From: Convolutriloba macropyga
Lineage: Eukaryota
Assembly: GCF_964194025.1 (NCBI RefSeq)
Contig: NC_134474.1
Location: forward strand, 34,410,001-34,474,000
Reading direction: 5' to 3'
DNA: 64,000 bases
Shown here one piece after another: positions 1 to 64,000 of the stretch. The notes beneath the pieces were generated by a model. It ran no database searches, was not told where the DNA came from, and saw nothing but the letters and a program-made list of their open reading frames with translations. The position numbers were made by a program, and so were the translations under genes. Each line of letters starts with the position of its first letter. Within the stretch, counting starts at the first letter, position 1.

Positions 1-472
1 CAAAAAAGACCCTTGAGATATAGTTACTTTGGCACGATATGCCTGGGTTACCCTTTGCCCACAACAGTTAAAACTTTCGTGAGATTTGCTTCACAAATGC
101 TACCGTGAAAAAGTCATCCATTCCCTAATTATTGAAATACATCTCATAATCAACATTATGACTTGGTGTTTCTTAAAGTTAGTTTTTTAGCACTTGCGTC
201 CTGGTACAAATGGAAATGAAAACTATCGTATCTTGATTCAATCTGCTTAAAGAGATGCTCTGACTCTTGAAAAGACCAGAGCATGTTTTATCCTTTTAAT
301 GTTAGGCTGTCCTCACTTGGCCAAAGATAGCTATTGTCGAAGCGAACTGCTCGCCAGATGTTTCCCAGCGTTAGTTGGTTTTGTTCTTAGGCATCTGTCG
401 TTTAAGGGACCCTTTGAATTTTGAGTAAAGTGACGGCGTAGCAATATTTTTCTTTCAGAGTTGGCTTAAATA

Positions 473-806
473 ATGCCTCCAAAGAAGAGTGGTGGTGCAG
501 CTAAAACGAAAGTTGCATCAGGTCGCAAACAAGCCCCTATTACCAATGTCAGTACAGCGGCAGACACGTCGAGTGAATATAGCGATGATGATGGCGACTA
601 TACAGTGATTCAACGGCCGGATTCATTTTTTCCTACTCTTCCGAGGTCACAGGGGTTAGGTGATTTGTTGAGAGAAGCCATGATGCCTGTTAACACTGAA
701 GAAGACCAACAACCTGGAACATCAAGTAACCGGGGCCAAAGAGTAGTAGCTGCGTCATCGGGAACTCAAACTCAAACATCAGGCCTTGGAAGACAGAAAT
801 CTTCAG
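473..806 (+). CDS. First coding exon of a low-complexity K/S/G/T/Q-rich protein (MPPKKSGGAAKTKVASGRKQAP...QKSS); candidate N-terminal tail exon of the H3 variant at 10379
   Basis: ATG at 473 follows a polypyrimidine acceptor (tttttctttcag, AG 457-458). A consensus donor CAG|GTCAGT lies at 806/807 in phase 1. The ORF-track extension to 844 runs into intron. Confidence 0.6.
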
Positions 807-3354
807 GTCAGTATAAACCTATTCGTCCCGCAGTTGTCTTTTGATGATCCAGTTTTGATTTGTGGTATATTTAAAGAGGAATTCCGATCAAATGTACAAC
901 GCTCTTTTTTATTTCAGACCAGACGACAATCGCATACATGTTCTTTCACTGTGGATGGTCATTAAATATTGCTATCTTCTTTTTTATTCCCGTAATAATA
1001 TACCCACAGGTATCCATTTTCACTAAAACGAATGATAAGTATTAAGAAAAAATTATACAAACAATTGAGGGTCGCTGCCCATTCTGCAATAACAAGACGG
1101 TTTGTGCGAGTCTGTCCGTGGAGCAGAATGTTCCAACATAGCTCTCAAGGTTGTAAAAACAACTTTTAAATTCTGTCAGAGGAATTGTTTTGAGTATCGC
1201 TTGTTTTGTACCCTTGTTTGTTCCCTTCTTTTGTACCCTAGAAATTGTTTTGTACCCTGCTTTTTGAATTATCTGGATGATCTTCTTAGCAGTTATACAA
1301 CTATAAAACGATCGAACAGGAATAATTTACCATGGTTCTATTCGTCCCACACTATTCATGCTTTGAATAAATGCAACAACGTTGTTTGAAATCTTTCTAA
1401 ATTTCCTTCTGCGTTTGTTCAAGAACTTGGCAGAGATGTAGACGTGTCTGTAGCGTCAAGTTGTTTTCGGCTTATTAAGAGACTCAAGAGTGACCTCTTA
1501 CCTACTGAAATGTGATCAGAAAGTACAATGCATCATGGGTACCCGTCCATTGCGAATGCTTTCAATGCAGATTTTATGACGGTCTATCAGCCTGCCGTTG
1601 GTTTTTTCGACGTCTTTTTACAACAGACATTAAATGAGCTATGCTTTACGATGGTCGATATTCAAGCCGGCTTATCTCAAGCTTCCCTCGGTAGAGGTTT
1701 TGACAAAATACCAGGTGACTTTCCTCGGATGGCTACAGATAGTTTAACTTATTATGTCATGAAACTAATTCAAAGTATTTCTGAAACTTCGACATACCCA
1801 AAAATATGGAAAGCAATTATTATACCAACTTTTAAAGTGGGCTCCAAATTCTGTATTCATTTTTACCGTTCAATTAGTAACTTAAGTAAATTGTCCTTAG
1901 TGTTTGAAAGAGTTCTTTTTAATACTCTATATCCTTTCGTTAGAAAGTTAATCTCTCCTCGTCGTTTCGGATTTATGAAAGGACGCTCAACAATAACTCA
2001 ACTTATATTGTATCTTGATGAAATTTACAAAGCTCATGATAAAGCTGATGATGTATTTTGCATATATCTAGACTTCAGGCCAGTATAAACCTATTCGTCC
2101 CGCAGTTGTCATTGATGATCCAGTTTTGATTTGTGTTATTTTTAAAGAGGAATTCCGATCACATGTACAAAGCACTTTTTTATTTCAGACCGGACGACAA
2201 TCGCATACATGTTCTTTCACTGTGAATGGTCATAAAATGTTGCTATTTTCTTTTTATTCCCGTAATATTATACCCACAGGCATCCATTTTTCACTAAGAC
2301 GAATGATAAATATTTAAAAAAAATTATACAAACAATTGAGGGTCGCTGCCCAGTTTGCAATTACAAGACGGTTTGTGCGAGTCTGTGCGTGGAGCAGAAT
2401 GTTCCAACATAGCTCTCAAGGTTGTAAAAACAACTTTTAATTTCTGTCAGTGGAATTGTTTTTTACCCTTCTTGAATTATCTGGATGATCTTCTTAGCAG
2501 TTATACAACTATCAAACGATCGAAAAGGAATAATTTACCATGCTTCTATTCGTCCCACACTATTCATACTTTGAATAAATGTAACAACGTTGTTTGAAAT
2601 CTTTCTAAATTTCCTTCTGCGTTGGTGGAAGAAGTCAGCAGAGATGTAGACGTGTCTATAGAAATTGACACTGCATTTTGTCTTCATCTTGATCAGTTTG
2701 CCTCAAATAATACTGACGCGTCAAGTTGTTTTCGTCTTATTAAAAGACTCACGAGTGAGCTCTTACCTACTGAAATTAGATCAGAAAGTACAATGCATCA
2801 TGGGTACCCGTCCATTGTGAATGCTTTCATTGCAGATTTTATGACAGTCTATCAGCCTGCCGTTGGTTTTTTAGACGAATTTTTACAAGGGACATTAAAT
2901 GAGCTATGCTTTACGATGTTCGATGTTCAAGCCGCCTTATATCAAGCTTCCCTCGGTGAAGGTTTTGACAAATTACCAGGTGACTTTCCTCGGGTGGCTA
3001 CAGATAGTTTAACTTATTATGTTATGAAACTAATATGAAACTAATTCAAACTATTGCTGAAACTTCGACATACCCAAAAATATGGAAAGCAATTATTATA
3101 CCAACTTTTAAAACGGGCTCAAAATTCTGTATTCAGTCTTACCGTTCAATTAGTAACTTAAGTAAATTGTCCTTAGTGTTTGAAAGAGTTCTTTTTAATA
3201 CTCTATATCCTTTCGTTAGAAAGTTAATCTCTCCTCGTCGTTTCGGATTTATGAAAGGACGCTCAACAATAACTCAAATTATATTGAATCTTGATGAAAT
3301 TTACAAAGCTCATGATAAAGATGATGATGTATTTTGCATACATGTAGATTTCAG
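801..3354 (+). repeat. Tandem duplication, first unit 1272 bp (801-2072; second copy from 2073), covering the intron start plus part of the LINE
   Basis: cttcagg(t/c)cagtataaacctattcgtcccgcagttgtc starts at both 801 and 2073. ORFs 1102/2355 and 1528/2622+3035 are near-identical translations. Confidence 0.92.
1090..2072 (+). mobile_element. Truncated copy of CR1/L2-like LINE ORF2 (linker plus N-terminal RT); start approximate
   Basis: WKAIIIPTFK, YRSISNLSKLSLVFERV, FGFMKGRSTITQL and IYLDF are non-LTR RT motifs. The copy ends at the duplication junction. Confidence 0.85.
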
Positions 3355-4390
3355 CAAAGCGTTCGATTGTGTCCAACACTCATACTTTTGAACAAATTGG
3401 AAAGCTTTGTAGTTGGTTGAAATTTATTACGGTTGTTAGCTTCTTATTTAACGAACAGAGAACAGTGTGTCAAAGCTGAAAATTGTTTAACCTCATGAGC
3501 CTCCATTTCAAGCGGAGTTCCACTGGGTTTGATTTTGGGAATATTGCTTTTTCTAGTATTCATTAATGACCTACCGTCCGGTGGTGTGCCAAGTTTGTAT
3601 CTCTTTGCTGACGACGGCAAAGCATTGAATAATGATTTGCATACTTTACAAAACAACGTGCAGTCATATTTGAATTGGGCCACGAAAAATTCAATGCTGT
3701 TTAATGTTTCCAAAACTCCATTTTTGTGGTTGGAAAGACTAAGGGATACTGCTCTTTAAATATTGGGGGTGAAGTAGTTCATCCCGTGAAAACAGTCAAA
3801 GATTTAGGTATTTATCTTTCGGGAAACTTTAAATGGAACGTCCATATATTGAGAAAGACTTGGCTTATGTTTCTCTTCTGACATCGCTCAAAAGAAATCT
3901 ACATCTTGACTTACCTCTTCAAACGAAGTTAACAGTGTACAGATCATTCCTTTAGTCAACTCTCCTTTACGGATCTGAGATATGGTCTCTCTCCTGTGCT
4001 GAACTATTGAAATTAGATGGTTTTCAAACTAAAAGTACTAAGAGGATTTGCTCATCAAGCTCGTATCGAGACAGACTTTTTAAATGTAAATTACTACCGA
4101 TTTGCTGCTTGCTGCAGTTCAGAGATTTTACAATGCTGAACCGAATCTTGACGCGAAAATATGATTTATGTGCTATGCAACTCACCCAAATTCAATACAA
4201 TCAACTCTTGCGAAGCTCGTCCAAACCACTTTTGATTTTGAATAAACAAAGAAATCCATATCTGAAAAGAAATTTCTGTTTAGAGCTGGGAGACTGGGAA
4301 ATTTAGTTCAAACGTCTACGAGTCTCAATATTTTTATGGATTCCTGTCTTTTTAAAAGTTAACTTAAAACTCTTTAACTTGCTTTCGTTA
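2350..4390 (+). mobile_element. 5'-truncated, degraded CR1/L2-group non-LTR retrotransposon ORF2 (reverse transcriptase pseudogene); boundaries approximate
   Basis: Motifs FGFMKGRST, DFSKAFDCV, SGVPLGLILGILLFLVFINDLP (consensus SGVPQGSILGPLLF..INDL), LFADD, VKDLGI and LLYGSEIW. Stops and frameshifts are present, including an 11-bp microduplication atgaaactaat x2 at about 3024-3045. Confidence 0.9.
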
Positions 4391-5008
4391 ATGAAAAATT
4401 TGATAATACTCATTTTTTGTGTGCATTCTGATTTCCTTTGATCTGTAATGCCTCATGAAGCCATTAAGTCTTTTACTGCTACTACTAGTACTATCCAAAA
4501 ATAACATATGCAATGGAGACAAATACTGTTTGAACCAAAAAATCCGACAAAAACGAAATTCTTCAATAACTTCTAGTTCTTCAACAAATTCCCGTTCTTC
4601 AGCCAAATCTAGAAACATTTTTTAATTTTGTTTTTGGTCAATACTTAAGTTTCGTCACTGTTCGATTAGGTCTTCTTTTCTTATAAAAAAACTAGGCGTG
4701 GAATTTTTAAGGCAATTGTGTTGATAAATGTAAATTTGGAATTAAACTTGAAAATGTAACCTGAAAACGAGAATTTTCAATTTTGATACTTGATGAGCAT
4801 AATGGGACCATAAATTTTTTTAAAAAAAAATCTGGCAGATGTGAACTATTTTAGACTATTTTTATCTTTCATTCCGTCGCTACTATATGTGCATGATTGA
4901 GTTATCAGTAGTAATAGCGTATTTTGCGGCTTTTACTAGCAATGAATATCCATGAGCTTTAATATTGTCCAAACTCAAAGTGTTTATAAATATCTCCTTT
5001 TGTCAAAT

Positions 5009-5359
5009 AATGGAAATTAAAATTATCGTAGCTTGGTTCAGAGCATATTTTGCAGAGCATATTTTATTCTTTTAATGTTAAGCTGTCCTCACTTGGCCAA
5101 AGATAGCTATTGTAGAAGCGAACTGCTCGCCAGACGTTTCCGAGCGTTAGTTGGTTTTGTTCTTAGGCATCTGTCGTTTAAGGGACCCTTTGAATTTTGA
5201 GTTAAGTGACGGCTTAGCAATAATTTTTTTCAGAGTTGGACTTGAACAATGCCTTCCAAGAAGAAGAGTGGTGGTGCAGCTAAAGAAAAAGTTGCATCAG
5301 GTCGCAAGCAAGCCCCTATTACCTTTCAGCAAACAAACCCCTATTACGGATTTTCATAG
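5009..5359 (+). pseudogene. Partial duplicate of region ~209-544 (upstream sequence, acceptor and start of the MPPKK exon), reading MPSKKKSGGAAKEKVASGRKQAPIT then diverging to a stop at 5359
   Basis: Long near-identity, e.g. gctgtcctcacttggccaaagatagctattgt and gttggttttgttcttaggcatctgtcgtttaagggaccctttgaattttgag. ATG at 5249; homology stops at gcccctattacc (~5323). Confidence 0.8.
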
Positions 5360-5954
5360 TAAGCTTTCAGCTTACTATGAAAATCCGGGTATCTTGGGTG
5401 TCCGTTCTATTGACTCAGCGTCATTTTTTTGACGGATGTTTTCACGTCTTTTTTGTCATGTTTGAAGTTAGGGGAGCCATTCTCAATTGTCATTGAATTA
5501 GGTATCATTGATTTTTTAGTGAAGCTTTTGGTTTTAAGTAGCACAAGCTTATCGTCTCTTTCAATGACTCAGCATTAGCTTGCTGAGTAAGTCATCTGTC
5601 TTTTTGAAAATATAATATATTGTTTCATATATGACCATATCAAGATTTGAGTTTGAACCCAAGCAATTCAACTCTGTCGAAAAAATGCTATTATACAGCT
5701 AATTGACTATATTGAATCAGCTCAGCAAAATTGAAATGCGAAACGTTGTACCATTTATCTTGATCACGGAAAAAACTATAGTTTTCAAGGCTTTGCCTAG
5801 TGAACTGAATCTGTGCAATAGGACAACGGCTTCACTTCTAGTGGAGCTATCTTTTTGGCAGTTAGTAAGTTGCAAAATTAAAAAGCTTATCATAGTCTAT
5901 GGAAACCGTACTCAACGGTGTAGCCTCGGGTTGCGTACTCAAACCTCCTTTTAA

Positions 5955-8900
5955 TTTTTAATAGCCGACTCAGCTTAGCTGGCTATTATAGCGCTCCTAA
6001 TTTTTTTTCAATTCAAAGAATTTGAATTGTATTGGTGCGCTGTCTTTTTTTTAAAGATCTTCACGCTTTTTTCGGCTTTTTCACGGCAGTGAGAAGTTAA
6101 ATTAGAGTTGTGATTTTGGTCACACTGAAATAGGAAAGGGAGCGAAGAATCGAGTAGGTTTGGTGCGTGACTTTTTTCAAAACAGCTTTAAAGTGGAGTG
6201 AGAAATTGGTGTTTGAACAATTTGGCGGTTATTGAGATGGATTTTTTTTCAGGTGCGTCAATTTGACTTCTGTTTTCAGAGTTTCCTCTCCTTTAGTGCT
6301 TTTAAGACGGTACATATGTGTTCTAATTGTGCCTATTTGCCTTTGCTTGAATTCATTAAGGGGAAGCTAAAAATTTTTATGACTTTGGCACTATTTGTTA
6401 TAAAATATTAGTGAATTTCAGATTTTCCCCCTTTTTTTAAAATTATCTGTTGTCTTATCACTTAGTGTCATCAATGATAAGTCTGATTGGGTGCTAATGA
6501 GGAGTAAAAGAACCTAATTAATGGTCGAGTCAATAGCTAGTGGTTTTCATGACTTTTACATTACTTTTTCTCAAAAATTTTGAGTGAATTTTTGATTAAG
6601 AATTTATTGTACTTTTTGATGTCTTATCATTTACTCTCCTTGGAGACAAGTCGCTGATGCTGCTAATAGGAGTGAAATTTGTCAATTTAATTGTTTTTGT
6701 TCAAGGCTAGTGCTTTCTATGACTTGACGCTAATTGTTTTTAATAATAATTATAAATTTTTTTGAGTTTTTCTTTTCAACTGTGTCGTCTTAGCTCTTAG
6801 TCTCGTTATTGACAGGTCTCATTGGTTGCTAAAAAGGCTTTAATTAAAGCAAGTCATTTCAGTTAGTAGCTATTGCTTTTTGTGACTTGTTCGTTCATAA
6901 AAAAATCATGTTATTTTTTTTGTTTTGCTAATGTTTGTTGTAGTTATTGCTGTCTGATCACTTAATTTCATTGATAACATGTCTCAACAGTGGTCATTGA
7001 GGAATCAAATAATTGATGTAATTGTATCCTTCAGTAGCTGTTGTGACTTTTATAGTGTGTTTGTAGTGTTTTCAAAAAATTACAGCGAGTTTTATTGCAA
7101 TTTTTAGTTGTTTTTATCTTATTATTTTATATTATTAGTGAGAGGACTCATCGACATTTAATGACAGGTTGCTAATGAAAAATAGAGAATTTTAGTCGGC
7201 ACTTTGAGTTCTCCGCAGTTGTTTTTTGATGCTGATCCTGTCTTCTCGAAAAATAAGTTGAATTTTTAGTCTTGCTTGTTTTTGGTGTTCTTGTGTTGTT
7301 TTTTGCTTAGTCTCATTACTAACAGCTCTCTTTTGCCTTTTAAAGCGGAGTGAGTGATTTTCAGATCATAAATTAATAAATTTCTTTGAATTTTTTTCAG
7401 GACTTGTCCTGCTTTTTTTTGAAGATGTGTTCACACATTTTTCAACGACTTTGATCCTTGAAAACGGGATGGACAGGTGAAGCCCTGTGGGCTTTTAGGT
7501 TTATTAAAGGCCCAAATTGGGCTATAGTAGTCCTTCAAGTTCTTACAGTGGTGCAGCTGCTGGGATGGCCTTAATTTAATGTTAAAAAGTCATTTTTTGG
7601 AGTTTTTGGGCTCATTTTTTTTATCTTTTGAGTTTTTTGTTTGATTAGTCTTGTTTGAAGTTTTTAATAGTCGATGAAGACCTTTTGCGAGACAACATAA
7701 CTTGTCATGACGATTTTATGATCTTTGTTGTGGTGCTACAAACACTCAAAATTTTTGTCATTTTTTGTGTTTTTCCAGCTTGAGGGGCCGGGGAATCTTT
7801 CAAGTTTGATAATAGGGCACTGCATAGAGTACTGGTTTTTAGCATTTTATTGTTTCGAATTTTAGTATTTTTTGGATAAAATCTGCCTTTTTTTAAGGTT
7901 TTCTAAAGTTTTTGTGAATTTTGGTATTTTTCCATTCTCAAGTGGCAGAAAACCTATTCCACGGTGTGATAGAAGTTACTGCATTGTTGTTAGTTTCAAT
8001 GGGTTTTTTTAACAATTTAACTTTTCGACTTTTGGGTTACTGGATAGCGTCTAGACAGAAATGATTCTGAAGATAATAATATCACAATTTTCAGCAACAG
8101 TTCATTAAAATTTGCAATTGATTTCATTTTTAATTTTCCGGTCATTTTCGAGTTAATCGATCTTTAAGGGCCGGTGAATTTTTTCAGGTCTTGCAGTTTT
8201 AATACTGGACCGATTTCAGAAACAAAAATTGAATTTGAACATATTTTTGAAATAGGTATATTTTAAGGGATCAAATTTTGCCTTCGGGGTAATAGCTTCA
8301 AGAGTTTTAGCAATGAGTATATTACTGTTTGATTGTTTCAGTTTCTTCTCAAAATTTCAATAATCTCAAAGTTTTTTTTTGAGATGATTTTGTTTGTTTT
8401 GGCTGGCCTTGTTCAATTTATTTGCTAATCAGATAGAGTACTTCTGAGTTTTTCATTCAATTTTTCGAATCGTATTTTAGGACTTGTAATGCTGTTTTTT
8501 TTTACTTCGTCGAATTAAAATTGTTCGCTTTACCTCATTTTGCCGCCTTGAGATTTTGCGTGAAATCTTTTTGACTTCTCTTGGCTAGTTTCACTCTTCT
8601 CTCATTCTGCTAAAAGTTATTTTAGACAGCAGTTGCTCAGCAAAGCAATTCAAAATGAGCAGAGTCAGTATCAAAAAAACGAAATCAGAAATAGAAACGG
8701 GATAAAGCCCGATCTTAGATGCCCGTAACTTTGTTCTTAGTTACCACTCCTAATGTTTATTGGTATTGATACTAGCCCCTGTGTGGTCTCACCACGGAAC
8801 AGGAGCATGTTCAGCTCCAAAATGACATCTCTATAGTTCGCACTTTAAAATTGTTTATACAAAATCATTTTTTCACTAATTTTTTCTTCTTTCAATCACA

Positions 8901-8957
8901 ATCTTGGTTATGGGAATCAACGGCGGCTATTTTCCGGCAATCTGCCGGGTATGTTTT
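5955..8957 (+). mobile_element. Non-autonomous Helentron-type element (HINE/DINE-1-like), family A, copy 1
   Basis: 5' subterminal aatagccg (5960) with a nearby inverted partner ggctatt (5981). 3' subTIR ggcggctatt (8922-8931) is followed by hairpin ccggca-atc-tgccgg (8934-8948) and T-rich sequence. Both ends are homologous to 16828-17773. Confidence 0.75.
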
Positions 8958-9558
8958 GAAATTGATCTTCCCAGGATCTTTCTTGATGTTTGCCGAATAC
9001 TTCAAATTCCTTTTTTTAGTTGAATTCCCTGATTAACAGAAGGATTGTGCGCCTTGTCTTATATTTCGCTTTTTCTTAAAAATTGTACGTCAAAGATGAT
9101 CTACATCTTGAATCGTTAAACTACTGAATGACTTGGGAGCCATATTCGGCCCCGAATTAACTAAAGCTGATTGGTCATATTGCTGAAAAGTTTACCGAAG
9201 AATGTAGATGCTTAGGTAAGCTTAACATCAGAATTAGTTGGAACTCAATTCTTGCAAACTTGACATGTATAGATTTTTGTTATTTACCAGTTTCACAGAA
9301 AATTAAACTGAAAATTTGAACTTCTGATTTAATTTGGATTTCTCTAGCTGTCTGGAAAGTTGCTGAAAATAGGCTTTTAGTTAATTTAACGTAAGGCCTG
9401 GTGTTACTATATCTAAAGACACCGTTTTAAAACAGCAGAGTCCTGTCTTATTTTCTTTGAATTTCCTTTTCAAAAAGTTAAGGTTGTTTCTGAGCGAAGT
9501 TTGAAGCAATTATAAACGTGTTGGTCTTCTTTTATCCGAAATTTTTGCCTGACTTTTC

Positions 9559-9724
9559 GGATCTATTCTGCCCCCCCCCCAGTGCTTTTATAACCCCCAG
9601 TTACAAATTATATGTGATTATATAGCACGTTACTATGTAAGAAAATAGCACGTGTGCCTGGGGGTCATAAAAAATTTATGCTCACTAAGCTGGGGGGGGG
9701 GGGGGGGCGAAACAGAATAGATCC
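9559..9724. mobile_element. MITE, Merlin-like
   Basis: TIR ggatctattctg...cagaatagatcc with a perfect 8-bp TSD gacttttc (9551-9558 and 9725-9732). GG...CC termini with an 8-bp TSD fit Merlin. Confidence 0.85.
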
Positions 9725-10188
9725 GACTTTTCTAGTGACTTTTACGTCCTCGACTTTTTCGTTTTGCGTAATCTAAATTTCTCTCTCATTGACAAGTGTC
9801 AGCAGATGAACTCAGGTGGCGGCAGTTCACTATCAAAAGTAAAATGAAAATAGAAATGAAATTGGTGTAATTTTTTACCTTAATTTTTTTAGTGGTTATA
9901 GTGTTATACAATAACCTCTAATGACGTCATTTGAAGCCCCTTGGTGAGTTTAGTTACTGCCCCCCCAGCGACTGAAGCTGGCTGCAATAGCTTTGAGCTC
10001 CCACTAGTCATTCGAGAGCATTTCTACGTAGTTGGTCGTTTGTTTATATTTTGACAATTTAATCACCTCAGTCATTCTCCTTGTCCGGATTTTGACAGCG
10101 ATCAAAGAATTTTATTGCTCGGCGACTTAATTGGAGTCCTAGATGCTAGCGGGTTTTTTTGGCCGAAGATGTTCTGAAGATTTTTAGC

Positions 10189-10204
10189 ATGACTTACCCG
10201 AAAG
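10189..10204 (+). CDS. Alternative short first coding exon for the H3 variant (MTYPK-G)
   Basis: ATG act tac ccg aaa g|gtaaca is a phase-1 donor compatible with the acceptor at 10378 (174-bp intron). It could be chance. Confidence 0.35.
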
Positions 10205-10378
10205 GTAACATGTGAGGTTAACATTTTGGCTAAACTCAAAATTGGTTCCTGTCAACGGCCGGTCTGCACACCCCATTACCGCTGTTATCATTAATTTACC
10301 GGCAACGTTATCGTTTGATAAGACATGTTTTGTTATGACTGACTGAGCTGATTCTTGATTAGATTTTCTTTTTTTAAG

Positions 10379-11031
10379 GTGACTCAAACAGTAGTCAATC
10401 CGAAGCAAACGTCGGTTCGAAATCAAAAGTGGCACAGCCTAAGAATAAAGAATTACCAAAGAAAGGAGCATCGCAAAAGAAAGGAGCATCAGATGTTCCA
10501 AATGTTGCTCCCGCTTCGCAGTCGACTAGTGACAAACAGTTGTCATCTCGTCCACAACATTTTGTGACAACGCTGTCTCCAATTTTGCCGGTTTCATCAA
10601 CAGTTTCTGGGGCGCATGTATCAAGAAGAGGATCTGGACGCGCTCGAGGAAGCTCCAAACCTTCTGTGAAAGCTACCAAATCTGCCTCGAGACCAACTCA
10701 TAGACGAAAAAATCGATATCTTAAAGAGATTCAAGAACTGCAAAGAACAACAAATCTCTTAATTCCCAAATTGGCCTTTCAACGCCTGGCTCGTGAAATT
10801 ACTGAGCAGATGTCGGATCGATTAGAGCCGTATCGTTTCACAGGAAAGGCAATGTTGGTTTTGCAAGAGGCGGTTGAATATCAAGTGTGCGAGTATTTCC
10901 AGGCTCTCATGTTTTTAGTGTACCACTGCGGAAGAAAGACCATTTTATCCAGAGATTTTGTCTCACTTGCTTGTGTATTAGATACACTTGGCATTAATCT
11001 ACCAATGTACAGGAGCAACAATCACATTTAG
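10379..11031 (+). CDS. Terminal exon of a divergent histone H3 variant (CenH3/CENP-A-like): basic Ser-rich tail plus complete H3 fold
   Basis: YLKEIQELQRTTNLLIPKLAFQRLAREI...RFTGKAMLVLQEAVE...HCGRKTILSRDF aligns to H3 [28 protein letters not shown]...RFQSSAVMALQEASE...HAKRVTIMPKDI, with loop 1 three residues longer. The ORF-track start is GTG. An in-frame TAA at 10375 and acceptor ttttctttttttaag (AG 10377-10378) show it is a phase-1 spliced exon. Confidence 0.85.
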
Positions 11032-11105
11032 CAACAATCGCGGTACTATACAGACCTACCGCAATAGTAGATACAATATTTTGCAGGAACTGTGTTGATA
11101 AACTA

Positions 11106-11111
11106 AATAAA
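11106..11111 (+). terminator. Candidate AATAAA polyadenylation signal of the H3 variant
   Basis: AATAAA lies 75 nt after the stop. No canonical histone 3' stem-loop was seen. Confidence 0.35.
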
Positions 11112-12481
11112 CTTGTTTTTCCATAATTAGAGCAACAATGTTCAATATTGAAAATTTCGCTGACAACGCTGGTGTAACGGCGACCAGCATTGTCCAGATT
11201 ACTATTGCTACCACTCATCCATTTATTTCACAATTGGAATATCTAAAACTGCTCAAACGGACAACTGCTTTCCTTTCCACCAAGTGGAACAAATCGTGAT
11301 GCAGCTTTTTAAGACATGCAAGATCTTGATTCTCTTGATCAAACTTGAAAGACTTTAACAAGAGCATTTCAGTTCAACATATTATGATGAATCTTGATAT
11401 ACCTTCGTTTGGTCTTGTTCGTAAAATAATTTTTTATTCAAGAACATGCAAATATCTTGCAAGTTTGTACATATGTTGACGTTTGCTCACCAAGAAAGTT
11501 ATCAAGATATCATCTAGATATTTCAAGTTGCATTTCATTGGCCACTATTAGCTTCGAGTTATGAGATCTTTGTTAAAGTTAATCTGTTTCCTCTAACAAC
11601 TGCCCGCTATTTGAATTGTAGGAGCGATTTCAAACTTTAATCATAGCAAACCACTGCGGTTGCAAAAATACCCTATAGTTTGTTAATCTAACGTTGTTAA
11701 AATAAATATCGTCCGCGGCAGTGAAGCAATCAGTTCCTAGAAATCAGATCGATTTGATTTGTTAGGTTATGTAAACGTTTTAGAAAATTGTTTACTGATT
11801 ATCACAAAAATTAATTCTACCCAAATTATGAGGAGCCAATCTTCATGATAATTGATTCGAATTTGTTTGATTAGTGAATTTCTGATTTGTAACATTTGAG
11901 TGGTGCCTTGAATATTAGCCAAATGGAAATCAGCCGAATAAAATGTCAATTCTATAGAATATCAACAAATGTCTCTAAAAAGCTTTTTTCAGACAAATAT
12001 CAGAAATGCTATCTAAATTTTTTAAGCAAAAAGTTGCACTCTAAGTTTTGACAAAAAAAATCCAAAAAGTTGGATTTTTCAAGTTGACGCAAAGCATTTT
12101 GTTCGTTTTATGTTTAAGATTAATTAAGATAACCACGGCCAATATTCCGGAAACCCATTTGAGTATTGTTGTTTGAGTTACTTAAAAATATTTTTGATGT
12201 GTTGTCATTATTTTGTTCACATTTTACGCGAGAATTTAAATTCTGCTATTTTGTTTCCTCATATTAATTCAATCATAGATCTATGCAAGTTAAACAGAAC
12301 CTAGGTCGTCTCAGAAGGCGATTTTACGAATAGAATTGAAGCAATCAAATAATGAAAATGGTTGTCTCGCACTAAGTATTCAAAATAATAAAAGTGAACT
12401 GAACCCCGCTTTGGAGAGGCAGAAGACCAGTCCGGTGCCTCAGAATTTTTACAAATGGTGCGTCGGTGGTCGCAGATCAAG

Positions 12482-12485
12482 GTGT

Positions 12486-12521
<36 letters not shown>

Positions 12522-12966
12522 GTGTGTCTGTGTTTTTGGAGTNNNNNNNNNNNNNNNNNNNNNNNNNNNNNNNNNNNNNNNNNNNNNNNNNNNNNNNNNN
12601 NNNNNNNNNNNNNNNNNNNNNNNNNNNNNNNNNNNNNNNNNNNNNNNNNNNNNNNNNNNNNNNNNNNNNNNNNNNNNCACGCGCGCGTATGTGTGTGTGT
12701 GTGTGTGGGGGGGGGGGTGGTATGTCTGTGCGGGCACGCGCGTGTGTTTGCGTGCGTGTGTGTGGTGGCGGGTGTTGGGTAGGGGTGTGGTGTGTATGTG
12801 AGCACGAGCGCGTTTGGGTGTGTGAGCCTATCTGTGTGTGTGTCTGTGTTCGTGTGTTTGTGCGCTTTCATGTGTGTTTCTGTGTGTATGCTTGTTTGTG
12901 TGTGGTGTGTGTATGTGTGTGGTGTGATTGTCTGTGTGTTGCGTGTGTGTGTGGTATGTGTGTGTT

Positions 12967-13007
<41 letters not shown>

Positions 13008-14723
13008 CGCGCGTGGGTGAGTGTGTAAGGGTGTGTGTTAGTGTATGGGTGTGGTTAAGTGTGTGTGTGTATGTGTGTGGATTGGCTTGGGTGGTGTGTG
13101 TTTATGTTTTGTGTGTATGCGTTGTGGTCTTTGTTTTTATGTGGTGTGTTTTCGTGTTTGTGGTGTGGTGTGTTGTGTTTGTGTGTGGGTGTGTGTGTAG
13201 GGGGGGGGGGGGGTCGTGTATGTGCGTGCGTGGTGTGTTTGCGCGTGGTCACGCGAGCGCGCGCGCGTGTGTGTGTGTGTGGGAGCGTGCGCGTGTGTGT
13301 GAGCGTCTCTGTGTGTGTGTGTGTGTGTGCGGGCACGCGCGTGTGTTTGCGTGCGTGTGTGGTTGAGGGGGGTTTGGGTTTTGGATAGGGGTGTGGTGTG
13401 TGTATATGTGAGCACGAGCGAGTTTGGGTGTGCCTGTATCTGCGTGTGTGTGTGTGTCAGTGTGTGTGTGTGAGCGTGCGCTGGCATGTTTTTCTGTGTG
13501 TGTTTTATGTGTTTGTGTGTGTGTGTTTTTGTGCGTGGTGTGGTGTGTGTTTGTATGTGTGTGTGTGTGTGTCTGTGTGTGGGGGGGGGGGGGGGGTTGG
13601 CGCGTGCGTGTGCGCGCGCGTGTGTATGTGGATGCGTGTGTGTTGGAGAGCGTGTGTGTTTGGTCTGTGGGTGTGGGGGGGGGGGGGGTGGGTTGGTGTG
13701 GTGTGATGTGTGCGGGAACGCGCGTGTGTTTGCGTGCGTGTGGTGGGGCTTTGGTTAGGGGTGTGCTTGTGTTTATGTGAGCACGAGCGCGTTTGGGTTT
13801 GTGCGCGTGTTTGTGTGCGTGTGCCTGTAAGTGTGTTCGTCTGTGTGTGCGTGCGTGTGTTTAGGTGTGGTTGTGTGTGTCTGCGTGTGTGTGCTATGTG
13901 TTTGGTGTATGTTTGTATTGTGTTTTGTGTGTGTGTTTGCGTGTGTGGTCGCTTGCGTGGGTGTGGTTAGCTGTGTGTGTGGTCTGTATGTTGTTTGTGT
14001 GTTTGTGTCTGTGGGTGTGGTGTGTGTATGGTTTGTTTGTGTTTTTGCGTGTGTATGGTTTTGTGTATGTGTTTGCAAGTCGGTGGTGTTTGTTTGTGTG
14101 TGTTTTTGTTTGTGTGTGTGCGCGCGTCTGTGGTGTGTCTGGTTGTGTATGGGGTATGTGTGTGTGAGGGTGTGCGTGGGTGAGTGTGTAAGGGTGTGTG
14201 TAGGCGTGTGTGTTTGTGTTTGTGTGTAGTTGGGTGTGAGAGGTTAAGTGTGTGTTTGTGTGTGTGTGTGTCGATGGACTTGTGTGTGGTGTGGTGTGTT
14301 TGTGGTGGCTGTGTATGTGTTGTTTTGTTTTCGCGTACGTTTGTTTATGCGTTTATTGCGTTTGCGAGTTTGTGGTGTGGTTTGTTTGCGTGTTACGCGC
14401 GCGCGTGTGTGGGAGCGGGTGCGTGTGTGTGAGCGTCTTATGTGTGTGTGTGCGGGCACGCGCGTGTGTTTGCGTGCGTGTGTGGTGGGGGGGGGGGGTT
14501 TGAGTTTTGGATAGGGGTGTGGTGCGTGTGTTTGTGAGCACGAGCGCGTTTGGGTGTGTGCGCGTGTTTGTGTGCGTGTGTGCCTGTATGTGTGTCTGTG
14601 TGTGTGTGTGCGTGCGTGTTTAAGTGTGGTTGTGTGTGTCTGCGTGTGTGTGCTATGTGTTTGGTATGTTTGTGTTGTGTTTTGTGTGTGTTTCCGTTTG
14701 GTCGCGTGCGTGGGTGGTTAGCT

Positions 14724-14764
<41 letters not shown>

Positions 14765-15167
14765 GTGTGTGTATGTGCGGTGTGTGTGTTTGCGTCTGTG
14801 GGTGTGGTGTGTGTATGGTATGTTTGTTTTTGTGTGTGTGTGTGATTTTGTGTATGTGTTTGCAAGTCGGTGGTGTTTGTTTGCGTGTATTTTTGTTTGT
14901 GTGTGTGTGTGCGTCTGTGGCGTGTCTGGTTGTGTATGGTGTATGTGTGTGTGGGTGAGGGTGTGTGCGTGGGTATGTAAGGGTGTGTATAGGTGTGTGT
15001 GTGTGTGTGTGTGTTTGTGTCTGAGAGGTTAAGTGTGTGTTTGTGTGTGTGTCGATGGATTTGTGTGCGGTGTGGTGTGTTTATGTGGTAGGTGTGTATG
15101 TGTTGTAGTGTTTTTTCATGTACCTTTGTTTTTGTGTGTGTTGTGTTTGCGTGTTTGGTGTGGTGTG

Positions 15168-15205
<38 letters not shown>

Positions 15206-15495
15206 CGTGAGAGTTGTGTTTTTGTGTGTCTGTTGTGTGGGAGGGTGTGTGTTTGTGTGGTAGGGTGTGTGTGGACGTGTTTGTATGGTGTGTGTGTGTG
15301 TGCGTGCGGTTTGGTGTGGGTGTTTGTGTGGTGATTGGGTTTGTGTTTGTGTGTGGCGTGGGTGTGGGTGGGTGGGTACGTGGGTGGGTGTGTGTATGGT
15401 GTGGTGTTTGTGTGGTGTGTGTATGTATGTTTGTGTGTGTGCGTGAGTGTATATATGTTTGTATGCATGCTTGTATGTCTTTGTGTCGGTGTGTA
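12482..15495. repeat. ~3-kb degenerate (TG)n/(CA)n compound microsatellite with recurring GC-rich motifs
   Basis: Almost pure T/G on the + strand. Motif gcgggcacgcgcgtgtgtttgcgtgcgtgtg recurs near 12730, 13329, 13713 and 14452. Confidence 0.95.
12543..12677. other. Assembly gap (135 N)
   Basis: Run of n characters. Confidence 1.
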
Positions 15496-16827
15496 TTGTT
15501 TTTTATCTGAACTATTGCCAATGTTATTGCAACCTTCAAGAATATGATGACTCAAAAAACCACCAAAATTGCAACATCAAATTTGACTTTTTTGTCCTGT
15601 AACTTGAAACATAAGAGTGTAAAAAAGAATAAAGGTGTAACTTCTATGATTTACATGCAACACCCGTTAGTGCTATTATACAACCCTGAACTCGGTTTAG
15701 GCAATGAAATATTTGTAGAAGCATGATGCAACGAATAAAATTTTTGCATAACCTTTTGAAACCAAGCTGCGTTTGCGAAATTTTGGAACTTAACAGCGTT
15801 GATCAATGGAACCACGTCGCAACTAAGGATAATCCAGCTCACGGAATCAGCTTTTTTAAAACAATTTTTACATATTGTGAGGATGTCGTACATAATTTTT
15901 TGCTTTGAACGAACTGAGAATACTCACAGTAGGCTTCACCCAGGGAAAAGAGTGCAATAAAGGGTGGACAAAAGAGTGTAATTTTAGTGTATTTGTAAAA
16001 GTGTATTAAGAGTGGGCTAAAGTGTAAAGAGTGTACACAAAAGTGTAATTTTCATAAAATTACACTACTCTTTTCTTTGCTAATTAAGAGTGGAATTGGC
16101 TTTACACCCTTATTCTCGCTTAATAACGGTGGAATACGGATGGACGCCTCGGCTCGAGAAATATTTTTTTTCAATTGAATCTTTTTGGCATAATTAAAGC
16201 CCAAACAAATGATCATTTTGCAATTGCTTTAGAAGAAAGATTGATTATAACTATCAAAAAAGCGTATTTTTTAAGAAAGGATGGAAAAGTTCAAACGCCT
16301 TTCAACGTATGTAAAGCTTACCGGCAATGGCAAATATATAAACAAGGAGTAAAAAAATCTGCCCTTCGAACCACACTTTGGCAGAAAACGGAATATTTCG
16401 CTAAGCAAAATTAGTACTGAGCATAATGCATTTGTCTGATCAATTGTTAAAGAACTTCTGTTTCGATGATGAGTATCTCTCCGACGATGCATGAAGGACA
16501 GCCGAACGTAGCAAAGAAGGAATTTTGCGCCCCATGAATAAAGGTTTTCGCAAGGGGGAGGGAAAACGCCTTTCATTCCTCCAAAATTTTGAAACGTGAT
16601 CCTGCGGGGCAACCGATTAATCAATATAGAGTTGGCAGGTACAAAATAGCGGGACAAAATATCTTGGAAAAGCATGCTTGGCCTAAATTTGGTGCTATTT
16701 CACGGGTCTACATTCTTAAATATATAGCTTACGATGCCGATTGTTAAGAAGCGCGGGAAAGCAAGTTAAGGACCTCAATTCCAACATTGCAAAATTTGGT
16801 TCGAAAGATAACCGTAAGATCTCTATT

Positions 16828-17773
16828 ATTAATAGCCGCCTTCATCTTCTCAGCCGGCTATTATAGCGCTCCTATTTTTACAATTCAAAGAATTTGAATT
16901 GTATTGGGGCGCTGTCTTTTTTTTTAAGATCTGTTCACACATTTTCATGATTTTTGAAGTCAAATTGGAGTAGTGATTTTGGTCACGCCGAAACAGGAAG
17001 TGGAGCGAAAAAGCGATTGGTTTTGCGGCGTGAAATTTTTTCGCTCTAAATTTAAAGTAGAGTGAGAAAACGGTGTTTGAACAAAAATTCGCTTTCTCGC
17101 TAGTGGTTTTTTGTTCACATGCGGCAATTTCACTTTGATTTTTACTGTTTTTTCGATTTTGTGGATCGGATTTTTTTCTAAATGGTTTTCCCAATCCATT
17201 CATAGTCCGTTCAAGGTCTAGTTTTCTGTTTAGTTAGTGAAAATTCTTTGAATTGTGCGTCAGGACTTGTCCTGCTATGTTTTTTTTTACTTCGTCGAAC
17301 TTTTTTTCGCTTTACCATTTTGCCGCTTTTTCGACATTTTGCGTGAAACCTTTTTGACTTCTCTAGGCTAGTTTCTCTCTTCTCTCATTCTGCTAAAAGT
17401 GAATTTGAACATCAGTTCCTCGGCAAAGCAAATCAAAATGAACAGAGTCAGTATAAAAAATTGAAGTCAGAAATAGAAACGGGATAAACCCATATAGCCC
17501 AATTTTAGATGCCCGCTATTTGAACGTCGTTCCTATAAGTCTTAGTTACCATCTCTTATGCTTATTGGTAACGCTAGTAGCCCCTGTAGCCTCTCTCTAA
17601 GAAGAAACAGAAATATGTTCAACTACGAAATGCCGTCAAAATATATCGGACTTAAAAAATGTTTTTGTACAAAAATCTTTTTTTTCAATATTTTCTATTC
17701 TTTCAATCCCAATCATGCTTATTGGAATCAACGGCGGCTATTTTCCGGCAATCTGCCTGGTATGTTCTGTTTT
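16828..17773 (+). mobile_element. HINE family A, copy 2 (internally shorter)
   Basis: 5' aatagccgcc (16831) with inverted cggctatt nearby; 3' ggcggctatt (17733-17742) plus hairpin ccggcaatctgcctgg. 16831-17160 resembles 5960-6280, and 17260-17765 resembles 8478-8955. Confidence 0.78.
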
Positions 17774-18468
17774 GCTGAAAGAACAGGCCCATCACAAATC
17801 AAACAAAGCACTGATTTCAAAATTGCGCTTTGTACGAGAAAACTAAAAAGCTGCGAAAAAGAAGATTAAAAAGTTGCCAGGAAAACACTACTGCGAAAAC
17901 ATAAATTCTTCAACAAAATCAAGAAAAGCACGCACGATGCGAGTAAAATTTCCCAAAAAATCTGGGTCGTTTCCAGCACGATTGTTTGATTTAGGAAACA
18001 TTACGGCACCCACAATGACAAAAACCACATCAACATCTGCCGCCAATATACAGAATTAAGGTCAAGCGGAAAAATCTTCCATGTTTTTGCACATGCAAAC
18101 CTTTCAAATAGAAAAAACCGTAGAAGATAATCACAAAACTATTTCGGATTTGATTCAGGGATCCCATCAGTCACATTTGTGGCATCATGTCCCGCTGAAA
18201 TAGTTTACCGTTCTGATACGGCGATTAACAAAAAGTTAATCCTTGGTTCGGCTCGACAAAGGGATCGGTTACAGTTGGTCCGGTGACCCCTATGTATCCG
18301 CAAGTACGATATGACAAGGAACCAAATCCCCAGGATTTTCGACCAGATAAAGCAGCAATTATTTATATACAATAAAACCGGGGGAAAATTTCAATTTGTA
18401 ATATAATTTATAAATTTTTTTTGTTCAATTGACGTTTTTTTGCTGAGGGGAAATTTGATATTATACCT

Positions 18469-21400
18469 AACAAGGCGGCTCGTTAATGTGCGTTCGCACA
18501 TGATGTTCCGACCCGAGCTCATCTACATTTTTGACTTAATTGTCAACCAAATGAAGAAATAACAAAAATAGATGCTTGAGTTTAAAACAATCGTTACACA
18601 ACCTATCTACTAATTACAATTACATAATGCCATGCCTTATTACAGCGCCAATGAGATCTGACCTTAAAGAGACTACGAGACAAAAAAACAACAAAAAATA
18701 GCATAAACACAAACTTCACGGCAAAAACTGAATATCTAAATTTAAAAGCACATAGTAACAACGTCAAAAAGCAGTCAGATAAAAGCTTAACTACTCCAAT
18801 TTAATTTGTCCTAACTATACAGTGGACGGAAAGTTTTCTTAATGAGACTATGTTACAATCAATGGGTCGATATTCAAAAATTAATCAACATTTTTTAAAC
18901 CAGGAAAATTCAAAAGTCTTAAAAATCTTTAGCTTTTAACTAAATAATCCATGATAAATTCCTAAAAAGTTACTACAAAACACAAAGGCCTTGTCTTTGG
19001 GTAGTTTAAGCCTTAGAAACGAACTAAAGAAAAACCTAAAAATTAGAAACGGTTTGCGAAAACACAAACTATTGCTACCATTAAAATCATTAGCTATTAT
19101 CTGAATATTATGTAGTTTTAATTCAATTTTTATATCTACTAATTCAGCTGCAGGAATTATACTGAGTGACTAGGTAAGTTTATTTGGGCCACATTTGTAA
19201 ACCATTGGGATCTGTTACTAAGCGATTGCTCTGAAAGAAGAGAAAAAAATACACAAAAATGACCACTCAAAAAACGTTTATAAGAACGCATATTGTCCAA
19301 CAAACAAAGCATGGGTGACAAATAATATCAGTAGATATGTTATTTTTTGGGATAAAAAAATTGAATTTGCCCTCTCATTGATGAAAATAAGTTACAATTT
19401 AAGGAAAAGAACAACAAAAGCTGAAAAGTTTGGAAAATGTTTGAAAATTTATATCATAAACTTTAAGACTAAAGGCTATAAGCTGACTAACTGATTCGAG
19501 CAATATCGTTAGTTCAATCCTCAAACACAAGCCTAAGAGACTTGTCAGCAATTTACGGCTTCCTAAAGAACAAAAACAGCAATTTCATGAAAAAAATTGA
19601 GCGAGAAAAGTGTCGAAGGCAACAAAAAATGAACCTTTCACTAAAAAATTTTATGTTCAATTAATTTTTAACAGCAATGGAATTCCTCTTTTTTTATCAA
19701 TATAGTTTGAAAATGTCAAACTTGAACAAATACATTAGTACCACGAAACTTTTGAGAAAACTCGTAGTATCAACGCCATTAGTTTCATTAGCTTTCAACG
19801 GAATTACCTAAATACGCTAAATTATACCTCCATGGGACAACAAGTTTATTGACAATTCATATTTGGTCAATAAGACCTTACAACAAGTTATTGAGGACGA
19901 AAACAACAACAAAGACAGGCAACAACCAAAAGTTTATTAGAAAAGTGCCAGAAGAAATTGTCGAAGCAATTTAAATCATAAGTTGTTCTCTGAAAACTTT
20001 ATACTTGATCCGTTGAACGTCTTCCCTAAATCAATAGGAACCATCAGTATTAGGATGTTGTGATAAATTTTTAAAAGGATCCAGAGATAAAAAAATGCCG
20101 GAAAATTAAAAAAAATTGAAAACTAGTGGCATTGAAGTTTTAAAACTAATAGGTAGAAGATAAAAACACTAACCAGAGTATTTTTGGCTGCATTAGAAAA
20201 AAAAGAGATCTTTTTAGTACTAAGACTGGCTAACAGTCCCCGAAAAAAGTTTAGAATTGGTTAATGTTCAAAAAATTTTCGAAAATCTTTTTTGAAAGTC
20301 TTAACAGCCATTAAACTCAAAAGTTTTTAACGGAAATCAATAACTAGGCTCAGAAGTAACACCATGGCAGGAAAAATATTTTTGTCATGCATAGATAATC
20401 AAAAATAGATCACAATAATTCTTAAGACTATGAAAACAACAACAACAAAAACATGCCAAAACCAAAATTCAGTAGAAAAGTGCGAGAAGAAAATTTCGAA
20501 GCCATTTAAACCATTAGCTTTTCACTGTAAACTTTATCTGTGATCCACTGGATTTCTTTTCCAAGCCAATGGGATTAGAATAATATCTGGATAACTTGTA
20601 TAATATTTAGATAATGTGATAAGAGTTCAAAACTAACCAATAATACGAAAATATCCAAAAATTGTTTTAACTTTTGAATTCTTGTGTTATTGAAGTCATA
20701 TAATCAATAGTTGGAAGATAAAAACTCCAACGAAATTTATTTCAGTTTCTGAAGAAAGCAAGTGGGTTCTGTCAATTTTGAGAGTGACTAACAGTTCAAC
20801 AAAATTTTAAGGTTGGTTAATGTTCAAAGAAAAATTTTCGAAAAATTGTTTTTTAAATTATTAACAGCCGTTAAATTTGATAATTTTCACCGGAAGTAAA
20901 AAATACGCTCAAATATGCTTCAATAGGAGTAAATAGATGTTTTCCATATATAGTTGACCAATAAGAAATCACAACAAGTCTTATAAGTCTCATGACTATG
21001 AAAACAACAACAAAATCAGGCAAAAACCAAAAATTCTGTGGAGAAGTGCAAGAAGAAAAAGTCGAAGCCATTTGAAACCATAAGCTTTTCTCCGAAAATT
21101 TTATCTGTGATCCACTGAACATCTTCTTGAAGCCAATAGGAGCTGTCAATAGGATAATTTGATAAGATTTCAAAAGTAACCAAAAATACGGAAATATCCA
21201 AAAAAAATTTTTGGAACTTTTTGAAATCTTGTGTCATTGAAGTCATATTAGAAAAAGCTGAACCGCGAGCTAGACCAAATTCGATTACAGTAGTGCGGAA
21301 GAGGGTGCTGTCATCACAGAGACTGACTTACAGTTCACGATAATGAGTTTATGATTGGTTAATTTTCAAAAAAAATGCGAAAAATTATTTTTAAAATCTT

Positions 21401-22167
21401 AACAGCCATTAGCTGTCCACTCAAAGCACTAGGTATGTTCACTTAAATCTCATTACGGATTATATATCACTGTTAGTCAATGATTCCATGCCATAAGATT
21501 CCAAAAAATTATTAAAATCTCAATAAGAACTTCAAAATTTCAATTAAAATTACGAAAACTCAGAGTCGAAATTAAAAAAAAACATGAGCAATTCCTTGAA
21601 AACGATTTTTTTATTGGGCTTCATTTGACTGTAAATGAGGTTTTTCATTAATGGCACTTGATATGAAAAGGGAATTGTCTCTAGGTGACTTAAAAAGCAA
21701 AAAAAGGAGAAAAGTTTTATAAAAGAAAGAGAAAAGGAGAAAAGTTTTTATAAAAAAAAAATTCGATTTTTTTTGATATTGAAGCTCCCTATGAGACCAG
21801 AACTAGTCTTTTTTATCGCCTTTAGTCTATCAGGAACACGAAATTGGTTCATTTTTGGCAAGAAATTTAAGTTTGAATTACTATTTTTGTAGAAAATATC
21901 TTAATTTGAAAAAAAAATCACACTAAAAGTGATCAAATATCCAGTTGTTCACACAAAACTTCGATCCTCGATAGCTCCTCGAAAAAAAACGAAAATCAAA
22001 GAAATCTTTTAAATTTTGAATTCTACGCTGGACCAGCTTTTTAATGATACCACTCACATTTCTCTGCGATGAATATATCGATCGGCCAAAATTGACTGAA
22101 CAAAAAAAAACCCATTTGAGTATATAGTTCCTCCCCCCCCCCCCCCACAAGTGTGGTCAGAACAATT
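18469..22167 (-). mobile_element. Non-autonomous Helentron-type element, family B, copy 1
   Basis: Hairpin atgtgc-gttc-gcacat (18486-18501) sits next to subTIR tgttccgacc (18504-18513). The inverted partner ggtcagaaca is at 22155-22164. Both ends are homologous to the ends of 38523-41510. Confidence 0.65.
19880..21410. repeat. Three diverged tandem units of ~540-570 bp inside HINE-B
   Basis: aaaacaacaac...agaa(a)agtgc.agaagaaa...tcgaagc.att recurs near 19900, 20433 and 21001; ttggttaatgttcaaa...aacagcc recurs near 20257, 20813 and 21355. Confidence 0.75.
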
Positions 22168-22889
22168 ATGTAATTATAGTTCAGTTTTGTTATTTCGTTT
22201 TGATAATATCTGATATGCCTCATAGATCAATTGTTCTTCTGTGCTCTATGTTCCTACAGCTGAAAAATAGTTTTGAGTTTTGTTCTGACAAATCTATGTC
22301 AACTATTTAACTCTCATTTTGCAACTCGCGACTGAGCTGTTAGATGTACTGTTGTCTGACTTAGTATTCTAGTTGAGCAAACTGAGGTTCAAATTGAATG
22401 GAATCAAAACTTAAGTTCAATTCTTGAATCAAATTTTAAGTTATGGAAAAACCTATTCTATGCTCGGCAAAAACATTAAAACTCAATGACAAAAAGGAAA
22501 ATATGTACATTCTCTTGACTGGATCTAAAAAAGCGAGTCATTAATGGTTTCCAATTGGTAACTACCACTCTGATTTACTCAGGACAACTCACTGTTTGAC
22601 AGATCATCGGGGTTCCAAAAACAATATTGGGAAAGAAGATAATATCAATAAATTGTGTTCTGTAGTCAACATTATCATGAGTTAATCACTCATTTACACA
22701 ACATAATCATTTGACAATATGGAGATCACCATGGGGCCAATTAACTAATGCTGGAAAATTTAACTAACGCTAATTAAACCATTTTGCTATTATTTCATGA
22801 TTTCCTAAAACATAGCTATCCAGAAGACTATCACAAAAAGTTTTGGTTTGTCTGTCTGTAAAGGTAGTTAAATCCTGCCATATCGACGG

Positions 22890-23773
22890 GTAAAAAAAAT
22901 TGTAGACAATGAAGTATTTTTGCTGCACGAACCTCAATTGAAAATTTGTTAAACAGCTTATTATCTATCGCAATTTTTTTGCACTTTTGGTTAGCTGACA
23001 ATACGTTTTCCCAGAAGTTTCAATAACGTGATTTACCGGTTCAGCGGCATTTTTCCCTTAAATTTTTTAAATCAATAGTTTTGCCGGTGCATATAAATTT
23101 AACTCGGTCGCTGAATAGATTTGGTTTTCTTCTCGATAATGCCAAATACTATCAAATTTCTTTTTGAAAATTAACTCTGAGTAATCCATTTATATGACAG
23201 TCAATTCATTTCATCCTCTCTGTAGTTGCTGATTCGTAGACCGAAACACCATATTGAACGAGTGGTCGGACACATACTTTGTAGGCTCTAATCAACTGAT
23301 GAATACTTTCCCTAGTCTTTAAAAATTGAGTCAAAGTTGATCAGTGTGGTATCTGTTTTTGTTATGCGTACATAGAGGTTTAATTTAGCAGCAATTTGCA
23401 CGCCAAAATACCCGGAACTTTCTACAATTGACATACAATTCCTTCTCCTGTATTGTGAGTTTTTTGCAGATAAGATGTAAATTCTAGTTCTTTTCATGAC
23501 TTTTGCAGTATTATGCGAATTTAAGCACTGTACTATGAGTAGCACAGCTTGAAATTGTCTACATACAGTGTGAAAATTAACTCTGGGAAGCAAAAATTGT
23601 TCATCATCTTGTGAGTACTCGACAACCTTATCCTCTGTTGATTTTGAGTTTGAGAAAATTTTCATTTTCATTTCGGAAGACTGCTTATTTGATCGGAGTA
23701 GACTTTTTATATGGAAAACAAAATTTGAATGTCGATCAAATGTGTTGTACAAGCTAATTTGTTTCTGAAACAT
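22890..23773 (-). pseudogene. Highly degraded non-LTR retrotransposon RT C-terminal fragment; boundaries approximate
   Basis: SSGYFGVQIAAKLNLYVRI resembles KYLGV.ID.KL.F..HI. Downstream, the minus strand at ~23230-23287 reads AYKVCVRPLVQYGVSVY (consensus YK..VRP.LEY). VEYSQDD may be a decayed YADD. Confidence 0.55.
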
Positions 23774-24073
23774 ATGAAAATTACGATTTTAAAATAAATT
23801 GAAATTTTACAAAATAAATTTTTTATATACGATTTTGAAAATTGTACTTTTAACTTCTCTGAACTTTTAGAGGTAATCACAGACTTCTCTAATTACATGT
23901 GAACGTCAACATTCATTGAACACTTTTGATTCCAAATTTAATAATGCGGTGCAGATGATATTTCAATAGATCAAGTGTTAAAAGCCGAATTTGTTGTTAA
24001 GACGCTCGATCTGTCGGTGACCGCCTTTTTCCAATGGTTTTGAAAAATCCTTTGATTATTGTTCTCTTAAAAC

Positions 24074-24091
24074 CTGTCGCTAACAGCAGCT
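24074..24091 (+). promoter_or_regulatory. Motif conserved upstream of both lectin genes
   Basis: ctgtcgctaacagcagct lies 130 nt before ATG 24204; ctgtcgctataccagcagct lies 124 nt before ATG 41905. Confidence 0.45.
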
Positions 24092-24203
24092 AATTACTTG
24101 ACGCAGCATATTGTCTAAATCCACACACCAGATTTTGGGTGGTACTGAAAAATCATATCATTTAAAAACTATCCTTGGAGTTGTAGCGGCAACAAGGATC
24201 TCC

Positions 24204-24630
24204 ATGAAGATGTTTGTGTTGACTTTCAGCGTGTTTTTGATGTCAATAAGCTCAGCAGGAGCTTCTGGTTCTAAAACTCCATGCGTTTCTGGCATGAAGA
24301 ACATCTACAACTCTCGGTTGCCCGGATGCTACGCTCTGGTTGACCCTGCAAAAGGTCTCCTGACATATAGCGAGGCTGTCAGTGAATGTAGGAAGATCCA
24401 CTTGAGAGCTGGCCCCGTCATAATGGGTGATAAAGACTCCTTGGCGGACATCGCTCAGTTCGCAATTGACGAGGGACTTCCAAGGGGAGGAAAAGCAGGG
24501 TTCTGGCTTGGATTCTTCAGGAGTGTTTTTGCGCCACTAGATGCAAATGGAACCCTAAGTGCAGAAAATGCTGCCATCCGGAAAGACAGGAGTCGATTCC
24601 ATTTTATATACCATATGTCACAATTCCCCG
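24204..24630 (+). CDS. Secreted C-type lectin domain protein A, exon 1
   Basis: Signal peptide MKMFVLTFSVFLMSISSAGA, PC..G...CY, TYSEAVSEC and GFWLG (WIGL-equivalent). Phase-1 donor g|gtaggt at 24630/24631 matches the paralog's position. Confidence 0.85.
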
Positions 24631-24774
24631 GTAGGTATTAGAAATCTCGCAAATCATCAATTAATATGACTTAAGAAAGTCAATTGTTCAGAATTGTCTC
24701 ATCCCAGAATTTTTAATGACTCAACTGTTGGTAGCCGCTTGATATAACAAAAATGATTGCATGCAACCATAGTC

Positions 24775-24890
24775 GAGACCTGGAATTTATGAAAAGACCT
24801 ATTAATTCCAGGTGGGGGGGGGGGGGGGGTAAATATTGAATTAAATTACACGGTCGAGGACCCTAGTTAAAGTCTAGGTTAACTCTTGGT
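24775..24890 (+). mobile_element. Fragment related to the left end of the 27757-28608 element
   Basis: tatgaaaagac...G-run...tattga...aaa(t)taca.ggtc.ag...cta.ttaaa.tc.aggt is shared with 27777-27860. Confidence 0.5.
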
Positions 24891-25777
24891 CAACTTCTAT
24901 AACCCTATACTCAAGCAACCGTTGCAACCATATCAAGTTGTTCAAGTCTTAGTATAAAAAATTGTCGTTTGAAAATTATTAGTAGTTTAGAATTTCTATG
25001 ATTTAATTGGCTATTAGCTGCTAACAAATATCGAAGCATTTTTATATTACCGAAAGTTGCCCAAAAAACATGGAAAAATTTGCCCGAATGATATTTGACT
25101 AAAAGCGAATTCAGCAAATGAATTTGATTGTTGCTGTGAAAGTTGTTGACTGTTCACAGAAGTTTTCAGCGAAAAAATCACAAGGGTTTTTTATAGAAAC
25201 TATTTGATGCAGCAGATCTTACAGTTCAATTTTTATAAACTCAGGGCTCCTTCACTCAAATTGATGTAAAAGAATAGAAGTTGGTTTCACTTTTTTTTTA
25301 CAGATCCCAGCTTTCTACTACTTTTGAACTTGGAGTAATCCTGACGGCTCTCACAGTTTGACATAAAACAGGATCTTTGTCGGAATATCAATGAATTTGA
25401 TCAAAAAACAAAAAAGGAATCGGTCAGGTGTAACGCACCTGAAAACTAGAAAGTTTTTATCCCCAAACTCTATTTTGATGATTTTTTAATGAAAATAAAG
25501 TGGAAAATGATACACAAAATGCAAAAACAGGTTTGATTTAATTTACTTGCATTGCAAAGAGAATCTTCAAACACTCTTTAAAACTTTTAGAAACCGCTAA
25601 CATCCCTTTTCAAAATTTTGCTCTTTTTATCTTCAGTTTAACGTTTCTCCAATTGATAATTCCCGATTAGTTTATGTAAAAGATGCGGAGAAGGAAATGC
25701 ATACAACAATTTCCAAGAACATAGTAGTTCATTAAATAAATTTTACAATTTAAATATATACGAAGTTTATTATAGTC

Positions 25778-26917
25778 AGTTACTTGACAATATACCCAAT
25801 GCCATTCTATCCAATGCCAAAATACCCAATGCCAATATACCCAATTGGAATAATAACAATAATCACTTTGATGCTACCTGTGATAAAGAATGCTCATTTT
25901 ATGTTCAAATGCGAATTGGTAAAACCTAATTGTGCATATAAGTGGGTGAGTTGATTCAAGCATACAAGAAACTTCCGATACGAGTTCTATCTTTTGTTGC
26001 TAAGTAGAGCATAAAAAACAAGGTGGATAAAATCATTCAAACTGAATATGAAATGTGCATAATTGGCAAAACTGGATGGGAGATATTTTGAAAGATCCAT
26101 CACGGAGCCAAAGCCCATTGTTGGTTTTCAGCGACTCTAGACTTTCTTGTGTTCCAAAAATAATCAGCATTCTCTTGTTGTCAGTTTTGTCATAAAGGCA
26201 GAATTCTTTAAACTTGGCGGGCATTTCGAAATATCTGTCTGTAATTGGTGCCTCCTGTAAGTTTTCGATGCTTTTTAGCACTTTAGTGTCCGATTTATCG
26301 CAAATCTGGTTTGTAAAGTCAGCTGCGTTGCAACATCGGACCCGATTGGTAGCAGGTTGACGGGATTTTGTTCCCTTCTTGCAGTCTCCTTCATTTGACC
26401 AAGTATCTGTTTTGCTTGTACTTGTCCGGGAAAATATTCAAGATTATGCTCGTTTTTCTTTGATAGTAACTGTTTTCCAGTAGTAATAGCCTTAAGTTTA
26501 CATATATAGGAGCTCCATTTTGAGAATTTCCAATGTGTACTAGTCTTTGTTTTGACTTCTCTTGAAACTCCAACTGCTGGGACGTACGACAAGTAAATTT
26601 GCTCGTTTAGCGTCTATTTTTGGTTAAGTTTAAAGAGTAGAATGACGCGTCAATTTTTTTCGAACATTTGAAGTTCTGTGATAATTTTACGTCTTGTTTA
26701 CCTTAATTGCGTCTAAATAGTTATTTTGTACCTAATTGTAGGCTGGTACCTTAATTGTGGGATTATACGTTAATTTCAAGATTATACAATTTAAATTATA
26801 AATAGGGTAGTGTCGCAATAGGGTAATTTGGCGTTGGGTAATTTTGCGTTGAGTTTTTTGACATTGGCTATTTTGGCACATTGGGTATTATGACATTGGG
26901 CATTTTGTTCTGTCACC
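25778..26917 (-). mobile_element. Internally deleted MULE/Phantom-like DNA transposon in the lectin A intron
   Basis: Perfect 9-bp TSD attatagtc (25769-25777 and 26918-26926). TIRs are built of ~15-bp repeats (aatacccaatgcc at left, cattgggtatt at right). Confidence 0.85.
25960..26640 (-). pseudogene. FLYWCH-plus-MULE transposase remnant; boundaries approximate
   Basis: HWKFSKW...CKLKAIT...EHN is FLYWCH-like. IFGTQESLESL...WLRDGSFKISPIQFCQLCTFH matches the MULE DGTFK..P..F.QLYTIH motif. Frameshifted and truncated. Confidence 0.8.
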
Positions 26918-27756
26918 ATTATAGTCGCAAAAGTTCGCCAGTATTTGCATCGTGAATTAATTGCAAAGTTGTCTGTAGGCTCTCTATTTCGTCGGTTACC
27001 TTAGTCCATAGGCATTCTTTCAATATAAATCAGTTAGTTCAGCTAAGGTCAAAATTGAAATTTCTGCGCTGTTTCTGTTTACCAAATCAAAAACAAGATG
27101 GCTCTATTAGTTATTCATTCAGAAATAATTTTTATCAGAAGCCACATGGTAGATAATTTTGATGTTGGGTATTTTTCAGTTCATGTGATTTAATCAAGCC
27201 GGGCGCAATGTGTTTTGGCAATATGATTTTCGTAAAAAAAACAAAGTAGTACTTCAAATTATAAACTCATAGTAAAAATTGAGTCCCTCGAGAAAAAATC
27301 ATTCAATGCAAAAGTTCTAGGCTATAGAGCCTAAAGATGTCCAATTGCTGTAAAACGTCAATTGCATTTTTCACAATCCTCAGAGATTATAATAATTTTG
27401 GTTCCTGCGTAATCGCAGCGGTAGAGCATTGGGCGACTTAGGCCTGTTCTCAGCTGCCCTTTTTCATATTACTTCCCACATTTCAGACTGTTCCTTTTAT
27501 GAGCAGAATCGCTCTTTTTTGGTGACTATGGCCACTTTTTTTCGTCTGAAACTTTCGCGTGGTACCATCATTGCAGCCAACATTGTTCAAGCTATGGTCA
27601 ACCTGAGGCTATGGTTAAGTAAGAGTTATCACGACTTTTTATCGATAAGCCTTAATGCATCATAATGCATTCGTCAATCATCAAGCATCCACCTCAAGTA
27701 TATATATTTCCTTTAACAGACTAACGAATTTTAATAGACTCGTTTAATAAGCGCAA

Positions 27757-28608
27757 CCCAGGTTTAGACTTCGACATATGAAAAGACTTTATACTTCTAG
27801 TAGGGGGGTCCAGTATTGACTATAAATACAAGGTCCAGCTCCTAATTAAATTCGAGGTAAAGTCTTTTCATGGGTCCAGATATGGTCTTTTCATAGCACA
27901 TTAAGCTCGAGCTTGGTCTTTTAATTGGTCGAGCATGGTCTTTTCATGAGACAAATATCGCAATTTATGGGATTAATGACAGTTAACTTTTTAATAAATA
28001 TTTTCCTAGATGTGTAGCACCTAGCAGCAACACCAAACTAACGTTACAATAGGCAGTCCACCTTCGAACAACCCGTGGAATTTCGCCAAAAAATCTTTAG
28101 AAATATTGAATTCTAAAGTTAAACTAGTTTTCGCAATTAACCAATATAGCGATTTTGGTCGGCTGAATTCAAGTAGTTAACAAAACTCTAAAAATTGATT
28201 TCTCATCAGGAATGAATTTCGTGTTTTATGATTTAGTTCAATTGTTCATTGTGATTTTCTTTTTTCAAATATATTTATAATAGCACAGTTCGTTTTTCGA
28301 GAAAATATGGGAAACATCGAAAAATTTGAAGGGTAAAATCCATTGACTACGTTATAAGCAAGAGCCAATATTCAGTGCAAATGTAAATTTGTTGGGTCCA
28401 GCGTAAACATTTTAAATCGAGGTTAAGTCGAGCATCATATTTGGGTCGAGCTAAAGTCCAGCATCAAAAATTTTGGTCGAGCTAAATTCTAGCTGAACGA
28501 TTAGGTCCTGCTAAAGTCTTTAAATGGGCTGTTTGATTCCAGCATAGTCTTTTCATAGCATTTTTTGGTTGAGCATGGTCTCTTCATAAGTTCAGGCCTG
28601 AACCTGGG
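27757..28608. mobile_element. Non-autonomous TIR element, EnSpm/CACTA-like (CCCAGG termini)
   Basis: Left cccaggtttagacttcgacatatgaaaagac matches the reverse complement of the right end, cccaggttcaggcctgaacttatgaagagac. Flanks aa/aa (possible 2-bp TSD); subterminal gtcttttcat and ggtcgagc repeats. Confidence 0.65.
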
Positions 28609-28699
28609 AAGAACTCATCGATGGGTTAGCATGTTTTCACTGGAAGAATTTTCTATTGGCTGAGTTTTTTCACCGTTATAGTATGCTCTTATGGACGAT

Positions 28700-31637
28700 A
28701 TCACCCGGAGTCAACACTCAAAGTATTCCAGTACTCATTCAGTGTAAAAAGAGTGACTAATTCACACTTTTCATTATCCGATCATGTCAAAACATGGACA
28801 ATAATTTTTATTATTACTCTGGTACATACTTTCATGCCGGTCAATTTTTTATTACTCTGGTTATAAATTTAACTGTAGTACGAGCAACCTTCTGCGTCAC
28901 TTCTGAGAAATTTACTACAGGACACATATATTAACAGAACAGTTTATCTTATGATTTTATTGTGACAAAATGGTTAATGACTAAATTTTCAATGAAAAAA
29001 TGCCGGATCAAGTAAAGTTAACCTTATATCAATACTTGCAGCCTAGGATTTTTGATGAATAATTGTAAAATAAATCGATGGCATGCCTGTTTCCAGGAAT
29101 GGTTGCTGTTTTGTTTTCTTTAAAAAAAACCTCTCAAGATTTCAAATTCTTTGTATTCTACTTCCAATTGTTCGTCGTTGAATATTATCACAACATTTCC
29201 GCTCTCCATATTTTAAAAGGAGAGAAATGAAAAGAGATTAATGTGTATTAGACTAAAAGTCAGCAATTTGGTCTATAAACATGTAACTATCGAAAAAAAA
29301 TCATGCATTTTGAGAAAACTGAAAACGCACGAAGACATTTAACAATTGCTTTACCAATGCAACATGATTTTTGATTCAATGCAAAAACAGGAGCAAACAT
29401 GATAATCAGCTAAAGTAATGCAGAAGCTGTCGGGCGAAAAATCTTATGGAATGTTTGATCAATTTAAGAATCTTCCGACCAGGTTTCAAGTGAACTGACA
29501 CTATTACGTTTTATTAACTAAAGATAAAGAAAACACAATTCAACGTTCAGCAAAAGAGTCAATTGAAAATTCTTGAAAAGGACGAAGTATTAAAATGCAG
29601 TCAACACCCAGATCATTCCAGTGCTCAGTTATTGTAAAAAACATTTTATGTTTACGCTTTACATTCTCTGATCGCGTCGAAAATTGGACTGGAGAGTCTA
29701 ACTTTCACAATCGTTTTACTCTGATTGTTTTATGATCCTAAAAAAATTGTAATGAGTTTTTATTACTACTCTTTTACAAAGTGTCATTCTGTTAATTTTT
29801 TTCTCTGGTAATAAATTCAACTCTACTATGAGCAACCTTTTGCGTCACTTATGAGAAATTTACTAAAAGAAACATATAATAGCAGAACCGTTTAACTTAT
29901 GATGCTATTGTGACGAAAACGTTAATGACTAAATATTCAATAAAAAATTGCGGGATCATGTAAAGTTAACTTTATATATTTATATGGAAGAGAATGGCTA
30001 CTGTTCATTTGTGCATAATGATCTAAACCTGTAAATAATAAACAGTGTGACAATTATAAAAGTTAAAATTTGCCCTGGTCCTGGTTGTCAGACACAGTTA
30101 AATTTGAAAAATCAAAAAATGCAGGGTAAGATGCATTTTGATGAATAGCTTTGAACTAATTTGATGACCTATATGTACCGGAAGGATAGCTGTTTTGTTT
30201 TTTAATGAAAACCCCATTTGATTTCTTAATCTTTAAAGTCTACATCCAATTGTTCGTCGTTAAACGTGTTATCACAACATTTCAACATTTGTCTGTAAAA
30301 CATATAACTATCAAATAAACATGCCTTTTTGAGAAAAATGAAAACGCATGAGGACATTAAACAATTGCTTTACCAATGCAACTTGATTGTTGATTAAATG
30401 CGAAAGCTGGAGCAAACAAGATAATAGGCTAAAATAATGCAGAATATGTCGGGCAAAAACTGTTATGAATTTTTATTTACTGTTTGTTCATTCCTTAAAC
30501 AAATTTGGTATCTTCGACAAAATTTCGAGTGAAATGACACTATTGTGTTTTATTAACTAAAAATAAAGAAAACAGAATTCAACGTTCAGCAAAGGAGTCA
30601 ATTGAAAAGGCTCGAAAATGACAAAGTATTAAAACCCATTCACCACCCAGAGCATTCCAGTACTCAACTAGTGTAAAAACAGTGACTGTTTGCACGTTCA
30701 ATACTGTGATCTTGTCAAAAAATGGACTGGAGAGTCTAACTTTCCCAATAATCTAACTCTGATTGTGTTTTGATCCTAAAATAATTGCAATGAGGTTTAT
30801 TATTACTCTTTTACAAAGTTTTATACTGGTAAAAGTTTTATTTTTTCTCTGGTAATAAATCTAACTATACTATGAGCTATCTTTCGAGTCACATCTGAGA
30901 CGTTTACTACAGCAAAGATATTTCTTTCTTGACTTATTTCTTTCTTGAAGAAGAGGTTATTGTCCAAATTTTTAATAACAAATTCCGGGATCAATTTAAG
31001 TTAATCTTATAAATTCTTTACAGACAAAAAATAATCGGAATTCTTCGTTTGCGCATAATGATCCCACCCTGCAAATGAAAAACAATGTGACAATCGTAAA
31101 ATTTAAAAGTTGCCCTCGTCCTGGTTGCCTGTTTCAGGAATGATTGCTGTACTGTTTTCTAAACAAAAGCCTCATAAGATTTCAAATTATTTAAAGTCTT
31201 CTTCCAATTGTTCGTCGTTGAACGTATTGTCACAACATTTCCTTTCTCCATATTTGAAAGGGAGAGAAATGAAAAGAGATTAAAATCAGCATTTCTGCCT
31301 ATAAAACATGCAACTATCGAACAAAGTCAGGTTTTTTTGAGAAAACTGAAAACGCATGAAGACATATAACAAATGCTTTTTCAATGCAACACGATAGATA
31401 GCTGATTAAATGCAAAAACTGGAACAAACAGGATAATAAGCTTAAATAATGTAGAAGTTGTCGGGCAAAAATTCGTAAAAAATTTCATGTACCGGTTTTT
31501 GCTTCTTTAATAAAATTCAGTGTCTTCTGACCAAGTTTCGAGCAAACTGACACTGTTGTGTTTTATTATAGAAAATACAATTTAACGTGCAGCAAAGGAG
31601 TCAATTGAAAACGCCTGAAAATGAGGAAGTACTAAAA
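28700..31637. repeat. Three diverged tandem units of ~0.9-1.0 kb in the lectin A intron
   Basis: attccagt.ctca...tgtaaaaa recurs near 28724, 29615 and 30654; ccaattgttcgtcgtt near 29164, 30246 and 31204; cagcaaa.gagtcaattgaaaa near 29548, 30587 and 31590. Confidence 0.85.
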
Positions 31638-32570
31638 GAATTGAATTTTTCTGCATCTATTTATTTTGAATTTTCGACAACCGCTTTTATTTGCTTTTGT
31701 TTTTTGCTTTATAGTTTTCCACGGAAAGAGGATTACCAAAAGCTTCCCTGTTTTGTAGGTCTCATCAAAAAAGATTGAATAGTCAGAAAAAAGTTTATCT
31801 GTTCTGTTAAGAAATGATGTTTTGCCAGATCCGAACGTTTTTTTTTTCGAAGGAATACATTTTATTTTCTCTTACAATAAATTTTGAGATTGCCTATCAA
31901 TCTTTTCTTTAAGGTTTGCAGCAATTTATTATGCCAATTTCTTATAAACTGTATGTCAGAATAATTTTGTATCAGAAACAATTTAATTGGAGACAAATAT
32001 TAGACTGTTCGCCGCTTGGTTAAAACCGCCAAAACCATTCTATCTACTTTGGATGAGTCTTGATTCTTAACATAATCATAATTCCCGCAGTAAAAGACTC
32101 ATTTTACAGTCAAATATACGTTTTAATTGATTTTTAAGAATATTTTTCTTGCTTTTTTCGCACTCAAATTAATTTATTTTTCCGCCTATGGTAACAAAAC
32201 GGCGAAAAGTGACTGAGCGGCTTTTTCTTTTGTTTGGGGGTAATTTACCTTAGTTAACTTTTTTTAGCTCAAAATTATATAATAGGCGTGAAAAGGTCAA
32301 AATTGTTAAGAATTACCAAAAGTTTGGCCTCATTAATTCTTCAGGAAATTTAAAATAGGAAAAATCTTTTCCGCAATCTATTCACTTGTTCGCGAGCTTT
32401 TCAATGGTACCACTTTCGTATTTCTCTGGAAAAGATATCCCTCCCCAAAAAATGGCTCAACTAAAACAGTACGGTTGGTAGAAAGATCCTAGTGCCCACT
32501 TCATTGGGAGTTGGAATAATAAATATGTATAACTTTTAATACAGGTGTATGTACAATTTGCCATTTTTAG

Positions 32571-32738
32571 TGAATCCCGATTTATGGAGAAACGACAAGC
32601 AGCCAGGAGATCAGACTGACGAGAGGGATGAAAGATGCACAGCTCAGAAGAAGCCAGGGAAACCAAAGTTCCTTGGTATGGACGACTACCCTTTGTGAAG
32701 GATATCAGCTTCACTACGCTGTCTGCGTATACCTCTAA
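32571..32738 (+). CDS. C-type lectin A, exon 2 (one extra T at 32692-32694 gives a premature TGA at 32696)
   Basis: Acceptor ccatttttag|. Reads (V)NPDLWRNDKQPGDQTDERDERCTAQKKPGKPKFLGMDDYP[+1]CEGYQLHYAVCVYL*, nearly identical to 44813-44982. Not shown in the correct frame in the ORF track. Confidence 0.85.
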
Positions 32739-34518
32739 CAAAACAGTTCGACTGACTAGTTCTCCCCTTCTAAGGAATTGGTCGGAGATCCTGGGACGCA
32801 TCTTTCTTGAGGAGACTTTAATATCATGTTTTCTCATCAAAACATGAAATGTTGATAATAGCATTCAACTGTTTGACTTGGTTGGAGGAAAATACTTGTT
32901 ACTGAAATTAAAACAGACAGATTTGGCCAATTTCCCTCTTCGAATTAACACCCGACGACAACTTTACATGTAGAATTAAACCTGGTCAGCTTTCAAATAA
33001 ATACTGTTTGCTTTTACTTTTTTGACAAATAATTAAAGAGTAGTTTTTCAAGACAAGCAGTTTTAGCACAAGTTTTCACAGATCACAGTCAATTTTTGAA
33101 ACCTTATGCAAGTTGAGATTGATAATAGTGTATAATATAGAGCATTTAAGTGTGAAATACTCTACGCGGTAAATGGGATGAAGGCTACACTGATGAGTAG
33201 TGGAACAGAAAACTGTGAGTGATCCTTGTGCACAGTGATCCTTGTGGATAGGAAAACAAACTTTTAATAAGTAAACAATTATTTTGATAACAAATCCTCT
33301 CGTTACTAAAATGATCAAAAATTCACAGTACTAGAAGGTCTTAGTGACACCGAACCTTTCAAATGGCATTCCGACGCTGAGGGATACCCCAAAATTTCCG
33401 CCTTTGTAAAAATTAAGCGAAAAACAGATACATAAAATGAACGAAATTAGGAGACTAGCTTTGAATCTTATTTTTCGCCATTTTTTCGAAATATAAATAC
33501 ATGTATAAAGATTGCATCTTAAATTCTAGGTTAAAATTTGGACACTTTTGCGAACACGGGTTGGGCAATTCCCTTCAATTTTGCCTGTTTTTGCTAAAAG
33601 AGCTATTTTTCGCAATATTGTTGCATTTTCGATGTATTAACATAGGAAAAACGAACAATAGAGACACAGCTCGGGCTTATTTGCCCGTGACGATTTGGAT
33701 ACACCTTTGCGGCGTAATGGGATATTTAAAGGTGCCGACTCACTTGAGGAACTGTATCTACAGCGCGTTCGTTTTTCCTTCTGTCAAATTTTTGACTATC
33801 GTTGTTTTCAACGAACGAAGATATAAATGACATCGTTGTTACAGGTCGTCAAGCATAAAACTTTTTAATTGGAGAATTTTGCTGTAGCCAAGATTTTATA
33901 GAGGCTTAAAACTGTTACGTGAGATTTTGGCGATACATGATTAACTTTACTTTTGAAGCTTATAAATATTCGATGAATCATCTATGAATTTTCCATACTA
34001 TTTTAGCTCATTTGTTTGATTTTTTGAAAGTATCCTGCACATGAAACTGTTGAAATCGCTCTGTTACCCATCACTAACAAAATGGCCAATAAATACAGTT
34101 CTACCAGGTTTTTTTATGGACAAATTTTGTTGTTATACTTTCCCTCAATTTAGCTTATTTCAAAATCTTTCGTTTATATTTATCAAATAATCTGTCACAA
34201 AATTTGCGGAAGAATCTTAATAGATTATACAAAATTTTTTGAAGTGCTCACTTTCTAGCAGATTGACCTGGAGCGTCTAAGTGTAAGCAGTTTTTCGCAG
34301 TTTTTCAAAACTGGAACCTAGATTAGTTCTATTTGCTTGTTCCTGCATTTTTTCTCTCGACGTGGAATTTTTAAAATTTTTTTTTGCTTTTTTTGATTTT
34401 TTGTTTTTAATGACGCTAATTAATGGGATTGTTATCTGACAATAATTATTGTAATTGTTTTCATTATATATACAATTATAAAAAAAACATTTGAGACTTT
34501 CTGTTTTCAAAATCATTT

Positions 34519-34608
34519 GTACCGCTTGGGCGCCTATTCAGCCAAAAGAGTACCGCTCTGGCGCCTATTCAGCCAAAAGAGTACCGTTTGGGCGCCTATT
34601 CAGCCAAA
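34519..34608. repeat. 31-bp minisatellite, ~3 copies
   Basis: gtaccgcttgggcgcctattcagccaaaaga repeated head to tail with 1-2 substitutions. Confidence 0.9.
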
Positions 34609-37353
34609 AAAAAATGCAATTTTTTTTTCAGTAAAAAAATTGCTGAAAAGCAAATTTCCTTCTCTGCCATTATTAAAAGCTCAAAAGCCGCTGAAAAATT
34701 TTCGAATTAACATCTAATTTACTATTTGAAGTTAACCATTTCCTCTAAAAGTTATTTTTAACTTTTACATAATAAGAAAACACAGAAGAAATAAAAAATT
34801 TAAAAAATTATATGCAAATATGGTCAATGATTTTGGACCCTATCAGAAACAGAAGCCATCAAATCAAACACTTAATCAACAAGTTAATTGTTTCATTATG
34901 AATTTTAAAATTTCTCTAATTAATACTTGTAACAACTGTAATCTTTTATTGTTAGTTATAAAAGGCAGTTTTAAAACTAATATATGGTCAATGAATAAAA
35001 CAAAAAAGGCATTTTCTGAATTGTAATTTAAACGGCTCCTATTTACAACCATTGTTTCATTAGTTTGTCAAAATTTAGCTAAATTTTATTCAACTAAAAA
35101 CAACTACAAAGAAAATGTTTTTTTTCCGGCTCAGTTTTCTTTATTCACATGAAACCACAACAGCAGACCTGAATTGCCTCGATCAAATTTGTTCGAGCGT
35201 GTAACTCAATTTCCCATTGCTATATTGATACATGGGATATACATGAAATTTGCAAAGTTGTTTTAATTTTGAAATCTATTGTGAAGGGAATTTGGTAACC
35301 AAAATCCACAAAAACAGAAAAATTGAGAGTCGCAGAATCCAGGCTACAAAAATCCGTAGCCTAAATTCTGCGTTTGAAAGTAACTCATTTCAGTTTTAAT
35401 GGTATCTAAGTTCAACAATGGAGTTTGCAACTTCAAATTCAAACGAATTCCTCCTAAAAAACAAATGTTGAAGCTAAAAAGTAATTTACGTAACTGAGTC
35501 TAAAATTAGCCCAACATCAGCCATAAGAATTTCAGGTCAGCCTTTAGGGTATAACTTCATGAGTTTGTATATCAAGAGATAATGATCAAGAGATAGTGTG
35601 TTAGTTCTAACGTTCAAAAAGCAACGGTTTTCTAGAGTTATTTGTGACTTTTAATTAATATAAAAATGTTTTTAAGTATGATTATTGGTAATATAAAAAA
35701 CAGAAAAGATATTTTTTCTGCACAAATATTATCATATAAATTTCAGTTAAAGAAACAATCGAACAGTTTTAAATCAACCGGCTGATCGACAACTTAAATG
35801 CTTCACTCAATATGAGCTCTTATCCAATTCATACATTTAAATATAGTCTTTGTAAAACTCATAATGAACATTCTAGAAGAAAAATCAATAATTTCTCTCG
35901 AGTTCATGAAAAATTTGACACATCTAGTTCCTACTGGGAGAATGTTGGTACACTAAATTTTATGTTGAGAAATGAAATTCAAATGACGTTTGTTTTAAAT
36001 TTACGATTTGTGTTCGAATGCAGCCTTAAAATGTTAACTACAATTGCGATTATTATAATAACAACAAAGAACTCTAGAAATCACTTTTTATTTCCGCCCA
36101 TTTAGTAAATAAATTATGATACAATTGTAGACACAGTTTAATATTTTGAAGTAGCCAATTTTTTGGATTCTGCTAGAAGAAAAAGTGGCAATAAACTGAT
36201 CTTTTTGATTTTTTTGTGGTTGAAGCTCTGCTGATTTTTTACTGATTTTTGTTAGCAAACTTGCTTCAGAAACTGTTGGTGATTGTGGACTGTGTTTTGA
36301 GTTTTGTATATCTCTTTTCGCAATTAGTAGAGGATCTATAATGAAGTATATGCTAAGCTTTTTATGATCATTTTTTGGAAAAACTTCAGAAAATCACAAT
36401 ATCAATTTTCACGAAAATGTTTGGAAATTTTTTATTTCTCTGTCTTATTTTTCAGATCAAGACACCAAATTATTTTAAATAAAAAATTGCAGAGTTTAAT
36501 TCAGCTTAGGCTGAATTTTTTGGTCTTCAGTTGCAGCAATTAAATATATTTAATTAGTTTTTGGGCTAGTTTTTTTGATTAACCGTAGAATAACAATAAA
36601 TGTTAAAATTTTTCATTGGAAATCAATTTTTTGGTTCAACTATACTCGTCTGCCCTAAATAAAAAATTTGCTGCACGATCGTCTCAACCTTTGCCTTTTC
36701 TCTCTAAAAACGAGGGTTTCTGTTAATTATATTGATAACATATTTTCCATATAATGGCTTCAGAGCCTTTTCACAGTTTTCACAGTTTTCACAGTCACTT
36801 CTTCTGCAGTCTTTAAACACCTATTTAAATTTTAATGCGTTTTCATCTTTAGAATGCAAAATTACTGAAAAACGTCACATTTTCTACTTTCATTTTGGTT
36901 TTGAATAGAAATTTATGAAAAGTTTTTGTTTGTCATTTTTTATCTAATAATCCCCATTAGCAGAAAATCTCACTTGGTCCAAAAGATATGTGCAAATACA
37001 CATTATCGAACCTCCTTGTATAAATGTACTCATTTCTTTTAACGTCAGGAAGAAATCAAGGTTTCACACCAACCTAAGACTCAGAAGATGAAGTCACATG
37101 TCTACTCTTTGGTTTTCTAAGTGTGTGATGATAAATTATACTTCATAAAATTATTTGACGGAAAAAACTCTGATCAGTCGCTTATAGTCTAATTGTAGTT
37201 TCCACTTTATGACGAGTCAATGTTTGATCAGTTTCTAGGGTCGACCACAACAACATTAACCGGATCGATTCGGAAGCAACTCAAATATCATCTTGAAGGA
37301 AACTTCAAAAACCATCAACTATACTCAACTGTGCTCATCCAGTTGTATTTAAG

Positions 37354-38136
37354 CCCAGGCTTAGGTTCGCTACCCTAGACCGATCTGATCAGACCATTTG
37401 GGTCGCACACCGGTGGCGTGGTGCGACCCAAATTACATGTTCTGGGAAATGCTTGAGTTGCATGATGCTCTAGACAATAGTCGCACTACGGTCTGATCAG
37501 ACGACAAAGTCTGGGAAATGGTCTGCTCATTGGTTGCACAACGGTCTGATCAGAGGGCAAAGTCAGGGAAATGGTCTGGACATTGGTCAGACGACGGTCT
37601 GATCAGAGGGCAAAGTCAGGGAAATGGTCTGGACATTGGTCGCACGGAGGTCTGATCAGAAACCAAAGTCTTGTCATGATTTGCCCCAAAATCTGACGAC
37701 AGAGCATTAACTGACTGACCATACTTCATTGACAGCAGTTTTAGTACCACTGTTTTTGATGACTCAAAAGAAAACTTGCAGGAACTTCAAAATAACCTTT
37801 TGTTTATACATTTATCAAGTGATCTGATCATAGAACAAAGTTTGGAGTATGGTTTGATCAAAGGGAGCGTTAGTCGCACTAAAATTGCACAAAATGTTGG
37901 GTCACACAAAAGTCGTATGTAATATTTGGGTCGCACGATAGTCGTCTGATCAGAAGGTATTGGGTCGCACGATGATCTGATCAGAGGTTTTTTGGGTCAC
38001 ACTGTGATTGCGCGAAATATTGTGTCGCACTACGATCCTATCAGAGTGCTTTGGGTCGCACGACAGCCTGATCAGAGGGCAAAGTCTGGGAAATGGTGTG
38101 GTCACAGCGGTCTAGGGTCGCGCACCTAATCCTCAG
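37354..38136. mobile_element. Non-autonomous TIR element, EnSpm/CACTA-like, with 53-bp internal tandem repeats
   Basis: Left cccaggcttaggttcgctaccctagaccg matches the reverse complement of the right end, ctgaggattaggtgcgcgaccctagaccg. Flanks ag/ag. Repeated palindrome tctgatcaga and gtcgcac; 53-bp period at 37541/37594. Confidence 0.7.
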
Positions 38137-38522
38137 AGATATCGAACAGTGTCTAATAGGAGAAAGGTCACGGCAGGAAAACAGTTCCAAGAACCAAAAA
38201 TTGGAACCAATGATAACAGACGATTTGAAACGTTTTTCAGTTAACAACTTTCAGAGAACGCTTAAAAAGCAAAGATATGTTAGATTGGCAGTGAATGATG
38301 CGTTGATCTTTTTTTTATCTACGTTTGAGCTCAGATCTTGCATGATTTCGCAAGCGCAGATCTTACATAATTTTCCGTTGAATTTTGCGTCAAACTAACA
38401 AACATTCATTTATTTGGTTCTCATTATTACAGAATGACTCGGTTTGTGATCTGCAGCCAAGAATTAGATCTGTCCTTTTATTAGGTTTGGGTTCCAACTC
38501 AATGTTTGTTAGCGAAAACAAT

Positions 38523-41510
38523 CAAAGACGCTCGGTAATGTGCGTTGCCCGGTAATGTTCCGACCCCGCTCATCCCCGTTTTGATTTAATTGTCTACCTG
38601 CTGGATTAGAGGGCCGATAAGACGTGTCATTAATGAGAGTACTAGACAACACAAAGATAAAACCTAAAAAATAGCAAACCATATTTACGACGAAAATTTG
38701 ATCTCTATATTTAAAAACAACACTTGCGACAAAAACAAAACGGAATCAGAAAAAAACTGAACAAAGCAAATTAGCGTGTACTTCTTTGGATAACATATGA
38801 GATCTGTCAATAATGCGACTCGGTAACAGGTCGACAAAAAGAGCAAAAAAAACCTAGCTCGAAAATACCTCTCTATTTTTGAATTCATTCAATTACAGAT
38901 TGATTAAAATCAAAACGTATGAACTCGACTCATTAGTAAGATTAATTTACACCTGTCAGCAGTTGAGACGTGTCAGTATCCATAATATGTCAGAACACTA
39001 CAAAAATAACAGTGGAAATGAAAATAATCAAGAGAGCGCTGTCACAACCGTTGAAACAATAGGCTATTCATGGGAAGCGTTAAATTTCTCCAATTGTACA
39101 TTTGTTAATGCCAATTGGGCCATCCCATTAGTGTAATGATGTGACAAAGAACCAAAAAATTCAGAAATTGGCAAATTTCAAAAATCGGATTCTTCTATGA
39201 AAATCCGTAGTGAAAAAGCCAAGAAATCATTTGTTTAAAACTAAACATCGGTAAAGATTGGAGTTTGGTTCACCGGAAAGAGGATGTGACCCCATGTCAC
39301 AGAGAGTCACAAAAATTACAAATCAGACAAAAATTGACAAATAAGTGACTGATCTCAAAAATCTTTTAGTTTTTAGGAAACAATTATCTTCAGAAATTTA
39401 AATAAACCATATGCTTTCGACTTAAAACAAAAACAGATTATCTGGCAATTTCTTAGGAAGCTAGTTATGCTTATTATTAGTGAGACCGAAACATTAGAAA
39501 ACGAAAAAACCGCAAATGCTAATACGGACAGAACTCAAAATTTCACAAACTGTTTATCGAAACCAAAGTGTTGAACCATTATAATTAAATAATTAAATAG
39601 ACAAATAGGGTTTGATTGGTTTTCTTGGTTTTCCTCTGCTTTTACATTGGTCTTCATTGTAAACGGTCTTTTTCAAAAATGCAACAGAAAACCACAAATT
39701 TTGACAAACATCGAAAACTCAATAAATTTCTAAGCTCTAAAGTCGTCAGTTAAATTTTAGCCAACGTCAAAATTATGTTTCAAAAACCAAAAAGTTTATT
39801 TGTTTTGTCAATAAAGGCACAAAAGTACATGTTACGAGAAAAGGAACAAAAATTGGGAAGTACAAAAATTTTTTTCCGAGAAAAGTTTTTTGAAACTAAT
39901 TAATTCTGTTATCTATTAACTGAAATAAAACAAAACTTTATTTGAACATCCACAGAAGCAGTTAAATTAATTGATTGTCAAGGGTCTACCGCACGACATC
40001 AAAAAGAACGACAACTAGAGGCAGAAACTTTCTAAATAGTTTTCCGAGAGAACAGTTTTGCAGTCTAAAAAACTAAAAGCTACTCACTGAAATCTACGAA
40101 AATTTTGTTTTGCTCATTCTTCTATTGCCAATTAGGGCTTTAAATAATGTAATAATATGAAAAGGGTAACAATAAAAAACCTCAAATATAAGCAAAGGGG
40201 CAAAACTTACAAAATTTTATGGGATTTTGTTTTAAGAGAGCCGAGAATCGATTAGTTGAAAAGAGAACCACTATAAAGAGTATTTTTTCTTTCCTTGGAA
40301 TAGATTTTGCACTGTGTTTGTGAGAATAAGCTACATGTGGACAAAAAATACATTAAAAAAATTGGCAAACTTCCAAACTTCAATGACATTTTAACATAAT
40401 GATTTAAAATCATGAGGCTCATTAGTTAACAACTGAAAGCATTATATAGGTTTGCCTTAGGCTCTTAGGGAACTCGGATGGAACTCCTTGATCAAAATGG
40501 TGAATCATGAGACTTCAAGAAATCACAAATAATGGCAACACAAAAAAAATCGGTTTAAATGTACGAAAACACAATGTCAAACCTATAAAAACCATGAGAT
40601 TTTCTCTGAATTCATAAAATATCTCCATTTGGCCTCAGCTTGTGGTAAATAGAAGTATACTTCATTAGTTGAGCAGTGATTTGAAACCATTCTCGTCAAT
40701 TATCATCATAAAAGAGACAAAATTTCAAAAATGTTTCGAAAAAACCACGCCCCAAAGTAATACGAATAATTATTGATTGTCAGAATCCAAAACTAGCCCT
40801 TATTTTGCACCACTTCAAAGAGAAACGATTAAATATTCCAATTGTGTGCAATATAGATCAATTAGCAAATCAAATTTTTCAATAAACCAAAAAATAATGG
40901 ATGCATTTTATATATTTATTGAGTTAAATTTTGGCGAAACTGGAATTTTAATTTCAGAAGATTTCTTTAGGAAAAAAGTAGACCTAGCCTTTTTTGGAAT
41001 TTTCCGTGTTTGTGACCGCAGATGTTGGGTGTCCAATTCCGGCATATTTAAGCAAACTGTGATAACAAACCTATTTTTGAGCAATTTTGATAAAAAAAGT
41101 CAGAAATTCAAAAAGTTCAGCAAAAATTTTAATCGAAAGATTCGGATAAAACCAAACGAAAAGCTCTAACCTCTATCCTTAAAAGTATAACTAAAAATTG
41201 TTGTTAACAGTTTCATCAAAGAATGTTAACAAAAAATTGTTGCTAACAATATCAAAGATTTTTGTCAAAAAGTTTGGAAAATGCGAAAAAAAACAACGGA
41301 ATTCTGTCTACTATTCACAACCGAAAAACAAAAAACAAAAAAAATATAATATTCTTTTTAATTTCATATTCTACGTTGGACGGGCTTTCTAATGATACAA
41401 TTCTCGACTCTCTACGATGAATATATCGATCGGCCAAAATTGACTGAACAAAAGAATCAAACCCATTTGAGTATATAGTCCCTCCCCCCACAAAAAAAAA
41501 ACGAACCATA
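38523..41510 (-). mobile_element. HINE family B, copy 2 (more degenerate); boundaries approximate
   Basis: gctcggtaatgtgcgtt...atgttccgaccc..gctcatc matches 18478-18525. gatgaatatatcgatcggccaaaattgactgaacaaaa...aaacccatttgagtatatagt.cctcccccc matches 22068-22146. Confidence 0.6.
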
Positions 41511-41780
41511 AAAAATAAATTAAATTTTTGGTGAAAGTTATTTTAACAAGCGTTGTTGAGATGAAAGGTGCGTGTAGCTTCTAAATTGCCGATTTCTTTA
41601 AAGTTTTTTGATCTGAGTCGTCGGAAAGAACTATAATACAAGCAAAAGTACTCGAACAATAAATATCGATTTGAACACATACAACTAAACTGTTGTGATT
41701 TTCTTTTGATGCTTCATATGTGGGCGGCTGTTTGATCCGAAAGCTTCTGGTACACTGCATTATATTATTATACTTTTAAG

Positions 41781-41800
41781 CTGTCGCTATACCAGCAGCT
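41781..41800 (+). promoter_or_regulatory. Motif conserved upstream of both lectin genes
   Basis: ctgtcgctataccagcagct; counterpart at 24074. Confidence 0.45.
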
Positions 41801-41904
41801 TTAAAACAATATGCCGAACAAACATTGGGTGATTCTGTTAAAGAAGATTACAGTTGAAAAGCCTCGCATTGAATCAAAATCACACTTTTATAATTTTAGT
41901 GGAG

Positions 41905-42322
41905 ATGAAAATGCTGTTTGTCACCTTATTACTTTCGATGAGTGTTTCATTGACTTCTGCAGTTAGACAGCCATGTCCAACTGGCATGAAGAACATCCTT
42001 ACTTCACCCCTGTTCGGATGCTACGCTTTAGTGGACCCAACAAAAGGGTTGCTAACATTTGAACAGGCTGAAGATGAATGCAGAGCCATCCACTTCAGAG
42101 CTAGTCCTGTTGTAATGAACAATCGAGGGGAACTTGAGCATATCATACAGTTTGCAATTGATGAAGGTCTTCCAAGGGGAGGAAAAGCAGGGTTCTGGCT
42201 GGGCTATTTCAGGGATGTTGAGGCACCTTTGGAAGCTAATGGAACTTTAAGTGCTGGAAGTGCTGCAATTCGGAAAGATAGAAGTCTGTTCCATTACAGA
42301 TATGGCATTGCATTCCTGCCAG
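41905..42322 (+). CDS. Secreted C-type lectin domain protein B, exon 1
   Basis: Signal peptide MKMLFVTLLLSMSVSLTSA, PCPTG...GCY, TFEQAEDEC and GFWLG; about two-thirds identical to lectin A exon 1. Donor cag|gttaga in phase 1. Confidence 0.88.
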
Positions 42323-42777
42323 GTTAGAGAGAAGGAGTTCATAATTTTAAAAGATTAGTAATTGGAGTCAAATTAATCACTAAATTAAATGATGATCCTT
42401 ATGTGATAGTACTCATATGTCAAGTAACTTACGACTTCCAACCAACACACATTTTCCATAGTAACATTTGCGGACTTTCCACATGTCTCATCGAGCTTTT
42501 TTTAGACATTGCCCAAAAATATGACTATAAGATGTAGAATCTACTTTCCATTAGACAGCTTCCAATATTTTTACCTCTGATCATGCCTTAGTGCGATAAT
42601 TGTCCAGACATTTTTTAGGCGACGATTACTTTCCAAAACTTTTAATGCGAATCGCACTCTCCCCCGCGTACCATTTGAATTGGCCTAATGAAAGTTCAAG
42701 ATTCGGAAAAACTTAGACAGATCTTATTATATTAAGAAGAAAACGTCGGGGAGTTTGAGAGGCGAATGAAAGAAATG

Positions 42778-43187
42778 AGTCAAGAAAAACCTACGGAAAA
42801 AAACCCCTCACTTAATTTTGGATAGGAAATAAACCCTCACGGAAAATAACCCCCCACGGATATAAAACCCCACGGAATTAAACCACCATTTTAAAATTGA
42901 CTAATTTCGGTCGTGATAATTTGTTCGGTTGTGATAGTTTCATATCAAGTCCCAAGGGCCGCTGAAATATGGCCATGGCCCGCGAGGCATGGCCAAACGC
43001 GGTAAATACGGATTTCTTCAATAGTAAAGTGGGTTTTTTTTTGTTTGGGTTTATTTCCGGGGGGGTTTATTTCCGTGGGGGTTTATTTCCGTGGGGGTTT
43101 ATTTCCCTGGGGGCTTATTTCCGTGGGGGTGTATTTCCTAACTAAAATGAAGTTCGTTTTTTTTCCGTGAGTTTTTTTTTCGCAACC
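42778..43187. mobile_element. Foldback MITE with repeat-built TIRs (MULE/Phantom-like) in the lectin B intron
   Basis: Left arrays of cacggaaataaacccc-like units are inverted relative to right arrays of gggggtttatttccgtg. Central hairpin tggccatg...catggcca. No clear TSD. Confidence 0.7.
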
Positions 43188-44812
43188 GCAATGTTCTAAA
43201 GCAATGCTTCTTTGTAAAGACGGCATGTGCATGTCGCATCTTTAAATGGAGGTTTCGATACCCAAAAATGCATAGAATTCTTTACCTGAATTATAAAGCG
43301 TTTCAATTTTCTAATAAAAACTTCGATGGGCTACTTATGAATTGTTTGACATTAATGCAATGCTTCAAGACTATTCTGATTGCGCGCCAGTCATATTTGG
43401 AATTTTAGATCTTGCAAATCATTTTAAAATAACCATTTCAAAATAACTGTTCACCTTGTACGATTCTTGCAAGATAACTGTCCTGCAAGAAAATCCAGAA
43501 CCATACCGCGGTTGGTACATGGCTTTCTTTAGCTTCTCTAAAGACTACAAAAATCACTTTGCTAATTGCGATTTCTTTTTTTGCCTTGATTGATATCTTG
43601 CAAGATTCTGGCGAGATTTGAATCCGCTCACCTCTAGGTAAGCCTCAAAACGAGAGCATCTGTAACAGGGCCGAGGTGTCCTCCCGAAGAAAACCAAAGA
43701 AAACCGGTAACGTTTAACGCAGACCCTAAAACTTCTAACGTTAACTCATATAATTGTAAAGATCAGCAAAAAAATCTATAATCAGGCTTTTTAAAAATAG
43801 CTCTTTTTATCAAGTTATCCATGGCAAATGTATCTAATATCTAAGTGCTCTCAGCGAACTCGTCTCATTAAAGAATTTGCTCAGTGAATGGCTTCAAGTT
43901 TGCATCATTATTGCCAACTTTTGTAACCTTTTTTGAAGAGGCCTCAAATATAAGCGTCCATATCTAGCATTATGGACAAAAAACGTTATTTGCAAGAAAA
44001 ATTTAATAAGGGAGGTAGCTGAGAATGATCCTTAAGGGTCAACTATGTCCTATCGGAACGCATTTAAAGTATTAATTAGCATATTACCTTTTAAATGCTG
44101 TAAGAATTCTTGTAATATCCGGATCCATTAACATTTTATTATTTATTAATTCAACAAAGCAACTTATATGTAAACGAAATCTGCTGTTAGGGCATTTTTT
44201 ATGAGGTTATACATCAAAGAAAGTCACTATAAATCAGAAGTATCTTTCTATCTTTTGAACCTGAGTGGTGAAGATTTTAAACTTCGGTCAATTGCTATAA
44301 CAATTAACGCTGTAGCGCATTAAGACAATCTTTTTACAATGTGCTCATACCGTTTTTCAATTGATTTGGGATATCTTTTTGTCAAATGGAGTTCTCATTT
44401 ACATCCATATGAACTATTTTGTGATGAACTCTTTAGATAACAGGCCTTGATTAGAGCATCAGCTTAAATTTTTCTCCTCGGTGCCAGTGAACTAAAAGTC
44501 AATCACTGTTAAATAAGTAAACTGTTTAATCCAGAAGACTTCTTTCGTATAAGAATGAACCATAAATGATAAATCAAGTTTGCTCTTCAAAAATGAGTCC
44601 TTTTCCAGACTTAATGCACAATGAATAGAAATCAAATAAAAACAGGTGTTCTTCCATTAGCTAAGGACAGGAAGCTACGATCAAGTTGCATCTGTAGCAT
44701 CAGCTCTTTTCAAAGTTTGAAGTTACTTTTTCAATTATTTCTGTAGCACCTCGTTTATTAATCAAGTACTTATCAAGTACTTTTTAATCACGTTTTTGCT
44801 TTTTGTCTTCAG

Positions 44813-44982
44813 TTCAAGACCCTGACTTGTGGAGAAATGATCAGCAACCAGGTGATCAGACAGATGAGAGAGATGAGAGATGTACTGCCCAGAAGAAACC
44901 AGGCAATCCAAAGTTCCTAGGCATGGATGACTACCCTTGTGAAGGATACCAGCTGCACTACGCAGTCTGCACTTACTTGTAG
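44813..44982 (+). CDS. C-type lectin B, exon 2 (intact)
   Basis: Acceptor tttttgtcttcag|. Reads (V)QDPDLWRNDQQPGDQTDERDERCTAQKKPGNPKFLGMDDYPCEGYQLHYAVCTYL*, supplying the last three CTLD cysteines. Absent from the ORF track. Confidence 0.88.
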
Positions 44983-46511
44983 CCTAAACTGAAAAGGGAA
45001 TTATCAAAGGGTTTAGGTTAAAAAATTTGAAATACGCGAATACTTAATTTCCTGTTATTAATAGATTGTTTTGCGTCTCATCGCAGTCTTTCCTCTATTT
45101 ATAAATCTTATGGTTTTTCAAACCATTTTCTGATTACAGATATCATTGTGGCAATCTGCAAAAGTTATTGAAAGAGTACAGAAGTCCACAATCAGCAAAT
45201 TCTGCAGAGATCATACTTATGACATGGCGTCACGAAAGTACGATGACTGAAAGAGAAAAACACTTTAAAAGCAAAACTCAGAATTTCAAGGAAAAGTTTT
45301 TCGGTGCAACTTAAAAGAGTTCATCTCGCACGCCAAATTAAATTATCTGCAATTATCGGTAAATTTAGGGATAGTTCAAAACTATTTTAAAGAAATAAAT
45401 AATGTAGCAGATCAACGGCACTTAGATAGCTTTGTTAATTGATATTTCCGTTGAACAGGCGGTTAAATTTTGTTTTTTTTCACTCCTTTATGCCTGCACT
45501 ACAAAAGGTTTAAAAATTTAACTTAGATTGTTTCATTGGCAAAGTAACAGTCTTTTTGTGTTCTAGATTAAGACAGGTTTGAACTTTTTCAATTCCAATC
45601 AACGTGCACCATAGAAGAGGTCACTTTTGTCAAACGTTTTCTTACCAAAAAGCTCATTCGTCATTATTCTTCGACGGATATTTACGATACGATCAAAAGA
45701 TTTCCGCGAAAAATGCTTAGATAACCGCCCCACCTAAATCCAATTTTCAAATAAACGATAAAATACTTTAAAAAAGAACCCGGGAAATTTTTTTAGTTCA
45801 AATGAAAAGATTTGTCACAGCTATTTCTGTATCTGAAGTAATCTGAACTTGTTAACTTTTGGCAGATCACTTTCGAAAAAATTGCACCCTTTTTAAGGTG
45901 AAAACTTACAATTTCTTTTCCTTAGTTTTGCAAAATTATTGTATAGAAATTATAAAAAAATTTTTGAAGATTTTATTTTTTGTTGAGCGTTTCAAATTTT
46001 TTTCTTTGTTTTTTAATAGATAGTTTAACTATTCGAACTATGTTGCGCGTTTGTTGGGTGATAAGCCATGGGGGGTAACAAAAAATTCAACTAGCAAATG
46101 TAAATTTACGTGAACCTTTAAAAATTGTATATTGAATAAATGAAACTGATAAATTGAAAATATGCAATTGTTGTCAAATACTGCCCGCTCACTTTTGCAG
46201 GAGCACAAAAATCTGATACACTGATCTAATTGTTCCAACTTTACTTGAATGGATTGAAAAATATAACTCGAAAAATCGGAAATTGTAAAATACGAATTTA
46301 AATCACCTCCCTCCGCCAACACACATTGCTTTTTAAAATCTGTATAAAATCAAGTAGCACAATTCTAGTGCAGGACAAAAGGTGGTTTTCTTGTAAGATA
46401 CAAAAACAGTTCTGAGCCAAATTTATCTAAAAAGTACACAGACTCTGAAACAAATGAACCTTGATCCAATTAGAAATTTAAGCCTTCTTGTGTAATCTTA
46501 ATTGTTCGTAT

Positions 46512-46651
46512 CACACACACATACACACACACCACCCATCCATCCACCCATACACACAAAACAAACAAACAACCACGCTTGTACAAAAAAATCACATTCA
46601 TCAGCCGTTCTCCCCAACACACACGCACACAGACACACACACACACACACA
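46512..46651. repeat. Short degenerate (CA)n-rich tract
   Basis: cacacacac and caaacaaac runs. Confidence 0.8.
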
Positions 46652-47519
46652 CCAGCTTTGATTTTTCTAATTTTTTTGGACAAGGTGTATTTAATGTGGA
46701 TGCAATTTTACCAAAAAAAGGTCCAGTGAAATTCAGAATGTTTTTTCAAATACTATTGTGAACTTTGATCCCTATTTATCAATCTTATAAAGCCGACAAA
46801 GATTTATTGCAGATGCTTTATCAGGTAGGATTTGAGCTTTATAAATAAAGATGTGTTTTTTTTTGAAAAAATTTTGACCATTTTTGCTATTTTTCCCGGC
46901 TCTTGTCTCAATTGAGCAAGGCCCACAAAATAATCGACTTGTAGCAACTGACAGGAAGGAGTTGATTTTTGAAAACATTATTTCAGAAAGGCGTACTGAT
47001 ATTCCAAATTTTCCTTTAATAGAGGTTTGTTCTTGTGCCTGTTTGTGCTTTTATAGCTTTTTATAGCTTCCAGTCTCTAGAACTAAAAAAAATACATCTT
47101 AAAACCATGTTTGAAAACAATTTCAATTTTGATGTTAGTTTTATATCCCCTTTTGTGATTGCGAAATTTTTCATCATTTATGCAAATTTGAATCCATTTG
47201 CACATTTTTTTTTATTACAAGTACAAAAAAATGTTTGATATGTGCCTGTTGTAAAATATTATAGTGATAAAAACTATTTACAAACAAAATTGAGTTAAGA
47301 GTTCTTGTGTTGTTCACTTTTTAAGCAAGATCTCTATGTCATCATATTGTCTCCAAGGAACTAAACTGTTTTAAATTGGTGTTATGTTTTTTGCCGCTAC
47401 TGATTTTGGCTATTTTCTGAAAAGGGGTTTTTCATGTTCTGTGGGAGTTTTTTCTGGGCTGTAATTTACAATGGAGTCATTGCGCTCGCCTTAAGTGTGC
47501 AGTTTTAAACACTCACATC

Positions 47520-48103
47520 AAAGCATTATCCAATTCAAAAATTTTGCTAGAAAACCCTAACCTGCGGTAAAGAAATGGTCACTTGACTTTTGAGAACTTG
47601 GCTTAGCGGAGAAAACTTTAATTAAAACGTTGGACAGGAACAGAAGTAAAGTTTTTGAAAACATGAGATTGCTAGTGATAGCAACGAATGAAAATAAATT
47701 TTTCAATTAGACATTTGATTAGTAAGCATAAATTCAATAAATTGACAAATTTTGTGTTTTCTACTTTTTTTAAACAGTGTTTGAAAATGTTATTCTGAGT
47801 CTTGATTAACAGTTGAAACCTGAGGACTGTAAATTTCAATACGCTGGCTTCAAGTGTACAATTTTATAGACCCACAACAAAGCATTATCTAATTCAAACC
47901 TTTCTCCATAGAACGCAAAGTGTTGACAAAAAACGGTCACTTTGAGAATTGAAAGTTGGCGTGATGGAGAGAAGTTTAATGAAACCATTGGACAGGAACA
48001 GAAATAAAGTTTCTAAAAACAACGAATTTCGGGTGCTGGCAACGACTAAAAATAAAACTTTAATTAGACATTTGATTAATAAGCATAAATACAAGCAATT
48101 GAC
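47520..48103. repeat. Diverged direct duplication, ~360-bp spacing
   Basis: aagcattatc.aattcaaa...ggtcactt...ttggacaggaacagaa.taaagttt...aattagacatttgatta.taagcataaa occurs at ~47520-47748 and ~47880-48103. Confidence 0.8.
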
Positions 48104-49236
48104 AGTACCGTAACGAAAAAAATGAAGAACTAAGACAAATGTCTCAACTGAACGCAAAGATATGGAGAATATCAAGAAAACGCAAACAGCAATTTACACA
48201 AATGATTCAAATTTCAAAACTCTTGCTCTCATCAACAGAAAGGCCGCAATATTACGCATTGTGAAAGTATCTCTTTCTACTCAACGTCTTAATTGAAAGT
48301 TAACAAGAAAAGTAGAAGAACAAACATTATTTTATTATTACATCAAGTTTTGACCCGAAATTCATTTTAATGCAACTCCATGGTTTAATGTAAACAAAAA
48401 GTTAAAGTTCTCAGTACAATTTTAGTTGAGGATTATCCTCATTACCTGCAAACTTCAGCAAAAAAGCACATATAAATAAACATTTTTTGAGAAAAACATT
48501 TAAAATCTAGAAATACTATAATTTAAAGGAACAGTGGCCAATAAATTAACTGTTTCGCACATGAAAGTTTGATGCGTATCGCCGAACAATATAAAAATAT
48601 AACATTATAACAATGCAGAAAGTAAAAAGTAGGATTGAAAATAACTTACGTATTAAGAAAGTTTAAAGTGAGAAAATTTTGAAATTACTTTGATTGAAAC
48701 TCTTCTGTAAAAAATCAACTCAAATATGAACAAATATGTACTCAATTTGTCTGAATGCACAAATACGAGAACAAAATTCAAGCAATTCGAATCCATTTAG
48801 CTGCAAAAAATTTTGATAAGAAAATGTTCAATGCAGCACAATTGACTATATGTCAAAAAAAGATGAAAAATTCTTCTAATTTTTAAGAAGGGTGTAAAAA
48901 ATCTCAAAAATCTTAACCGAGAATCCAGCTTTTTAGGCTTTTTTTCGTAATTAAATAATTTGCACTAAAAGCTTGACTTAGCTTAATGTCTTGCTTTTTT
49001 TTCATGGAGTAATCTAAATGGTTCTGCGTTATGCATGATGATTCACACGAGCCTAGAAATTCTTATTTTATTATAAAGATTTAAGTAACCAACAAGATGT
49101 GGCAATCTACAATTCGGTAACAAGTCGATGAAAAAATTTGCAATTAGAGGGGAAGTTTTTTTGGTAACCATGGTGGACTCACCCACCAAAGCAAATTGAT
49201 TATTCTTTGCTTCAGCTTGGGAAACTATTTAGAGCA

Positions 49237-50741
49237 CAATAGACAGATCTTGGCGTATTGTATGCCCGTAATTGTTTCCAAAATAAAGTTGCCGCGGATC
49301 ACCTCTTTTTGGTCAGTCTTTTCTTGCATACTCAAGCAGAAACAAAAAAGATTGACATATGTATTAGATGCAAGCTCTCAACGGTGTGCCACAAAGTGAA
49401 TTGTCTTTCAGGTAAAAAGAACTTTGGATTTCAGTCAACAAAAACTTTAGGAAGGTTCAATGGCCTAAAAAAGTCTTATGATCTTTGAAAAACTTCTAGC
49501 ATTATAGCTCGCTGTCAATCGTTTATATCAACAAACGAGAGCAACATTTTGAAATCCCACAAACGTTTTGTATCTGTTCCCCTAATCGATGAATTAAGGT
49601 TAATTAAAAAACGTCTATAAAAAACATAATTTGTTAAAAATTTTTGGTGCAATCAGCTTAGTATTTGTTCAATGAGGCAATTATATGAATAATCTAAGTA
49701 GTTTCGTTGTTAGTTGGTGTGTATATGTTTGACTCTATATTTCGTTCGGACTTTTTTGTCTGGGACTGTTTTGTCTGCTTTCTTGACACTATTTTGTCTG
49801 GGACTGATTTTGTCAATAGACAGATCTTGGCGTATTTTATGCTCGTGATAGTTTCCAAAATAAAGTTGCCGCGAATCACCTCTTTTTGGTCAGTCTTTTC
49901 TTGCATACTCAATCAGAAACAAAAAAGATTGGCATATGCATTAGATGCAAGCTCTCAGCGGTATGCCAGAAAGTGAACTGTCTCTCAGGGAAAAAGAACT
50001 TTGGATTTCAGCCAACAAAAACTTTAGGAAGGTTCAGTGGCCTAAAAAGTCTTATGATCTTTGAATAACTTCTAGCTTTACAGCTCGCTCTCAATCGTGT
50101 AAATCAACAAACGAGAGCAACATTTTGAAATCCCACAAACGTTTTCTATCTGTTCCGCTAATCGATGAATTAAGGTTAATTAAAAATCGTCTATAAAAAA
50201 CATAATTTGTTAAAAATTTATGGTGCAATCAGCTTAGTATTTGTTCAATGACATGCAATTATATGAATAATCCAAGTAGTTTCGTTGTTAGTTGGTGTGT
50301 ATATGTTTGACTCTATATTTCCTTCGGACTATTTTGTCAGGGACTGTTTTGTCTGCTTTCTTGGGACTATTTTGTCTGGGACTGATTTTGTCAGTAGACA
50401 GATCTTGGCGTATTTTATGCCCGTGATAGTTTCCAAAATAAAGTTGCCGCGAATCACCTCTTTTTGGTCAATCTTTTCTTGCATACTCAAGCAGAAACAA
50501 AAAAATTTGACATATGCATTAGATGCAAGCTCTCACCGGTATACATGAATATAAATTGTCTCTCAGGTAAAAAGAGCTTTGGATTTCAGCCAACAAAAGC
50601 TTTAAGAAGGGTCAATGGCCTAAAAAATTCTTATGATCTTTGAATAACTTCTAATTTTATAGCTCGCTGTCAATCGTTTACATCAACAAACGAGAGCAAC
50701 ATTTTGAAACCCCACAAACTTTTTGTATCTGTTCCGCTAAT
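49237..50741. repeat. ~578-bp tandem repeat, ~2.6 copies, high identity
   Basis: tagacagatcttggcgtatt occurs near 49240, 49817 and 50395. ORFs 49196/49707/50285 share RQILAY.M.VIVSKIKLPRITSFWS. Confidence 0.92.
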
Positions 50742-50980
50742 CAAAACCTAAAAAAATGCGTAAAGTGAGCAATAAAATTGCCAGGTTTTGATTTTTGTTG
50801 AAGTCAGCAAAAAATGATACAATTTTAAAATCGTACCAGGCACTACTGTTTTCTGGAATTTGGAATGCAGCTTTTCATGTTATTCAAAAGCATACGAGGA
50901 ATATCTTTTTATTGTTTTTTTCAAGAAGTCAGAATTTTTTGCTCTGTTTTATCCAAATACAAAAAATTATAAAGTATTTT

Positions 50981-51321
50981 GGATCTTTTCCATTCCTGCA
51001 ACCCTTCCAATTTAGTCGGTATGCCTATTATTAGCCCACAAACGCATGTGCATTTTTGAGATCTATTCTATTTGGCCCCTCAATGTTTTTTACGCCCTCA
51101 GTTACAAATTAACAAACTTTATGTTGTTATACATCATGCTACTAAATTAAAAAATATAGCACGCAGACTTGGGGAGGGGGGCGTAGAAAAAATGAACTCA
51201 CTAAGGGGGGTCTGAACAAAAAAGATCCCAATATTGTTACATAATGATTTAATACGCAATGGCACGTGCCTTATAACTGGGAGTGCATGACGTACTTGGG
51301 ATCCAAAAACGGAAAAGATCC
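50981..51321. mobile_element. Merlin-like MITE (outer)
   Basis: TIR ggatcttttcc...ggaaaagatcc; flanks agtatttt/attatttt (7 of 8 TSD match). Confidence 0.7.
51059..51228. mobile_element. Merlin-like MITE (inner, same family as 9559-9724), nested
   Basis: gatctattct...cagttacaaatta...atagcacg...ctcactaag...agatcc is shared with 9559-9724. Flanks catttttg/caatattg (6 of 8). Confidence 0.7.
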
Positions 51322-51499
51322 ATTATTTTCAAGCGATGGAATTTTGACATGATGTAACTGATTTTTTAGACAGATGAATTTGATTACACAAAACCAAAAT
51401 AGTGCGCAGAGGACTTTCGAATATTAAGAATAGGTTATAATCGTGGAAGAACAGGCGGGCATCGCAATATTTTTTTTTCAACATTACTGTTACCGCAAG

Positions 51500-51502
<3 letters not shown>

Positions 51503-51550
<48 letters not shown>
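51503..51550. repeat. (TA)24 microsatellite
   Basis: Perfect TA run. Confidence 0.95.
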
Positions 51551-51553
<3 letters not shown>

Positions 51554-51587
51554 TATAGTAATAATGTAGGGGGGGGGGGCATTTGAG

Positions 51588-51666
51588 AAAAGTGTTGACC
51601 AAGACGGGAAATGAACCCGGGTCCCATGATTATTAAGCTGAAGTGATACCTCTGGGCCAAGGCACT
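51588..51666 (-). ncRNA. tRNA-derived Pol III cassette (A box, B box, T4 run); not a functional tRNA
   Basis: On the minus strand: TGGCCCAGAGG (A box, 51649-51659), T-arm cggg-TTCATTT-cccg (B box, 51607-51617) and TTTT at 51588-51591. The acceptor stem does not pair. Confidence 0.5.
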
Positions 51667-51967
51667 TTATGTGCTATTTTCTCGATCTGTTTTGTAATGT
51701 TTAGTTGTTACATGTTTTAAGATAGGGAATACCAAATAAGGAAGGATGGAGGGGACGATGAGGGACATTTCTTACAATAACTTTAAAATTTTCTTGTTAT
51801 ACCTTTTGAGATAAAGGGTCGAGCATTATTGGATGAGTCATTAATATAAATTTAGACCAATCACGTCTTAGAGTGCGGAGGTTTCTATTTATCGAAAAAA
51901 TACTTGAGCGTCATGTTTTCATCAGTAGCTGTCAACTGCAGTAACCCTTGAAACAACTAGCAGGGTT

Positions 51968-52231
51968 GTGAAGGATGAAATTGATGGTGGTGTGACCAAT
52001 TTAGTTTTTGACAAAAGTAATAAAGAGAGACCACCATGGCGTTGCTGTTCTAATACTGTAGTTCCGCGATCGGAGGTAATATTTTTCATCCAAGTCGGCA
52101 TTATTGTGCTGATGAGAAGCCTCTGCTTTGCTATGCTCTTTTTGATATCAGAGAGTTGTGAAGAAAAGTCAATTTGGATTGCATTGCTTTCAAGTCTAGT
52201 TGGTTACATTCTGCCAAATACTAAATTATGA
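51968..52231 (+). CDS. Small two-transmembrane Polinton protein
   Basis: W.CC....PRSEVIFFIQV[hydrophobic]...WIALLSSLVGYILP has two hydrophobic segments. Its stop overlaps the ATPase start (ATGA). The annotated start is GTG and is uncertain. Confidence 0.65.
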   Translation: MKDEIDGGVTNLVFDKSNKERPPWRCCSNTVVPRSEVIFFIQVGIIVLMRSLCFAMLFLISESCEEKSIWIALLSSLVGYILPNTKL

Positions 52232-52916
52232 ATAAAGTTGTTCTCACGCACGACAGAGTCTTTATGGTCTTTGTGGGACCCAGTGGATGCGGAAAAACTA
52301 ATCACATGTTCAACGTGTTACGAGGGGCAACATTCTATCCGCGTTTTCCAAAAGTATACTAATTTTATAAAGACTACCAAGAATTATTCACGGATGTACA
52401 ACGTCAACTCCCGAATATCGAGTCCATTAAATTTCATGGATTTGAGATTACGAAGAAATTATCAAACTGTCTATTGATATATGACGATTCATGCGAAGAA
52501 ATATTCAACGATAACGAATCTGTCAAAATTGCAACATCTGGCCGACATCCAAAACTGCACGTCATTTATGTTAAACACAATTTGTTTCAACAGAGCAAGT
52601 GATCCCGCACAATTGATTTAAACACAACTCACATTATTTTTCTTTAATTCGCTACGTGACATTCAGCAGATAGAATATCTTGGAAAACAGTGGAAATGTC
52701 TTCAACTGCTTACAGAAGCATATAAACTAGCAACAACCGAGTCATACGGACATTTGTTTATTGATTTATTGTTGATTTATTATTGACTTACGCTTCTCAT
52801 CGAACCTCATTGGACCCGAACCGTGGGTTTTCTATTTTACTTCGAAGGAAGCAGTCATAACACCAATAGCCAATGAAAAAGAAAAGCTTGCATATGCTGA
52901 AGCTTTGGTGCGTTAG
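52228..52916 (+). pseudogene. FtsK/A32-like genome packaging ATPase
   Basis: Translated by hand from ATG 52228: MNKVVLTHDRVFMVFVGPSGCGKT (Walker A), CLLIYDDSCEE (Walker B), ATSGRHPKLHVIYVKHNLFQQSK*SRTIDLNTTHII. Stops at 52360 and ~52600 plus frameshifts. Missed by the ORF track. Confidence 0.9.
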
Positions 52917-53148
52917 CAACAACTCGAAATCAAAAACTAAGAATAATATTCTCAAGAGCAATTTGGATTTCAGTTGGTTTCTCATCGACTGTGTTAGGAA
53001 CGTGCTTTCCGGCGTGGTGCCTATAAACAAGACAAAAATTCAAAAATTCGAGACTGAGCTACGACAGTCATCTAATAAAAATTCAACGCACAGTCGAGAA
53101 GTAAGCTTTTCCGGACAGCAAGAGGTCATCTATCTGATTCAACTTTAA
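52894..53148 (+). CDS. Small basic Polinton hypothetical protein (possibly frameshifted at the 3' end)
   Basis: FLIDCVRNVLSGVVP...KFETELR resembles a short conserved ORF I recall from Polinton gene blocks; it overlaps the ATPase end. Confidence 0.5.
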   Translation: MLKLWCVSNNSKSKTKNNILKSNLDFSWFLIDCVRNVLSGVVPINKTKIQKFETELRQSSNKNSTHSREVSFSGQQEVIYLIQL

Positions 53149-53179
53149 GCTAAACCTTGTCTGCAATATTTCCAAAAAG

Positions 53180-53689
53180 ATGTCAACTGAAGAATTCGTG
53201 TTGATTCCGCGCCCGATGTTCATAGAAGAGCAACGGGAGGTCGCACAAATTTTGCAGAACCCAGAAATACAGAATCCGGGTAAACAATTGTCACTCCTGC
53301 AAAGAAACTCAAAACCACAAACACCACCAGCTTCAATAGAATTCAGTTTGGAACAACAAACTGATAACGTTACAACTGCTGATGAAGAAAACCAATCGAT
53401 GATTGACAATATCAACAGTAAAGTTCTATATGATATCGATTTTCTACAAGGCGAGAAGTTCCAGAAAGAAAAGAAAATTTTAGAAACAATTAACGACTCT
53501 GAAATAATTTCTGTTGACAATGAAGGCAACCTAATATTCTCCAACGAAAACACTGAAGTTTCAGCATCAACATTTCTGTACGCATTACAGCAGACATCCT
53601 CAAAACTAACAGATGTACATTATCATATACTCCATCATCTAAACATTCCCACACAATTTACCTGCAACACCTACGCAAAAAACTCCTGA
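53180..53689 (+). CDS. Polinton hypothetical protein (169 aa, probably truncated)
   Basis: ATG-initiated open frame between recognised viral genes; no motif recognised. Confidence 0.55.
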   Translation: MSTEEFVLIPRPMFIEEQREVAQILQNPEIQNPGKQLSLLQRNSKPQTPPASIEFSLEQQTDNVTTADEENQSMIDNINSKVLYDIDFLQGEKFQKEKKILETINDSEIISVDNEGNLIFSNENTEVSASTFLYALQQTSSKLTDVHYHILHHLNIPTQFTCNTYAKNS

Positions 53690-53725
53690 AATTACCCGAA
53701 GAGCAACAGAAACAGAAGCTGGAAA

Positions 53726-54765
53726 ATGGTTACTCGACTGACAAAAAACGGAACATTGCTGTCAAGAGAGCAGAAGAAACATAGACTCCTGGCGTTGACG
53801 AGGAAGGCTTTGCAAACGCGGACGAAGAACTCAAGCCACCTTCAAACTCGAAAAGTTTTTTCGGAAGAAATTAAAAATCTAAATAAAATCTACACAACAA
53901 GCAAAGCATCATTTGGAAGCGTTGTCAATCTGCAAAAAGAGAGCGGTTTACCACAGAAGAAAGTTGAAAAGTTTCTGCAAACGAAAAACTCTAACACCAA
54001 ATATCGACAATTCAGAAAAATTTTTCCACGACTTAAAGTTATTGCTCACAGAATAAATAAAATATTGTCTGTTGACGTTGCTTATATTGACAAGTTAGCC
54101 AAACACAACAATGAAGTTAAATGTTTGCTGGTTACTGTGGCTGTTTTATCGCGTTATTTACGTGTCCAACCAATGAAGGCTTTATATTCAAAGGATGCTG
54201 TTGAAGCATTCAAAAAAATGATCAAGAATAAAATAAAAAACCAGAGATGGTATGGACAGACAAAGGCTCCGAATTCGAAGGAGAAATCAAAAGATTTTTT
54301 GAAAAAATGGAAATCATTTATGTACAACAGAAAACGAAACCAAGTCGGCATTTGCTGAGAGCAACATTCGACCGCTCAAAACATTATTTACCGATTCTTG
54401 GAGGAATAGTGGTCCTGTTCATACATTACAGATCTTTCTAATTTTGTAAATATTATTAACAGTCGTGTAAACCGTGTTACTAAATTAGCACCTAACAGAG
54501 TATTCAAAAAGCACGAACCGTCTTTGATTTTACCGGCACTCGACAACAATAAATACACGCCACGTTTCAAAGCAGGTGATTTCATTTGAATAGCCAAACC
54601 AAATGAAACATTTCGGAAAGGTTACACACAAAATTACACCAACGGAGTTTTCACTATAACAAAAATTGCCACGCTCAGTCCACCCACGTACCAACTGGTG
54701 GATGCGAACAAGGAAAAAATCCTGGGAAAATTCTACGAGCCTGAACTTGTCAACTTACATCCAGC
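53726..54765 (+). pseudogene. Polinton retroviral-like (rve) integrase
   Basis: SFGSVVNLQK...VEKFLQ, ILSVDVAYIDKLAKHN...LLVTVAVLSRY...QPMK, WTDKGSEF, AESNIRPLK, FRKGYTQNYT, TYQLVDAN.EKILGKFYEPEL; several frameshifts. True start uncertain. Confidence 0.92.
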
Positions 54766-55561
54766 GATGAATTTACATAAGGCTTATTATCAAACGCCTC
54801 AATGGATATTTTTTCGAGAAAACACAATGGCGTCATTTCGAAATCAGTTATCTCAGCCGATACAACTACAAGGACAGTGGAAAGTCGGTTTAACGTCTAT
54901 ATCATTCCCGTCAAATATCAACAATGTTAACTCAACCGAAATCATGGTTTACGACAACTCCGGATCTCAAATATATGCTTCACACCACCGAATGGGGCAA
55001 CTCAGGAAAATTCGAAAAAGTATCTATAAAAGCTGGGAACATCTTGTTCAGGAAACTATCCGTGTAGCCCATTTGACACAGTTTGATTACAAATTTGATT
55101 TCGTTACAGGAAAGCTCATTTTTACATTTGGTAAAAACGAGGGACTCTCATTTCAAGGAGACGAAATTCCCAGCATTCTTGTCTTCAAAGCGAAACCTGA
55201 TCCTACAAACGAAGGTTTTTTTCATATTGGCTATAAATCAGAAAAACTTAATAACAGAGATACTGGCGTTTTTCCTGTTGACATAACCTGCGGGTCACAA
55301 TTATTTTAATCTATATTGATCTCATTGAATATCAGCATGTAGGTGACTCACGTGCACCAGTACTCAAGAACATTGAGTCAGAAAGACGAGTGCGAAACGG
55401 CAGCCCGGACACTGTTACTCCAGTTTATCATAAATCTGACACAAATTTAGATTTTAAAAAATTGCTATCAAACGATATTCTGAACTGAGACTGGGGAACT
55501 CATTCCCCTTAATGGGACTAGCAAGGTTGTCGTTAGTCTCAAGTTCCAGAAAATCAACTAG
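54760..55561 (+). pseudogene. Minor capsid protein (penton, single jelly-roll)
   Basis: DEFT*GLLSNASMDIF/ENTMASFRNQLSQPIQLQGQWKVGLTSISFP...IYIDLIEYQHVGDSRAPVLKNI...ETGELIP..VVSLKFQK, typical of Polinton minor capsid N- and C-termini. Confidence 0.85.
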
Positions 55562-55564
55562 ATA

Positions 55565-55924
55565 ATGGAGGCGTACTGCAATAGCCGAGCATCCAATTCG
55601 ATGCCCCACTTCTCAGGACATTACAGACAAAGAAGAAGCGGTTTTGGAGCATTGGCTGCTGGCATCGGACGCGTGGCCTTACCTTTGTCAAGAAGAATTA
55701 TTTGGCCTGCAGCAAAGCGAATTCGTGGAGAGCTTCTTGTGCAAGGACCGCCAGAGATAGCTGAATTTGCAACAAAGAAGACAGCAAAGCAGGCATTAAA
55801 AATTGAAGTAGCAAAAAGAGTAAAAAAAACAATTAGGAGGATCATTTCACATCGTTCGACGCGTCATCAGACGAAAGAAGTCCCGGGGAAGCAAAGCTTA
55901 CAAAAACAAACCTTCTCTAATTAA
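55565..55924 (+). CDS. Small basic virion core or membrane-active precursor protein
   Basis: HYRQRRSGFGALAAGIGRVALPL resembles the RQRG.G|hG protease-cleavage motif followed by an amphipathic helix, then a K/R-rich tail. It lies between the minor and major capsid genes. Confidence 0.65.
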   Translation: MEAYCNSRASNSMPHFSGHYRQRRSGFGALAAGIGRVALPLSRRIIWPAAKRIRGELLVQGPPEIAEFATKKTAKQALKIEVAKRVKKTIRRIISHRSTRHQTKEVPGKQSLQKQTFSN

Positions 55925-56019
55925 ACGCGCATTTTCATCAAAAACCAAGCTGCATCAGATCGATCAGCTTCCTTTGAGAAGTTGATCAGATTTCTTCTCA
56001 AAAGTCAAAACTGCGCGCT

Positions 56020-57323
56020 AACATTGTTATCCCATCTGAGGCAACGCATAGTACATTGGACTTGTTCGAGAAACCCCCTCTGCTCTTTACGATTGACTAA
56101 GCTTTCGAGCAGAAAACTGGCCCCCTTTATTCTCCTACAGGATCTACACTGGAATTTGAAATTGTTGGAGACCGAAACAATTTCATCGACTTACAGCAAA
56201 TTCATCTTGAGGTAAAGTGCCGTATTGTGAAAAGCAATGGAAACAATTTAAGTTATAATACTGGATATGCCAATGTAAGCGACACACGTTTCTTCGTAAA
56301 TAATATCTTGCACTCTTTATTCTCTGATTGTACAATGTCAGCTAACGGTAGCAAAATTTCATCAGCTAATGGACACTACGAGCGCAAATGTTTCATTGAA
56401 ACTGAAATTTCTCATGGCTCAGACGCAAAAAGTACATAGCTGAAATGTCAAGGATACGAATACGAATCCGATCTCAACACAATTCCAAACGCTACTATTG
56501 CCCAACTGGACTTACTTGTTCGAAGATCCATCCAACTTACACTATACGGTAAAGTTGCTGTAGACTTTTTCTCATGTGAGAAGCAATTAATAAGTGGTGT
56601 CACAATGCGACTCTCTTTCCGAAAATCACAAGATGACTTTGTTATAATGAGTGAAGACGGTGCAAAGCATTTTAAAGTAAAAATCGATGTGTGAAAAAAG
56701 CTAATTTGTTCGTTCGCAAAATGACAGTATCGGATAATGTGGTGGGAGCAATTGAAAAAACTCTTCTGAAAACCCCAGCCATGTATCGATAAAACGAAGT
56801 TATTTCAAAAGCCTTTCTAGCACCAGCTGGACAACAAATCTGGAAACAAGAAGATGTTTTCACAAAGGAACCTATTCGAAGACTTATTTTTGCAATGTCT
56901 TCAAGTGCCGCTTTCATTGGAACCAACACTGAAAATCCATTTTTATATCGAAAATTTGGTCTAAGTGAGATAACTGTTTTTCGCAATGGATTTGCAAATG
57001 CTGGTACGCCAATGTCGACCAGAGACGATATAAGGCTGTACTTCAATTCAATGGGAGCCTTGGCCTTCAATGAAAATGGACACGGTATATCATTGGCTGA
57101 TTTCCCACGCCATTATATAATGGTGTGTTATCTTACGAGTACACAAGAAGCCACATATGATTCCATTTACACCGAATCAACAAACTCATCATTATCAGTC
57201 GAACTGAAGTTCGTTGCAGCATTAGCAAACAACATTGAAAAATTATCCTTGGGAGAAAAATGTTCAACAGTATACATCGATTCTACGAGAAACGTTTCCA
57301 AAAACTCTCTTCCTTTGAGCTAA
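56020..57323 (+). pseudogene. Major capsid protein (double jelly-roll); start approximate
   Basis: STLDLFEKPP...LEFEIVGDRNNFIDLQQIHLEVKCRIV...VNNILHSLFSDC...FIETEISHGSDAKST*LKCQGY...DFFSCEKQLISGV...ANLFVRKMTVS...IRRLIFAM...AFIGTNTENPF...LSVELKF; stops and a frameshift. Confidence 0.9.
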
Positions 57324-57778
57324 TGGATGAAGATCAGATATTCAAGATGATACAGCAACGCAAACACTTGAAACATAAATTCAACGGTGTCTATGCCACA
57401 GACAACTTTCCCCTGAAAATGTCGCCAAATTCTTTTACTATTTTCAACGCTTCACCTGCTGCATCAATTGGTACACATTGGGTTGTGTTAGCCAAAAGAT
57501 ATGCGTCTCCATTTATCTATTTTGCAGACCCTTTGGCTTTATCAATTTATTTGTATAGGCATTTTTGCGATCACCTATAGGGTATCAGTGCGGACACTAT
57601 GTATCAGGATCTTATGGAAGATAGACGAGAAACCGGAAAACCCTTGCAATGCGCGAACTCGCAACTGTGGGGACTTTTTTGCATATATATTGCTCACCAT
57701 CTTATGACTGATTACTTTCCCTATATTCCTGATGTAAATGAGATACAGTTGCTGTTATTTTTTAAACATATGAATTAA
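57323..57778 (+). pseudogene. Adenain-like cysteine protease
   Basis: FNGVYATDNFP...FNASPAASIGTHWVVL...YFADPL...*...PLQCANSQLWGLFCIY. His, Asp and Gln are present, the catalytic Cys position reads Trp, and there is an internal TAG at 57578. The start overlaps the capsid stop (TAATG). Confidence 0.88.
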
Positions 57779-58214
57779 AAATTCTCCAAAAAACTTCTGA
57801 AAGTTCATTAGATATATGATTCTGAGAATCGAAAAAACTGCAAAGCCAAAAATTAGAAATAGCGGTTCAATGTTAATTTCTAATAAACATTTTTAAATCT
57901 CTGAGAGAGGCAAATAAACTATGTCTAAAAGCTCTAAATTTTACAGACAGAACGCCCAAAGATATGCTGATTTTATAGTCTTTACATAAACATAAGCCTA
58001 AGCGGCTCTAGATAGTTGAATTTTTTCAGAGGACAACCTCCACTCCAGATCTTACACAATGTCAATAAGTCCCCCGAGGAAATAAATTTTTGTTGACGCG
58101 TATTGTGATTAAAGCTTGCTTAAAACAAATAAAGTAAGTTTGCTCTTAGCTGATTGGCTAAAGATACCCGGATTACTTTGATTATAGGAAGCAGTCTTTC
58201 ACTCATTGCTTTCT

Positions 58215-61200
58215 GCCAGGTATAAATGAATAAGTTTTTTTGACACCCTATACCCCTTTTGAGAAACGCTAAGTATCGATTAGGCAGGCTGCATGGGGAC
58301 GAGGTATGAATGAATAAGTTTTCTTTACCCCCTATAACCCTTTTGAGAAACGCTAAGTATCGAATAGATAGGCTGCAGGGGGACCAGGTATGAATGAATG
58401 AGTTTTTTTACACCCTATACCCCTTTTGAGAAACGCTAAGTATCAATTAGATAGGCTGCAGGGGGACCAGCTATGAATGAACGAGTTTTTTACACCCTAT
58501 ACCCCTTTTGAGAAACGCTAAGTATCGATTAGGTAGGCTGAATGGGGACCAGGTATGAATGAATATTTTTTTACCCCCTATACTCCTTTTGAGAAACGCT
58601 AAGTATCGATTAGGCAGGCTGCATGGGGACCAGGTATGAATGAATAAGTTTTCTTTACCCCCTATAACCCTTTTGAGAAACGCTAATTATCGAATAGATA
58701 GGCTGCAGGGGAACCAGGTATGAATGAATGAGTTTTTTTACACCCTATACCCCTTTTGAGAAACGCCAAGTATCAATTAGATAGGCTGCAGGGGGACCAG
58801 GTATGAATGATTGAGTTTTTTTTACACCCTATACCCCTTTTGAGAAACGCTAAGTGTCAATTAGGTAGGCTGCATGGGGACCAGGATTGAATGAATAAAT
58901 TTTTTTGACACCCTATACCCCTTTTGAGAAACCCTAAGTATCGATTAGGTAGGCTGCAGGGGGACCGAGTATGAATGAGTAAGTTTTTTTAATACCCTGC
59001 ACCCCTTTTGAGAAACGCTAAGTATCGATTAGATAGGCTGCATTGGGACCAGGTATGAATGAATAAGTTTTTTTACACCCTATACCCCTTTTGAGAAACG
59101 CTAAATGTCAATTAGGTAGGCTGCATGGGGACCAAGATTGAATTAATAAATTTTTTTGACACCCTATACCCCTTTTGAGAAACCCTAAGTATCGATTAGG
59201 TAGGCTGCAGGGGGACCAGGTATGAATGAGTAAGTTTTTTAATACCCTGCACCCCTTTTGAGAAACGCTAAGTGTCAATTAGGTAGGCTGCATGGGGACC
59301 AAGATTGAATTAATAAATTTTTTTGACACCCTATACCCCTTTTGAGAAACCCTAAGTATCGATTAGGTAGGCTGCAGGGGGACCAGGTATGAATGATTGA
59401 GTTTTTTTACACCCTATACCCCTTTTGCGAAACGCTAAGTGTCAATTAGGTAGGCTGCATGGGGACCAGGATTGAATTAATAAATTGTTTTGACACCCTA
59501 TACCCCTTTTGAGAAACCCTAAGTATCGATTAGGTAGGCTGCAGGGGGACCAGGTATGAATGAGTAAGTTTTTTTAATACCCTGCACCCCTTTTGAGAAA
59601 CGCTAAGTATCGATTAGATAGGCTGCAGGTGGGACCAGGTACGAATGATTGAGTTTTTTACACCATATACCCCTTTTGAGAAACGTTAAGTATCGATTAG
59701 GTAGGCAGCATTGGGACCAGGATTGAAATAATAAATTTTTTTGACACCCTATACCCCTTTTGAGAAACCCTAAGTATCGATTAGGTAGGCTGCAGGGGGA
59801 CCAGGTATGAATGAGTAAGTTTTTTTTAATACCCTGCACCCCTTTTGAGAAACGCTAAGTATCGATAAGATAGGCTGCAGGGGGGACCAGGTACGAATGA
59901 TTGAGTTTTTTACATCCTATACCCCTTTTGAGAAACGTTAAGTATCGATTAGGTAGGCTGCATTGGGACCAGGTATGAATGAATAAGTTTTTTTACAACC
60001 TATACCCCTTTTGAGAAACGCTAAGTGTCAATTAGGTAGGCTGCATGGGGACCAAGATTGAATTAATAAATTTTTTTGACACCCTATAACCCTTTTGAGA
60101 AACGCTAATTATCGAATAGATAGGCTGCAGGGGAACCAGGTATGAATGAATGAGTTTTTTTACACCCTATACCCCTTTTGAGAAACGCCAAGTATCAATT
60201 AGATAGGCTGCAGGGGGACCAGGTATGAATGATTGAGTTTTTTTTACACCCTATACCCCTTTTGAGAAACGCTAAGTGTCAATTAGGTAGGCTGCATGGG
60301 GACCAGGATTGAATGAATAAATTTTTTTGACACCCTATACCCCTTTTGAGAAACCCTAAGTATCGATTAGGTAGGCTGCAGGGGGACCGAGTATGAATGA
60401 GTAAGTTTTTTTAATACCCTGCACCCCTTTTGAGAAACGCTAAGTATCGATTAGATAGGCTGCATTGGGACCAGGTATGAATGAATAAGTTTTTTTACAC
60501 CCTATACCCCTTTTGAGAAACGCTAAATGTCAATTAGGTAGGCTGCATGGGGACCAAGATTGAATTAATAAATTTTTTTGACACCCTATACCCCTTTTGA
60601 GAAACCCTAAGTATCGATTAGGTAGGCTGCAGGGGGACCAGGTATGAATGAGTAAGTTTTTTAATACCCTGCACCCCTTTTGAGAAACGCTAAGTGTCAA
60701 TTAGGTAGGCTGCATGGGGACCAAGATTGAATTAATAAATTTTTTTGACACCCTATACCCCTTTTGAGAAACCCTAAGTATCGATTAGGTAGGCTGCAGG
60801 GGGACCAGGTATGAATGATTGAGTTTTTTTACACCCTATACCCCTTTTGCGAAACGCTAAGTGTCAATTAGGTAGGCTGCATGGGGACCAGGATTGAATT
60901 AATAAATTGTTTTGACACCCTATACCCCTTTTGAGAAACCCTAAGTATCGATTAGGTAGGCTGCAGGGGGACCAGGTATGAATGAGTAAGTTTTTTTAAT
61001 ACCCTGCACCCCTTTTGAGAAACGCTAAGTATCGATTAGATAGGCTGCAGGTGGGACCAGGTACGAATGATTGAGTTTTTTACACCATATACCCCTTTTG
61101 AGAAACGTTAAGTATCGATTAGGTAGGCAGCATTGGGACCAGGATTGAAATAATAAATTTTTTTGACACCCTATACCCCTTTTGAGAAACCCTAAGTATC

Positions 61201-64000
61201 GATTAGGTAGGCTGCAGGGGGACCAGGTATGAATGAGTAAGTTTTTTTTAATACCCTGCACCCCTTTTGAGAAACGCTAAGTATCGATAAGATAGGCTGC
61301 AGGGGGGACCAGGTACGAATGATTGAGTTTTTTACATCCTATACCCCTTTTGAGAAACGTTAAGTATCGATTAGGTAGGCTGCATTGGGACCAGGTATGA
61401 ATGAATAAGTTTTTTTACAACCTATACCCCTTTTGAGAAACGCTAAGTGTCAATTAGGTAGGCTGCATGGGGACCAAGATTGAATTAATAAATTTTTTTG
61501 ACACCCTATACCCCTTTTGAGAAACCCTAAGTATCGATTAGGTAGGCTGCAGGGGGACCAGGTATGAATGAGTAAGTTTTTTTAATACCCTGCACCCCTT
61601 TTGAGAAACGCTAAGTGTCAATTAGGTAGGCTGCATGGGGACCAAGATTGAATTAATAAATTTTTTTGACACCCTATACCCCTTTTGAGAAACCCTAAGT
61701 ATCGATTAGGTAGGCTGCAGGGGGGACCAGGTACCAATGATTGAGTTTTTTACACCCTATACCCCTTTTGAGAAACGTTAAGTATCGATTAGGTAGGCAG
61801 CATTGGGACCAGGATTGAAATAATAAATTTTTTTGACACCCTATACCCCTTTTGAGAAACCCTAAGTATCGATTAGGTAGGCTGCAGGGGGACCAGGTAT
61901 GAATGAGTAAGTTTTTTTACTACCCTGCACCCCTTTTGAGAAACGCTAAGTATCGATAAGATAGGCTGCAGGGGGGACCAGGTACGAATGATTGAGTTTT
62001 TTACACCCTATACCCCTTTTGAGAAACGTTAAGTATCGATTAGGTAGGCTGCATTGGGACCAGGTATGAATGAATAAGTTTTTTTTACACCCTATACCCC
62101 TTTTGAGAAACCCTAAGTATCGATTAGGTAGGCTGCAGTGGGACCAGGTATGAATGAATAAGTTTTTTTTAATACCATGCACCCCTTTTGAGAAACGCTA
62201 AGTATCGATTAGATAGGCTGCAGGGAGGAACAGGTACGAGTGATTGAGTTTTTTACACCCTATACCCCTTTTGAGAAACGTTAAGTATCGATTAGGTAGG
62301 CTGCATTGGGACCAGGTATGAATGAATAAGTTTTTTTTACACCCTATACCCCTTTTGAGAAACCCTAAGTATCGATTAGGTAGGCTGCAGTGGGACCAGG
62401 TATGAATGAGTAAGTTTTTTTAATACCCTGCACCCCTTTTGAGAAACGCTAAGTATCGATTAGATAGGCTGCAGGGAGGAACAGGTACGATTGATTGAGT
62501 TTTTTACACCCTATACCCCTTTTGAGAAACGTTAAGTATCGATTAGGTAGGCTGCATTGGGACCAGGTATGAATGAATAAGTTTTTTTAATACCCTGCAC
62601 CCCTTTTGAGAAACGCTACGTATCGATTAGATAGGCTGCAGGGAGGAACAGGTACGAGTGATTGAGTTTTTTACACCCTATACCCCTTTTGAGAAACGTT
62701 AAGTGTCAATTAGGTAGGCTGCATGGGGACCAAGATTGAATTAATAAATTTTTTTGACACCCTATACCCCTTTTGAGAAACCCTAAGTATCGATTAGGTA
62801 GGCTGCAGTGGGACCAGGTATGAATGAGTAAGTTTTTTTAATACCCTGCACCCCTTTTGAGAAACGCTAAGTATCGATTAGATAGGCTGCAGGGAGGAAC
62901 AGGTACGAGTGATTGAGTTTTTTACACCCTATACCCCTTTTGAGAAACGTTAAGTATCGATTAGGTAGGCTGCATTGGGACCAGGTATGAATGAATAAGT
63001 TTTTTTACAACCTATACCCCTTTTGAGAAACGCTAAGTGTCAATTAGGTAGGCTGCATGGGGACCAAGATTGAATTAATAAATTTTTTTGACACCCTATA
63101 CCCCTTTTGAGAAACCCTAAGTATCGATTAGGTAGGCTGCAGGGGGACCAGGTATGAATGAGTAAGTTTTTTTAATACCCTGCACCCCTTTTGAGAAACG
63201 CTAAGTGTCAATTAGGTAGGCTGCATGGGGACCAAGAGTGAAATAATAAATTTTTTTGACACCCTATACCCCTTTTGAGAAACCCTAAGTATCGATTAGG
63301 TAGGCTGCAGGGGGACCAGGTATGAATGATTGAGGTTTTTACACCCTATACCCCTTTTGAGAAACGCTAAGTGTCAATTAGGTAGGCTGCATGGGGACCA
63401 GGATTGAATTAATAAATTGTTTTGACACCCTATACCCCTTTTGAGATACCCTAAGTATCGATTAGGTAGGCTGCAGGGGGACCAGGTATGAATGAGTAAG
63501 TTTTTTTAATACCCTGCACCCCTTTTGAGAAACGCTAAGTATCGATTAGATAGGCAGCATTGGGACCAGGATTGAATTAATAAATTTTTTTGACACCCTA
63601 TCCCCCTTTTGAGAAACCCTAAGTATCGATTGGGTAGGCTGCAGGGGGACCAGGTATGAATGAGTAAGTTTTTTTAATACCCTGCACCCCTTTTGAGAAA
63701 CGCTAAGTATCGATTAGATAGGCTGCAGTGGGACCAGGTATGAATGATTGAGTTTTTTTACACCCTATACCCCTTTTGAGAAACGCTAAGTGTCAATTAG
63801 GTAGGCTGCATTGGGACCAGGTATAAATGAATAAGTTTTTTAACCCTCTATACGAATTTTGAGAAAAGCTAAGTATCGATTAGGTAGGCTGCATGGGGAC
63901 CAGGTATGAATGAATAAGTTTCTTTTACCCCCTATACCACTTTTGAGAAACGCTAAGTATGGATTAGTTAGGCTGCATGGGGACCACAAAAGAATGAATA
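58215..64000. repeat. Satellite array, monomer ~82-85 bp, roughly 69 copies, continuing past the window end
   Basis: Consensus cccttttgagaaacgctaagtatcgattaggtaggctgcagggggaccaggtatgaatgaataagtttttttacaccctatac. Rare variants recur at an exact 1422-bp offset (58681/60103, 59428/60850; ORFs 59603/61025 identical). Confidence 0.97.

What the first reader, a model, noticed from the sequence alone, without database searches (positions are those of the whole stretch)
473..11031. A histone H3 variant that may carry a ~225-residue N-terminal tail, assembled across a 9.6-kb transposon-filled intron
Seen: the H3-fold exon has no ATG before its tail, has an in-frame stop at 10375, and starts at a phase-1 acceptor (10379). 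The MPPKKSGGAAKTK... exon ends at a consensus phase-1 donor (CAG|GTCAGT, 806/807). Joining them gives 334+653=987 nt, an uninterrupted 328-aa protein (...QKSS-G-DSNSSQSEANVGSKSK...), and both sides share S/G/K/Q/T-rich composition, with an acidic patch (SEYSDDDGD) in the first exon. Known: CenH3 tails are long and fast-evolving, while canonical H3 tails are about 40 aa. Inference: this is one gene encoding an unusually long-tailed H3 variant. The rival model uses a 16-nt exon at 10189 (MTYPKG).
Basis: partly seen in the sequence, partly recalled or inferred. Interest (0 to 1): 0.8.

Follow-up and report, generated by a model that had tools for sequence, protein, structure and literature searches.

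The report
Long-tailed centromere-type histone H3 of an acoel
The two distant exons really are spliced into one mRNA for a 328-residue, very divergent histone H3 variant of the acoel worm Convolutriloba macropyga; it is most likely the worm's centromeric histone and has an unusually long tail of about 220 residues, but the gene model already exists, unnamed, in RefSeq.

Summary
Exon 473-806 and exon 10379-11031 have the stated donor, acceptor, phase and upstream stop. Joined, they give 987 nt and 328 aa.

The join is real. A transcript contig in run X5 passes from 806 directly to 10379, base-exact. X5 has no coverage over the rival 16-nt exon. The product is identical to RefSeq XP_075249597.1, an "uncharacterized protein" of Convolutriloba macropyga, so the model is not new.

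New here:
- The mRNA 5' end leaves the genome at an AG acceptor (458|459) and carries the end of the acoel spliced leader. The gene is therefore probably SL trans-spliced.
- The intron holds LINE reverse-transcriptase fragments, high-copy repeats, a 1.27-kb tandem duplication that copies the exon end and donor, and a decoy copy of the gene's 5' end.

The protein is probably the CenH3/CENP-A orthologue. It is 40% identical to the worm's own H3, loop 1 is 3 residues longer, and its best solved matches are CENP-A. It keeps two H3 residues (Q68, F84) that CenH3s are said to lack, and localisation is untested.

Its tail of about 220 aa exceeds the 189 aa called "unusually long" in C. elegans. Interest is modest.

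The parts
457..458 (+). AG acceptor where the mRNA contig leaves the genome; probable spliced-leader trans-splice site (exon starts at 459)
   Evidence: the loose end of X5 record 25 reads ...TAAATAG then AGTTGGCTTAAATAATGCC. Bases from 457 on match the genome, and upstream it has TAAAT where the genome has CTTTC. The SL of a related acoel ends ...TTATTAAATAG, and the same SL exon followed by GT is present in this genome.
459..806 (+). Exon 1: 14-nt 5' UTR, ATG at 473, codons 1-111 plus the first base of codon 112 (tail part 1: basic N-terminus, acidic SEYSDDDGD patch, short predicted helix at residues 62-69)
   Evidence: (X5 holds 97% of the sampled words of 440-806)
807..10378 (+). 9,572-nt GT..AG intron, phase 1, filled with repeats
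801..3334 (+). Local tandem duplication (unit about 1,272 nt; copies 801-2072 and 2073-3334+). It includes the last 6 nt of exon 1 and the donor; in the second copy the donor is GC (CAG|GCCAGT at 2078/2079).
   Evidence: families D1, D2, D4-D6, D8, D9; bases 801-1090 occur nowhere else in the genome except this local copy, so the real donor is not transposon-derived.
1528..3391 (+). LINE-type reverse-transcriptase ORF fragments (1528-2088, 3035-3391) belonging to a dispersed repeat
   Evidence: RVT_1 at 5.1e-9 and 0.002; more than 25 dispersed copies of window 1248-1500
5053..5323 (+). Decoy partial copy of the gene's 5' end (upstream region, AG acceptor, ATG at 5250, first ~25 codons), 89-94% identical, ending in a short dead ORF
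   Evidence: D3, D7. One search shows no contig of its own in X5; only the true exon's contig is laid there, with 4 mismatches.
10189..10204 (+). Rival 16-nt first exon (MTYPK-G); not supported
   Evidence: sequence present. X5 depth is 0 at 10000-10199 and there is no 10204>10379 joint.
10379..11031 (+). Coding part of exon 2: rest of the tail (residues 112-~219), the histone fold and a non-H3 C-terminal tail; stop TAG at 11029-11031
10654..10959 (+). H3-type histone fold (residues 204-305), with loop 1 three residues longer than in H3
   Evidence: PF00125, 2.2e-17; 40% identity to own H3, 3-residue insertion; best PDB matches are CENP-A
11032..11937 (+). 3' UTR, inferred: the contig runs 738 nt past 11199, which is about 11937 if collinear; AATAAA lies at 11937-11942
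   Evidence: record length 1932, record 1194 = 11199; sequence.

Best explanation
This is one expressed gene of the acoel Convolutriloba macropyga (chromosome piece C7, 34.41 Mb). Its pre-mRNA probably receives the acoel spliced leader at the AG acceptor 458|459. Exon 1 (459-806) is cis-spliced across a 9.57-kb repeat-filled phase-1 intron to exon 2 (10379 to about 11.94 kb). The 328-aa product has a disordered, Ser/Gly/Lys/Thr-rich N-terminal tail of about 220 residues followed by a strongly diverged H3-type histone fold. The most likely function is the centromeric histone (CenH3/CENP-A): it would replace H3 in centromeric nucleosomes, and the diverged loop 1/alpha-2 region and the long tail would serve as handles for loading and kinetochore factors. 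Shown here: the gene structure, its expression and the H3-variant fold. Inferred: SL trans-splicing (strong circumstantial evidence), centromeric function, and any role of the tail.
For: Gene structure:
- X5 contig record 25 joins 806 to 10379 to the base.
- The identical 328-aa protein is XP_075249597.1.
- Both exons are single-copy in the 1.18-Gb assembly, so a processed retrocopy cannot explain the contig.
- X5 has no depth over unique intron parts, where the DNA runs X1-X3 have about 30-40.

Spliced leader:
- The contig departs from the genome at an AG and carries ...TAAATAG, the end of the published acoel SL.
- The genome holds 1,314 exact AAACTTATTAAATAGGT against 6 controls, in arrays of about 1.25-kb period. 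One copy reads GCCTAATTGTTGTGATAAACTTATTAAATAG|GT.
- No TAAATAGGT lies in the 1.5 kb upstream.

CenH3 reading:
- Pfam Histone at 2e-17.
- The seven best PDB sequences are all human CENP-A (55-58 bits), against 47-50 bits for H3.
- Only 40% identity to the worm's own H3, with a 3-residue loop-1 insertion.
- The tail is not alignable to the H3 tail.
- The closest database protein is a 134-aa thrips H3 variant that itself carries the CenH3 substitutions.
- Every other H3-like locus found in the genome is closer to H3 or H3.3.
Against: - The fold keeps H3 Gln68 (AFQRL) and Phe84 (YRF). Both are listed as absent from CenH3s in the criteria quoted by PMC4359364.
- No localisation or functional data exist.
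- Six-frame searches found no CENP-C cupin, SANTA or Scm3 domain in the genome. These searches are insensitive in an intron-rich genome.
- A second divergent H3 variant with loop 1 two residues longer exists at C3:37.85 Mb, though its best matches are H3.3.
- The expression evidence is one assembled contig from one run. Contigs cannot show minor isoforms.
- Only 5-7 non-genomic letters of the SL were visible.
Confidence: 0.72

Rival explanations
1. Same gene structure, but the protein is a lineage-specific non-centromeric H3 variant (for example a germline or sperm chromatin histone, or a variant with a regulatory tail). The true CenH3 would be another locus or would have been lost.
For: The fold retains H3 Q68 and F84, against the diagnostic list in PMC4359364. 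A second variant with an extended loop 1 exists at C3:37.85 Mb. No CENP-C, Scm3 or SANTA signal was found.
Against: The best solved matches are CENP-A, about 8-10 bits above H3. Loop 1 is 3 residues longer and identity to H3 is 40%, both typical of CenH3. The C3 variant matches H3.3 best and no N-terminal exon was found for it. The negative domain searches are weak evidence.
Confidence: 0.22
2. The main product is the 222-aa protein that starts in the 16-nt exon at 10189-10204 (MTYPKG...). Exon 473-806 would belong to another transcript.
For: The mini-exon has an ATG, a good donor (AAG|GTAACA) and the right phase.
Against: X5 has zero depth at 10000-10199 and no 10204>10379 joint, and the contig covering the H3 exon carries exon 1. 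RefSeq models the 328-aa form. A minor or stage-specific isoform cannot be excluded from contigs.
Confidence: 0.03
3. The joined contig is an assembly chimera or comes from a processed retrocopy, and the two exons are unrelated.
For: Only one contig from one run shows the join.
Against: The join falls exactly on a GT..AG pair and keeps the frame. Both exons are single-copy in the assembly. The independent RefSeq model is identical.
Confidence: 0.02

Closest known systems
Human CENP-A (e.g. PDB 3nqu, 3an2, 6c0w)
   Same: Best solved-structure sequence match (1e-14, about 58 bits). The alphaN-alpha1 motifs are shared (RR..LKEI..LQ..T.LLI.KL.F.RLAREI), loop 1 is longer than in H3, and T107 of H3 is replaced.
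   Different: The tail is about 220 aa against 39 aa (PMC8351560). Q68 and F84 of H3 are kept. The C-terminal tail is different (…LGINLPMYRSNNHI). Loop 1 is one residue longer than in CENP-A (alignment).
C. elegans CENP-A (HCP-3)
   Same: [quoted passage not shown] That tail binds KNL-2 and replaces the missing HJURP/Scm3 route (PMC8351560). It is a functional analogy for what a long tail can do.
   Different: No sequence similarity of the tails was found. The acoel tail is longer (about 220 aa) and is predicted almost wholly disordered, with one short helix, in a low-confidence single-sequence model. Whether the acoel lacks HJURP is unknown.
Frankliniella occidentalis LOC113213387 (P0001), a 134-aa H3 variant
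   Same: Closest protein in the 5.8-billion-protein collection (44% identity over the fold; shares LQRTTNLLIPK and LQEAVE).
   Different: It has a short tail, and it is closer to canonical H3 (47%) than to the acoel protein (42%). It lacks Q68, F84 and T107, whereas the acoel protein keeps Q68 and F84.
RefSeq XP_075249597.1, uncharacterized protein LOC142342224 [Convolutriloba macropyga]
   Same: Identical 328-aa sequence.
   Different: It carries no functional name. SL trans-splicing and the CenH3 reading are not part of the name given to it.

Membership tests
CenH3 / CENP-A | H3-type histone fold | tested here: met
   PF00125 at 2.2e-17, residues 204-305; aligned to H3 and CENP-A from alphaN to alpha3
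CenH3 / CENP-A | Loop 1 longer than in canonical H3 | tested here: met
   3-residue insertion (SDRLEPYRF against KTDL---RF) relative to the worm's own H3
CenH3 / CENP-A | N-terminal tail highly divergent and not alignable to the H3 tail | tested here: met
   BLASTP aligns only the fold. Local alignment of the whole tail to the H3 tail scores no better than shuffles (36% of shuffles reach it). The first 40 residues alone score p about 0.04, which is not convincing.
CenH3 / CENP-A | Absence of the H3 glutamine in alpha1 (Q68/69) | tested here: not met
   AFQRL aligns with PFQRL; criterion as quoted in PMC4359364
CenH3 / CENP-A | Absence of the H3 phenylalanine after loop 1 (F84/85) | tested here: not met
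   YRF aligns with LRF
CenH3 / CENP-A | Absence of the H3 threonine in alpha2 (EDTNL; the paper's numbering is ambiguous) | tested here: met
   FQALMF aligns with FEDTNL, so T becomes L. The T of RVTIM is kept, as it is in human CENP-A (alignment).
CenH3 / CENP-A | Closer to known CenH3s than to H3 in sequence searches | tested here: met
   The top 7 PDB sequences are CENP-A (55-58 bits), with H3 at 47-50 bits. The margin is modest.
CenH3 / CENP-A | It is the genome's only such divergent H3 variant | tested here: inconclusive
   The other loci are canonical H3, an 83%-identical variant, H3.3-like exons and pseudogenes. One H3.3-derived variant at C3:37.85 Mb has loop 1 two residues longer.
CenH3 / CENP-A | Localises to centromeres and is needed for kinetochore assembly | not testable with these tools
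   Needs cytology, ChIP or knock-down
SL trans-spliced acoel mRNA | SL RNA genes with the leader exon followed by a GT donor are present in the genome | tested here: met
   1,314 exact matches against 6 controls, in tandem arrays. L010 reads GCCTAATTGTTGTGATAAACTTATTAAATAG|GT, identical to the S. roscoffensis leader.
SL trans-spliced acoel mRNA | The mRNA 5' end carries the leader, joined at a genomic AG acceptor | tested here: inconclusive
   The contig departs from the genome at cAG|AG (458|459) and shows ...TAAATAG. Only 5-7 non-genomic letters were printed; 25 are present in the contig.

The most novel reading that the evidence does not exclude
The ~220-residue tail is a functional loading or kinetochore-docking module. 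As in C. elegans, where the long CENP-A tail binds KNL-2 in place of HJURP/Scm3, it would give acoels an independently evolved, tail-dependent route of centromere specification. The retention of H3-like Q68 and F84 would then mark an unusual CenH3 lineage in Xenacoelomorpha, an early-branching bilaterian phylum on some phylogenies.
Probability: 0.12. Interest if true: 0.55.

Novelty: new member of a known kind. Interest (0 to 1): 0.3.

Why it matters
I found no paper on centromeric histones in acoels or other Xenacoelomorpha: the search for acoel plus CENP-A gave only incidental hits. A chromosome-level assembly of this species now exists (PMC13650328). A credible CenH3 candidate makes its 15 centromeres mappable by ChIP or CUT&Tag. 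The tail of about 220 aa is longer than the 189 aa described as "unusually long" in C. elegans, so it adds a test case for what long CenH3 tails do. In practical terms, the case shows that a 9.6-kb repeat-filled intron with decoy copies of the exon end and of the gene's 5' end is spliced correctly. It also shows that the gene has no cis 5' exon to look for, because it is probably trans-spliced. The gene model itself is already public, so the gain is annotation, not discovery.

Tried and rejected
- Homologues of exon 1: an exhaustive phmmer search of 1.84 billion representatives found only the protein itself and a low-complexity chance hit (P0004). There is no Pfam family for the tail.
- Word-indexed search with exon 2: only two distant H3 variants were found. 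No acoel orthologue came up, so conservation of the tail could not be tested.
- The idea that the N-terminus (KKSGGAAK..GRKQAP) and the pre-fold KATKSAS are remnants of the H3 K9 and K27 motifs: the first 40 residues score p about 0.04, residues 181-224 p about 0.9 and the whole tail p about 0.36 against shuffles. Not supported.
- Single-sequence AlphaFold: mean pLDDT 46.7. It is useful only for saying that the tail has no confident fold apart from a short helix at 62-69. No fold search was made on it.
- ESM Atlas features: generic histone clusters below 0.9, not discriminating.
- An upstream cis 5' exon ending TAAATAG|GT: absent in the 1.5 kb upstream. Replaced by the SL explanation.
- The idea that the donor at 806/807 is the edge of a transposon: rejected. 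Bases 801-1090 are unique apart from the local tandem copy.
- Six-frame Pfam searches of the genome: CENP-C cupin, SANTA and Scm3 gave nothing, and Yippee/Mis18 gave one hit that may be an ordinary Yippee protein. All are uninformative in an intron-rich genome.
- The look-up of encoding contigs for the RefSeq protein: nothing on record.
The 260 contig letters between the two laid pieces are inferred from exact length agreement and from X5 holding 97% of the exon-1 words.
Full report
**Observation**

The window is G000:C7:34410001-34474000 of a 1.176-Gb assembly. That is the published size of the Convolutriloba macropyga genome (PMC13650328), and an exact protein match names that species.

Every sequence fact in the finding holds:
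- ATG lies at 473, and exon 1 ends at G806 before GTCAGT.
- The acceptor AG lies at 10377-10378, with an in-frame TAA at 10375-10377.
- There is no in-frame ATG in exon 2 before the histone fold.
- The stop lies at 11029-11031.
- A script joined 473-806 to 10379-11031. This gave 987 nt, whose translation equals protein P0005.

**Is the join real?**

Runs X1-X3 are DNA: their contigs are collinear with the genome at about 30x. X5 (79 Mb of contigs) behaves as a transcriptome. It has no depth over unique intron stretches and a 1,932-nt contig at depth 182 over the H3 exon.

That contig (record 25) gives three pieces of evidence:
- Record positions 49-111 were laid on 5261-5323 with 4 mismatches. 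This stretch is the 94% intronic copy of exon-1 bases 482-544, which differs at exactly 4 positions (family D7).
- Positions 372-1194 lie on 10377-11199 with no mismatch.
- Counting from record 49 = base 482 gives record 373 = base 806. Counting from record 372 = base 10377 gives record 374 = base 10379. The two letters AG are common to both sides. So the contig passes from 806 to 10379 without a letter gained or lost.

X5 also holds 97% of the sampled words of 440-806. It has zero depth at 10000-10199 and no 10204>10379 joint, so the 16-nt-exon rival is unsupported. Both exons are single-copy in the assembly, which excludes a processed retrocopy as the source.

Independently, the exhaustive protein search with exon 1 led to a cluster whose 328-aa member is XP_075249597.1, [quoted passage not shown]. 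The gene model is therefore already public but unnamed.

**The 5' end**

The contig's first letters do not match the genome upstream of base 457. It reads ...TAAATAG/AGTTGGC, whereas the genome has ...TTTCTTTCAG/AGTTGGC, that is, an AG acceptor at 457-458. No TAAATAGGT lies in the 1.5 kb upstream.

The published spliced leader of the acoel Symsagittifera roscoffensis is GCCTAATTGTTGTGATAAACTTATTAAATAGA, and 30% of that worm's genes are trans-spliced (PMC9911081). This genome holds 1,314 exact copies of AAACTTATTAAATAGGT against 6 for the control, many in arrays of about 1.25-kb period on C9. One copy reads GCCTAATTGTTGTGATAAACTTATTAAATAG|GTTCG.

I conclude, with about 80% confidence, that the mRNA is SL trans-spliced at 459, leaving 14 nt of gene-encoded 5' UTR. 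Only 5-7 non-genomic letters were printed, so this is inference and not proof.

**The intron**

The intron (807-10378) contains:
- a local tandem duplication of about 1,272 nt (801-2072 and 2073-3334+). It copies the last 6 nt of exon 1 and the donor, and the copy's donor is GC;
- LINE reverse-transcriptase fragments belonging to a dispersed family;
- a decoy copy of the upstream region, the acceptor, the ATG and about 25 codons at 5053-5323;
- very high-copy short repeats at 5.8-6.4, 8.4-9.0 and 9.6-9.8 kb.

Bases 801-1090 are unique apart from the local copy, so the real donor is not transposon-derived.

**What the protein is**

The fold evidence points to a CenH3-type variant:
- Residues 204-305 are a core-histone fold (PF00125, 2e-17).
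- Against the worm's own canonical H3 (L002:1432-1839), the fold is 40% identical, with a 3-residue insertion in loop 1.
- Against all solved structures, the seven best sequences are human CENP-A (55-58 bits), ahead of H3 (47-50 bits).
- The nearest protein in 5.8 billion is a short thrips H3 variant that has the classical CenH3 substitutions.

The criteria used in the field are an extended loop 1, a divergent tail, and loss of a Gln, a Phe and a Thr of H3 (PMC4359364). They are only partly met. Loop 1, the tail and the alpha-2 Thr fit, but Gln68 and Phe84 are retained.

I checked the other H3-like loci in the genome:
- canonical H3 arrays on C12;
- a full-length variant, 83% identical to H3, on C5;
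- H3.3-like exons and pseudogenes;
- one two-exon, H3.3-derived variant at C3:37.85 Mb, with loop 1 two residues longer, for which I found no N-terminal exon. Its exons match H3.3 and H3 best, not CENP-A.

So the C7 gene is the best CenH3 candidate. I put that at about 0.7.

**The tail**

About 220 residues precede alphaN. Of the first 224, 17% are Ser, and there are 35 Lys+Arg against 17 Asp+Glu. The tail has an acidic patch at 26-50 and a KKGAS doublet. It has no Pfam family, no homologue in 1.84 billion representatives (for exon 1), and no significant likeness to the H3 tail. A single-sequence AlphaFold model is of low confidence (pLDDT 46.7) and shows only a short helix at 62-69 before the fold.

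[quoted passage not shown] In C. elegans it binds KNL-2 in a lineage that lacks HJURP/Scm3 (PMC8351560). Whether the acoel tail does something similar is open. My six-frame searches for Scm3, SANTA and the CENP-C cupin found nothing, but they are too insensitive to count.

**Verdict**

The CenH3 reading is probable. What I add is the species, the RNA proof, the probable trans-splicing and the intron's anatomy. Because RefSeq already holds the model and long, fast-evolving CenH3 tails are a known phenomenon, this is a new member of a known kind and of modest interest.

Noticed in passing
window 457-459; L010:1486-1518; G000:C9:23.13-23.73 Mb: The genome carries large arrays (about 1.25-kb period) of SL RNA genes. 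Their leader exon is letter-for-letter the one published for Symsagittifera roscoffensis. There are 1,314 exact hits of the 17-mer spanning the leader end plus GT, against 6 controls.
   Followed up: partly
window 5053-5323: A decoy copy of the gene's upstream region, AG acceptor, ATG and first ~25 codons sits inside its own intron (89-94% identity). It would encode a dead 36-aa ORF. No contig of its own was seen in the RNA run.
   Followed up: partly
window 801-3334: A tandem duplication of about 1.27 kb starts 6 nt before the end of exon 1. A second copy of the exon end and donor therefore lies at 2073-2084, with GT changed to GC.
   Followed up: yes
window 5365 (loose end in DNA run X3): Some DNA contigs that match the window from 5365 onward are preceded by ...ACAGCAAACTTATTAAATAG, a variant of the spliced leader. 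Copies of this repeat elsewhere in the genome seem to begin with leader sequence, perhaps as retroposed trans-spliced RNAs.
   Followed up: no
L022:2380-2980 (-) = G000:C3:37852979-37853579: A two-exon H3.3-derived variant (alphaN APRRQWALQEIRRYQ) with the intron in loop 1, loop 1 two residues longer than H3, Phe84 changed to Tyr, and the C-terminus ...RIRGDIYDLMT. The first exon starts at an acceptor with no ATG, and no N-terminal exon was found. It may be a second divergent variant or a decaying copy.
   Followed up: partly
L020:277-687 = G000:C5:67543276-67543686: An intact 137-aa H3 variant, 83% identical to canonical H3, with ARKS changed to ARKT and ARKM, an altered K27-K36 segment, and the C-terminus RIRGHQ.
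   Followed up: partly
window 12450-13400: A long G/T-rich (TG)n-like microsatellite tract with a run of N lies downstream of the gene's 3' UTR. The composition skew is extreme (GC skew 0.67).
   Followed up: no

Follow-up and report, generated by a model that had tools for sequence, protein, structure and literature searches.

A divergent histone H3 relative with hallmarks of cenH3, encoded by an intact single-copy gene of the acoel Convolutriloba macropyga

Since cenH3 has been lost in holocentric insects, chaetognaths and rotifers (PMC12460157), it is a fair question whether the early-branching and fast-evolving acoels have retained it. Our literature search found no description of an acoel or Xenacoelomorpha cenH3. 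The question is raised by a locus of Convolutriloba macropyga located in a stretch of 64,000 nucleotides (contig NC_134474.1; hereafter ‘the window’, with positions counted from its first nucleotide), for which a preliminary description had offered two readings, that is, the CENP-A of this lineage or a new H3 variant peculiar to it. The locus is an intact, single-copy, two-exon gene encoding a divergent relative of histone H3 with hallmarks of cenH3/CENP-A, and the evidence favours the first of the two readings: CENP-A is the best match among solved structures in both sequence and fold, and loop 1, the N-terminal tail, the C-terminus, the divergence and the gene layout point in the same direction.

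The architecture of the gene is best described starting from its 3' part. Exon 2 contains an open reading frame of 200 codons on the forward strand (10429–11031), which is part of a run of 217 codons devoid of stops (chance probability ∼1e-7 at the local base composition). The frame ends with a TAG at 11029–11031, and direct reading of the sequence locates an AATAAA polyadenylation signal at 11106–11111 on the same strand, 75 nt 3' of the stop. Upstream, the frame is shut by a TAA at 10375–10377 and open from 10378, and exon 2 contains no in-frame ATG ahead of the fold; an upstream exon and an acceptor at 10377–10378, where an AG follows a poly-pyrimidine tract, are thus required. The preliminary description had placed the histone fold at 10696–11031, where it is indeed found, but this span holds the fold only: upstream of it, coding sequence reaches as far as 10379, with a first exon most likely located at 473–806. 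The first part of exon 2 (10379–10695, forward strand) encodes the remaining N-terminal tail, in which Ser, Lys and Arg abound and an LSPILPV motif occurs. The motif is collinear in the nearest relative, P0155 (399 residues; cluster mate of P0027; encoded by the poly(A)+ transcript contig L004), with which exon 2 as a whole aligns at an E-value of 4e-25.

The probable exon 1 (473–806, forward strand) has its ATG at 473 and comprises 111 codons plus one base, up to a donor CAG/GTCAGT at 806/807 which is of phase 1 and agrees with the acceptor side at 10379. Its product would form the beginning of an extended N-terminal tail that opens with MPPKK and continues with a Ser-rich stretch and an acidic patch, SDDDGDYTVI. 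This MPPKK is unique across the six frames of the 64-kb window; P0155 likewise starts with MPPKK, and its DPNDYTIV at residue 46 is collinear with DDGDYTVI at residue 39 of the window protein. The alignment between exon 1 and P0155 is weak (local similarity with E-values of 0.31 to 0.67; tblastn 0.67), and the exon 1 call is thus based on the statistic for the MPPKK start, for which the chance expectation upstream on the forward strand is 3.3e-4 and which was reached in two out of 3000 shuffles. No BLASTP match was obtained between exon 1 and the Symsagittifera protein introduced below. The assignment of exon 1, for which a five-residue match at the start and a weak collinear motif speak, is probable, and joining of 473–806 and 10379–11031 across a probable intron of 9572 nt (807–10378, forward strand) would yield a coding sequence of 987 nt. 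The gene model would thereby be corrected to a protein of 328 residues with a probable first intron of 9.6 kb. Two other candidates were discarded: a mini first exon at 10189–10204 (MTYPK; donor AAAG/GTAACA, likewise phase 1) is devoid of support and lies directly after a very high-copy repeat, and an alternative donor at 824/825 exhibits poor consensus.

Judged from its signals, the layout is that of a replication-independent histone gene, in line with what the preliminary description had proposed: the acceptor at 10377–10378 implies an intron, the AATAAA is present, and the histone 3' stem-loop (Rfam) was not found at the gathering threshold or, in 10900–11700, at E-values up to 10. Since transcript contig L004 exhibits an in-frame stop ahead of the ATG and a poly(A) run at its end, the closest relative is represented by a full-length polyadenylated mRNA. 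The window gene is predicted to be expressed.

The fold itself is of the H3 type. Pfam assigns residues 76–178 of the 200-codon reading frame to the core histone family (PF00125 Histone, E-value 1.1e-17), and AlphaFold2 and Foldseek likewise support an H3-type histone fold at 10696–10986. The AlphaFold2 model, calculated for the last 125 residues from a 115-row alignment, has a mean pLDDT of 86 and comprises, all on the forward strand, helix N (10705–10746), helix 1 (10768–10812), loop 1 (10813–10842; 10 residues in the model), helix 2 (10843–10926), loop 2 (10927–10947) and helix 3 (10948–10986; 13 residues), the latter being hydrophobic and devoid of the RRIR basic face. A C-terminal tail of 14 residues follows (LGINLPMYRSNNHI; 10987–11031 with the stop codon), the first half of which is hydrophobic; in the model the tail (10987–11028) is non-helical, with pLDDT values down to 55.

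Canonical H3 is marked by an ARTKQTARKS tail with K4, K9, K27 and K36, by eight residues from REI to RF, and by a C-terminal LARRIRGERA. The window protein is neither a canonical nor a replacement H3 (H3.1, H3.2, H3.3): the H3 tail is absent, loop 1 is three residues longer, helix 3 and the C-terminus are replaced, and sequence identity to the canonical reference (P0004:1-136) is 36%. As the preliminary description had noted, there is no ARTKQTARKS tail; neither exon 2 nor the probable exon 1 contains a motif of this type, and the N-terminal tail of ∼220 residues harbours none of the K4/K9/K27/K36 sites. The additional length of loop 1, which had also been noticed, is evident both from a 3-residue gap in the BLASTP alignment with canonical H3 and from a column count in a MAFFT alignment of 142 rows (one canonical H3, the others being divergent H3-like folds), in which the segment bearing loop 1 has 13 residues in the window protein vs 10 in H3. 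In 108 of these rows the length of loop 1 exceeds that in H3, and for Dictyostelium cenH3 (H3v1) it has been pointed out that an extended loop 1 is not an obligatory criterion (PMC2995078).

In the 142-row alignment the window protein retains Q68, R69, R83, F84, H113, R116 and D123, while T107 is replaced by L, K115 by G, R128 by A and R129 by C, and I130 persists as V. Like CENP-A, the protein also has L at C110. Helix N reads YLKEIQELQ, with K for R49, L for Y54, and no RPGT motif. The motif LLIPKL is present, and most of 115 divergent H3-like folds likewise carry P at this position. The residues singled out in the preliminary description, including the replaced T107 and the helix 3 that lost its basic face, were hence read correctly, but the ‘mosaic’ of cenH3-like and canonical features which it saw in them is not unusual. 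In the literature of Malik and Henikoff, replacement of Q68, F84 and T107 reportedly serves as a criterion for cenH3; the window protein has L for T107 and retains the other two. With Q68 kept in 46% and F84 in 50% of the aligned rows (T107 in 20%), that is, in about half of the divergent H3-like folds, their retention says little and hardly argues against cenH3. Similarly, 16 residues do follow VSLACVL, but the ‘16-residue extension’ corresponds to a C-terminus reaching 12 residues beyond that of H3 in the ungapped alignment and to the 14-residue tail of the model. The hydrophobic character of helix 3 and tail also stands, but it is not peculiar to the window protein: it is common to its relatives, resembles Drosophila Cid3 and tick proteins, whose helix 3/C-tail pattern is similar, and fits the rule that CENP-A C-termini, though little conserved, are universally hydrophobic, unlike those of H3, because CENP-C docks there (PMC5509776).

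One may ask at this point whether the locus is a decaying or unexpressed pseudogene of an H3-like gene, as a 9.6-kb first intron full of retrotransposon debris and the indirect link to exon 1 could suggest. We consider this highly improbable, because (i) both exons are open (chance ∼1e-7 and 3e-4), (ii) the splice sites are canonical, their phases agree and a polyadenylation signal is present, (iii) the structural residues of the fold are retained and the fold is predicted with a pLDDT of 86, and (iv) dN to the relatives (0.58–0.70) is far below the saturated dS. Including all comparisons among the relatives, dN ranges from 0.57 to 0.70; with dS saturated against every relative, no dN/dS ratio can be given. 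Judged from these sequences, divergence between the window protein and the few relatives it has was fast.

These relatives emerged from an exhaustive HMMER search of 1.84 billion representatives, which returned 4340 matches; none of the representatives exceeds 50% identity to the window protein, and several of the top scores belong to mispredicted tandem H3 genes. The kin found are three: (i) P0155 with its cluster mate P0027, (ii) P0013/P0151 (locus L003) from Symsagittifera roscoffensis (XP_063711384), and (iii) P0002, a metagenome protein from a metagenome scaffold. The NCBI name of the Symsagittifera protein is ‘histone H3.v1-like’, a label derived from Dictyostelium cenH3 (H3v1). Those neighbours among the matches that bear a name are cenH3 proteins, which speaks for the cenH3 reading; they include Cid3, the ‘centromeric protein CSE4’ of a midge and bat CENP-A. 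In the IQ-TREE phylogeny of 142 folds, a single clade (SH-aLRT 95) unites the window protein with the three relatives, outside which the tree is unresolved, and within the clade the window protein groups with a plankton transcript and not with Symsagittifera. Identity of the folds inside the clade is 40–48% (41–48% between the window protein and its relatives, with 41% for Symsagittifera).

All members of the clade share the hydrophobic helix 3, and helix 2 ends in FQ[AT]L or FEMC. The likeness of P0013, P0155 and P0002 to the window protein further comprises T107 as L or C, the FQ[AT]L ending, a hydrophobic C-tail with the (W/L)-P-hydrophobic motif, which three of the four sequences display, and an N-tail that is long, basic and Ser-rich and begins with M-[PG]-P-K-K. 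Where the window protein has its C-terminal tail, the relatives read G/A-x-x-W-P-hydrophobic; the N-tails of the relatives span 70–280 residues and are hardly alignable. The excess of loop 1 over that of H3 is 0, +2, +3 and +7 residues across the clade. P0013 differs in being encoded by a single exon, whereas the window gene has an intron, and in its H3-length loop 1 and the loss of H113; in P0155, loop 1 exceeds that of H3 by 7 residues, and both H113 and R116, which the window protein keeps, are lost. H113 is lost in two of the three relatives (P0155 and P0013; N or G in its place) and R116 is A in P0155; in the alignment, H113 and R116 are retained in 135 and 136 of the 142 sequences, respectively.

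Attempts to enlarge the clade left it at four sequences. Exon 2 and P0155, each used as query in a word-index search of proteins, returned no matches, owing to the length window and to the small number of shared 5-mers. A word search based on a profile of the four sequences gave 157 matches, of which nine high-ranking ones (ranks 3–6, 11, 13, 17, 30 and 46) were examined; none of the nine displays the hydrophobic helix 3 signature, so that the clade was not extended, and two are tandem-H3 mispredictions. A feature search returned histone clusters and nothing else.

How does the protein compare with CENP-A on the one hand and H3 on the other? A phmmer search of all PDB chains ranks human CENP-A first (58 bits, E-value 9e-15), canonical H3 scoring 47–50 bits and yeast Cse4 48 bits; BLASTP yields 65.1 bits and 38% identity for bat CENP-A (P0124, our CENP-A reference) vs 55.8 bits for H3; and Foldseek lists CENP-A chains at the top of its PDB matches (39–44% identity, probability 1.00), with H3 chains next (33–36%). 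A profile built from the four-member clade, in turn, scores CENP-A at 90.9 bits vs 88–89.7 bits for H3. As this gap amounts to ∼2 bits, the classification does not rest on similarity scores. A PDB search with a mixed alignment (A1) was uninformative because A1 included H3-like rows.

That the clade profile hardly favours CENP-A over H3 is what one might expect for an H3 variant that is non-centromeric and specific to the lineage, such as a histone of germline or sperm chromatin, in which cenH3-like features arose convergently through fast evolution. The canonical Q68 and F84 of the window protein could be read in the same way, and the losses of H113 and R116 in relatives, odd for a nucleosomal H3, suggest relaxed or altered nucleosome constraints. 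Moreover, the monophyly of cenH3s is uncertain, and published trees do not cleanly separate them from other divergent H3s (PMC3380720). On the other hand, the cenH3 pattern consists in just this combination of a longer loop 1, an N-tail that is long and unrelated to that of H3, and a hydrophobic C-terminus, and the window protein, taken alone, scores CENP-A 8–10 bits above H3. Known non-centromeric H3 variants also usually retain a recognisable H3 tail. On balance, we regard a non-centromeric variant as unlikely, albeit worth keeping in mind.

The comparison with vertebrate CENP-A, i.e., the human (e.g., 3nqu_A) and bat (P0124) proteins that represent the best sequence and fold match, is instructive in detail. 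Both have the longer loop 1 and a helix N that reads [W/Y]LKEI..LQ and lacks RPGT (WLKEIRKLQ in CENP-A), and they further share the replacement of T107, L for C110, HxGR in place of HAKR, the absence of the H3 tail, and a hydrophobic C-terminus. Identity is nonetheless just 38–44%, and vertebrate CENP-A has S or C at Q68 and W at F84, whereas the window protein retains Q68 and F84; CENP-A keeps the basic LARRIRG face of helix 3, which the window protein lacks; its C-tail is LEEGLG, as opposed to the 14 residues (LGINLPMY...) of the window protein; and its N-tail comprises ∼40 residues, compared with ∼220. Cid3 of Drosophila rufa (P0047) likewise exhibits a loop 1 extended by three residues, a hydrophobic helix 3 (MVLMAYLID) without the RRIR face and a long N-tail unrelated to H3, but it has S at Q68 and I at F84 and bears no specific relationship to the window protein in the tree.

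The mention of Cid3 raises the possibility that the window gene is one of several acoel cenH3 paralogues (compare Cid1–5 of Drosophila), perhaps specialised for a tissue or stage, and not the sole centromeric histone. The fold identity of just 41% to the Symsagittifera protein, the placement with the plankton transcript in the tree and the widely varying loop 1 lengths of the clade would be in accord with such a scenario, yet acoels evolve fast in general, and a single Symsagittifera representative (P0013) occurs among the named top matches of the exhaustive search. Nor was a second copy seen, either by searching the 64-kb window or by contig depth, which equals that of the unique flanks: in all four runs that contain this stretch, which are DNA contig sets from a single study, one contig spans 9996–12300 with 0 differences and at the word depth of unique flanks, from which it follows that the gene is single copy and the assembly is correct. 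We thus consider membership in a set of paralogues to be quite improbable.

The defining criterion for a cenH3 is its localisation at centromeres and its need for kinetochore assembly. An H3 fold that retains residues of nucleosomal contact, a longer loop 1, a helix N and a helix 2 terminus reminiscent of CENP-A, an N-tail that is long and not related to that of H3, a hydrophobic C-terminus, fast divergence and a replication-independent layout are, in combination, best explained by a cenH3, and we propose that the window gene is probably the cenH3 of this acoel lineage (CENP-A/Cse4/CID class). By analogy with characterised cenH3s, the histone fold would pair with H4 and take the place of H3 in centromeric nucleosomes, in keeping with the conservation of residues predicted to contact DNA or to form the four-helix bundle (K64, R69, R83, R116, T118, H113 and D123). 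The long loop 1 and the diverged helix 2, which correspond to the CATD region, may enable a dedicated chaperone to distinguish the protein from H3, the CENP-A-like helix N would probably grip the DNA ends more loosely, and the hydrophobic C-terminal tail probably serves as a docking site for a CENP-C-type motif.

It is also tempting to speculate that the acoel proteins represent a cenH3 subtype of their own, with hydrophobic residues in place of R128, R129 and R131, an added G-x-x-(W/L)-P-hydrophobic tail and, in some members, no H113 or R116, or else that the family is non-centromeric and acoel centromeres are built otherwise; we assign this pair of possibilities a small probability. Were a distinct acoel subtype to exist, one would have to consider an altered H3–H3' interface or a mode of kinetochore docking unlike the CENP-A LEEGLG / CENP-C paradigm.

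Along with its Symsagittifera and plankton relatives, the window gene constitutes a concrete cenH3 candidate for acoels, which can be used for mapping acoel centromeres in new chromosome-scale assemblies. Beyond this candidacy, it is an expected housekeeping gene of an ordinary kind.

Some observations on the surroundings of the gene may be added. Matches to the reverse transcriptase family RVT_1 are located inside the probable intron at 3035–3388 (E-value 5.1e-9) and, more weakly, at 1528–2085 and 3529–3756. In the region 1528–3759, pieces of a non-LTR reverse transcriptase, some of them duplicated, are arranged in tandem and in the orientation of the gene; the ORF pieces 1102–1389 and 2355–2597 are near-identical and suggest two nested or tandem copies. 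The reverse-transcriptase reading frames of the intron are decayed. Elsewhere in the window, the ORFs at 53180–55309 (within 51968–57778) gave no Pfam match at an E-value of 1e-3. Downstream of the gene, 12336–15555 is a long TG/CA-rich, microsatellite-like tract around a masked run of N, with spurious long Cys/Val or Thr/His reading frames on both strands. Just 5' of exon 2, finally, lies a repeat (9555–10109) that is rich in runs of C and G and exhibits many joints and loose ends; its word depth in Logan contigs is 4e5 to 6e5, compared with 28–38 in the gene and ∼30 in the flanks, and it probably represents a short interspersed element of very high abundance.
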